A DNA stretch of 64,000 nucleotides from Selaginella moellendorffii (Eukaryota > Plantae > Lycopodiophyta): contig NW_003314355.1 in assembly GCF_000143415.4 (NCBI RefSeq), positions 391,410 through 455,409 on the forward strand. The letters run 5' to 3'. Shown here piece after piece: positions 1 through 64,000 of this stretch. The notes beneath the pieces are model-generated. The model was not told the DNA's origin. It ran no database searches and saw only the letters and a program-made list of their open reading frames with translations. The translations under genes and the position numbers were made by a program. Numbering within the stretch: position 1 is the stretch's first letter; every line of letters begins with the position of its first letter.

Positions 1-3000
1 TCGTAAGTTAATACAAACTATTCAAGGGGTTGGAGTTGACTTTAGTTGACTTAAGCCTTAGAAGGTAGTTTGTATGATGCGTCAAAAGGGATGTTGATTT
101 TTAGGGTTAAAGCAATTGAGTTGGATAGAGTCTGGAGTTGGTGTAAAAAGGTGGCCATTGCACTTTTTTAGAAAGATGACCCTTGTGCTTTTCTTTTGTA
201 GCGTTATGCTTGGTGGTAAGTTGCACTTTACATTTCATTATACTTTATGAGAGTAGTGAGCTCTCATTAATCTTGATTTGGTTTTGGTAGCTTTGCGCTT
301 TGGCTAAGGATAGTGATATCCAGCTTAATTGTTTGAAGTTGAGATGTTGGTACTCGTACTATAGCTTTTTCTATGAAGAGGTTATGTGCCAATATGAGTC
401 CATCTCATGATCTTCACTTTAGTTTTGACTAAATGTTGATTATGTATAGCTAGCCTCTTCCAGGCATGCTCAGAGCTATTGGCTTAACACATTAGTAAGC
501 TTATTGCGGTTGAATTGGGTTCAAGTGGTCATTTAGTTCATGCTTGTCTATGAACTTTTATCTCGTATCTGAGGTATTATGTTCATGTTGGACAAGTATA
601 TAATTTAATGATGTGAGTTTAGTGTTGGGTCTTGTGAAGGCAAGTTGAAAAGTGATTTTTGGTTGCTCTGTAACTAGTGATTGCTTGTAGACTTTGTTAA
701 GGACTGTTTAACACTTGTTTCGCTTGATGATGATTTAGTAATGATGGGCTTGCTTTATGGGATGGTGTTGTGGAGGATCGTGTCGTTAGACTTACATGGT
801 TTTTCTATATTGGCATATTGACTCTACTTTTGTCGATATCATTTAGTTGCATTTAGTTTGTAGTGTTGGATTTCATTGAGTTTTGGATGTGGTAATTCAC
901 TCCTTGAGGAAGTGTTATATGAAGCTGAGTATTGTTGGAGGATAAGTCTCAGATACTGACTAAGGTATCTTCGACTTTGGTCAGCTTAATTATTAGAGAG
1001 TTTTGGGTGGTGATTCACTCTTGCTTTCTTCTAGCTTTGTTCTAATGTTGATGTCATTGAAGTGATGCTTTGTCGTTGACATTATTGATGTTGAGATTCA
1101 AATGAAATGAAATATCTCTCTTTAGGAGTGATATTAAGTTTCATTAGTCTTGATGGAGATAGTGTTGATGATTTGGCTTTAGCTTTGTGTTGTTGGCATT
1201 CATGCATTTGCTAATTAGTAACTGTATTGACGTTTAAACGAATTGAGTGGCAAATTTGAGTTAATCGTGTTCTAGACGAGATTGTTTAAAAGGGGTTGAG
1301 CTTTGAGCTTTTCCTTGAAAAGTGATTTAGTCGTTGACTATACTAGCTTTACAAGCGGAAGAGTTAGTGATCGATATTGGAATGTTTAAATCCTTATTAG
1401 ATTTGAGTTGGGATATATTGATTATTGATGATTCTTCTTGAGCTTGTTATGAAGTGCATTACGTCTTATTATAGATGGATTCATGGAAGATCAATTTTAT
1501 GATCACTTGTTGAGCATAACTTTATTGTGCTTGGCTTTTGGATTGATGTAGATATACTCTTCATTAGCTTTGCATTATAAAGTTTCACTTATGGATGTGT
1601 TGAGGAGGATATTATGGATTGTGCTATGTTTTCTTCTTTAGTATTGAAATTAATTCATGCAAAACTTGTGATCATTATTAGGCAAGATTTGGCTATACGT
1701 TTCTTTGAGCTTTTGGTTTTTTGAGTTTTCATGCTCATTATTCTATTTGTTCAGAGTTGTTGGGGGAAGGCAATTTTGGCTCTTTAGCTTTGATGTTGAA
1801 GTTAGTATTTGCATATGGCAATCATTGGTGATGATTGATTATCATCTTAGATAGTTGATTATCCTTGTCAGTGGTTTTGCTTGATTATTGTTAATTTAGA
1901 ATGATTCACTATTCTTCGAGATGGTAGATTTTTTCTTTGACAATAATTATGCATCTTTTTATTGATGGGATGATTGATGATCTTTCATAATAGTTAATTA
2001 TTTTCTTTGATGGCCTTTGGCTTTTTGCAATACCAGATGTTCTTTATGGTTTGCCTTGAATTGGTTTCTTGGGTTTAAGATATCGGTAGGATGTTGTTAA
2101 CACTTGCTTAAGCAACTCTGGTTCCTTCATATTGTTGACCGAGATTTAGTCAAATTGGCTTGTGTGATAGTTGACATGAATATATGTTAGTTGGTCTCCA
2201 TTTGGCATTCATTTTGTTCTGTTGATTGTTGCTTAAGTTACTTCTGATAGATTGAATGTTATTACCTTTGGGTGATACATTTGTGAGCATGTTGTTTGTC
2301 AGTCGATGATACTTTGTGTTCTTTTAGTTGTCTTTTTTAAGTTGTTTGGCATTCTATCTGCAATCTTTAATAGTTAAGTTTTGTCATTGAATGTTCTTGA
2401 TGATATATTTGCTATTAAATTTTGTTGGATGGTGAATCCTATGTTTTCCAATTTTTATGATCTTGGTTCCTATACTATAATACTAGTTTATCGGATGATA
2501 ACTTACTTGGAATACTTTTGCGTTCTAGTCTAAGATCTATTCATTGATAATTAAGTCTCTAAGATATTATTGTCTCTGACTTTGATATTGTCCATCTATT
2601 CATCTTTGAATTTGGGCCAGTATTGGCAGACTGGTTTCGGCACTTCATGTGCATGGTGAAATCTCTAGTCATGGGGTAGCTACTATCGACTGGTCACATC
2701 ACCTGCCTCTCTGTCGATGTTCCTTATTCTATTCAAAGGGCGTGACCGTGTAAATAACTCTAATTGCCTATTTACAGTAGTCTATCTAAACCTTACCGAC
2801 AGGTTTGGTTTTTTTGCTTAAGAAGGTTGGGGCCTCTGGCTTCTCTCTATGCCACCTGCGAGCAGGGGCATATCACACTTTTGTAAGCTAGGTGACACCT
2901 AGAGTAGCAAGGGTGGCTAACTCCGTTAGTCATTTCCTTATTAGCGACGGCCAGAAGGTGTCTGAGTTGGTAGCACATCTGCGTTAGACAATGGGATTGC

Positions 3001-4225
3001 CTCCTAACTCATTTAAGTTCATGCATTTCTCATATAGTGTGAATATTGTGAGCTTTTTCTGGAGTTGTTTTCTTGGTGGTATTCTAGACTAGAGTGCGTA
3101 TTGAGGAGGATATTGATCTTTCCTAGGGGGGAGAGTGTTGCGAATGTAACTTTAGGTATTGAAAGTTACCTGCCGGCCAATCCTTATGGACACTCTTTCT
3201 TTACTGCCACGATGGCAGGAGGTTAGTATTGCTAGACCCTTTATCAATCCCTCTTGTGTTAGTGGAGTTAACTGGGCATTTCGAGTGTACTTAGACCGGA
3301 CGAGCATAAGGATGGAATTCCTACGTGTTATTAGCTAAGCATGTTTAACCTAGTAAGGAGTTCGCGTCTCGTTGTGTCTGGCACTGGCTAATGACAAAAA
3401 CCCTCGCATATTGAGACTAGTCCCTCAATATTTCTACATGATAGCTTACAGTGTCTGCCAAACACCTTCACTATCATACCTTTTGTGTTAGTCTCATTTC
3501 GGTCCCAAATACTATTTATGGAAAGTGTCTTAATTTGCTCATTTGGCATATTTACGGAATGTAAAGATTGTTTTGAACACAATGGTGTTTATCCCGTGTC
3601 CAAATTTGCAATGTAAAAACATTCCATATTTAGTAAGTTTCAAGCTTGTCCCAAAGACTAACTCTTGGTACTAAGGGAGGTTTGGGGTGAAAGCCCAAAG
3701 CATGTGTTCCTCAAGAGGGGGGGGGGGGGGGATATGGGGGGTTTCAAATGTATAGTAGGGATAGTGGGTAGGTTGGGCATGATTGACCAACTTGAAGCAT
3801 AGTCTAGCTCCCTGTCCTTGTTCTACATCCGGCTTGGGTCTAAGCCTAAGTTCCATTCCATGCTAGCTGGTGGAATACCCATATCCTTGTGTTAGGCCAC
3901 CGGTCTGCTGAAATAGCGCCAGACTCCATTTGGCTCCGTTCTGCGTGCTGGTCTTAGCATTAGGATGTTGGTTGCTCTGGGATTGTTCTGAGTCGATTCA
4001 TGCTCCTGTCCCTTCGCTCTTTATGCTATACATTTGGGAGTTGTTCCGTGCTCTAGTGCCATTGCTCCTTGGCTCCATGCTTGGGAGTTTGGCACCATTC
4101 CTTTGTTCAGTGGCCCATGGCCCTAAATCTTGGGCTTCGCACCACTATCCTATGGACACATGGCATATGACACGTAGCATATAGAGGGTTTAGGTTCTGC
4201 TTTGTGGTGTTATCCTATGGTAAAT

Positions 4226-4642
4226 TGAAAACTCCTGGAATCTCTGGACTGGGAGGAAACATCCACACGAGATCTTCCTAGGAGTTTCAAATCTAATCTA
4301 GTCCCTAAAACTAAAACTACACTACGAGATGAGTGCACTTACCTGCTTGTGCCAAGCCAAGTAGAGACTGTGATCATGTGCTTGAAGGTGCTAGTCCCAC
4401 GCCTTTGATCCCTTGAAGGCGGTGGGTAAGTATGACATTGCTGTGAATAGCCAAAGAGATAGGCAGAATGACGATGTATTGCAATGTATTTTGTATTAGG
4501 GATAATCTAAAAACATTCTAAGTCCTACTTTTATAGTCGCTACTGCTCACGTCAAGGTTAGGAATACAGTCCTAACCTTGAACCTCTCAAGTTTACTTTC
4601 CTAAGCTTGAATCCTCGAGCTTGTCTTTTTCTCCCTTCTCCA
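4226..4642 (-). repeat. Element B 3' LTR
   Basis: Direct repeat of 9629-10047 with only a few differences. Confidence 0.95.
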
Positions 4643-4908
4643 CTCTCCCACGACTGCTTTGTGCTGCGTCCCGCAGTCACTGCTCCATTGCTGCATCGTG
4701 GGTAGCTGCTCCCTCATGTGGCTCCTCCTCCTCTTCATAAGTCTGAGCTGCTTCCTCAAAGTCTTGTGATCTGAATTTGACCAGTTTCTTCCCGAGATCA
4801 GTTGCGCAAATGCCTCTTCTTGAAACTTTAAACATCCGACTTGAAACAGCCACGACTTCTCCTGGACGGCTTTCAGTTTTGCTGCTTTACTACTTACTTC
4901 CTCTACTC

Positions 4909-7288
4909 CTACAGAGCTACAAAGGATGAAACCAGCTTGCCTCTGTCCCACCAGAACCTGAGAAACACACTTCCTCGTCTCTTCACCAACTTCACACCAG
5001 CCACCTTCAAGTGCAAACTTTGGCCTGGGTATACGGCTCCTCTTGATGGCTGCTCCACAAGGTTCTGAACTTCTACACCTCTTTGTTGTCTAACATCTTC
5101 TTCTTTCTTCTTCACAACAGCTTTCTGCTCCAAGCCAGCTTGACCAGCTGCTGCTTGTTCCACGTCAAACTCTGGCATTGAATTTTTCTTCTGCTCCGTC
5201 TGCTCACAAAACTTCGGAAGCACCACCTCAAGTTCCTGCGTCTGAAACTCCTTTATCCACTGCAGGTCTTCGTCTTCTTCTGCTGGTTGCTCAATCTGAT
5301 CAGGCTGTTCATCTTCCACCAGGTTTTGCTTCAACCTTGCTTCAGCTTGCTCTTCCACATGAAACTTTTCTTTCTGCTGAACAGGTGCCAGCTCCTCTTG
5401 GGTAAAACTTCTTGTTTCTTGATTGTTTGATTGTTTGTCGTGTTCTTTGATTGTTTCTAAATCTTGTGCTTGCAATTCAACTTGAATTGCTTTAAGTATT
5501 TTCTTGCTTTTCTTCCATTCGGTTTCTGGGATAATTTCAACTTCATCATTGTAATCTTGTTCTTCCAGATTATCTGGTTGCTGATACTTGTATTGTTGTC
5601 TCGTGATAGTTCGTATTGCTGGTTCTTCAAAAGTTTGTGGTTCGTCAATTTCCACCTCAACATTCCGTGCTGCTGGTGGTCTTGGTCTCGGAGCCTGATT
5701 GTTTACTCCTTGGTTATTTTCGCGATTTGCATTTTGGTAAGGTTGTCGAGGTCGATTATCTTGTTGTGGTGCAGGTCGCTGGTTGTAATTGTAACCTTGA
5801 GTTTGAGGTGGTCTTTGATNNNNNNNNNNNNNNNNNNNNNNNNNNNNNNNNNNNNNNNNNNNNNNNNNNNNNNNNNNNNNNNNNNNNNNNNNNNNNNNNN
5901 NNNNNNNNNNNNNNNNNNNNNNNNNNNNNNNNNNNNNNNNNNNNNNNNNNNNNNNNNNNNNNNNNNNNNNNNNNNNNNNNNNNNNNNNNNNNNNNNNNNN
6001 NNNNNNNNNNNNNNNNNNNNNNNNNNNNNNNNNNNNNNNNNNNNNNNNNNNNNNNNNNNNNNNNNNNNNNNNNNNNNNNNNNNNNNNNNNNNNNNNNNNN
6101 NNNNNNNNNNNNNNNNNNNNNNNNNNNNNNNNNNNNNNNNNNNNNNNNNNNNNNNNNNNNNNNNNNNNNNNNNNNNNNNNNNNNNNNNNNNNNNNNNNNN
6201 NNNNNNNAATTTGACACTTTGGAGCTGTAATTTGCATTCAAATATGTATGTCCCTCGTTTTTACACTTTGTACACCACACTCCTACTTTGAGTTCGGTTT
6301 GTGAGATTTTCCTGATTATATCCTTCAAGTCTTGGTCTTTTGGTGTTTTCTTCTTTGTCTTAATGCGTATTTCTTCCTCTTCTTCATCATCTGAACCGTC
6401 ATCGGTTTGTGAAGGTATAGCTTTTGTGAATTGCTTGAATCGCTTTTCCAATGTGAGGATTTCTTTGGAGAGTGTATCAACACTTTCATCATCTGGATTC
6501 TCTGTTGCAGCAGCAATTGCTACCATGTTTCTATAGATTTCTTTTAGTCCTTGGATATAGGATAAGCTCTTTCCTTTATCTGTTATCAAATCCTTGCAGT
6601 GCTTTGCATGAAACTTAAATCTTCGAGTGTAATCTTGAATTCCTTCACGTGATTTTTGCTTGAAGTTTTTGATGATCTCATAGTGTTCTTCTGGAGTTCC
6701 ACCGGTCTGGAATTGCTCCTTAAATTGTGTGACTTTTTCATCATGGGTCAAAGCATCATCGAGTGTATTATGCCAATCGAGTGCTTTTCCTTTAAGTGTG
6801 TATGGGAAAAGTATTTCTTGATGCATTTCCTGTTTGTTCATCTTTACAATTTGATCAAATTGTTTAAGATGCTGGTTTGCATCTTCGGTTTTTCCACCAG
6901 TAAAAATGGGATAGGAAATCATGTTCCCTATGGCTGTCGCTAGATTGATGATTGCCATTTGAAGTTGTAGACTTTGTTGGTGAAATTGTTGTTCTGGTGA
7001 GTCTGGATTGGAGTAAAACTTTGGTGCTATGTATTCGGCTTCTTCAAATGCCTCAAACTTTGGGGCGTCTTCACTATTTAGTTCTTTGTTATCGTTGGCT
7101 GAGTTGCTTGACTCGGCAACTTGAATTTCTTTATCCTCCTTGTCGTACTTCTCTAATATTGTTTCTAAAATTTGTTGCTGTTGTTGTTCTAGTTTCTCTT
7201 TTCCTATCTCTTCCTTTTTCACTTCTCGATTCTTTTGTCGAAGATTTCTTTCCCGGATCTTGATTGGGTCTGGTTTGTGTTTGTACAT
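4909..7288 (-). CDS. gag: Retrotransposon Gag: capsid-like domain, CCHC knuckle and long Q/E-rich tail. Spans an N gap.
   Basis: YPIFTGGKTEDANQHL...FPYTLKGKALDW...FKEQF retrotrans_gag motifs and a WCTKCKNEGHT knuckle (1-nt frameshift before the last Cys). Continues after the gap at 5820-6208. No protease, RT or integrase seen. Confidence 0.85.
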
Positions 7289-7386
7289 TCAGTTTGCTGA
7301 GTCTTCTCAACTTGAATGTTGAGATAAGTTTCCTGAATTTATGTTTTGCCTAAGTTGTCTGGAGTCAGATGTTGTTCTTCATAGAT

Positions 7387-7533
7387 TGCAAAGTCAAGCT
7401 CTTATGTCTTGAGTCTTCAGCAAGTTTGTTTTTGGTGTATAAATGCGAAGTCAAGCTCTTGTGTCTTGAGTCTTCTGCAAGTTTGGTTTTGTAGTAGAAA
7501 TGCGAAGTCAAGCTCTTGTGTCTTGAGTCTTCA
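7387..7533. repeat. Three ~57-bp tandem repeats in element B upstream of gag
   Basis: AAGTCAAGCTCTT(A/G)TGTCTTGAGTCTTC x3. Confidence 0.85.
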
Positions 7534-8042
7534 ATCGAGTTTTTCTTTCTCGATTCTTCCCGAGTTTCTTCTCGAGGTCACTTTCCTGAGTCTAGCTTAG
7601 GAAAGGTCTTGTATTTGAAAAATCTGGTGGTGTAAGTAAGTACGATTTTGTTTGTGGAAGGAGGTTGGTTGTGTCATATATTGATCGATGTAGCTGTTCG
7701 CTAGTGATATTTGGTGCTGCTCTCCAAGTTTGGGATCGAGCAGGTATGCAAACGATTGCAACTCTCTTTAGGAGTCCAATCTTATCTAAATTCTTGAACA
7801 ATTGTTTTGGTCTCTTACAATATGTTGGTCGTACTGGAATGCGAGCTCTCACTATGAACGTTTGTGTTTCCCAGTCGTTGGTAGTATTTGAAAATGCTGA
7901 ATACAGCAGTGGTTGTATTTTAATGTCCTAATTCTTGTATATTTCTAGTCTCTAATGACGTCCACACGTCACAGTATAGTTTCCAACAGATTCTTGTTGC
8001 TTTAAGCCTATGTGTGCGCGGGTTTATCCAGCGCAATTTTCT

Positions 8043-8900
8043 CTATGGTCGATTGCGTGATGGTGCATTTCCCCGATGCTGTTCTTGCCGGTGGTGTTCT
8101 ACTTCCCTCTGTCGTATAACACGTTCTCTTTCACGATCAGAGTCGATCGCTTCACGAACTTCCCAAGGGATAGTCTCAATTAATACCCTTGCATTATAAG
8201 TTTGAATCCTTGACGCAGGATCTCCTAAAATACTCCTTAAAATGTTGAGACTGCTTGGACGCACTCTTCCTTGTTGGTTGCGAGTGATATGTAGCTCTAG
8301 GCTGGGGTTTCGACGTTGGACCTCAGTGTCAAAGTTGAAGTTTGTTACTGTATTTAATCTTGGCCTATTGTGATTCTGTCTTAAATTTCTCCTCCTTCGA
8401 CTTGTTATCCTTGAGTTTACAAGTCATTCCCTTGAACTTGATGCAAGTTTAGGTTCCCGTCGGTTTCTTAAACTCGAATTCCAAATTGGAATTTGTTGAT
8501 GGCCTTGTCCTTGATTTCTTAATTCTCCAGCTATTCTCGTCCGTCCTAAACGGTGCCAATATGCTATAGCATATAATTCGATAAGAGTACTTGTTGGTAG
8601 CGTTACACGGAGAGGACTTTGAAGAAGTCGGTAAAGTAATTCCGCGTTCTCTTCGAAATCTCTAAATCTAAGAGTGTCCACAAACCAACGAACTTGTGGT
8701 TCAAAAATTCCACACTCTGTTGCTGCTATGACTCTCGTCAAATCAATGTTGAAAGCAAGCGTTAATGGTTGAAAAGTTTCATGTTTGTGTATGCCTAGGA
8801 ATTCAACAATTGTTTGTTGAAAGAGGTGTCCGCGATACACCCAAGTCAGGGTTCTTCGAGTTGCAAAGAAATCGAAGTAAACATATTTTTCTTTCAACAT
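8043..8900 (-). pseudogene. Element B accessory ORF of unknown function (~286 codons, one in-frame TGA at 8424-8426)
   Basis: The 158-aa ORF 8424..8900 is in frame with 8043..8264, and the 53 codons between them are open. Confidence 0.55.
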
Positions 8901-8921
8901 TTCCTCATTTTTGCATCCCTC

Positions 8922-9251
8922 CTATTTGCTAGACAATTTGTAGAAGAGTCGCAGAATCGTTTCTTGAAGTTTTTGTAAACAACTAAAGCTTTGTTTCGCT
9001 GCTTGTTCTAAACTATTGTCTCTCTTTTTGGTGTCGTTTTCTTGGGCTATTTCTTCTTGTTTCCTACTCTCCTCTGCTGTGGCATTTTCATCCCTGATTC
9101 GGAGTCTTGCTTTTGCTTGCTTGCAAGTGTCGCATCGCCATTTTGGATAGCATTGCTTGTACGGTTTTGCACAATTTCTGAAACCACACAAAAGGCAGTC
9201 TTCGTATCTTGTACAGCTTGTGTCTCAAAATGGGCAGTCGTGCTTTTTCAT
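8922..9251 (-). pseudogene. Element B accessory ORF, PHD-finger-like Cys-rich protein with one in-frame TGA
   Basis: MKKHDCPF*DTSCTRYEDCLLCGFRNCAKPYKQCYPKWRCDTCK followed by a charged helical tail. Confidence 0.55.
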
Positions 9252-9610
9252 TCTTCCTCCATCTCCAGCCGCTAGAATTTTCCCTTAGTCGTTTCCTTAT
9301 CGCAGATCCTTGGAATATTCGCTTTCTTCAACCTCTCGCCAAAAACAGTTACGCATGCTCCAAGTTTTCCACGACTTGGGTGGCTTCAATCTTCATGTGT
9401 TCTTCATCTTTTGGTCTTACGCTCCATTTTTTTTCTTCATTCCTTCATGCTCTTCCACCGTTTTTGTTTTACGGTCTTGTTTTTCTTGATTTTTGGGGCT
9501 TTTTCTTCCTATGCCATTTTCTTGTGCGTCTTTGGTCCGTTTTCCTTGAAGTTTTGGGGAAAGTGAGCGTCTTGGTCTGCTCTATTCCATGAGCTCTTCA
9601 CATCACCATA

Positions 9611-9627
9611 TCCCACTGTGGTCGCTA
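9611..9627 (-). other. PBS complementary to the tRNA-Arg(UCG) 3' end
   Basis: The + strand reads TCCCACTGTGGTCGCTA. This matches the recalled plant tRNA-Arg(UCG) end TCCCACTGTGGTCG-CCA with one mismatch and lies 1 bp from the LTR. Confidence 0.8.
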
Positions 9628-9628
9628 G

Positions 9629-10047
9629 TGAAAACTCCTTGAATTCTCTGGACTGGGAGGAAACGTCCACACGAGATTTTCCTAGGAGTTTCAAATCTAA
9701 TCTAGTCCCTAAAACTAAAACTACACTACAAGAAGAGTGCACTTACCTGCTTGTGCCAAGCCAAGTAGAAACTATGAACATGTGCTTGAAGGTGTTAGTC
9801 CCACGCCTTTGATCCCTTGAAGGCGGTGGGTAAGTAAGACATTGCTGTGAATAGCCAAAGAGATAGGCAGAATGACGATGTATTGCAATGTATTTTGTAT
9901 TAGGGATAAGTCTAAAAACATTCTAAGTCCTACTTTTATAGTCGCTACTGCTCACGTCAAGGTTAGGAATACAGTCCTAACCTTGAACCTCTCAAGTTTA
10001 CTTTCCTAAGCTTGAATCCTCGAGCTTGTCTTTTTCTCCCTTCTCCA
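9629..10047 (-). repeat. Element B 5' LTR
   Basis: Followed on the minus strand by the PBS. Confidence 0.95.
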
Positions 10048-10090
10048 TAAATCACCATAGGATAAAGGGTAAAAACCATATATGCTCTCA

Positions 10091-10425
10091 TTATCCTTAT
10101 TATATATTTGAAACCCTTTTTTTTTTAATGCACACTTTGGGCTTTCACCCCTAATCACCTTTAGTACTAGCAGTTAGTCTCTGGGACTAATTTGAAACTT
10201 ATTAAATATAAAATGGTGCTAAATTGATAATTTGGATATGGGATATGGGATTATCACCATTGTGTTCAAAACAATCTCTACTATTCCATAAATATACTAA
10301 ATTAGCAAATGTAGATACTTTCTATAAATAGTAATTAGGACTAAACAAAACTAACACAAAAGGCATCATAATAAGGGTGTTTGGTAAACAGAATAAGCTA
10401 TCATCTAGTGATATTGAGGGACCAA
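10091..10425 (-). repeat. Old inverted fragment of a family A LTR
   Basis: Reverse complement of ~3420-3760, including CTTTGGGCTTTCACCCC; heavily C>T mutated. Confidence 0.8.
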
Positions 10426-10576
10426 GGCATTTAGATTATTAAAAAAAAATAAGTAACATTTCAATGAAAGAATATTAATATAACACCTAGTTTGGATAAA
10501 GTAGCAATAAAGGTTGGAAAAGCATGGAAGTAAACTTGTTAAATACAGTCTAGAAAACCAATACATAAATATCTAA

Positions 10577-10835
10577 TTATATCCAAACTCTGAGAAAATA
10601 GTAATGGGAATATCTTGTGAATGATGTATCTTTTGTTGTGCTAGATTCTCCATAGGCCTCTTTAGGTTCAGAGCCGATATCTAAACTCTTAAATTGCATG
10701 TTTGCTTGCAGCAGAGCGTTCATGATCTTGTTAACACAGTTGGTTACCACTCTCTCATCCACAACCGTGGCATTACTAAATCTTTTGATTGCACTATCGA
10801 AGTCAATCCTCCTAGCATTATTTTGTTTAAACCCT
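10577..10835 (-). other. Possible orphan exon or gene fragment
   Basis: Open frame GFKQNNARRIDFDSAIKRF...VTNCVNKIMNALLQ after a TTGTCTAG acceptor-like site; family not recognised. Confidence 0.25.
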
Positions 10836-11159
10836 AGACAATGAACAGGTAAATGTTTTTACTTTAAGGCAAAAAAATACATATAAACAAAAATTAAAAT
10901 CCATGTCCAGGCAAGAGACCTTCTTTTTCACTTTTAGAGTTCAGAAGTGTAATTAAGAGGAGCTTAATTATAGTGTTTTAGCATGTTTCTCCCTATGTTA
11001 AGAGGCTCTCACTCTCAATATTTGGCGATTGGATGATATCTTCATGGTGAAACAATCTCATAATATAAAGTATGAGATCACATGGACTCCAGGACTAGGT
11101 TTCACATTCATTTCTTTTTGTCTTTGCTGGTCATGTACTCCACTAACTTGTACTTGCTG

Positions 11160-12172
11160 TCTGAGTTCGAGTCTGAGAGGGTGAAAGCCCAAAGCGTTCG
11201 TCTCCCAGACCCTGGGGGGTTTGGTGAGCTCCAAAAGTATAGTAGGGGGGAGGACTATAGTGGAGCCAGTTTGGCTAGGAAAGGCCAGTTTGGCCCAGGA
11301 AGGCTGTACCCAGTGTTGGGTGATGAGCTGCCCACTGGGAAGTCCAAGACTAGAGTGAACATGGACCGACAAGCGGGGTAGCTTGGTGAAGTGTTCAAGA
11401 GCCGGCTCTAGTTCTCCCGGGAGATCGACTAGCCGATGCTCCCAGTCCAAGTGTGGGTGGCACTACCTACTTGGATACCTGGTGTGGCTCAACGGAACCT
11501 CGCTCTAAGCCCATGGCTAGAGCACCTAAAGGCGGAAGGTGGGGAGAGTACCCACGAGGCTCGCTTAAGGCCACGGTGTTACGAAATGTTGTCCCAAAGG
11601 CCCAGACTGTGGAAAGGAAGAGGAGTAGTCCTCTGGTGCAGTGACCAAGGATACAGTCAAGTGGTGAGGAAGTCCCAGAGGACCATGGGACTTAGTGGTC
11701 AAGCCTATGGGCCTCGATCCAGTGGCAGTGTTGGCGAACACGGCCATGGGTAGAAAGGGACTTGGTGGAGACCGGAAAAGGGAGGTTGGGGAAGGCTATT
11801 CCCCATATCTGTGGGCATCCTAAGGATGCTAAGGAGTGGATCTGGGATGATCACTCATGGATGGATGGCTCAATTTTTGAGAGACAGGAATGTAATGTAG
11901 GTGGTGTTAGACAACTAATGTGACCAAGGTGAATGGGCATGGCCTTAGCATAATGGGCTGATATGTCAGTGGTACCTTGGGGTGTCGGTCATGGGATCGG
12001 ACACGTGGAGCACTTGGACCAAGTGCAAAGGTTGAGTGGCGGGGATGCCATTCTTGGGGCTAGCAAGCCCAAGTCCAAAATAGGACTTATGGAGGTTGTG
12101 AGTGAGACTGCTTCAAGTGGTCGGCGGTGTGGTTAAGTGATTAAAGTAGAATGGAAAAATTAATCACTTACA
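11160..12172 (+). repeat. 5'-truncated family C LTR
   Basis: Matches the 3' ~1 kb of the C LTR and ends CACTTACA. Confidence 0.88.
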
Positions 12173-12378
12173 TATATGTTACCTTTTTCATCCTTAGTAC
12201 CTAGCCAATATTTGTTAATGGTTTGACACTGAAGGCTCACTATGCCTTATCCATCCTCTAAGGAGCATAATCTCTCCAACTTATAGATCATTCGACCACT
12301 TGTGTTAGTTCTTTCCTTTCATTGGTTTAGTTTTCACTAAACCTATTAGAAACACCTTCTCTATCTCAATCCCACTAC

Positions 12379-13453
12379 TGTAAGGAACCAACTCCCCGAG
12401 GTGTCGTAGGCTAAAGGATCCCCAAAAGCATGACTAAAATGACAAAGAGTTCATCGGATGGGACCGAGTTTGAGATCGAGTCTAAGACCGACTCTGAGAC
12501 CGAGTTCGAGATAGAGTCCAGAATCGAGTCCGAGGCCGACTCGGAGACCGAGTTTGAGACCGAGTTTGAGATGAAGTCCGAGATCCGAGAATCGGGTCCG
12601 AGACTGAGTCTGAGGTCGAGTCCAAAGTCGAGTCCGAGATCGAGCCCGAGACCGAGTTTGAGTACTAATACGGGTCAAGGGGTGAAAGCCCAAAGCGTGT
12701 GTCTCCCGGGGGGGGGGGGCTGCAGGGGGTTCCAAAAGTATAGTAGGGATAGTGAGGTCTAGGAACCAGTCTTGAAGGAACTCTCCAGTGGTGCTTCCAA
12801 ACTGACTTGAGGTTGAGACTGGGGCCGAGGGGCCTTGGGTGGGAGTGAGCATGGACTCGAGTGGTGCTAGAGGGGTTACCCAAGGAAGTGCTCAAGAGCA
12901 GCTCCCACTCCTGAAAGGGAAACCGACTACAGTGCTCCCGGCTCATGTGGAGTGGTGCCCCACTTGAGTACCATGTGGCTCATTAGTCCTTGCCCTTCCT
13001 AGGGGCTTGGGCCTTCCTTCGGGATGGAATTGGGGGGGTAGAGGTACCCCTATCGGGCCGTTAGGCCACAGTGTTTCGCCCCGGCGTCCCGAAGCAAGTG
13101 TTGCACCCAAGACTTGGGATTTAGAGGGTCCCATGATCAAGTTTTGTGGTACCAAGGGATGTTAGGAACCTGAAGGCTTGGTGTGCTTGGCTGCTTGTGC
13201 CTGCAGGGAGCGTAGCCGAACCTTAAGTCCAGTCTAACCCAAGGAGGGGGATTGGGAGAGATTTGGGAATCCGTGAATGGATGACTAACACTCCGTTGCT
13301 TGTGCAATGAGTAGCTAAAACCAAGTAGGACCAAGTAGGAGTTGGTACCATAGGCGAGAACCTTGGCGAGGGAACTTAGCAAAAGCCAAGGCAGTGTTGG
13401 ACAGGTAGACGAGGTAAGCCGGCAAATTGGAAAGGAAATATTTGTGGCTTACA
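12379..13453 (+). mobile_element. Solo LTR, family D
   Basis: TGTAAG...CTTACA termini. Interrupts C0 internal sequence. Degenerate TSD ACTAC/GCAAC. Carries GAGTCC-type hexamers and the shared LTR core. Confidence 0.8.
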
Positions 13454-13851
13454 GCAACTCATTCTTGAGTAGTCTCAGTTTCCATCAATATAACCTTTGC
13501 ACTTTGGAACTTTTAATTTTGACTTCTCAAAGTTAATTTCTTGGGTGTCTTCGACACCTTACATTGCATATGGCTTTTTCTTTAGCCATTAGTCTTTTGC
13601 TTTTATCCTTTGATTGATGCACCCAGCAATATAGGATTGCTACCTCCATTCTCTAGGTATCCTTTTAATTTTATAGCAAAGACTTTGCTTAGCCAAGTCC
13701 AGAGGGTGTTCACCTCTAATATGTCTCTTTAGCATTTTCTGTTATGGGCTTTATCCATATCCCAACTTTGTGACCCTCCCATGGTCTTTTAAAGAGACTA
13801 CTTTCTTCGAACTCACTATGCCACCACCTTGACACAGCTCATTTCCCTTAG

Positions 13852-14303
13852 TGTGAGACACAAAATCCCTAGGCCCCAAAGTGGAGCCGGAAGGGCGCCA
13901 CGTGGTAGTGGCCGAAGCGAGAGCCAAACGAGCGTAACACGTTTGGACCAAAAGCTCCGACTTGAAAAGTCAAGAGCGGGAGTGGAACTCCTAACGAAGT
14001 GCTCGAGGAATGAGCACGAAACGAGCCATAGGCGAGGCTCCAAAAAGGGACCCAAAAGGACCAACACATGACACGTGGAAGTGTCTGAGATGGAGTCCGA
14101 GGCGGACCCGAGTTGGAGTCCGAGATGGACCCGAAGTGGAGTCCGAGATGGAGTCCGAGATAGACCCGAGATGGAGTCCGAGGTGGACCCGAGGTGGACC
14201 CGAAATGGAGTCCGAGATGGAGTCCGAGATGGACCCAAGATGGAGTCCGAGATGGAGTCCGAGATGGACCCGAGATGGAGTCCGAAGTCGAGACCGAGAC
14301 TGG

Positions 14304-14335
<32 letters not shown>

Positions 14336-14532
14336 TCGGGACTGAGACCGAGCCCGAGGCCGAGGTCGAGACCGAGGCCGAGGTCGAGACCGAGGCCGAG
14401 GCCGAGTCCGAGTCCGAGTCCGAGTCCGAGTCCGAGTCCGAGTCCGAGTACGAGTCCGAGTCCGAGTCCGAGTTCGAGTCTGAGAGGGTGAAAGCCCAAA
14501 GCGTTCGTCTCCCAGACCCTGGGGGGTTTGGT
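13852..14532 (+). repeat. 5' part of a family C LTR fused head-to-head to the C1 3' LTR
   Basis: Starts TGTGAGACACAAAATCCC, contains the tandem array and breaks at GGTTTGGT|AGGCAAACC. Confidence 0.8.
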
Positions 14533-15400
14533 AGGCAAACCATCCGTGAGTGGTCATCTCAGATCCACTCCATAGTATCCTTNNNNNNNNNNNNNNNNNN
14601 NNNNNNNNNNNNNNNNNNNNNNNNNNNNNNNNNNNNNNNNNNNNNNNNNNNNNNNNNNNNNNNNNNNNNNNNNNNNNNNNNNACTAAGTCCCTTTCTGCC
14701 CCTAGCCGTGTTTGCCAACACTGCCACTTGATCGAGACCCACAGGCCCGACCACTAAGTCCCACGGTCCTCTGGGACTTCCTCACCACACGACTGTGTCC
14801 TTGGTCACTACCCCAGAGGACTGCTCCTCTTCCTTTCCACAGTGTGGGCCTTTGGGACAACATTTCGGAACACCGTGGCCTTACGCGAGCCACCTGGGTA
14901 CTCTCCTCGCCTTCTGCCCTTGGGTGCTCTAGCCATGGGCTTAGAGCGGGTTCCGTTGAGCCACACCAGGTATCCAAGTAGGTAGTGCCACCCACACTTG
15001 GACTGGGAGCATCGGCCAGTCGATCTCCCGGGGGAACTAGAGCCGGCCCTTGAACACTTCACCAAGCTACCCCGCTTGTCGGTCTGTGTTCACTCTAGTC
15101 TTGGACTTCCCAGTGGGCAGCTCATCACCCAACACTGACTCTGGCCTTCCTGGGCCAAACTGGCCTTTCCTGGCCAAACTGGCTCCACTGCAGTCCTCCC
15201 CCCACTATACTTTTGGAGCTCACCAAACCCCCCAGGGTCTGGGAGACGAACGCTTTGGGCTTTCACCCTCTCAGACTCGAACTCGGACTCGGACTCGGAC
15301 TCGGACTCGGACTTGGACTCGGACTCAGACTCGGACTCGGACTCGGCCTCGGCCTCGGTCTCGTTCTCGGTCCCGATCTCGGTCTCGTTCTCGGTCCCGA

Positions 15401-15432
<32 letters not shown>

Positions 15433-16194
15433 CCGGTCTCGGTCTCGGTCTTGGTCTTGGTCTCGGTCCCGGTCTCGGTCTCGACTTCGGACTCCATCTC
15501 GGACTCCATCTCGGACTCCATCTCGGACTCCATCTCGGGTCCATCTCGGACTCCATCTCGGGTCCATCTCGGACTCCATCTCGGGTCCATCTCGGACTCC
15601 ATTTCGGGTCCATCTCGGACTCCATCTCGGACTCCATTTCGGGTCCATCTCGGGTCCATCTCGGACTCCATCTCGGACTCCATCTCGGACTCCATCTCGG
15701 GTCCATCTCGGACTCCACTTCGGACTCCAACTCGGGTCCATCTCGGACTCCACTTCGGACTCCAACTCGGGTCCATCTCGGACTCCACTTCGGACTCCAA
15801 CTCGGGTCCATCTCGGACTCCACTTCGGACTCCAACTCGAGTCCATCTCGAACACTTCCACGTGTCATGTGTTGGTCCTTTTGGGTCCCTTTTTGGAGCC
15901 TCACTTTTTGCTCGCTTCGTGCTCGTTCCTCGAGCACTTTGTTGGGAGTTCCACTCCCGCTCTTGACTTTTCAAGTCGGAGCTTTTGGTCCAAACGTGTT
16001 ATGCTCGTTTGGCTCTCGCTTCAGCCACTACCACGTGGCACCCTTTCCGGCTCCACTTTGGGGCCTAGGGATTTTGTGTCTCACAACTCCACCACCCATA
16101 GACGAAGTTCGATGTCCTCATCGAACGGTAAACCACTTTATAAAGTAACACCCGCATGTGTTACCATTTCCATCCTTGGCACCTAGCCAATATT

Positions 16195-16320
16195 TGTCAA
16201 TGGTTTGACATTGAAGGCTCACCATGCCTTCTCCATACTTGTCAATGGTTTGACATTGAAGGCTCACCATGCCTTTTGCATTTTCCTCAATGGTTTGACA
16301 CCAAAGGCTCACCATGCCTT
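16195..16320. repeat. Three ~44-bp tandem repeats near the C-family PPT (also at 41561-41686)
   Basis: TCAATGGTTTGACA...AAGGCTCACCATGCC x3; a single unit in C0 (~12213-12248). Confidence 0.85.
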
Positions 16321-16604
16321 GCTTATCCCCTAAGGAGGGTAGTCTCCCCAACTTAGAGACTGATTGGACCACATGTAGTGGTTCTCGCTAAACTTCTTAG
16401 AGACCCTTCTCTAAGTCAATCCCACTACTCTTTCTCAAGTAGTCTCAATTTCCATCTATTGAACGTTTGCACCTTGGAACTTTTACTCTTTTGACTTTTG
16501 GATGTCAATTTCCTAGGTGTCTCCAACACCTTGCATTGCACAGATTGTGCAACTCCACTTCCCCATCCTAGGAAGTTCATTACTTGAGGGTACCATCATC
16601 CTCT

Positions 16605-18612
16605 TGTGAGACACAAAATCCCTAGGCCCCAAAGTGGAGCCGGAAGGGCGCCACGTGGTAGTGGCCGAAGCGAGAGCCAAACGAGCGTAACACGTTTGGA
16701 CCAAAAGCTCCGACTTGAAAAGTCAAGAGCGGGAGTGGAACTCCCAACGAAGTGCCCGAGGAACGAGCACAAAGCGAGCAAAAAGCGAGGCTCCAAAAAG
16801 GGACCCAAAAGGACCAACACATGACACGTGGAAGTGGAGTCCGAGATGGAGTCCGAGGTGGACCCGAGATGGACCCGACATGGAGTCCGAGATGGAGTCC
16901 GAGATGGAGTCCGAGATGGAGTCCGAGATGGAGTCCGAGATGGAGTCCGAGATGGAGTCCGAGATGGAGTCCGAGGTGGACCCGAGATGGACCCGAAATG
17001 GAGTCCGAGATGGAGTCCGAGATGGAGTCCGAGATGGAGTCCGAGATGGAGTCCGAGATGGAGTCCGAGATGGAGTCCGAGATGGACCCGAGATGGAGTC
17101 CGAGATGGAGTCCGAGGTGGACCCGAGATGGACCCGAGATGGAGTCCGAGATGGAGTCCGAGATGGACCCGAGATGGAGTCCGAGATGGAGTCCGAGATG
17201 GAGTCCGAGATGGAGTCCGAGATGGACCCGAGATGGAGTCCAAGATGGAACCGGGACTGAGATCAAGTCCGAGACCGAATCCGAAGTCGGATCCGAAATC
17301 GGATCCGAGATCGAGCCAGAGACTAAGTCCAAATACTAATACGGGTCAAGGGGTGAAAGCCCAAAGCGTGCGTCTCCCAGGGGGGGGGGGCTGCGGGGGG
17401 TTCCAAAAGTATAGTACGGAGAGTGTGGGGGTTGGAGCCCAGTGGAGCCAGTTGGGCCAGGAAGGGCCAGTTTGGCCCAGGAAGGGCCAGTTTGGTCCGA
17501 GGAGGCCATACCCAGTGTTGGGTGATGAGCTGCCCACTGGGAAGTCCAAGACTAGAGTGAACACGGACCGACAAGCGGGGTAGCTTGGTGAAGTGTTCAA
17601 GAGCCGGCTCTAGTTCCCCCGGGAGATCGACTGGCCGATGCTCCCAGTCCAAGTGTGGGTGGCACTACCTACTTGGATACCAGGCGTGGCTCAACGGAAC
17701 CCGCTCTAAGCCCATGGCTAGAGCACCCAAGGGCAGAAGGCGAGGAGAGTACCCAGGTGGCTCGCGTAAGGCCACGGTGTTCCGAAATGTTGTCCCAAAG
17801 GCCCAGACTGTGGAAAGGAAGAGGAGCAATCCTCTGGGGTAGTGACCAAGGACACAGTCGTGTGGTGAGGAAGTCCCAGAGGACCGTGGGACTTAGTGGT
17901 CGGGCCTGTGGGTCTTGATCCAGTGGCAGTGTTGGCAAACACGGCCAGGGGCAGAAAGGGACTTAGTGGGGACTGACAGAGGGATATTGGGGAAGGCTAT
18001 TCCCCTTGTCGGTGGGCATCCTAAGGATGTTAAGGAGTGGATCTGGGATGATCACTCATGGACGGATGACCCAGTCTTTGAGAGACGGGATCGGAATGCA
18101 GGTGGTGTTGGACCACCAGTGTGACCAAGGTAAATGGGCATGGCCTTAGCGTAACGGGCCGATACGTCGGTAGTACCTTGGGGTGTCGATCATGGGATCG
18201 GACACGTGGAGCACTTGGACCAAGTGCTAAGGTTGAGTGGCATGGATGCCATTCTCGGGGCTAGCAAGCCCCAAGTCTTGAGTGGGACTTATGGAGGTTG
18301 TGAATGAGACTCCTCCAAGTGGTCGGAGGTGTGGTTAAGTGACTAAAGTAGAATGGAAAATTTAGTCGCTTACAATTTGGTATCGGAGCTTTTCCTTAGT
18401 CCGACTTTTATTGGTGCTCAAGTATATCACCACTGGTGTTGGCAAGGGAAGGTCCGAGAAGTGGGCCTATCCTTGAGGAGTAGCAGGTCGGGAAGACATG
18501 GCTCTCCATTACAGTTCATGTGTGAACTTGTAGACAAGGTGGTGGATAGAAAAGAGGGCCAATAACGGAACGACGTTAGGATCTTGAGAACAGTGCAAGG
18601 TTTTCCTCATTG
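16605..18612 (+). mobile_element. Family C 5' LTR, PBS and leader inserted antisense in C1, 3'-truncated
   Basis: LTR at 16605-18374, PBS TGGTATCGGAGC at 18378-18389. Joins the host at a TTCCTC microhomology with ~200 bp of host sequence lost. Confidence 0.9.
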
Positions 18613-19130
18613 GTTAACTTTGCCATTTGGATCCCTTCCATTAAATTCCATGGCCCAAACTTGGCCACTAGTCCTTTGCTCCTATCCTTGATTGTTGCAC
18701 CCAGCAACATCGGATCGCTACCTCCATTTTTGAGGTATCCTTTCGGTTCCATAGCAAAGACTCTTCTTTGCCTAGTCCGGAGGATGTTCGCCCCTAGTAC
18801 GTCTCTTTAGCATCTTCTACTATGGGCTCTATCCATGGCCCAACTTTGTGACCCTCCCATGGGTCTTTTATAGAGACTACTTTCCTCGGACTCACTATGC
18901 CATCGGACGGATATAGTTTATTTCCCTTAGGTGCTCTTCCCACTTGGTCATCACGACTAGGCCACACCATCTTAAACAGTTCAATTTCAACATTTTGAAC
19001 CAGGAACTTCATTCCTTAGCCAACCAAGGACCTTGTCCTTATCTGGCCATAAGATCACCTAGTGATCTCACCTTGGCACCTTAACAGAGTTGCCAAGAGG
19101 TACTTGGTCTTCTAGACCTCCAAGTTGTTG

Positions 19131-19545
19131 ACTATAACCCCGGGGGCATCCCCCACACTTGGCGGTGCACCCAAGCTAGCCCTTACGGCCAAGGGTTCAT
19201 AGCAACTGAGATTAAGTGTCCCCATCTCACTCACCACGACCTTGGTGCCACTTGCACCAAAGCGTTCAAGTTAGATATGCCGAGCTTTCACTCTAAGCAA
19301 TCTAACTGTGCATCACGACTCCGAGGCATCCCTCACTTGGCGGTGCGCCCATACCAGTCTCCCCACTGAGAGTCCATGACCACCGAAATATGAGTGTCCT
19401 CATATTCCAAACCATCACCACGCCCTAGTGATTTGGGACTCGAACCCAAGCACTAGAGGGTCGGGACTCGAACCCAACCTCCGTATATGCATCTACAGAC
19501 GGCATCACACAAGATGCCTGGCGTGACTCCCCACGCCGGTGCACC
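19131..19545 (-). other. Predicted structured cis-RNA domain of family C (also ~23808-24210 and ~42712-43127)
   Basis: Array of hairpins, two GGGTTCGAGTCCC T-loop arms and two covarying four-way-junction modules. Confidence 0.65.
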
Positions 19546-22020
19546 AACTTATTTTTAAAGCGCGCTACAGATCACAGCTTAGGAACCTAGTTCCTCCACA
19601 CTGCCAAGTCCTCTCACTTGACATGTCTGTGATCATGCATGGACTCCTCCATGCTCGGCCCCATGGCCCACCCTTTTTGAAGTTATCACCTTCAACTAAG
19701 GTATTTGTTCCCCCGACGTGCCAATCTCGCTTGGCAAGTTCTCCGACCACTGTAACATGGTTCCTGCATAAGCGTGAAAGTCCTTGACCATCGACTTTCG
19801 TTCAAAGCCCTCTCTTTGAACACTCGGGAACTACTTCCCTAACCTTGATAGCCTTGCCTTATGGCAAGCTTCAAGACCACGCTTCTGCTGCGCCACTCTG
19901 ATTTCGCGCGTTCCATGAACCATTTACACTTGGCCTTTCTAGGTACTAAGCTACCTAAAATCGTCTTTGGGAACCTTGAAGGAACTCTGTCCCTCAGCTT
20001 GCTAAGGCCTCCCTTTTGCAAGCCTTCCAAATGCCACATAGTCTAACATGGACAATTCCATAACTTAGACTCTCCATGGCATCACGGTTGCTAGCGGCAA
20101 CACCCTCGAGCCCCCACTTGATTCTCCACTCCCAGCTGGCATAACCAACCTTGGTTATGCCTTTTGATTCCTACGGTTCGGTTCCATCCCCTTACTTCTT
20201 GCTTTTTGGCTTCACACCTTTCCTTTGGTCATTCTCCTCCAGACCAGGAGGATAGCTTTGCACTTTCTATCATGCTTTAGCAAGTATTCTTAGGGATGAA
20301 CCTACTCAATAGCCTAGGGAGTGGTTCCTCAATCCGGATATGCTCACCTTATAATCCCACACACTGGGATTACATTGTTGCTTATGGGTCTTTACATGCC
20401 CATCACTAGCCTTGCCAAAATTCCATTTTTGGCTTTGTCCAACTTGGGTAGACAGTCCTCTCCTGTCTCCGCAACCTTGGACATTTGGATAGCACCTTCT
20501 ATCCATCATTCGCTAGGGACTTAGTCCCTTGGGCTTTATCCATTGCCCTCGCGACATCAAACACCACCTTCTGGTGTTCTAGAGTGTTCAGGTGTCCCAA
20601 TGATGGCTTTCTTGACAATGAGTATTTCCTTTTATGACATTGACTTATTATATCGCAACATAAGCAACTTATCCCCCGCAAGGGTATATCCGACTTCCCT
20701 ATGCTAGAAGTCTTGGGTAGCTACCTTCTACCCGTTTAACTAGTTATTTTGCACCTCTTGCTTAGTTGCCTTATAGTTGTCAAGTCCTACAACTCATTGC
20801 TTGGTGCTTTCACACCTCCATCATTATCTGGGTCACCGCACTCCAACTGCATGCTCTGCAGCTTAGGCTATGCCATTCCCATTTCCATTGGGATTCCTTT
20901 GGCAAGGGGTTCTCATGAACCCACCAACATAGCCTCAAGGTATCACACCTTGGCACATTTGGTGTCTCCACACCATCGGCTCCACGAACCTACCTTTATG
21001 ACACTTCTTCTTTGTGTCTAAGTCTTTGCCAAGACCAATGCCACTCTTTCTCATGCCAACCATCCGTTAGCACTACACCATAGAGGTCACACACAACTTT
21101 GTGTCAAAGTTGTTTTCTTTTTGGGAACACCTTTCCCACGACTTTAGCATGGCACATTTTGCAATCAATGAGATACCCTCTGTTCTCATCCTTGGATCCT
21201 ATGATCCCCCCCCCATCTTTTGTGGGGTACAACACACCTCAGTCCAAATGCTTCCATTAGTCCTTTTAGGACCATCCCTTGACTCTACTTGAGTCATCCA
21301 GCAGTTTTGGACTTGGTTAATCCACAGACCCTTAAGGTCCTACTTGTGAGGCACTAGCTCACTGGAATACACTTCTTGCATTCCTGTCCTACTCAAAAGG
21401 ACTATTTTCACAAGTGTTACTCTAACACTTGATTTTGTTCTCTGGGGGCAACCTTTGCCCCTTAGGACTACTTGTCCATGTGATGAGAACACCAACTCAT
21501 CCACTTAATACACCCCCAACTCCTTGGGTTGTTTCAGCATTTATTAGAGGTAGCCCCGGCTACCTTTTCAAGGACTTGAGTCCTCTTCCGTATTTGACCT
21601 CCCACGGTCATTACTTCTGGTCTCACATTCATGAGCACCAACCTCAACTATATGAGGAAAATCTTGTGACTCCTTTATTGCTTTGGAGTCTTTATCTTTC
21701 CCGTGATCCCAACTGTAGTTGTTTGCCACAACTACATTAGCCAGTTTGCTAAGTCAAACGCTCATCTGGATCACATCCTCAACTCTTTGAGGAAAACCAT
21801 ATACTGTTCCCAAGATCCCAAAGTCGTTCCATTATTGGCCCTTTTCTATCCACCACCTCGTCTACAAGTTCACACATGAATTGTAATGGAGAGCCATGTC
21901 TTCCCGACTTGCTACTCCTCAAGGATAGGCCCACTCCTCGGGCCTTCCGATGCCAACACTAGTGGTAATATACTTGAGCACCAATAAAAGTCGGACTAAG
22001 GAACAGCTCTGATACCAAAT

Positions 22021-23159
22021 TGTAAGCGACTAAATTTTCCATTCTACTTTAGTCACTTAACCACACCTCTGACCACTTGGAGGAGTCTCATTCGCAACCT
22101 CCATAAGTCCAATCCAGGACTTGGGACTTGCTAGCCCCGAGAATGGCATCCATGCCACTCAACATTTGCACTTGGTCCAAGTGCTCCACGTGTCCGATCC
22201 CATGACCGACACTCAAAGGTACCACCGACATAGCAGCCCGTTACGCTAAGGCCATGCCCAATCACCTTTGCCACACTGGTAGTCCAATACCACTTGCATC
22301 ACTGTCTTGGCTCTTCAAGACTAGGCAAACCATCCGTGAGTGCTCATCTCAGATCCACTCCTTAGCATCCTTAGGATGCCCACCGACAAGGGGAATAGCC
22401 TTCCCCAATATCCCTCTGTCAGTCCCCACTAAGTCCCTTTCTGCCCCTAGCCGTGTTTGCCAACACTGCCACTGGATCGAGACTTCAGGCCCGACCACTA
22501 AGTCCCACGGTCCTCTGGGACTTCCTCACCACACGACTGTGTCCTTGGTCACTACCCCAGAGGACTGCTCCTCTTCCTTTCCACAGTCTGGGCCTTTGGG
22601 ACAACATTTTGGAACACCATGGCCTTACGCGAGCCACCTGGGTACTCTCCTCGCCTTCTGCCCTTGGGTGCTCTAGCCATGGGCTTAGAGCGGGTTCCGT
22701 TGAGCCACACCAGGTATCCAAGTAGGTAGTGCCACCCACACTTGGACTGGGAGCATCGGCCAGTCGATCTCCCGGGGGAACTAGAGCCGGCCCTTGAACA
22801 CTTCACCAAGCTACCCCGCTTGTCGGTCTGTGTTCACTCTAGTCTTGGACTTCCCAGTGGGCAACTCATCACCCAACACTGGCTCTGGCCTTCCTGGGCC
22901 AAACTGGCCTTTCCTGGCCAAACTGGCTCCACTGCAGTCCTCCCCCCACTATACTTTTGGAGCTCACCAAACCCCCCAGGGTCTGGGAGACGAACGCTTT
23001 GGGCTTTCACCCTCTCAGACTCGAACTCGAACTCGGACTCGGACTCGGACTTGGACTCGGACTCAGACTCGGACTCGGACTCGGCCTCGGCCTCGGTCTC
23101 GTTCTCGGTCCCGATCTCGGTCTCGTTCTCGGTCCCGATCTCGGTCTCGTTCTCGGTCC

Positions 23160-23194
<35 letters not shown>

Positions 23195-23807
23195 CCGGTC
23201 TCGGTCTCGGTCTCGGTCTCGGTCCCGGTCTCGGTCTCGACTTCGGACTCCATCTCGGACTCCATCTCGGACTCCATCTCGGACTCCATCTCGGACTCCA
23301 TCTCGGGTCCATCTCGGACTCCATCTCGGGTCCATCTCGGACTCCATCTCGGACTCCATTTCGGGTCCATCTCGGGTCCACCTCGGACTCCATCTCGGAC
23401 TCCATCTCAGACTCCATCTCGGGTCCATCTCGGACTCCACTTCGGACTCCAACTCGGGTCCATCTCGGACTCCACTTCGGACTCCAACTCGGGTCCATCT
23501 CAGACTCCACTTCGGACTCCAACTTGGGTCCATCTCGGACTCCACTTCGGACTCCAACTCGAGTCCATCTCGGACACTTCCACATGTCATGTGTTGGTCC
23601 TTTTGGGTCCCTTTTTGGAGCCTCGCTTTTTGCTCGCTTCGTGCTCGTTCCTCGAGCACTTTGTTGGGAGTTCCACTCCCGCTCTTGACTTTTCAAGTCG
23701 GAGCTTTTGGTCCAAACGTGTTATGCTCGTTTGGCTCTCGCTTCAGCCACTACCACGTGGCACCCTTTCCGGCTCCACTTTGGGGCCTAGGGATTTTGTG
23801 TCTCACA
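22021..23807 (-). repeat. C1 5' LTR with internal tandem array (~23020-23575)
   Basis: TGT..ACA termini; (GGACTC)n, (GGTCTC)n, (GGACTCCATCTC)n and 36-bp higher-order units. Confidence 0.95.
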
Positions 23808-24664
23808 CCTGGTGGCATCTCCCACACTTGGCAGTGCGCCCAAGTCAGTCCTTCCAGCCAAGGGTCCATAACAACTGAGATTAGGTGTCCCCATTTCATT
23901 CACCACATCGTTAGTGACACTTGCGCCAAAGTGTTCAAGTTAGATATACCAAGCTTTCACACTAAGCAATCTAACTGTGTATCATGACTCTGGGGCATCC
24001 CCCACTTTGGCGGTGTGCCCAAGCCAGTCTCCCTACTGAGAGTCCATGAGCACCGAAAAATGAGTGTCCTTATATTCCAACCCATCACCACGCCTTAGTG
24101 AGTTGGGACTTGAACCCAAGCACTAGAGGGTTGAGACTTAAACCCAACCTCTATATATGTATCTACGGATGGCATCATCCAAAATGCCTGATGTGACTTC
24201 CCACACCAGTGCACTAATGTATATTTAAAGCACATTGTAGATCACAGCTTAGGAAGCTAGTTCCTCTGCACTTCCAAGTCCTCTCACTTGACATGTTTGT
24301 GATCATGCATGAACTCCTCCATATTTAGCGTCATGGCCTACCTCTTTTTGAAGTTAATAGCCTCAACTAAAGTCTTTATTCCTCGACTTGTCAATTTCAT
24401 TTAGTAAGTCACCCAACATAGTTTTCAACATAAGTGTAGCACACGTGGTTTTTTGACCCTTTATCCTATGGTGATTTACCATAGGATAACACCACGAAGC
24501 AGAACCTAAACCCTCTTTGTGCCACATGACAGATGCCACATGTCACATGCCACGTGTCCAAAGGACAGTGGTGTGGAACCGGAGGTTCAAGGCCTTGGGC
24601 CATTGAACGAAGGAACGGTGCCAAAGTCTCCCAAGCATCGAACCACGGAGCAACTCCCGAGCAT

Positions 24665-27600
24665 TGTCGCGCATGTGACTTCGGGTATCGAAAGTTACCT
24701 GTCGACCAGTCCTTACGGACACTCTTACCTTACTACCACGATGGCAGGAGGTCGGTATTGCTGGACCCTTTATCAGTCCCTCTTGTGCTAGTGGAGTTAA
24801 CTGGGCATTTCGAGTGTACTTAGACCGGACGAGCATAAGGACGGAATTCCTACGTGTTATTAGCTAAACATACTTAGCCCAGTAAGGAGTTCCCGTCTCG
24901 TTTTGTCTTGCACTTGCTAGTGACAAGAACCCTCGTGTATTGAGATTGGTCCCTCAATATCGCTACATGATAGCTTACCGTGTCTGCCAAACACCCTCGC
25001 TATCATGCCCTTTGTGTTAGTCTCATTTCGGTCCCAAATGCTATCTATGGAAAGTGTCCAGATTTGCTCATTTGGCATATCTACGGAATGTAGAGATCGT
25101 TCTGAACACAATGGTGTTCGTCCCATATCCAAATTCACAATCTAGGGACATTCCATATTTAGTAAGTTTCGAGCTTGTCCCAGAAACTAACTCCTGATAC
25201 TAAAGGAGGCTTGGGGTGAAAGCCCAAAGCGTGTGTTCCTCAAGGGGGGGGGGGGGCTGTGGGGGGTTCCAAATGTATAGTAGGGATAGTGGGTAGGTCG
25301 GGCATGGCCGACCAACCTGAGGCATAGTCTAGCTCCCGCTTGCGTGCCTGTCCTTGTTCTGCGTCCGGCTTGGGTCTAAGCCCAAGTTCCATTCCATGCT
25401 AGTTGGTGGAGTACCCATATCCTCACGTTAGGCCTCACGTTAGGTTCCTATGGACACGTGGCATGTGACACGTGGCATCTGTCACGTGGCACAAAGAGGG
25501 TTTAGGTTCCGCTTCGTGGTGTTATCCTATGGTAAATCACCATAGGATAAAGGGTCAAAACCACGTGCGCTACATTTGGTATCAAAGGATGAGTCTCAGT
25601 GAGTACTATTCAATGAGATTAGGCAACTAGTCTCGTTGCATACGCAGAGATGAAAACGATGATCCGAGTGGGTACACGTTTGGTGCAAAGGGTTCACATT
25701 TGTTCCTTGGGTATGGTTTTGGTTACCTTTTGTACCTAACAATGTGAGCTTGCTCTTGGGCTCATAGGATGGATTTGAGATGCTCCGTTAGCACGAGTTT
25801 GAGCTTGGGGTCGTGAGTGAGGCGCATTAGCAACTCGAGGATACGCTTTGAGTTGGCAGGATTAATGTTAGTCTATCGGTGGTTCCATGAGTTGTTCCAG
25901 TGGTTCTATGAGTTGTTCCATGTACCGTGGGTGAAAGCAAACCTCCTTGAGTTTGCTATGAGTGGCAAATAGGCTAGTCCGTAGCTATTTAGCACGGCAC
26001 TAGTAGATCTTTCTTAGGCATGATTACAAGTGAATCAACCAAGATTGTAAGGATTAGTCTATTGGTTCAAGTAATCATTGTTGTGCTCTCTCATAAACTT
26101 TTCTTGGATTGAACTGAAGGCAGTGCGAAAGTAAGCTTGAGGTTTGGTCAAAAGATGAGATCGAAAAGAGAGTCGTCGGGGACAAAGGATCAAACACGTA
26201 AATCATCTTCTCTTTTTGGAGGGATGATTTGCAACGAGGTGTGACTCATTGCTCGTGTTCACATTATGCAATCAAGAGTCCCTATCTTGATGCATGATGA
26301 TTATGATGGTCTTACAAGTGGTGAGTTATGGGATGGATAGCGGTGAAACGCTAAACCATTGTGTCTAGGCTCACTATTGGAAGACTTGGGTTACAATGCT
26401 CAATTCTTTTCCGGGGAACTTAGCTATTGCTCCTTGAGTAGCTTGGTGTTGGGTTAAGTTTTGAGTTTGATCGGATAGCGAGTGGCATGAGCTTGTTTGT
26501 GTTGTGAACAAAAGTTAGTGGTGTTGGGTGTTGTAAATCTCTATCGGTAGAGTGTGGCATTTATGTTGCATTCTGTCAAGTTGAGTTGGTACTTGATATT
26601 CATGTAAACCTTTGAAGTAATGACATTGGCATTGTTCGTGGTGTTGCTCAATTGATGATCAAGTCATTGTGATACTTATATCATATCCATGTGATAATGA
26701 GCAATGTGTTTACGAAGTTGCTTAGTTAAGCGATGATCAACTCCAAAGTGGTTGATGGTGAAGCCAGTCTACTTGCATAAAGTAGCATTGTAGTAGCTTT
26801 GACTGGATTCTCGTTGGTGGTCCATTATGCTAAGCTTAAGTTGGTTCCTTGTTTCCTTGAGTTTGCCCACTAAGGTGTTGGAAAAGGGTTGTAGCATTTA
26901 GTTGCTATAGCTCATTAGTTGATCCGTTAACACTTGGAGTAGATTGTTGGATGAAGAAGATGTGTAGTTGGGGCATTAACATCACTAGCACTTGTGTTAG
27001 TGGAAGTGGCATTGTTACTTCGAGTTATGAGGAATTTTCCTTAGAGCTTGATTTTCCATGTCATTTTTCTTGTTAGTATTTTAGCTTCACATTGGATCTT
27101 GAAGGTGGTTGAAGAAGAGTGTTAGTGCAATATGAATATCCGAAGATATGGTCTCCATGATCAAGCTTTAGATGTTCATTTTGCATTCTGCAGACGTTGG
27201 TGTTGGATGTTGAAAGAATGGGCAAAAAGATGTTCGAGGCTTAAGCATACTATGGATCATGAGAATTTGTGTTAAGGTGAACCTATGTGAAGTTGTTGGT
27301 AGGAGGAAGTTGGTTGAGTCTTGAAAGTTTGAATTCCTGGACTGAGAGTCATTCTTTCTCTAGGATGGAAAAATTTTTCACAAATTTTCTTAGACTTTTC
27401 CAATGGCTGATCTGTTATCCCTTTGTTCGAAAACCATTCCGTTTTCCTAAGCCAATACAAACTAGTGAAGGGGTTGGAGTTGACTTCGGTTAACTTAGAC
27501 CTTAGTATGTAGTTTGTATGATGCGGCCCGAAAGGGATGCTAACTTTTGGGGCTATTGCAATTGAGTTGGATAGAGTCTGGAGTTAGTGTAGAAAAGTGG

Positions 27601-30600
27601 CGTTGCACTTTTCTAGAAAGGTGACCCTTGTGCCTTTCTTTTGTAGTGTTATGCTTGGTGGCAGATTGCACTTTGCATTTCGTTAGACTCTATGAGAGTA
27701 GTGAGCTCTCACTGATCTTGACTTGGTCTTGGTGGCCCTGCGCCTTGGCTGAGGATGGTGATGTTCAGCTTAGTTGTTTGAGTTTGAGATGTTGGTACCC
27801 GTACTGTAGCTTTGTCTATGAGGAGGTTGTGTACCGATATGAGTCCATCTCATGGTCTTCACTTTAGTTTTGACTGAGTATTGATCATGCATAGCTAGCC
27901 TCTTCAAGGCATGCTCAGAGCTAGTGGCTAAATGCATTAGTGAGCTTATCGCAGTTGAGTTGGATTCGAGTGGTCATTTAATTCGTGCTTGTCCATGAAC
28001 CTTTATCTCATATCTAGGGTATTACGTTCATGTTGGACAAAGTGTATGACTCGATGACGTGAGTTAGTGTTTAGGTCTTGTGAAAGGCAAGACAAGTGAT
28101 TGTTGGTTGCTTTGCAACTAGTGATTGCTTATAGACTTTGTCAAGGGCTTTTGACACTTGCTTCACTCGATGATGATTTAGTAGTGATGGGCTTGCTTTA
28201 CCGGATGGGGTTGCGGAGGATCGTGTCGTTAGACTTACATGGGTTTTCCATGTTGGCATATCGACTCTACCTCTGTCAATATCATTTGGTTGCGTTTAGT
28301 TCGTGATGTTGGATTTCATTGAGTCTTGGACGTGGTGATTCACTCCTTGAGAAAGTGTTATCTGTAACTGAGTTTTGCTAAAGGATTGGTCTCGGTTACT
28401 AACTAAAGTATCTTCGACCTTGGTTAGCTTAGTTGCTAGAGAGCTTTGAGTGGTGATTCACTCGTGCTTTCTTTTAGCTTTGTTCTAGTGTTGATGGTAT
28501 TGAAGTGATGCCTTATCGTTAACATTGTTGATGTTGAGATTTCAGTGAAATGAGATGTCTCTCTACAAGATTGATGTCGAGTTTCATTAGTCTTGATGAA
28601 GATAGTGTTGATGATTTGGCTATAGCTCTGTATTATTAGCATTCGCGCATTTGCTAGATAGCAACTGTTTGACGTTCAAATGAACTGAGTGGCAAATTGA
28701 GTTAGTTATGTTCTAGACGAGATTAGTAGGGGTTGAGCTTTGAGCTTTTCCTTGAAAAGTGATTTAGTCATGGACTATACTAACTCTACAAGTGGGAGAG
28801 TTAGTGATTAATATTGGAATATTTAAATCCTTATGGGATTTTAGTTGAAATATATTGATCATTGATGATTCTTCTTGTGCTTGTTATGAAGTGAGTTATG
28901 TCTTGCTATAGATGGATTCATGGAGGATCGTTTGGTGATCACTTGTTGAGCATAGCTTCGTTGTGCTTAGCTTTTGGATTGATGCAGATATGCTCTTCAT
29001 TAGCTTTGCATTATGAAGTTTAGCTTATAGATGTGTTGAGGAGGATATTGTAGGTTGTACCATAATTTCTTCTTTAGCATTGACGTTAGTCTATGCGAAA
29101 CTCGTGATCATTATTAGGCAAGACTTGGCTATAGACTTCTTTGAGCTTTTGGTTCTTTGAGTTTTCATGCTCATTGTTCCATTTGTTAGGAGTTGTTGGG
29201 GGAAGGCATTTTGGCTCATTAGCTTTGATGTTGACGTTAGTATTTGCATCAAGCAATCATTGGTGATGATTGACTATCATCTAAGATAGTTGATTATCCT
29301 TGTCAAAAAGTTTTGCTTGATTGTTGTTGATATAGAATGATTTGCTATTCTTCGGGGTAGTGGATTCTTTCTTAGACGATGATTATGCATCTCTTTATTG
29401 ATGAGATGATTGATGATCTTTCGTGATAGTTAGTTATTCTCTTTGATGGCTTTTGACTTTTCGCAATACCACATGCTCTTTGTGGTTTGCTCTGGATTGG
29501 TCTCTTGGGTTTGAGACATCAATAGAATGTTGCTGACACTTGCTTAGGCAACTTAAGTTCCTTAATATTGTTGGCTGGGATCTATTTGGATTGGCTCGTG
29601 TGATAGTTGACATGACCGAGTGTTTGTTGGCCATGCAACATTCATTCTATTCTGTTGATTATTGCTCGAGTTTGTTCTGATAGATTGGAATGTTATTTCC
29701 TCCGGGTGATACATTCGCGAGCATTTTGCTTGCTTGTCGATGATACTTGGTGTTCTTTGAGTTCCCTTTTCTAAGTTGTTTGGCATTCTATCTGCAATCT
29801 TTGATAGTTAAGTTTGGTAATTGAGTTTGATGATACACTTGCTATTGAATTTTGTTGGATGGTCATTCCTGTGTTTGCCAAATTCTGATGATCTTGGTGG
29901 TTCCTATCTACAATCATATTGGTTTATCGGATGATAACTTACTTGGAATACTTTTGTGTTCTAATCTAAAAATTATTCACTGATAATTAAGTCTCTAAGA
30001 TATCATTGTTTATGACTTTGATATTGTCCATCTATTGATCTTTGAGTTTGGGCCAGTATAGGCAGACTGGCTTCGGCACTTCGTGTGCATGTTGAAATCT
30101 CTAGTCATGGGGTAGCTACTGTAGACTGGTCACATAACCCGCCTCTCTGTCGATGTTCCTTATTCTGTTGAAAGGGCGTGACCGTGTAAACAACTCTAAC
30201 TGCCTGTTTATAGTAGTTTATCTAAACCTTACCGACGGGTTTGGTTTCTTTGCTCAGGAGGGTTGGGGCCTCTGGCTTCTCTCTCTATGTCTCTGCGGGC
30301 AGGGCATATCACACTTTTGTAAGCTGGATGACAACCAGAGCAGCAAGGGTGGCTGACTCCGTTGGTCATTTCCTTGTCGGCGACGGCCGGAAGGTGTCTG
30401 AGCTGGTAGCGCATCCGCGTTAGACAAAGAGGTTACCCTTAACTCATTTAAGTTGGTGCATTTCTCACATAGTGTGAGTACCGTGAACTTTTTCTGGAGT
30501 TGTTTCCTTGGCGGTATTCTAGACTCGAGTATGCATCGACGAGGACATCGATCTTCCCTAGGGGGGGAGAGTGTCGCACATGTGACTTCGGGTATCGAAA

Positions 30601-31708
30601 GTTACCTGTCGACCAGTCCTTACGGACACTCTTACCTTATTGCCACGATGGCAGGAGGTCGGTATTGCTGGACTCTTTATCAGTCCTTCTTGTGCTAGTG
30701 GAGTTAACTGGGCATTTCGAGTGTACTTAGACCGGACGAGCATAAGGACGGAATTCCTACGTGTTATTAGCTAAACATACTTAGCCCGGTAAGGAGTTCC
30801 CGTCTCGTTTTGTCTTGCACTTGCTAGTGACAAGAACCCTCGTGTATTGAGATTGGTCCCTCAATATCGCTACATGATAGCTTACCGTGTCTGCCAAACA
30901 CCCTCGCTATCATGCCCTTTGTGTTAGTCTCATTTCGGTCCCAAATGCTATCTATGGAAAGTGTCCAGATTTGCTCATTTGGCATATCTACGGAATGTAG
31001 AGATTGTTCTGAACACAATGGTGTTCGTCCCATGTCCAAATTCACAATCTAGGGATATTCCATATTTAGTAAGTTTCGAGCTTGTCCCAGAGACTAACTC
31101 CTGATACTAAAGGAGGCTTGGGGTGAAAGCCCAAAGCGTGTGTTCCTCAAGAAGGGGGGGGGGGCTGTGGGGGGTTCCAAATGTATAGTAGGGATAGTGG
31201 GTAAGTCGGGCATGGCCAACCAACCTGAGGCATAATCTAGCTCCCACTTGCGTGCCTGTCCTTGTTCTGCGTCCGGCTTGGGTCTAAGCCCAAGTTCCAT
31301 TCCATGCTAGTTGGTGGAGTACCCATATCCTCACGTTAGGCCACCGGTATGCCGAAATAGCGCCAGACTCCGTTTGGCTCCGTTTTGCATGCTGGTCTTG
31401 GCATTGGGATGCTGGTTGCTCCAGGACTGTTCCAAGTCGCTCCGGGCTCCTGTCCCTTCGCTCCTTGGGCTTTATGCTCGGGAGTTGCTCCATGGTTCGG
31501 TTCCATCACTCCTTGGCTCCATGCTTGGGAGTTTGGCACCGTTCCTTTGTTCAGTGGCCCAAGGCCCTGAACCTCGGGTTCCTATGGACACGTGGCATGT
31601 GACATGTGGCATCTGTCACGTGGCACAAAGAGGGTTTAGGTTCCGCTTCGAGGTGTTATCCTATGGTAAATCACCATAGGATAAAGGGTCAAAACCACGT
31701 GCGCTACA
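24665..31708 (+). mobile_element. Family A copy A2, full-length non-coding (LARD-like) LTR element
   Basis: 5' LTR at 24665-25574 and 3' LTR at 30572-31708, highly similar. Met-type PBS TGGTATCAAAG at 25577-25587. PPT at 30560-30571. No long ORF. Confidence 0.93.
25451..25492 (+). promoter_or_regulatory. Triple G-box/ABRE-like cluster (CACGTGGC x3) in the family A LTR
   Basis: GGACACGTGGCATGTGACACGTGGCATCTGTCACGTGGCAC; motif match only. Confidence 0.4.
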
Positions 31709-34700
31709 GCCCAAGGAGCGAAGGGATAGGAGCACGGAGCGACTAGGAACAGTCCCAAAGCAACCAACATCAGCCCGAAACAATAGGAGCCCAGAACAAC
31801 TTGGAATAATCCTAGAGCAACCAGCATCCTAATGCCAGGACCAGCACGCAAAACGAAGCCAAACGGAGTCTGGCACTATTTCGGCATACCGGTGGCCTAA
31901 CACGAGGACATGGGTACTCCACCAGCTAGCTTGGAATGGAACTTGGGCTTAGACCCAAGCCGGACGCAAAACAAGGACAAGCACGCAAGCAGGAGCTAGA
32001 CTATGCCTCAGGTTGGTCGGCCATGCCCGACCTACCCACTATCCCTACTATACATTTGGAACCCCCCACAGCCCCCCCCCCCTTGAGGAACACACACTTT
32101 GGGCTTTCACCCAAGCCTGCCTTAGTATCAGGAGTTAGTCTTTGGGACAAGCTCAAAACTTACTAAATATGGAATGGCGCTAGATTGCAAATTTGGACAT
32201 GGGATGAACACCATTGTGTTCAGGTCGATCTCTACATTCTGTAAATATGCCAAATGAGCAAATCTAGACACTTTCCATAAATAACAGTTGGGACCGAATT
32301 GAGACTAACGCTAAGGGCATGATAACGAGGGTGTTTGGCAGACACAGTAAGCCATCATCCAGCAATATTGAGGGACTAATCTCAATATGCAAGGGTTCTT
32401 GTCACTAGCTAGTGCAAGAAAATGGGAAATCCTTACCGGGCTAAGTATGTTTAGCTAATAACACGTAGGAATTCCGTCCTTATGCTCGTCCGGTCTAAGT
32501 ACACTCGAAATGCCCAGTTAACTCCACTAGCACAAGAGAGACTAATAAAGGGTCCAACAATACCAACTTCTTGCCATCGTGGCAGTAAGGAAAGAGTGTC
32601 CGTAAGGACTGGCTGATAGATAACTTTCAATACCTGAAGTCACATTCGCGACACTCTCCCCCCCTAGGGAAGATTGACGTTGTCGATGCATACTCGAGTC
32701 TAGAATACCGCCAAGGAAACAACTCCAGAAAAAGTTCATGGTATTCACACTATATAAGAAATGCACCAACTTAAATGAGTTAGGGGTAACCTTTTTGTCT
32801 AACGTGGATGCGCTACTAGCTCAGATCCCTTCCGGCCATCACGGACAAGGAAATGACCAACGAAGTTAGCCACCCTTGCTGCTCTGGGTGTCACCCAGCT
32901 TACAAAAGTGTGATATGCCCCTGCCCACAGGTGGCATAAAGAGAGAAGCCAGAGGCCCCAATCCTCATGAGCAAAGAAACCAAACCCGTCGGTAAGGTTT
33001 AGATAGACTACTGTAAACAAGCAATTAGAGTTGTTTACTCGGTCACGCCCTTTGAATAGAATAAGGAACATCGACAGAGAGGTAGGTGATATGACTAGTC
33101 GACAGTAGCTACCCTATGACTAGAGATTTCAACATACACACGAAGTGCCAAAGCCAGTCTACCTATACTGGCCCAAACTCAAAGATCAATAGATGGACAA
33201 TATTAAAGTTAGAGACAATGATATCTTATAGACTTAATTATCAATGAATATATCTTAAATTAGAACACAAAAGTATTCCAAGTAAGTTATCATCCGATAA
33301 ACCAGTATTATAGTAGATAGGAACCACCAAAATCATCAAAATTGGTAAACATAGAATTCACCATCCAACAAAATTCAATAGCAAGTATATCATCAAGGAA
33401 ACTCAATGATGAAACATAACTACTAAAGATGGTAGAAAGTATGCTAAACAACTTACCAAAGATAACTCAAAGAACATAAACTATCATTGACTGGCAAGCA
33501 AGATGCTTGTGAATGTATCACCCGAAGGAAATAACATTCTAATCTATCAAAACTAACTCGAGCAACAATCAACAGAATAGAATGAATGTGGTAAGACCAA
33601 CAAACACTCATTCATGTCAACTATCACACTAGTCAATCTTAATAGATCCCAGTCAACAATACCAAGGAACCAGAGTTGCTCAAGCAAGTGTCAGCAACAT
33701 CCTATTGATGTCTCAAACCTAACAGACTAATCCAAGGCAAACCACAAGGAACATATGGTAATGTGAAGAGCCATAAGTCATCAAAGAGAACAATTAACTA
33801 CCATGAAAGAACATTAATCATCCATTTAATAAAGAGATGCATAATCATCATTGAAGAAAGAATCTGCCATCCCGAAGAACAACAACTCTGTCTATGTCAA
33901 CAATAATCAAGAAAAACTCTTGATAAGGATAATCAACTATCTAAGATGATAGTCAATCATCACCAATGATTGCCAGATGCAAATACTAACTTCAACATCA
34001 AAGCTAAAGAGCAAAAAATGCCTTCCCCAACAATTTCAAACAAATGGACCACAAATATGATAACTCAAGGAACCAAAAGCTCAAAGAAGTTTATAGTTAA
34101 GTTTTGCTTAACAATGATCACAAGTCTCACATGAACTAACGTTAATGTTAAAGAACAAATCATGGTACAACCCACAATATCCTCCTCAACACATCCATAA
34201 GCTAAACTTCATAATACAAAGCTAATGAAGAGTATGTCTATATCAATCCAAAAGCTAAGCATAACAAAGTTATGCTCAACAAGTGATCATTAAATGATCC
34301 TCCATGAATCCACTTATAACAAGACGTAACTCACTTCATAACAAACACAAAAAGAATCATCAATGATCAATATATTCCAACTCAAGGATTTAAACATTCC
34401 AATATTGATCACTAACTCTTCTGCTTGTAGAGTTAACATAATTCACGACTGAATCACTTTTCAAGGAAAAGCCAAAGCTCAACCCCTACTAAATAATTTT
34501 GTCTAGAATACAACTAACTCAAACTTGCCACTTAGCTCGTTTGAACGCTAACTCAGTTGCTAACTAGCAAATGCATGAATGCTAACAATATAAAGCTACA
34601 ACCAAATTATCAACACTATCTTTATCAAGACGAATGAAACTCAATATCAATCTTACGGAAAGACATCTCATTTCACTCGAATCTCAACATTAATAATATC

Positions 34701-37700
34701 AATGACAAGGCATCACGTCAATGCCATCAACACTATAACAAAGCTAGAAGAAAACAAGAGTGAATCACCACTCAAAACTCTTCAGCAACTAAGCTAACCA
34801 AGGTCGAAGATACTTTACTCAATATCCAAGACTAATTCTTCAGCAAAACTCAGTTATAGATAACACTTCCTCAAGGAGTGAACCACCACATCCAAGACTC
34901 AATGAAATTCAACACTATGGACTAAACATAACCAAATGATATCAACAAAGGTAGAGTCAATATACCAACATAGAAAACCCATGTAAATCTAATGACACGA
35001 TCCTCCGTAACACCATCAGTAAAGCAAACCCATCACTGATAAATCTTCATCGAGTAAAGCAAGTGTCAACAATCCTTGACTAAGTTTACAAGTAATCACT
35101 AGTTGCAAAGCAACTTACAATCACTCTTCAATTTTCCTTCACTAGACCCAAACACTAAACTCATGCCATCGAATCATAAACTTGGCCAACATGAACGTAA
35201 TATCCCAGATTAAGATAAAGGTTCATGGACAAGCACGAACTAAATGACCACTCGAATCCAACTCAACTGCAATAAGCTCACTAATACATTTAGCCAATAG
35301 TTTTGAGCATGTCTTGAAGAGGCTACCTACACATGATCAACACTAAGTCGAAACTCAAGTGAAAACCATGAGATGGACTTATATCGATACACAACCTCCT
35401 CATAAATAAAACTGGTACCAACATCTCAACTGCAAACAACTAAGTTGGACATCACCATTCTCAGCCAAGGCACAGGGCCACCAAGACCAAATCAAGATTA
35501 TAAACTTACTAAATATGGAATGGCACTAGATTGCAAATCTGGACACGGGACGAACACTATTGTGTTCAGGCCGATCTCTACATTCTGTAAATATGCCAAA
35601 TGAGCAAATCTAAACACTTTCCATAAATAGCATTTGGGACCGAATTGAGACTAATGCTAAGGGCATGATAGCAAGGGTGTTTAGCAAACACGGTAAGCTA
35701 TCATCCAACAATATTGAGGGACTAATCTCAATATGCGAGGGTTCTTGTCACTAGCTAATGCAAGACATAACGAGACGGGAACTCCTTACCGGGATAAGAA
35801 TGCTTAGCTAATAACACATAGGAATTCCGTCCTTATACTCGTCTGGTCTAAGTACACTTGAAATGCCCAGTTAACTCCACTAGCACAAGAGGGACTAATA
35901 AAGGGTCCAGCAATACTGACCTGCTGCCATCGTGGCAGTAAAGAAAGAGTGTCCGTAAGGACTGGCTGACAGGTAACTTTCAATACCCGAAGTCACATTC
36001 ACGACAATAAGCGTGAAAATCCTTAGCTATCAACTTTTGTTCAAAACCTTCTCTTTGAACACTCAGGAACTACTTCCCTAACCTTGATAGCCTCATCTCA
36101 TGGTAAGCTTCAAGACCACGCTTCTACTGCACTATTCTAATTTCCCGCACTCTATAAACCATTTACACTTGGCTTTCTAGGTATTTATCTACTTAGAATT
36201 GCCTTTGGGAACTTTCAAAGAACTCTGTTTTTTAGCTTCCTAAGGCCTCTCATTTTTGCAAACTTTCTAATTACCATATGGTCTAACATGGATAATTTCA
36301 TATTTTAGACTTTCCATGGCATCACGGTTGCTAATAACAACTTACTCGAGCACCCATTTGATTCTCCACTCCTAATTTACATAACCACCCTTGGTTATGC
36401 CTTTTAATTCCTATGGTTTAATTCTATCCCTTTACTATTTGCTTTTGGCCTCATACTTTTCCTTTGGTTATTCTCCTATAAACTAGGAGAATGATTTTGC
36501 ACTTTCGACCGTGCTTTAACAAGTATTCATAGGGATGAATCTACCCAATAGGTTAGGGAGTGGTTCCTCAATTCGGGTATGCTCACTTTATAATCCTACA
36601 CACCAGGATTAATCTTGCTACTTATGGGCCTTTATATGCCTATTACTAACCATGCCAAAATCCTTTTTTAGCTTTGTCCAATTCGGGTAGACAGACTTCT
36701 CTCATCTTTGCAACCTTAGACGTTTGAATAGCACCTACTATCTATCATTTGCTAGAGACTTATTCCTTTGGGCATTATTTAATGCCCTCATGACACCAAA
36801 CACCACTTTGTGGTGTTTTAAAGTGTTTAGGTATCCTAATGATGGCCTTCTTTGACAATAAGCATTCAATTGACGATATTGATTTACTATATCACAACAT
36901 GAACAATTTATCCCCCACAAAGGTATGTCTAACTTCCTTATTTCAATAAGAAGTTTTGGGTAGTTACTTTCTACCAGTTTAATCAATTATTTTGCATTTT
37001 TTGCTTAGTTGCCTTATAATTGTCAAGTCTTACAACTCATTGTTGGTGTTTCCACACCTCCATCATTATTTGGGTCACCACACTCTAATTGCATGCCTTC
37101 TAGCTTAAGCTATGCCATTCCCATTTCCATTAGGATTCCTTTGGGAAGGGGTTCTCATGAATCTACCAACTTAACCTCAAGGTATCACGCTTTGGCACAT
37201 ACACTATCGACTTCACAAGCTTACCTTTATAACATTTTTTACTTGTATTTAGGTCTTTGCCAATACCAATACAGTCGTTTCTCATGCCAACTATCTATTA
37301 GTACTACACTGTATAGTTTACACACAACTTTGTCTTAAAGTTGTTTTCTTCTGGGAATCTCTTTCCAATGACTTTAGTATGGCATATTTTGCCATCAATG
37401 AGATACCCATTGTTCTCATACTTTGATCTTATGATCCTCCCCATCCTTCATGGGGCACAACACACTTCAATCCAAATGTTTTTACCATCCCTTAAGAACA
37501 TTATTTGACTCTATTTGAGTCATCCAGCTTTTTGGATTTGCTAATTCGATGACCCATAAGGTCTTATTTTTGAGGTGCTAGCTCACTGGAATACAACTTC
37601 TTGTATTCATGTCTTACTCATAAAAACCATCTTTGCAAATATTACTTTAACACTTGATTATTTTCCGTTCTCTATAGGCTACCTTTGCCCTTTAGGACTA

Positions 37701-38251
37701 TCTGTCCAAATGATGAAAATACCAACTCATCTTCTAAGCGAACCTCTAACTCCTTAGGTTTGTTTCAGCATTTATAAAAGGTAGCCTTTGCTACCATTTC
37801 AAGGACTTGTGTCCTCATCCGTAATTAACTTCTCATGGTTATTCATTCCGGTCTCAAATTCATAAACACCAACCTCAACTATATGAGGGTAATCTGGTGA
37901 CTCCTTTATTATTTTGGAGTCTTTATTTTTCCCGTGATCTCAACTATAGTTGTTTAAAACAACTCCATTGACTAGTTTGCTAAGTCAAACTTTCATTTTG
38001 ATCACATCCTCAACTCTCTAAGGAAAACTTTATACTGTTCCCAAAATCCCAAAATCGTTCTCTTATTGGCCCTTTTTTATCTACCATATTGCCTACGAGT
38101 TCACACATGAACTGTAACAAGGAGCCATGTCCTCTTGACATGTTATTCCTCAAGGATAGGCCCAATCTTAGGACCTTCCGATGCCAATATAAGTGGTGAT
38201 ATACTTGGCCACCAATAAGAGTCAGACTAAAGAACAACTCTAATACCAAAT

Positions 38252-39890
38252 TGTAAGTGATTAAGTCTTCCATTCTATTTTAGTCACTTAACCACACCTC
38301 CGACCACTTGGAGGAACCTCATTCACAACCTCCATAAGTCCAATTTAGGACTTGGGGCTTGTTAGCCCTGAGAATGGCATCCATGCCACTCAACCTTTTG
38401 CATTTGGTCCAAGTGCTCTACGTATTCGATCCCATAATTGACACCCAAAGGTACTAGTAAGATATCAGCCCATTACACTAAGGCCCTGCTTATTCACTTT
38501 TGTCACACTGGTGATTTAACACCACCTACATCACAATCCCCTCTCTAAAAAACTAGGCTATCTATCCACGAGTGGTCATCCAGATCCACTCCTTAGCATC
38601 CTTAAGATGGCCGCAGACATGAGGAATAGCCTTCCCCAATATCCCTTTTTCGGTCCCCATTAAGTCCCTTTCTGTCCATGGCTGTGCTCACTAACACTGC
38701 CATTGGATCAAGGCCCACAGGCCCGACTACCAAGTCCCACTGTCCTTTAGGATTTCCTCACCATATGACCGTATCTTTAGTCACCACACCAAAGGACTAC
38801 TCCTCTTCCTTTCCATAGTCCAAGACTTTGGGACAACATTTCAGAACACCGTGGCCCTATGCGAGCCTCATTGGTATTCTCCCTGCCTTCCGCCTTTGGG
38901 TGCTTTAGCCATAAGCTTAGAGCGAGGTTCTATTGAGCCACGCCAAGTATCCAAGTAAGTAGTGCCACCCACGCTTAGACTAGGAGCATCGAACCATTCG
39001 ATCTCCCAAGGGAACTAAAGCTAGCTCTTGAACACTTCACCAAACTATCCCACTTGTCAGCCTGTATTTACTCTAGCCTTAGACTTCCCAATGGTTATCT
39101 TATCACCCAGCATCTGAGTACAGCTTTCCTGGGCCAAACTGGCCTTTTCTAGGCAAATTAACTCCACTGAGGTCCATCTCCCTACTATTCTTTTGGAAAC
39201 ACCCCCCCCCCCCCCCCTCCTGGGGGACGATTGCTTTGGGCTTTCACCCAACAGCCTATATTAGTATTCAGACTCGGACTCAGTCTCGGTCTTAGATTCG
39301 GACTTGGACTCATCTCGGTCTTGGTCTCAGTCTCAGTCTCGGTCTCGGTTCCATCTTGGACTCCATCTCGGGTCCATCTCGGACTCCATCTCAAACTCTA
39401 TCTCAGTTCCATCTCGGACTCCATCTCGGGTCCATCTCGAACTCTATCTCAGGTCCACATTAGACTCCATCTCAGACTCCATCTCGGGTCCATCTTGGAC
39501 TCCATCTTAGGTCCATTTCGGACTCCATCTCTGGTCCATCTCAAACTCCTCAAACTTCATCTCGGAATCCTTCTTGGGTCCATCTCAGACTCCTCCTCAG
39601 TCCACTTCGGACTCCATCTTGGACTCCTTCTTAGACTCCTTCTTGGACTCCATCTCAGACACTTCCACATGTCATGTTGGTCCTCTTGTGTCCTTTTTCT
39701 AGAGACTCACTTATTGCTTGCTTCATGCTCATTCCTCAAGCATTTTGTTGGGAGTTTCACTCCCGCTCTCGACTTTTTGAGTCAGAGCTTTTAGTCCAAA
39801 TGTGTTATGCTTATTTAGCTTCTGCCTTAGCCACTACCACGTGGCACCCTTTTGGCTCTTCCTTGGGTCCTAGGGATTTTGTGTCTTACA
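38252..39890 (-). repeat. C0 5' LTR (diverged)
   Basis: TGTAAGTG...TCTTACA termini; decayed tandem array. Confidence 0.9.
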
Positions 39891-39896
39891 CCTACA

Positions 39897-42800
39897 TGTA
39901 AGCGACTAAATTTTCCATTCTACTTTAGTCACTTAACCACACCTCTGACCACTTGGAGGAGTCTCATTCGCAACCTCCATAAGTCCAATCCAGGACTTGG
40001 GACTTGCTAGCCCCGAGAATGGCATCCATGCCACTCAACATTTGCACTTGGTCCAAGTGCTCCATGTGTCCGATCCCATGACCGACACTCAAAGGTACCA
40101 CCGACATAGCAGCCCGTTACGCTAAGGCCATGCCCAATCACCTTTGCCACACTGGTAGTCCCCACTAAGTCCCTTCCTACCCCTGGCCGTGTTTGCCAAC
40201 ACTGCCACTGGATCAAGACTCACAGGCCCGACCACTAAGTCCCACGGTCCTCTGGGACTTCCTCACCACACGACTGTGTCCTTGGTCACTACCCCAGAGG
40301 ATTGCTCCTCTTCCTTTCCACAGTCTGGGCCTTTGGGGCAACATTTCGGAACACCGTGGCCTTACGCGAGCCACCTGGGTACTCTCCTCGCCTTCTGCCC
40401 TTAGGTGCTCTAGCCATGGGCTTAGAGCGAGGTTCCGTTGAGCCACGCCTGGTATCCAAGTAGGTAGTGCCACCCACACTTGGACTGGGAGCATCGGCCA
40501 GTCGATCTCCCGGGGGAACTAGAGCCGGCTCTTGAACACTTCACCAAGCTACCCCGCTTGTCGGTCCGTGTTCACTCTAGTCTTGGACTTCCCAGTGGGC
40601 AGCTCATCACCCAACACTGGGTCCGGCCTTCCTGGGCCAAACTGGCCTTTCCTGGCCAAACTGGCTCCACTGCAGTCCTCCCCCTACTATACTTTTGGAG
40701 CTCACCAAACCCCCCAGGGTCTGGGAGACGAACGCTTTGGGCTTTCACCCTCTCAGGCTCCGGACTCGGACTCGGACTCGGACTTGGACTCGGACTCGGA
40801 TTCGGACTCGGACTCGGGCTCGGGCTCGGGCTCGGTCTCGGCCTCGGCCTCGGTCTCGGTCTCGGTCCCGATCTCAGTCTCGGTCTCGGTCTCGGTCTCG
40901 GTCCCGGTCTCGGTCTCGACTTCGGACTCCATCTCGGACTCCATCTCGGACTCCATCTTGGGTCCATCTGGGACTCCATCTCGGACTCCATTTCGGGTCC
41001 ATCTCGGGTCCACCTCGGACTCCATCTCGGACTCCATCTCGGACTCCATCTCGGACTCCAACTCGGGTCCATTTCGGACTCCACTTCGGACTCCAACTCG
41101 GGTCCATCTCGGACTCCACTTCGGACTCCAACTCGGGTCCATCTCGGACTCCACTTCGGACTCCAACTCGGGTCCATCTCGGACTCCACTTCGGACTCCA
41201 ACTCGAGTCCATCTCGGACACTTCCACGTGTCATGTGTTGGTCCTTTTGGGTCCCTTTTTGGAGCCTCGCTTTTTGCTCGCTTCGTGCTCGTTCCTCGAG
41301 CACTTCGCTGGGAGTTCCACTCCCGCTCTTGACTTTTCAAGTCGGAGCTTTTGGTCCAAACGTGTTACGCTCGTTTGGCTCTCGCTTCGGCCACTACCAC
41401 GTGGCGCCCTTCTGGCTCCACTTTGGGGCCTAGGGATTTTGTGTCTCACAACTCCACCACCCATAGACGAAGTTCGATGTCCTCATCGAACGGTAAACCA
41501 TTTTTTAAAGTAACACTCGCATGTGTTACCATTTCCATCCTTGGCACCTAGCCAATATTTGTCAATGGTTTGACATTTAAGGCTCACCATGCCTTCTCCA
41601 TATTTGTCAATGGTTTGACATTGAAGGCTCACCATGCCCTTTGTATATGCCTCAATGGTTTGACACCAAAGGCTCACCATGCCTTGCCTATCCTCTAAGG
41701 AGGGTAGTCTCTCCAACTTAGAGACTGATTGGACCACATATAGTGGTTCTCTCCTTTTATTGGTTTAGTTCTCGCTAAACTTCTTAGAGACCCTTCTCTA
41801 AGTCAATCCCACTACTCCTTCTCGAGTAGTCTCAATTTCCATCTATTGAACGTTTGCACCTTGGAACTTTTACTCTCTTGACTTTTGGAAGTCAATTTCC
41901 TAGGTGTCTCCAACACCTTGCATTGCACAGATTGTGCAACTCCACTTCCCCATCCTAGGAAGCTCATTACTTGAGGGCACCATCATCCTCTCTTCTATTT
42001 TGTGCCACCTTGGGCACTAAGTTCCATTTATCATACTTTGTGCTAGGGCTGTCCATGGCCCTATCATTTGGCTACCTTACCGCTCCCTCCCTTGGAGCTT
42101 CCACTTTCGCCAAATCAGAGCAATTTGGAATTCATCCTTGGAAACACACTTCCTTTTCCGGAATTTGTTAGCGTCCAACACATTAGTGTTCCTCGCCTAA
42201 CTTTGTCACTTGGATTCCTTCCAAGGGATTCCACGGCCCTATCTTGGCCACTCATCTTTTGCTCATATCCGTTGATTGTTGCACCAAGCAACATCGAATC
42301 TTTACCTCCCTCCTTGAGGTATTCTTTTGATTCCATAGCAAAGGCTCTACTTTGCCAAGACTAGGGTGTTCGCCCCTAGTAAGTCTCTTTAGCATCTTCT
42401 GCTGTGGGCTCTATCCACGGCCCAACTTTGTGACCCTCCCATGGGTCTCTTTAGAGACTACTTTCCTTGGACACACTATGCCATCGCAATGACATAGCTC
42501 ATTTCCCTAGGGTGCTTTTCCCACTTGGTCACCTTGACCAAGCCACACCATCATCAATAGTTCAAATCAACACTTTGAACTAGGAACCTTATTCCTTAAC
42601 CCAAACAAGGACCTTGTCCTTATTTAGCCACAAGATCACCTAGTGATCTCACCTTGGCACCTTAACAGGTTTGCCAATAGGTACTAGGTCTTCCAGACCT
42701 TTAATTTGTTAACTACGACCCCGGGGGCATCCCCCACACTTGGCGGTGCGCCCAAGACAGCCCTTCCGGCCAAGGGTCCATAGCAACTGAGATTAGGTGT

Positions 42801-45800
42801 CCCCATCTCACTCACCACGTCCTTGGTGCCACTTGCACCAAAGCGTTCAAGTTAGATATGCCGAGCTTTCACACTAAGCAATCTAACCGTGCATCACGAC
42901 TCCGAGGCATCCCTCGCTTGGCGGTGTGCCCAAACCAGTCTCCCCACTGAGAGTCCATGACCACCGAAATATGAGTGTCCTCATATTCCAAACCATCACC
43001 ACGCCCTAGTGATTTGGGACTCGAACCCAAGCACTAGAGGGTCGGGACTCGAACCCAACCTCCATATATGCATCTACGGACGACATCACCCAGGATGCCT
43101 AATGTGACTCCCCACGCCGGTGCACCAACTTGTACTCAAAGCGCGCTATAGATCACAGCTTAGGAACCTAGTTCCTCCCCACTGCCAAGTCCTCTCACTT
43201 GACAAGCCTGTGATCATGCATGGACTCCTCCATGCTTGGCCCCATGGCCCACCCTTTTTGAAGTTATCACCTTCAACTAGGGTATTTGTTCCCCTGACTT
43301 GCCAATCTCGCTTTGGCAAGTCCTTCGACCACTGTAACATGGTTCCTGCACAAGCGTGAAAGCCCTTGATCATCGACTTTCGTTCAAAGCCCTCTCTTTG
43401 AACACTCGGGAACTACTTCCCTAACCTTGATAGCCTTGCCTCATGGCAAGGTTCAAGACCACGCTTCTGCTGTGCTACTCTAATTTCGCGCGTTCCTTGA
43501 ACCATTTACGCTTGGCCTTTCTAGGTACTAAGCTACCTAGAATCCTCTTTGGGAACTTTGAAGGAACTCTATCCCTTAGCTTGCTAAGGCTTCCCTTTTT
43601 GCAAGCTTTCCAATTACCATATAGTCTAACATGGACAATTCCATATTTTAGACTCTCCATGGCATCACGGTTGCTAGCGGCAACACCCTCGAGCCCCCAC
43701 TTGATTCTCCACTCCCAGCTGGCATAACCAACCTTGGTTATGCCCTTCGATTCCTATGGTTCGGTTCTATCCCCTTACTTCTTGCTTTTGGCTTCACACT
43801 TTTCCTTCGGTCATTCTCCTCCGAACCCGGAGGATAGCTTTGCACTTTCTATCATGCCTTAGCAAGTATTCTTAGGGACGAACCTACCCGATAGCCTAGG
43901 GAGTGGTTCCTCAATCTAGGTATGCTCACCCTATAATCCCACACACCGGGATTACGTTGTTGCTTACGGGCCTTTGCATGCCCCTTGCTAGCCTTGCCAA
44001 AATTCCATTTTTGGCTTTGTCCAATTCGAGTAGACAGTCTTCTCCTGTCTCCGCCACCTTGGACATTTGGATAGCACCTACTATCCATCATTTGCTAGGG
44101 ACTTAGTCCCTTGGGCCTTATCTACTGCCCTCGCGACATCAAACACCACCTCCTGGTGTTCCAGAGTGTTCGGGTGTCCCAATGATGGCTTCCTTGACAA
44201 TGAGTATTTTCTTTTATGACATTGACTTACTATATCGCAACATAAGCAACTTATCCCCCGTAAAGGTATCCCCAACTTCTCTATGCCATTAAGAAGGCTT
44301 GGGTAGCTACCTTCTACCCGTTTAACCAATTATTTTGCACCTCTTGCTTAGTTGCCTCATAGTTGTCAAGTCCTACAACTCATTGCTGGTGCTTCCACAC
44401 CTCCATCATTATCTGGGTCACCACACTCTAACTGCATGTTCTACAGCTTAGGTTATGCCATTCCCATTTCTATTGGGATTCCTTTGGCAAGAGGTCCTCA
44501 TAAACCCGCCAACATAGCCTCAAGGTATCACACCTTGGCACATTTGGTGTCTCCACACCTTGACACATTTGGTGTCTCCACACCATCAGCTTCACGAGCC
44601 TACCTCTATGACACTTCCTCTTTGTGTCTAGGTCTTTGCTAAGACCAATACCGCTCTTTCTCATGCCAACCATCGGTTAGCACTACACCATAGAGGTCAC
44701 TCACAACTTTGTGTCAAAGTTGTTTTCTTTTTGGGAACACCTTTCCCACAACTTTAGCATGACACATTTTGCCATTGATGAGATACCCTCTGTTCTCATG
44801 CTTGGATCCTATGATCCCCCCCCATCCTTTGTGGGGTACAACGCACCTCAGTCCAAATGCTTCCATCAGTCCTTTTAGGACCATCCCTTGACTCTACTTG
44901 AGTCGTCTAGCAGTTTTGGACTTGGTTAATCCACAGACCCGTAAGGTCCTACTTGTGAGGCACTAGCTCACTGGAATACACTTCTTGCATTCCTGTCCTA
45001 CTCAAAAGGACTATTTTCACAAGTGTTACTCTGACACTTGATTTTGTTCTCTGGGGGCAACCTTTGCCCCTTAGGACTACTTGTCCATGTGATGAGAATA
45101 CCAACTCATCCACTTAATACACCCTTAACTCCTTGGGTTGTTCCAGCATTTATTAGCCCCGGCTACCATTTCAAGGACTCGTGTCCTCATCCATACTTGA
45201 CCTCTCACGGTTATCCATTCCGGTCTCATCTTCATGAGCACCAGCCTCAACCATGTGAGGATAAACTTGTGACTCCTTTATTGTTTTTTGGAGTCTCTAT
45301 CTTCCCCGTGATCCCAACTATAGTTGTTTACCCCAACTACATTAGCCCGTTTGCTGAGTCAAACGCTCATCTGGATCACCTCCTCAACTCAATGAGGAAA
45401 ACCTTGCACTGTTCCCAAGATCCCAAAGTCGTTCCATTATTGGGCCCTTTTCTATCCACCACCTTGTCTACAAGTTCACACATGAACTGTAATGGAGAGC
45501 CATGTCTTCCCGACCTGCTACTCCTCAAGGATAGGCCCACTTCTCGGACCTTCCGTTGCCAACACCAGTGGTGATATACTTGAGCACCAATAAAAGTCGG
45601 ACTAAGGAACAGCTTCGATACCAAATTGTAAGCGACTAAATTTTCCATTCTACTTTAGTCACTTAACCACACCTCTGACCACTTGGAGGAGTCTCATTCG
45701 CAACCTCCATAAGTCCAATCCAGGACTTGGGACTTGCTAGCCCCGAGAATGGCATCCATGCCACTCAACATTTGCACTTGGTCCAAGTGCTCCACGTGTC

Positions 45801-47103
45801 CGATCCCATGACCGACACTCAAAGGTACCACCGACATAGCAGCCCGTTACGCTAAGGCCATGCCCAATCACCTTTGCCACATTGGTAGTCCCCACTAAGT
45901 CCCTTCCTGCCCCTGGCCGTGTTTGCCAACACTGCCACTGGATCGAGACTCACAGGCCCGACCACTAAGTCCCACGGTCCTCTGGGACTTCCTCACCACA
46001 CGACTGTGTCCTTGGTCACTACCCCAGAGGATTGCTCCTCTTCCTTTCCACAGTCTGGGCCTTTGGGGCAACATTTCGGAACACCGTGGCCTTACGCGAG
46101 CCACCTGGGTACTCTCCTCGCCTTCTGCCCTTAGGTGCTCTAGCCATGGGCTTAGAGCGAGGTTCCGTTGAGCCATGCCTGGTATCCAAGTAGGTAGTGC
46201 CACCCACACTTGGACTGGGAGCATCGGCCAGTCGATCTCCCGGGGGAACTAGAGCCGGCTCTTGAACACTTCACCAAGCTACCCCGCTTGTCGGTCCGTG
46301 TTCACTCTAGTCTTGGACTTCCCAGTGGGCAGCTCATCACCCAACACTGGGTCCAGCCTTCCTGGGCCAAACTGGCCTTTCCTGGCCAAACTGGCTCCAC
46401 TGCAGTCCTCCCCCTACTATACTTTTGGAGCTCACCAAACCCCCCAGGGTCTGGGAGACGAACGCTTTGGGCTTTCACCCTCTCAGGCTCCAGACTCGGA
46501 CTCGGGCTCGGGCTCGGTCTCGGCCTCGGCCTCGGTCTCGGTCTCGGTCTCGGTCCCGATCTCAGTCTCGGTCTCGGTCTCGGTCTCGGTCCCGGTCTCG
46601 GTCTCGACTTCGGACTCCATCTCGGACGCCATCTCGGACTCCATCTCGGGTCCATCTGGGACTCCATCTCGGACTCCATTTCGGGTCCATCTCGGGTCCA
46701 CCTCGGACTCCATCTCGGACTCCATCTCGGACTCCATCTCGGACTCCAACTCGGGTCCATTTCGGACTCCACTTCGGACTCCAACTTGGGTCCATCTCGG
46801 ACTCCACTTCGGACTCCAACTTGGGTCCATCTCGGACTCCACTTTGGACTCCAACTCGAGTCCATCTCGGACACTTCCACGTGTCATGTGTTGGTCCTTT
46901 TGGGTCCCTTTTTGGAGCCTCGCTTTTTGCTCGCTTCGTGCTCGTTCCTCGAGCACTTCGTTGGGAGTTCCACTCCCGCTCTTGACTTTTCAAGTCGGAG
47001 CTTTTGGTCCAAACGTGTTACGCTCGTTTGGCTCTCGCTTCGGCCACTACCACGTGGCGCCCTTCCGGCTCCACTTTGGGGCCTAGGGATTTTGTGTCTT
47101 ACA
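39897..47103 (-). mobile_element. Family C copy C2, structurally complete, young, non-autonomous
   Basis: LTRs at 39897-41450 and 45627-47103 share a private deletion. TSD CTACA at 39892-39896 and 47104-47108. PBS ~45612-45623. PPT at 41451-41462. No long non-repetitive ORF. Confidence 0.95.
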
Positions 47104-47145
47104 CTACATCATGACAGATGCCCGAAGTTCATTGTTGAGTTGCAC

Positions 47146-47809
47146 TGTAGCGCACCTTATCTCTCTCCCCTTAAGCCAACTGGAAAAGGGGTAATTGCTT
47201 GATGAGAGAGCCCTTAGTGGCTATTTTATCCCCATTTATCCCCCAAGGTTCCAAGGATCCACGGTGACAGTATATCCAAACCTCATCCCATGATCACATG
47301 CGCTACACTCACCCCCCCTTCAGAGATGTCAATGTCCTCATTGACTACCAACCCTTACTGAGCCAAGGGGAACCAACACCTCCATTTCCGCACTCAATCT
47401 ACCAATCCTTCCATTGTGTAGATCAACTATTCCATGTGAGGCAACTAGTCATCCACCCGTACTGCAGTCCCATGGTGGATACTTTTGTCTGGGATGCTCC
47501 ACAAGAGGAAGGACGTACGCATGGATGCCCAATACATATGATTTCAAATTTAGGGGTAGGAATATACCTTGCTCAAGGGTATATTATATTTTTAAGTAGC
47601 CACTAATCAATGGGAATCGAACCCGTGCCATTTGCTCTGATACCAACTATAGCGCACTTTATCTCTCTCCCCTTAAGCCAACTGGAAAAAGGGCAATTGC
47701 TTGATGAGAAAGCCTTTAGTGGCTATTTTATCCCCATTTATCCCTCAAGGTTCCAAGGATCCACGGTGACAGTATATCCAAATCTCATCCCATGATCATA
47801 TGCGCTACA
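47146..47809 (-). mobile_element. TRIM, 664 bp
   Basis: 162-bp LTRs at 47146-47307 and 47648-47809. TSD TGCAC. Met PBS at 47634-47645. PPT AGGGGGGTGAG next to 47307. Confidence 0.95.
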
Positions 47810-49045
47810 TGCACCACTACTGTCAACTCGAAGAGCTTTTGTCTTTCAACCAAGGAGATTTTCAACATAGGCCTTGTACATATGAAATGTAACAACTGCA
47901 TCACTCTTACATATCAAGAAGTGGATGCATGTTCGACAACTATAGTCATCCATGAATGTGATGAAATATCATGCACCATTGTGGCTTGGCACATCCATGG
48001 GGCCATAAAGATCAGAATGGACCCAAGTCCAAAAGTCCAATTGCTCGATGTTTGCTCGGTGAGAAATTCTGGTAGTGATGCTTGCCTAAAACGCAAGCTT
48101 CACAAAATATAGATGGGATATGTTGGAAATCCAATCTAGTAACAATATCTTGGGATTTCATCTGCTAAAGAGATAGTAATGGACATGACCAAGTCTCTTG
48201 TACCAAAGCTCCACACAAGAATTTGCCTCTATGGTTTGAAAGGCCTGAACCTAGTCAACAACAGTGATCTCATACATATCCCTAATGTGTGGCCCATAAA
48301 GCAACTGTGTACCAAGTATATGAAAGTTGCTAGAGTCAACCAAAAAAACTCCCTTTGCATCAAAGACTACCATTGCATTTTGATCACATATCTTGGCAAC
48401 CGACATTAAGTTTTATTGTAAGGTAGAGATGTGTATAACACCATCAAATGCCATGGTCCTCTCATGATTAAGTGAGAGCCAAAATTGCCAGATGTCTTCT
48501 ATGGGGATAGTGGTATTATCACCTAAATGAACACCATATTTTCCAATGCTCGACTGATAAGATTCAAAAAGACTCTTCTTATTGCCCATAAGATTAGTAC
48601 AACTGGAGTCTATGAGCCACCTACTTGGTGTTGCAATTGCTTCTGCATTGTAGAGTTCCTCAGCCACCTCATTTACTGTAGCAATTCCATCACCCTTGAG
48701 TAGATTGGCTTTTGCCGTCGTAGCTAGTCACTTGATAGGCTTTAGAATAGTGCAATCTTGAGCCCAGTGGCCCATCTCCAAACAACAAGCACACTGATTC
48801 TTGGCAAGTTTGACTTGGCACACCTAGATGCTATAGAATTTTGCCCTTTCTGGGCATTTACAGTTGCATGTGGTTTTGCCACCTTGGCATCACCAGAAGC
48901 CTACAAAGCATACATAGCCTATAGCATTTCTACTCTCTTGCTTCACATGGCCTCAATGTTGTGAAGACTTCTCATAGCATTTGCCCAAGTCCTCCCTACT
49001 TGGAGAAGTAGGCTTTCAACTGCATTCTTCCAGCTAGCTGGCAAG

Positions 49046-51275
49046 TGTGAGACACAAATCCCTAAGCCCCAAAGTGGAGCCGAAAGGGTGCCACGTGGTA
49101 GTGGCCAAAGCAAAAGCCAAACGAGCATAATACGTTTGGACTAAAAGCTCCGACTTGGAAGGTCGAGAGCGGGAGTGGAACTCCCAACAAAGTGCTCAAG
49201 GAGCGAGCACGAGGCAACCAATAAGCAAGGCTCCAAAAAGGGACCCAAAAAGGACCAACACATGACACGTGGAAGTGTCCGAGATGGAGTCCGAGGTGGT
49301 TCCGAGATGGAGTTCGAGATGGACCCGAGATGAAGTCCGAGATGGACCCGAGATGGAGTCCAAGATAGACCCGAGATGGAGTCCGAGATGGAGTCCGAGG
49401 TGGATCCGAGATGGAGTCCGAGATGGACCCGAGATGGAGTCCGAGATGGACCCAAGATGGAGTCCGAGATGGACCCAAGATGGAGTCTGAGATGGACCCA
49501 AGATGGAGTCCGAGATGGACCCGAGATGGAGTCGGAGATGGAACCGAGACCGAGACCGAGGCCGAGACCAAGACCGAGATCGAGTCCGAGTCCGAAACCG
49601 GGACTGAGACCGAGTCCGAGTCCGAGTTCGAGTCCGAGTCTGAGTCCGAATACTAATATAGGCAGTTGGGTGAAAGCCCAAAGCGATCGTCCCCCAGGGG
49701 GGGGGCGCTGCAGGGGGTTCCAAAAGTCCAAAAGTATAGTAGGGAGAGTTGGGGGTTGGTGTAAGCTCCTGAATTTGGACTTCCCGGGAGGTCACCCAGC
49801 CCAGTACTATTCAAACCCAAGGACGCTTAACCCCAAATATCCCAAGACCCTTAACCGATTGGAAAAGGGGGTGCACTCTTGTTCATGGGCCCTTTCCCTC
49901 TATATTTGAACCCCATGGATCGTATCTCAAATCGTTCCCTTTGGTTGCTTACAGTTGGAGCCCAGTGGAGCCAGTTTGGCCAGGAAAGACTAGTTTGGCC
50001 TAGGAAAGGCCAGTTTGGCCCAGGAAAGGCTAGTGTGGCCCAGGAAGGCCATACCCAGTGTTGGGTGATGAACTGACCACTGGGAAGTCCAAGACTAGAG
50101 TGAATACGGACCGACAAGCGGGGTAGCTTGGTGAAGTGTTCAAGAGCCGGCTCTAGTTCCCCCGGGAGATCGACTGGCCGATGCTCCCAGTCCAAGTGTG
50201 GGTGGCACTACCTACTTGGATACCTAGTGTGGCTCAACGGAACCTTGCTCTAAGCCCATGGCTAGAGCACCCAAAGGCGGAAGGTGGGGAGAGTACCCAT
50301 GAGGCCCGCGTAGGGCCACGGTGTTCCGAAATGTTGTCCCAAAGGCCCAAACTGTGGAAAGGAAGAGGAGTAGTCCTCTGGTGTAGTGACCAAGGATACA
50401 ATCGAGTGGTGAGGAAGTCCCAGAGGACCGTGGGACTTAGTGGTCGGGCCTGTGGGCCTCGTTCTAGTGGCAGTGTTGGCGAACACGGCCATGGGCAGAA
50501 AGGGACTTGGTGAAGACCGGAAAAGGGATATTGGGGAAGGTTATTCTCCATGTCTGTGGGCATCCTAAGGATGCTAAAGAGTGGATCTGGAATGATCATT
50601 CATGGACGAATGGCCCAGTCCTTGAGAGATAGGACTGTGATGCAGGTGGTGTTAGACCACCGGTGTGACCAAGGTAAAGGGGCATGGCCTTAGCGTAACG
50701 GGCTAATATGTCGGTGGTACCTTGGGGTGTCGGTCATGGGATCGGACACGTGGAGCACTTGGATCAAGTGCAAAGGTGGAGTGGCAGGGATGCCATTCTC
50801 GGGGCTAGCGAGCCCAAGTCTGAAATAGGACTTATGGAGGTTGTGAGTGAGACTCCTCCAAGTGGTTGGAGGTGTGGTTAAATGACTAAAGTATAATGGA
50901 AAATTTAGTCGCTTACAGCATCCTAAGGATGCTAAGGAGTGAATCTGGGATGTCCACTCATGGACGGATGGCCCAGTCTAGGAGAGACAGGATTGCAATG
51001 CCGATGGTGCTGGACCACCAATGTGACCAAGGTGATTGGGCATGGCCTAGCGTAACGGGCTGGTATGTTGGTGGTGCCTTGGGGTGTCGGTCAAAGGACT
51101 GGACACGTGGAGCACTTGGACCAAGTGCAAAGGTTGAGTGGCATGGATGCCATTCTCGGGGCTAGCAAGCCCCAAGTCCTGAGTGGGACTCGTGGAGGTT
51201 GTAAATGAAACTCCTCCAAGTGGTCGAAGGTATGGTTAAATGACTAAAGTAGAATGGAAAAATTAGTCATTTACA
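49046..51275 (+). mobile_element. Family C solo LTR with a tandem extra 3' segment (50918-51275)
   Basis: TSD GCAAG on both sides. First CTTACA end at 50917, second TTACA end at 51275. Interrupts Copia gag. Confidence 0.92.
49760..49953. mobile_element. 194-bp solo LTR (TRIM-sized) inside the C LTR
   Basis: TGTAAGC...GCTTACA inverted ends; TSD GTTGG. Confidence 0.88.
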
Positions 51276-52699
51276 GCAAGGACCTGTAGAGCCACAACCT
51301 TTGCTACTCATCCATGAGACAGTGCTTTGCCACAACAGTTGCAAGTTGTATGAAAAACCCCTAGAGCTTGGCAATGTGAGTCTGGATACTGTCATTTTCC
51401 TCTAGCCTCAAGAAATCCATTTGTGAATGGATGTTGAAGATATCCATTTCACTCTTGGTGCTATAGGTGTTGCTTAACCACTTCCAAAGCATTGCTACAG
51501 TGGACTTTGGAATTGATGGGACAACAAAGAGAACATTCGAGAACAAGCACATCATAATACTCCCTCTAGCCTTGGAATCCCGAAGGTTCTAATCATGCAC
51601 AGCAGTGCTAAAGCCTAGAGCCAGTGATGGCTATGTCCCATCTACAATCCCCAACAAACCATGTAAGATTCAAGATGGATCATGAATCTTTCAAACCCTT
51701 CTCCATCAAACTTGCGGATGGATGGCTTTCCTTCCATAGCGCTATCATAGCTCTGATACCATGAGACAAATCGGGATCAAAGCACACCATGCTAGCGGAC
51801 AGAACAGGAAAACCTTAATGTCAATGTGGCGAGGTGTGTCATGTAACAGTAGAGACAGTCATAGTCACTGGATGAAATCCTTGAGACAAATGGATCGCTG
51901 GGATCATTGCCTTGAATGATATATATACCTAGAAAATGTGATGCTACTAGGATGTTGCACACACACACTCCTCATGTGAGAAATTTGAGCCACCACATTG
52001 CAACCGGTGAATCACATTTTTGGTCAAACATTTGAATACTCTGAATTGAAATATTGAGAATGGTGGCAAATTGCTATGGAAGCAAGCACCGTTGTATGAT
52101 GTGCTCTTTGAAAACTTTTGAGAAAGCTTGCTCTTCTAAAATAATATCTTAAACGGATGTTGCTGGTTCTTGTTCCAGCATGCTTATACTTTGCTTCTCA
52201 GAAGTAGCGTTTGCATTGGCTGCTTGCTCAGATTGAGACGCAGAGTCCATCCAACCCACTTTGTTTGCCATGGCCTCTGGGTTTTTAAATAAAACGAGCA
52301 AGTGAGAGTTTCATTCCATCGAGAAGAGAATGGTTTCTTTCTTGAGCTTGACAGCAGCAACAAGCTGAGTGCCATGCCCAGAATTTACGCCCACAAAACA
52401 AGGAATTCTTGCGCTGCTGTTTACATTATGGTATACGTTAAGAAGCAAGCAATTAGTGTCCACTTTGGACGGGAACCTGATGGCTGGATATCTGGCTAGA
52501 ATAAAGAAATATATTGGCAAGGTCACAGGTTCGAATCCACAGCCAGAGAGCCAATCAATTTCTTTTGTATGAACGGAATGCTCTTCAAAAAACAGGAAGC
52601 GCTTTGTGTGCCTCCTGGATTTCTCTTGCAAAGTCGCTGCCTTTTGGCTGTCACTCTCACGCTCTCGGCAGTGTTGCTGGAGCTAAAGCTTCTATCTTA

Positions 52700-53435
52700 C
52701 CTGATCCCCCAGCGGGACGCCGCGACCTAGAACGCGATGATCCACGCCTACTCCGCGCAGGGTTCAGGCTCTTGGATCGTGCGATATTTCCTTTCACTGG
52801 CAAATGCGAGCAGCAAGAACACACGGGGCATTCGATCGACACGGCGTCAATCTTGTTCGATTGAATGCCCCAGTGTCCTGCAAAACAGTCGTCAAATCCT
52901 ACATCTGGATCTCCAATCTCGGCCAGGCAAACAAGATCTTCGATTCCATGCCGGATCATGACGTGGTTGCTTGGAACTCACTCATTACACTGTATGCCCA
53001 TTCCGGGCATCTTGAGCTTTCCAAGAACACGGAGTTCCGTGATCGTCTCTTGGAACGCGATGATCACCGCGTATGTGGCGGCATCCCGTACCCGCGACTG
53101 AGAGTCTATGTTTGATTGCGTCTTAGAGCGCCATGGAACTCAATGATAATGGCGATAGGGGCAAATTGTGGCAGCGAAATCGACCTTCGATCCTCGCATT
53201 TGCGAGAATGGGCATTTTGACGAGGCTGTTCACGAGATCCTGCGCAAGACCATTGTCTGCTGGATAGCTCTCACGCCAGTTTCAACTTGAGCGCCGGCAG
53301 GAGAAAGGAGGAGCTGCTGCACTACCACAGTGTTGTGGCTTTTGGATTGATCAGCAGGGGACGATCTATAACCGTGAGAGAGGCCTTGCCGTTTCCATCA
53401 CTTGAGCAATGGGACGTGTTTACTGGTGACTTTAG
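52700..53435 (+). pseudogene. PLS-class PPR-DYW pseudogene, internally collapsed
   Basis: ANKIFDSMPDHDVVAWNSLITLYAHSGH, IVSWNAMITAY and DYW remnants KEELLHYHS..AFGLIS..RFHHLSNGTC; stops and frameshifts. Confidence 0.85.
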
Positions 53436-54484
53436 TCGGATGTGTTAGGATGCTTGAATCCAGAATTTGCGAACCGGTGAGGCCCAGAAATCTGTGCTCA
53501 AGAACAATGTCATGGAAAACCACCGCCATTGCCATTAACTACATGATGCCTCGATGACGATCCGCTGCTCCCGGCGGGGGCGCTTGTGCAAATCTCATGA
53601 AATAAAGAATGTAGCTATGTGAGTCGAGCTGATCGACTCTCTTCTCGATGACTTGTCTGGGGATCCGGTCTGGCTCAATCTTCAAACTAGACTCACAAGC
53701 ACTCACAAGCATTGCTGTTCCATGGTTCTTCTTTCGCCCTTTTTTTCTCTAAACACTCTTGTGAAGGACAGCCACCTTCTGGCCTCGAGTATTTTCCATG
53801 CATTGCCCCTCTTTTTCACACACTGAACCTTGTGGGTGTGACTTGAAAGTTCATGGAGTTTTTCAAATCTTTGGTCTTGTTGCTGCTAGGAACAAGCATC
53901 AAACTTGGATAGAACATGACAAGAAAGTGCCTTGATGAAATCTCAAGCTCCCCAGGATTTGAAAGAACAGAGAAGTACCTCCAGCCTTGGGCTCTTAACT
54001 TTGCTGCTAATCATGAGCATGCCTGGATCAATTTAAACTCCAATGCTCAAACAAGCCATCTCCAGACATTTGGTCTTTGTTGATTTCTGTTGCAGCAAAT
54101 CCTGTTTCAGAAGAAAAGGTAGCTTGCCTTTGTCCATCCCAGGGATTCTTCCAAACTTAGTGGTGAAATCTTCATTCTATAATAGTTTCTTTGACAGCCG
54201 CAGAAAGGACGACAGCCTTATAAAACATTCGCGAGAGCTTGCGCCGTTGTTACATTATGGTGAAGATAAGATATACGTTAAGAAGCAATTAGTGTCCAAT
54301 TTGGACGGGAACCTGATGGCCGGATATCTGGCTAGAATGAAGAAACATATTGGCAAGGTCACGGGTTCGAATCCACAGCCAGAGACCCAATCAAAATTTT
54401 TTGTATGAATGGGCAACCGAGCACTCTTGTGCCTTTGCATCTTGCAAGCTACTGTGCCTGGTGAGATCGAGATGATGTCCGCGA

Positions 54485-54900
54485 TCATGAAGCACTTAAG
54501 ATGCGTGGGAAGCTAGACGAGGCGGAGTTCATAGCGTCGAGCCAAATTTCAGCACTGGAGAATGAAAGAGTGGGGAAAAGTCCGATGCTAGTGTAGCTCC
54601 AACCATTCTTCTCGATGCGAGTGTCCGAGCTGCAACCGAGTGCCTCAATTGGGAGCCGAATGAGGCTCGAATGTGCTCTTGGCACAAGTGATCCAGGCCA
54701 GGCCAGCAACGACGACTAGCGTGTGGATCTCCACCGGATCGGCATTGATAAAGAGAAATAATTGGATGCTCGCCATCGAGAAAAAGAGTGCCAAGGCAAC
54801 GGGCAAATGCCGCAATCGCAATGTTCCACGAGAAAGAATCTCGATCCCAGCGCCCACACTTTCCAGACATTTCCATGACCAGATTAGCAAGGAAGCTCGA
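54485..54900 (-). pseudogene. PPR fragment
   Basis: KCG..DRDSFSWNIAIAAFAR motif; frameshifted. Confidence 0.65.
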
Positions 54901-56308
54901 GGCCGCTGGAGACGATTTTCCTCGTGGATGCGCCTTCCCCCTCCCAGATCTGTGCTCACCGCATTCTCACGAAGGCGTCCACCGCTGGAGATCGCTCCTC
55001 CTTCCTGCAATTCTTGGCTGGGTGGCGCCTCCTCGTCAAGGCTCAAGAACGATGCCATTGCCATTATAAGCTACTGCTCCACATTTTCAATCAAGGGGGC
55101 TCTTTACCCGGGCGTGCTCTATGAGTCGAGCTGATCTCATCGAGCGTGGTCTTTCTTCTCTGGCTCAAACCAAGCTAGACATCTTCAAACTAAGCTCACA
55201 AGCACAAGCACTGCTTTTCCCCGGTATGTATGGTTCTTCTCGCGCTCATTTTTCTTATACTCTTGTCCAGATCGCTTCATTCCTCATCTTCGCCACCCTT
55301 TGGCCTTGAGTATTTTCCGTTCATTGTGGTCACTCCACGCCTTAGATGTTGATGAACTACAGTCGCCTCCATTTATCTCTGAGTTTGTGACCTTTGTTTT
55401 ATGCCATCTGCCCTTTGGAAACTTTTTGCTCACAGCTGATTGAGTTTGAGCTCCATCAAGGCTCTCACAAGATTGGACAATAGTGTGAAAGACAGATCAT
55501 GGCCATACTTTTGGCACCCAAAACCATGTGTTTGAAGACAAGCTTCACTAGCTAGTTGCACCAAGATCACCACCAATTCCATGGGGTGTGACTTTATGTT
55601 GAATCCAGGATTTTCCTTAGAGCTTCCCTGGTTTATTGGATCTCTGGTGCAACCCTGGAGTTTTCCTTGTGGGTGAGTTTGGGAGCAACATATTATTGCT
55701 AGGAAAAGGCATCAAACTTGGAGCTCGACTCTCATGCCCCGAGGATTTGAAAGAATTGAAACCAATGAACCTCCAGCTTTGACAATAGATGGAACCATAC
55801 TCGAGCTCAAACAAGCCATCTTCCAGAACAATATCTTAAACGGATGTTGCTGGTTCTTGTTCCAGCGTGCTTATACTTTGCTTCTCAGAAGTAGTGTTTG
55901 CATCGGCTGCTTGATCAGAATGAGACACAGAGTCCATCCAACCCAGTTTGTTTGCAATGGCCTCTGGGTTTTTAAATAAAACGAGCAAGTGAGAGTTCAA
56001 GAAGAGAATGGTTTCTTTCTTGAGCTTGACAGCAGCAACGAGCTGAGCGCCATTGCACCCACAACAAGGAATTCTTGCGCTGCTGTTTGACTTATGCATA
56101 ATCATCTAGATTAATCTCATGTTTACAATTTCTTAAAATCGCTAAAAACAAAGAAATTTTAATTGCAATAATTATGTTTAGAATAGTATATTCTAGCATA
56201 CTTTTCAATCAAAGTACTTTAATGCTGTTTTTAAGCAAAGTGGATATACCTAGAATATGTTGGATATTCTAGGATATTTTACCATCTTATTTATTTATAT
56301 TAATCTTA

Positions 56309-59300
56309 CTAGCTAGGATCCCAGCTCTGCTGGGGGAGATAGTATGCCAAAGTATAATAGATTACTTAAGTTACAATTTTATTACATTCATGAAAAACTT
56401 TGTGAGGACACTAAATAGCATTAAAGAGAATATATGTTGGATCTAAGAAATGCTTAATGGTTTATAGCAAAAAACTGTTATGAATCAAAGATGAAACATT
56501 AATTATAAACACAATAATGGATTCATTCTTTAAAAGCAAGTTATATGGTGAATATGAATCATTAGATTACAGCAAAGAATAGTCATATGTGGGAAAGAAT
56601 AAGGTTTTGTTATTGGTTGGTTAGTTATGCAACTTTGGTTGTGTATGTATGTTGGACTTATATATAGTAAAGGGTACTTTGTGGCCAACCTAGAAATAAT
56701 ATTTTGTAATAAGAAATTGAGAAAAGAATCAGTGTCTTAATTTACCATTCACTTGTAAGGATGTCTTGAGCATATACACACACACACTTTTTCTCCAACA
56801 ATGGCAGAAAGAAATTTATATATACTTGAGCTAGAAAGTAATCAGTGTAAAAGTGGAATTCCCTCCCTACTTGAGTAGTTTAAATAAACACTAAGCTTAT
56901 TTTTATTACTAAAAAGAAAAAGATATCAGAAATGCTTTTGAGAACCATGTGTTTCCTTTTGGATTAGCCATTAGGTTACAGCTGTATAAAACACTTTTCT
57001 CTTAGAGCACATATTTGCAATGATTAATATGGCTATTATGGAAAGATAATGCCATAAGGGATTCTTATGGCATGAATTGTCCCATTTCCAAGCTACATCA
57101 AGAGCATTTAACTTCATGAATTTGGGGAATCACAGAGTTAATGCCTTTTAATAAAATTAATATTAGCATAGAAAAAGTTTTATTTAGGGCTTACTTATTT
57201 ATCTTTATCCTCCAAATAGTCTCAAAGAAATTAAAGTAAAATGATTGAAGACCTTTTATTAAAGGTTGAGATTGACATCTTTTAGAAGTGCTTTGATTAA
57301 TTGATAAATAAAAGATTTATTCTTTTCTTAATAAATTTATAAGATTTAGAAATATTTACAAAGGATTATTATTATTTTATGGCTATGATGTCGTTTACTA
57401 TTATTAGCATAGTAACGATTGAATTAGTTTTAATCTAGACCACTCACTCTTGTATATAAGCTAGGGTTTTTGGGCTAATCGAATACACTTTTATATTCCA
57501 TGCACCCACATTAGTGAAGATGAAGAGCAATTTTGGTCCTCCTTGAGAAGTGCTTAAATTTGTGTGTTTGGTTTAGCTTTTGTATTGTCTAGATCTCTTT
57601 TATTTTTGTAGCTTTTCCATTTATTCTCTTTTGCTTTTTCTATTTTCATTCATCTTTACGGTAGAATAGAGTACTCCTCCTTTACAAAAGCATCTTCCTC
57701 TTTTGACTCTAGAATAACAATTGATGCAATTGCTCAATGTTATATAGTTGCAATTGAATAATAAAACTTAATTGATAGTAATATTCATGATGTATGGTGA
57801 AACTTCTCTTGCCTTTGATGCTAATCCTTACGTCTGGCTAAATTTCTTCAATGGGAATCTTGAGGATGATACATACAATTGGTTTGATCACTTTATAGTG
57901 ATTGATGATGCCTGGCATTGATATGAGTTTCCCACATATCTCAAAGGACGGTATTGTAATGGTACAATAGTTTGAGTATAACCACTCATGTAAATTGGAT
58001 AAGGGCGAGGATATTGTCGTGGTTGTGATATTTGCTGCTAAGTGTATGATGAGGTTGGCCACATATATTAGAGTTTTCAATATTTTTTGAATTGGCACTA
58101 TCCATTTATTGGGTTAAGGTCTTGGCATTAACAACATCATGTTAATGCTATTGTAGTGGAAGGTTTTGATATAGAGATTTTTCAAGAACAAGGAGTCATG
58201 TGAGTAGTGAAGAGTTTTTGTGTGAATAAGTCAATAACCTTTCCATCTTTTTAGAAGTACAATTCACTTTTTGTCAGTTCATCCAATGTTCTCTTTCCAA
58301 ACTAATTTTTATAATAAGAGGTCCCTTGTTATTTAGTTGATATAAGTTTAAGTTTATCTTCTATTACTCAGCATATATTGTCATTTATAGTTGCATCATG
58401 TGGTAGAGTCAGTTTTCATTCTCTATAGTAATGGCTGTACACATACATATATCTTTTTATTTTAGATTAAACTTAAAATTATTTAGCTTTATTTTTTTTT
58501 TAAATTATTAATCATAAAAATATCAAGCACTCTGCTTTATAGAACTACAGCCAATAGGAATTCAGCCAAATGAATGTGATGCAATTGCAAAAGAAACTCG
58601 TGAAAAAATAAGGTGAAATCCAAAGAATTCTTGCTAGTTTGTAAGTGGTCAAATTCTTATTGTGAGAATGAAATGGTCAGTTATATGGATCTCCAAGAAG
58701 TTTTAATGTCACATTAAACTCTCAAGGGCATTCATGTATAAGCTAAATATAGTGGACATCCTTATTTAATCCAAATAGTGCATTCAATCTATTTAACTCC
58801 TTGATAGTCTGCAAGAATAATGACATATATTTATTCAATGATAACTAATGGTGTGTTAATTTGTCGTAGCTATTGAAATCATTTATTATGGGAAACTGTG
58901 TTGACTAAGTTTTATATATCAAGACAATCCCCTATACCATATTTTTTATTGTCTATGAAGTTGTGAATTTCATTGCTAGAGCTATCATGTGGCACTTTGT
59001 TTTTCTAAATGCTATTCCAAAAGGGAGGAGCAACTATGCTAAGTTGGTACTTGAACTTATATAAAGCACCTGTTGTTGTAGGATAGAATGTGATGAGCAC
59101 ATAGTGCATTAGGAAGTCATTATTTGTTACTGAATATTTGTTTCATTCCTCTCTAAGAAGCAACACTTGTCCCATCAACTACACCCTTTTACTCTCTATA
59201 GTTGCAAATCTAAAAGAATGCCCTCTTGTGCCAATGATTCCTTCTTCCAATTAATACATCCTTTTAGCAACACACTTGTGAGATATGTTTACCCTCTATC

Positions 59301-60729
59301 ATAGGTTCACTTTAGTAAAAAAGAATACTTTTCCAAGGTAGTTTGTAGTTTATCAACTATTAAGCTTAATTCCAGCAAGTAAAGCCAAATTGCAAAACTG
59401 TTACCAAGAATATATATTTTGAAATAGGGGCTAGATTAAAGTAAAGTAATGGAACTTCACATGAGAAAAATATCCTTGAGAAAATTTTAAAAAAACTATA
59501 AGCATTTGAGTTTTGATTTCTTATTTACCCATCACTCAAGTTAGTGACATGACTTCCTAGATGCCCAAAGTTAGATATCTTCATGAAAACCCTATCATGC
59601 AAATACGTTAGCCTAGTAAATCCTATAGGACTTTCTTGTGGATTTCTTTTGTTTCCAAGCTCAAACAGTAGAAACATCAAGAATACACTTCAAGAATGAG
59701 ACTTCTTCAAAAGAGCATATAATTTTTACTACAACTTACCAATGATCCATCCAAGTTAATAATTTGAAACACATGTTATTTATTTTTTTTCATATTTTGG
59801 GTTTGTGTGTAATATATGTTATTTTATTAAAAGTGACTAATTTCTTTTTCATGCAACATTAAAACCGTAATTACATCCATACATAAATTAAATTATTTTA
59901 TTAATGTAGCTTAATTTATAGTTGTAATCCATGATATAAAATTGAAAGTTTAAAACAGATTAATTTAACTTATAAATCACTTATAAATTTACATTAGAAA
60001 TATTAAATAAAGTTAACTAATATTATGCAGAAGATAATAAAATATTGTTTTTTATTCTTCCAATTTACTCTCACTGACAATTCACCTAAAATCATAATTA
60101 TTTTAAATTTTTTAAATTTTAATTTTCATATATAACTATTTGATTTGGGTTTGAATTGTTTACTGATTTAGTATATATAAAAATTTTTTTGAATGTACTC
60201 TTAAATATCTCTTCTTTCTTTACAAATCCACAATAATAGTAGAATATGTTCTTATAAATATTTTTAATATAATATAATTTTTATCAAACTCATTAGTGTA
60301 ATGTTATAATTTATAATTTTATGTTATTCTTTGAGCTAATAGGTAATGTTTTATTTTATTTGAAATCTTTATATAACTGGATATAATTAAGAAAATGGAT
60401 TTGATCTTTGAATATGTATGAGATGGCTTACACCACATTAGATACCATGTTATATATGAGACATGAATGCATAATTTTATTATAAAGCATTAGTATAGGT
60501 TTGTCTTAAAGCTTCAATTGAGCTTTATCTTTTTTGTCAATTTTTTATTATATCAATCTATACCTAAGCATAAGGAAAATACCCTGTTAGTTCAAATGGT
60601 AGATTAAGTATTTTATAAAAAAAATTTAATGGTTTCGAAATAGTGTAAAATTATATGTCACATTTGTGAGAAAAATACATCTCAGCTGGTAAAGATAGAA
60701 AACTTATTTTATTAAATATTTATATTAGA
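56309..60729 (-). mobile_element. Old non-autonomous or decayed Helitron
   Basis: Minus-strand 3' end CCCAGC-AGA-GCTGGG hairpin, 7 nt, then CTAG followed by T. Candidate A|TCTAATATAAAT 5' end at 60729 is uncertain. AT-rich, no ORF. Confidence 0.6.
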
Positions 60730-62229
60730 TATTTTTATAAAATAAAAATATTAATACATGTGTAAAAGCTTTCTAAACAAAATATAAGTTACTAATAGAT
60801 CAAGAGTATGTAAGATATATTGTAAGTTATAATATATAACATAACTACTATGAAAATTAAATGATAAAGAGAAAAAATATTTGAGAAAGAAAAACTTAGA
60901 ATAAGAACAAAGAAATTTAATATGTGACCCTCACAAATAGAAATAAAATTTTAAATATTAAAAACACTGGTCAATATGAAATTCTCATGAAAAGTGATTT
61001 AGGTTAAAAATTAGTAGAACAACTCCAAAATTAAATATCTAGATTGTAACCCTTAAATTTAAAAATTATAAATTACAGTTCATTAGGATTATAATTAGGT
61101 AATATCATGCTAGATGTTATGATTTCAAAATTTCTAAGGAAGTTTGAAAATTTCAAAACAATTCCAAGATTGTCTCTTACCAAAAGATTTTAAATCATAT
61201 ATAGCTAAAAATCTCAAAAAGTATATTTTAAATATAAAATTACTATTATATTATTAAAAAATGCTTACTATTCAGCAATTATCTAAAGGAGAATATTATT
61301 ATGAACAAACTTAGATTATAAGAAATTTTAATAATTTTATTATAAACTTAGAAACCACATTACTATTTAAGTAATAATAAATTTATTTTTTGTAGTACTA
61401 TATTTAATATAATCTAATGATATTTTCAAAATATTCTAAAATTTAAGCGTATTTTGATTTTATTTATTTTTAAAATAATATGTATTGTTGTTTCAAGATT
61501 ATCATTTGTGAATAAAGTTTCAAATTCTTCATTCTCTAAATTATATTGTTTGTATGTTCCTTATAAAGAACATAAAAATAAATAATTAAACTTAGATCTA
61601 ACATATTACAATATACAAGAATAATATAATGATATTTTTCACTTTTTAAAGTATAACATAATATAATTATTAACATATAATATATACTATAAAGTATTTC
61701 TTAAATGAATTTCTTTAAAAAAAACTTACAATTCACATATATAGCTTTTAATTACATTAAGTTTAAGTTTGATAGTTTTTTGAGGATTTTTATAAGTGAG
61801 AATTATTTTCTTAAGTTTTCAAGAGTAGAGTTTTCTACAAAAATAATGATATTTTTGAGATGTTCTTAAGAATTGCATGTTTGGAATATATACATCTCCA
61901 AAGATTTCTCTAAATAGCAAAATGCAATACATCTTTATAAAATATCTGCTTGTGTCATTCTGACCTTGTAAGCATTGGTTTGTAGTCAAGGAAAGCCACA
62001 AAGGCTACAACAGGCAGCTTCTATTTAACTATTTATTAGAGCAAGAAAATATCATACTACAACTTACAGTTTCTCATTCCCTAGACATTCCTCAGATGCT
62101 GCTCATAGAATTCCAGAAGTTGTAACTTGACTACCATAAAACATGAAAGAAGCAGCAAAAAAGTAGCATTCATGTTTTAAAAGTTTTTTTCTGTTATTGA
62201 AAGATATCCAGAGGTTAACACTTTAGAGC

Positions 62230-63759
62230 CTTACAAGCACCTCATAAATTTCCCTTAAAGAGATGATGTGCAGTTCTATGGTTCTTTAAGAATACCTGCT
62301 AGTTTGCATCTGTCTTGAACATGTCTTCGTTAGGTCCATTGGAGCAAAGGGTAAACATAAATGCAGAGTTTTCATAAATAGCATTTCCTTCCAAATACAG
62401 AAGTGACAGGGATGAATTAGAATAGTGGAGGCATGAGAATACATAGGATATCATCTTCTATGAGGTACAATTCAGTAGAATACTTTTTTCTTTTATAATT
62501 ACAAAAGTTTGAAACTTTTACAGATTAGTCTGGATGTGGCCTAAAGAAGAAAGATTGTATGAAGGAAAGTTTGTATGAAATTGTAAATGTTTATCTTCAC
62601 TTTCTCAAGCACATCAGGATTTTTCTTTAGGAAACCATCAGCCATCGAGTAGTGACCAGCGTTTATGTACATGTTGAGCATGTCTATGATTTCAGCGCTT
62701 CCAGAAACTCTCCTTTGTCATCCAGCTCATCCATGAGCAACAAAAGAATGCTTGTTTCCTGTGGCTTTCTAGAAGCTCTTCGCTGGTTGATCAGGTCCTG
62801 GATAAGCTTGATGACCTTTCACCTGGCCTGAGAATAAGAAAACATCACAAAACTATGTAAGACAATGCATATGGCTTTTACCTTCAAGGCTTTGTTGTAG
62901 GCAGTGTTGGCGAAGTTGATGGGGAAAGCCTGAATGCCTTGGTTGTCAATGTAGTACAAGGAGAAATCTCATCCACATCGAGACTGGAGTCTTTCCTATA
63001 TAAAATGTAGAGGACAGTTAGATACATGAACTGTCATATCAGAAAAAACCAGTATCAACGAGAAAATAAGACAGAGAGGAAGTAAACATCACTTACCCTT
63101 CTCATCTCGGTAAGAAGAACAATCTTATAGCAACTAAAATTCTCATCGGTCGTGCTCATTAGTCATGACGACAGTGGATTTCTTGCTCTTATGGCAGCTG
63201 CCAATATCTTGACAACTCTAAGCTCAACGCAGGTTGCTCCATAGGCCACCTTGCAAGGCATGCTGTTGTAAGGCACATACTGCTTAAGAGCTTTGGGATT
63301 GTTCACAGTGACTCAGTAAGCTTCTGGAGCTTCAAGTAGCTCTCTTCAGTTAATCTTGCAAACAGATTTCGTTCAATGAGCACAACAGCGCTCTTTGGCC
63401 ATCCTGTCTCAAAGCTGTCTTTAGAGAGCACGAATTTGCATGCCTCTGGTGTGGCAACCAGGGCGTTGGGCTGCTAGAACAGAAAGGCCTTGTAAAACCC
63501 ACTCGATTATACCTGAAATCAAGAAGTGAGCCATGAAAGAGTATGGTAATCCAGACTTGAAGGCTCTGAGAAAAGCAGCCATGTTGATAAAGACGGGCCA
63601 TCCAAGCGGACCCGGTGGAAGTGGAGGCTGTCCCGGCTTTAGCACCGGCTCATAGTACCACTTGTGTATAAATCTCGAGAATGTCGGCAAAGCAGTCACT
63701 GCCATGTTGCTTTCCAGTGATAGAGGAGGAAGAACACCATAATGGTACAGCGTTGGCAC
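62230..63759 (-). pseudogene. KAO: Cytochrome P450 CYP88 family (ent-kaurenoic acid oxidase-like) pseudogene
   Basis: WYYEP..PLPPGPLGWPVFINMAAFLRAFKSG; NQGIQAFPINFANTAYNKALK exon; I-helix EIIDMLNMYINAGH; introns retained; several stops and frameshifts. Confidence 0.8.
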
Positions 63760-64000
63760 TCAACACAAAATTTCAAGATTGTATCCCCACTGCAAGAATA
63801 TGGCAACCATAAATTCTCTGCCTTTCATTATAGAGCTCAACACTGAATCTCAGTAGTTTCCAATCAAAAGAACCAAAATAAATAAATCCCAGCCTTTCTG
63901 CCACTCCTGGGAATAAGAAGGGAGACCTGCAATAGGAAAACCAGGCTGTAAAACACACAAGCACCTCCAAAAGCTCATTCATTGGAAATAAGAACAACTA

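Follow-up and report, generated by a model that had tools for sequence, protein, structure and literature searches.

The window, that is, the whole stretch of 64,000 nucleotides that was analysed, contains a nest of LTR elements (Table 1), together with a PPR-repeat fragment (52741-53112) and Copia remnants at approximately 48.4 and 51.4 kb. The elements of main concern here belong to family C, whose full-length copy in the window, C2, has paired LTRs with TG...CA ends, a Met-type primer site (TGGTATC) and a 5-bp target duplication (TGTAG). The two LTRs of this copy differ at 18 of 1477 positions, which indicates that the family has moved recently, and its copy number must be very high, given that in one DNA run (X1) 22,915 contig pieces fall on the 1,061 bases around the units described below. 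None of the six frames of the C2 interior matches a retroelement family in Pfam and none of its three sense frames matches a retroelement protein in the PDB; no trace was found of the destroyed pol that an earlier note on this DNA had placed beside the units. Large retrotransposon derivatives (LARDs) include Sukkula and Dasheng (PMC7215508, PMC4558846). With a length of 7.2 kb (the LARD criterion being more than 4 kb without gag/pol coding capacity), the terminal features of C2 and a conserved structured interior, seen in hairpin-rich windows and in the covariation of the units, family C agrees with a LARD-type LTR element that is young, non-coding and present in very many copies. Since it is young, very abundant and devoid of genes, it has presumably been mobilised in trans by an autonomous element (compare PMC7215508 and PMC4558846, as far as their excerpts go).

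Table 1. Features of the window and of the two-unit module (window positions; minus-strand items within units run from high to low numbers)
Feature	Position	Strand	Remarks
C2, full-length family C copy	39897..47103	-	7.2 kb; interior 4.18 kb, non-coding
C2 LTRs	47103-45627; 41450-39897	-	TG...CA ends
C1 5' LTR	22021..23807	-	TG...CA ends; tandem repeats inside
C1 primer-binding site	22017-22006	-	TGGTATCAGAGC; follows 5' LTR
C1 unit 1	19308..19422	-	predicted four-way junction, 0 unpaired junction bases
Unit 1, 5' motif	19422-19415	-	CGUGGUGA
Unit 1, GACA hairpin	19409-19384	-	loop 19398-19395
Unit 1, closing stem P1	19383 to 19308	-	
Unit 1, arm P2	19369-19354	-	
Unit 1, arm P3	19353-19336	-	loop L3 19348-19341
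Unit 1, arm P4	19335-19322	-	GAUG loop 19330-19327
C1 spacer between units	19239..19306	-	two stable hairpins (19235-19310, z -5.0)
C1 unit 2	19127..19238	-	matched by unit-1-only structure model, 63.8 bits
Unit 2, 5' motif	19238-19231	-	
Unit 2, GACA loop	19220-19217	-	
Unit 2, closing stem P1	19206 to 19127	-	encloses GNRA-capped P2
Unit 2, loop L3	19170-19163	-	
Unit 2, GAUG loop	19150-19147	-	
C2 units 1 and 2	42707..43003	-	1.26 kb upstream of 3' LTR
C4 units 1 and 2	23808..24092	-	unit 2 cut by C1 insertion; CpG decay
Two adjacent hairpins	19479-19459; 19456-19425	-	directly 5' of unit 1; single, not duplicated
Hairpin and three-way junction	19566..19672	-	weak resemblance to units, without L3 arm
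Sense copy of tRNA-iMet 5' ~27 nt	19876..19902	-	also C2 ~43484-43458, C3 ~36141-36115
Family A, second non-coding LTR family	24654-31708	+	Met-type primer site, without Pfam domain
Family A, further copies	1-4225; 31785-36008		
Solo LTR D	12380-13453	+	1074 bp; resembles SM1-Galahad LTR description

The surroundings of these copies deserve a brief description. The length of the family C LTRs ranges from 1.45 to 1.79 kb owing to variable arrays of 11-12-nt tandem repeats (22940-23600, and in other C LTRs), and copies of the family land in or beside one another: C2 adjoins the LTR of C3 (39891-39897), and C1 is inserted within unit 2 of C4 (23808). A core of approximately 70 nt is common to three LTR types (12380-13453 on the plus strand, 24654-25574, 30572-31708 and 22021-23807); in families A and C and in solo LTR D, the shared sequence includes a TATA-like box and a G-rich tract besides the core motif, and the tract consists of G only in A and D, with interruptions in C1. 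Immediately upstream of its polypurine tract, family A also has a short hairpin similar to one at the corresponding place in family C. Two other elements lie nearby, a small TRIM-like one (47144-47815) with 170-bp repeats, a Met primer site on the minus strand and a T-loop/B-box-like motif just past that site, and one at 4226-10047 (minus strand) that has repeats of 417 bp together with a Gag ORF (PF03732, PF19259), in which pol was not detected and which is possibly TR-GAG-like.

The interior of family C contains, in the 3' half of the element and 2.6 kb downstream of the primer site, two units of approximately 115 nt that follow each other with a start-to-start spacing of 184 nt; the tails that complete the 184-nt period after each unit show no significant likeness (P 0.2). 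This two-unit region is present three times within the window, in C1, in C2 and in the older C4, and neither structure nor sequence models found units in families A, B or D here. As the earlier note had described, both units of C1 lie on the minus strand and each begins with CGUGGUGA, followed by a GACA hairpin and by a closing stem that encloses three arms. The closing-stem sequences read there, including AACCC/GGGUU in C1 and GACCC/GGGUC in C2, are borne out, and the stem proved a few pairs longer than had been drawn, reaching 19308 and 19127; it has 12-13 pairs, and the arms can meet in a four-way junction without unpaired bases. The GACA tetraloop occurs in all six units of C1, C2 and C4. 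The form given for the third arm, UUGG-G(C/U)GCACCG-CCAAG, does not describe unit 1 of C1, where the arm reads UAUGG-GCGCACCG-CCAAG (the usual unit-1 loop is GCACACCG), and the strict invariance claimed for the loop sequence CACCG fails in the decayed unit 2 of C4, which has CACUG. C1 alone has A at 19352 and G at 19346, given that 99.9-100% of the contig depth of run X1 differs at these positions, and one of these two private changes breaks a pair of the third arm, which makes C1 less than ideal as a representative of the family.

Upstream of the units there are other RNA features. The loop UUCGAGU in the two hairpins directly 5' of unit 1 is what we take to be a tRNA-like T-loop; these hairpins can also be read as B-box-like motifs, and no TTTT run occurs on the sense strand from 19956 to 18613. 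Farther upstream, the three-way junction at 19566-19672 is detected by the unit-1 structure model with 22.2 bits in its C2 copy (E 1.8e-4) and 10.2 bits in its C1 copy, is missed by the sequence-only model and aligns to the units with P 0.02-0.25; it is possibly an older paralogue of the units and a candidate third one. The stretch at 19902-19876 is identical at 24 of 27 positions to a human 5'-tiRNA-iMet given in PMC13625232 and at 18 of 19 to a wheat small RNA that PMC5411081 labels a novel miRNA. Part of it is predicted to pair approximately 100 nt downstream, and it was probably captured through a template switch onto the packaged primer; ARAGORN found no tRNA. As for transcription, 3.8 kb of family C attracted 9 and 11 RNA reads in two raw runs of 9.2 million each, which leaves next to no expression of the family in these two samples. 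In a contig of run X19 over 18688-22420, probably derived from a transcript, the LTR end (22020) is fused directly to 19723; the primer site and 2.3 kb are missing, and the two-unit domain is retained. The joint is not GT-AG in comparison with the three copies of the window, and its simplest reading is a deletion at a TGG microhomology; the same contig has a 26-nt A-rich insertion at 19551.

The divergence between the two units makes it possible to ask whether their common architecture has been maintained. When unit 1 is compared with unit 2, in four comparisons of 27-28 pairs, 6-7 pairs have changed on both sides, 4-5 have kept pairing through a single change and 0-1 are broken against 5-6 expected (joint P 2.8e-4 to 5e-6), where the expectation was obtained by re-placing the substitutions on random stem positions and the pairs were assigned with both units in view. 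The earlier note had named a lack of significant covariation as a refutation, and these counts speak for the fold. Models built from unit 1 only are a more independent test than that comparison. Unit 2 receives 66.8 and 63.8 bits from the structure model and 37.4 and 31.6 bits from the sequence-only one, that is, structure adds approximately 30 bits, with a gain of 1 bit only for the truncated and decayed unit of C4. Across the five complete units, in an alignment fitted to the structure model from which the truncated unit 2 of C4 was dropped by the E-value cut, pairing holds in 97.8% of 186 cells, compared with 35-45% when the partners are slid, and both sides change in 10 of 38 pairs.

The unpaired parts of the units tell the other half of the story, since between units they are identical at 24 of 25 positions, compared with 39 of 56 in the stems (P 0.009), and four short single-stranded motifs are fixed. 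Variation within the family follows the same lines: nine in-unit variants occur among the 40 of 170 family variants that are listed, and each of the nine keeps or restores a pair, keeps the GNRA loop or lies outside the pairing part of L3. In one of these cases, 19197/19136, the first site reads A or G and the second U or C, the linkage between the two not being visible, and the variant at 19367 is seen in a single run. Similarity and covariation above chance, fixed loops and the gain of approximately 30 bits make it very likely, as judged from sequence comparison, that the four-way fold of the units has been under selection. In the predicted fold, the GACA hairpin would stack on the closing stem, and this stem would lead into the four-way junction.

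Other measures set limits on this picture. The earlier note had expected the units to be more conserved than the neighbouring interior, and no significant excess was found, with 13 of 230 positions differing in the units and 252 of 3158 in the rest of the interior between C1 and C2 (P 0.25), and 29 of 218 and 66 of 382, respectively, between C1 and C4 (P 0.24). Much of the divergence between copies is CpG decay that followed insertion and is largely neutral, which gives this test low power. The folding stability of the units is ordinary (z -0.35 to -2.63), and the module lies within a long hairpin array, 36 of 68 windows on the sense strand of the interior having z of -2 or lower. Unit 2 also has a competing fold, in which its 5' motif is base-paired to the closing stem; if the pseudoknot is left out of the count, this alternative is favoured by 5-9 kcal/mol. 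It may represent a switch, or the drawn fold may need protein or Mg2+.

The pseudoknot in question, the pairing of CACCG with UGGUG proposed earlier, holds as regards complementarity, which is present in all six units (GUGGUG with CACCGC, approximately -9 kcal/mol as a bare duplex). No covariation is seen across the six units, which is uninformative on this point because both strands are invariant. Its sixth base pair and the uppermost pair of P3 exclude each other. The L3 of unit 2 can pair with itself through 4-6 bp (-8.5 to -9.5 kcal/mol), and the usual L3 of unit 1 does not (-2.7 kcal/mol). On the basis of these models, a GUGGUG/L3 pseudoknot is possible.

The question of what the units do starts from the fact that a gene-less mobile element must have its RNA exported, bound by the Gag of a helper and packaged. 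The interpretation that we prefer, tentatively and by analogy, is that they are a tandem duplication of a selected fold that may act as a helper-recognition or packaging tag, which is quite possible, if somewhat short of probable. The Gag of a helper element, likely a Galahad-type chromovirus to judge from LTR features, would recognise the duplicated units and package the gene-less RNA, and the presence of two units would confer a higher avidity with respect to the helper's own RNA. The loop L3 could pair with GUGGUG within its own unit, in the other unit or in a second RNA, and this pairing would compete with the fold in which GUGGUG meets the closing stem, a possible switch; the fixed GACA and GAUG loops, complementary through CA/UG, might form a two-pair kiss or be contacted by proteins. 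An RNA that binds protein or makes tertiary contacts is suggested by the fact that the stems have diverged and the loops are fixed.

Experience with other elements bears on the packaging tag in both directions. Packaging signals have been described as conserving structure rather than sequence (PMC4558846), and the main Gag binding site of Ty1 is a pseudoknot, which counts in favour, but this pseudoknot is dispensable for packaging, which counts against (both in PMC6844567). Known packaging signals, as far as they are covered in the excerpts of PMC5874298 and PMC4974528, lie near the 5' end. The tag is made less convincing by the distance of 2.6 kb between primer site and module, a position that suits export elements, by the absence of any unit from family A, in spite of the LTR core and the Met-type primer site that it has in common with family C, and by the lack of excess conservation, the ordinary stability and the more stable rival fold of unit 2.

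The main rival, which the earlier note did not raise and which we consider unlikely and nonetheless deserving of serious attention, is that the module serves nuclear export or cytoplasmic trafficking in the manner of the MTE of MusD and the RTE of IAP and would recruit a host factor for the export of full-length RNA. Here, too, the argument is one of analogy. The location in the 3' half of the element agrees with this idea, since the MTE, a multi-stem RNA of approximately 400 nt, is found beside the 3' LTR and depends on a kissing loop and a pseudoknot (PMC4588558), and fixed loops would suit a protein-binding surface; moreover, according to the available text of PMC12786077, the export of plant LTR element RNA has so far had no direct study. 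Nevertheless, the units do not adjoin the 3' LTR, being 1.26 kb away from it, neither their sequence nor Rfam links them to a known export element (Rfam may not include the MTE and RTE families), and the absence of the module from family A weighs against export as well.

A more elaborate proposal, rather doubtful, takes the units as a doubled tertiary RNA switch, in which a pseudoknot would lock the four-way junction, the GACA and GAUG loops would join two genomes and the RNA would out-compete the helper for Gag. The literature searched yielded nothing on a GACA/GAUG kiss. If it were true, the switch, together with the tRNA mimics, would constitute a structurally defined packaging and dimerization signal of a plant LTR element that is internal rather than 5'-terminal.

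It might also be thought that selection acted on the fold in an ancestor, or only within a general compaction by hairpins, and that the units have no specific role today, an explanation that strikes us as decidedly doubtful. It would account for the missing excess of conservation between copies, for the hairpins found throughout the interior and for the near absence of RNA reads in two samples. General compaction does not explain invariant loops within diverged stems, however, the compensatory changes postdate the duplication and the common living variants still respect the pairs, and the conservation test itself is weakened by the largely neutral, post-insertion origin of the copy differences.

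It is improbable that the domain captures or positions the primer tRNA, in the way of Ty1, with its additional tRNA-binding boxes, or of Ty3, whose primer site is split into segments at opposite ends of the RNA (PMC4974528). A role of this kind is brought to mind by the tRNA-iMet 5' fragment and the two T-loop hairpins upstream of the units, as well as by the end of the fragment, GCGUGGU, which equals the start of unit 1; the duplex energies do not favour it, given that the best value of the tRNA-like stretch (used in place of the host tRNA) with the C interior is -18.3, against -19.6 with the family A control, and that L3 ranks 8th in C1 and outside the top 10 in C2. Hairpin ribozymes have internal loops in their arms, and the arms of the units have none. 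A self-cleaving, retrozyme-like ribozyme, a reading also raised in the earlier note, can be set aside as highly improbable in spite of the compact junction, the invariant single-stranded bases, the possible pseudoknot and the precedent of plant retrozymes (PMC5680766), because no known ribozyme core of Rfam matches at gathering score or at E <= 10, abundant RNA is absent in two raw runs and cleavage in the middle of the genomic RNA would presumably destroy the copy template.

Returning to the packaging tag and to the module as such, the comparison with Rfam that had been called for yielded no family: no match at gathering score in the whole window, two weak and unrelated ones (E 1.4 and 7.9) in 18600-19900 and none in 19400-20000 or 42400-43600, the fold being absent from Rfam 15. 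A pattern scan gave 0, 0 and 11 loci in viral contigs, 8 in metagenome contigs and 0 and 0 in prokaryote genomes, and all 19 were rejected as chance, with at most 14.8 bits and essentially the seed pattern alone. No description of a duplicated four-way module was found in the literature searched, whose scope left subscription journals and Repbase aside.

Among known systems, the likeness suggested earlier with the packaging signal of MLV turns out to be loose. The hairpins SL-C and SL-D of MLV, at the 5' end of the RNA, have GACG loops (PMC5874298) that kiss through two G.C pairs (Kim and Tinoco, 2000, by its title as cited in PMC5874298), and the resemblance consists in two hairpins with a conserved GAC- tetraloop in the RNA of an LTR element. 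The tetraloop of all six units is GACA, which lacks the self-complementary CG and cannot pair with itself in that way, and the hairpins of the units, separated by 180 nt and each joined to a four-way junction, lie far from the 5' end and outside the 5' leader, 2.6 kb past the primer site. With Ty1, likewise a Met-tRNA-primed LTR retrotransposon, family C would share a pseudoknot, which in Ty1 binds Gag (PMC6844567, PMC4974528); that of Ty1 is long-range and 5'-terminal, whereas that of family C is local, duplicated, internal and predicted only. The MTE of MusD and the RTE of IAP resemble the module as multi-stem RNAs of the 3' part with a predicted pseudoknot and a possible loop-loop contact (PMC4588558, PMC12786077, as excerpted), and differ from it in host kingdom, in sequence, in its duplicated units and in its distance of 1.26 kb from the 3' LTR.

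Within plants, the LTRs of SM1-Galahad of Selaginella moellendorffii exceed 1 kb and contain poly-G tracts, and its primer site is of the Met type (PMC3350952). SM1-Galahad is a coding element and family C is not; it may serve as the helper and may share the module, and the available portion of its description does not mention RNA structure. Unlike Helenus and Cassandra, elements of less than 1.3 kb whose short LTRs contain sequence derived from tRNA or 5S, family C measures 7.2 kb and has its tRNA-like pieces in the interior. Few helper-parasite pairs have been proposed, the signal for selection is thought to be structural, and the way in which helper particles choose gene-less plant LTR elements is largely an open question, according to the excerpts of PMC4558846. 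A module of approximately 115 nt with internal covariation and four fixed motifs tells precisely where mutations should be placed when structure, Gag binding, dimerization and export are assayed. The closest known counterparts of family C are the LARDs, whose structured interiors are known in general terms, a description at the level of a module being absent from the parts of PMC7215508 and PMC4558846 at hand. What appears to be new here, to judge from Rfam and the literature searched, is the specific duplicated four-way module: one defined structure with covariation, fixed loops and a tandem duplication.
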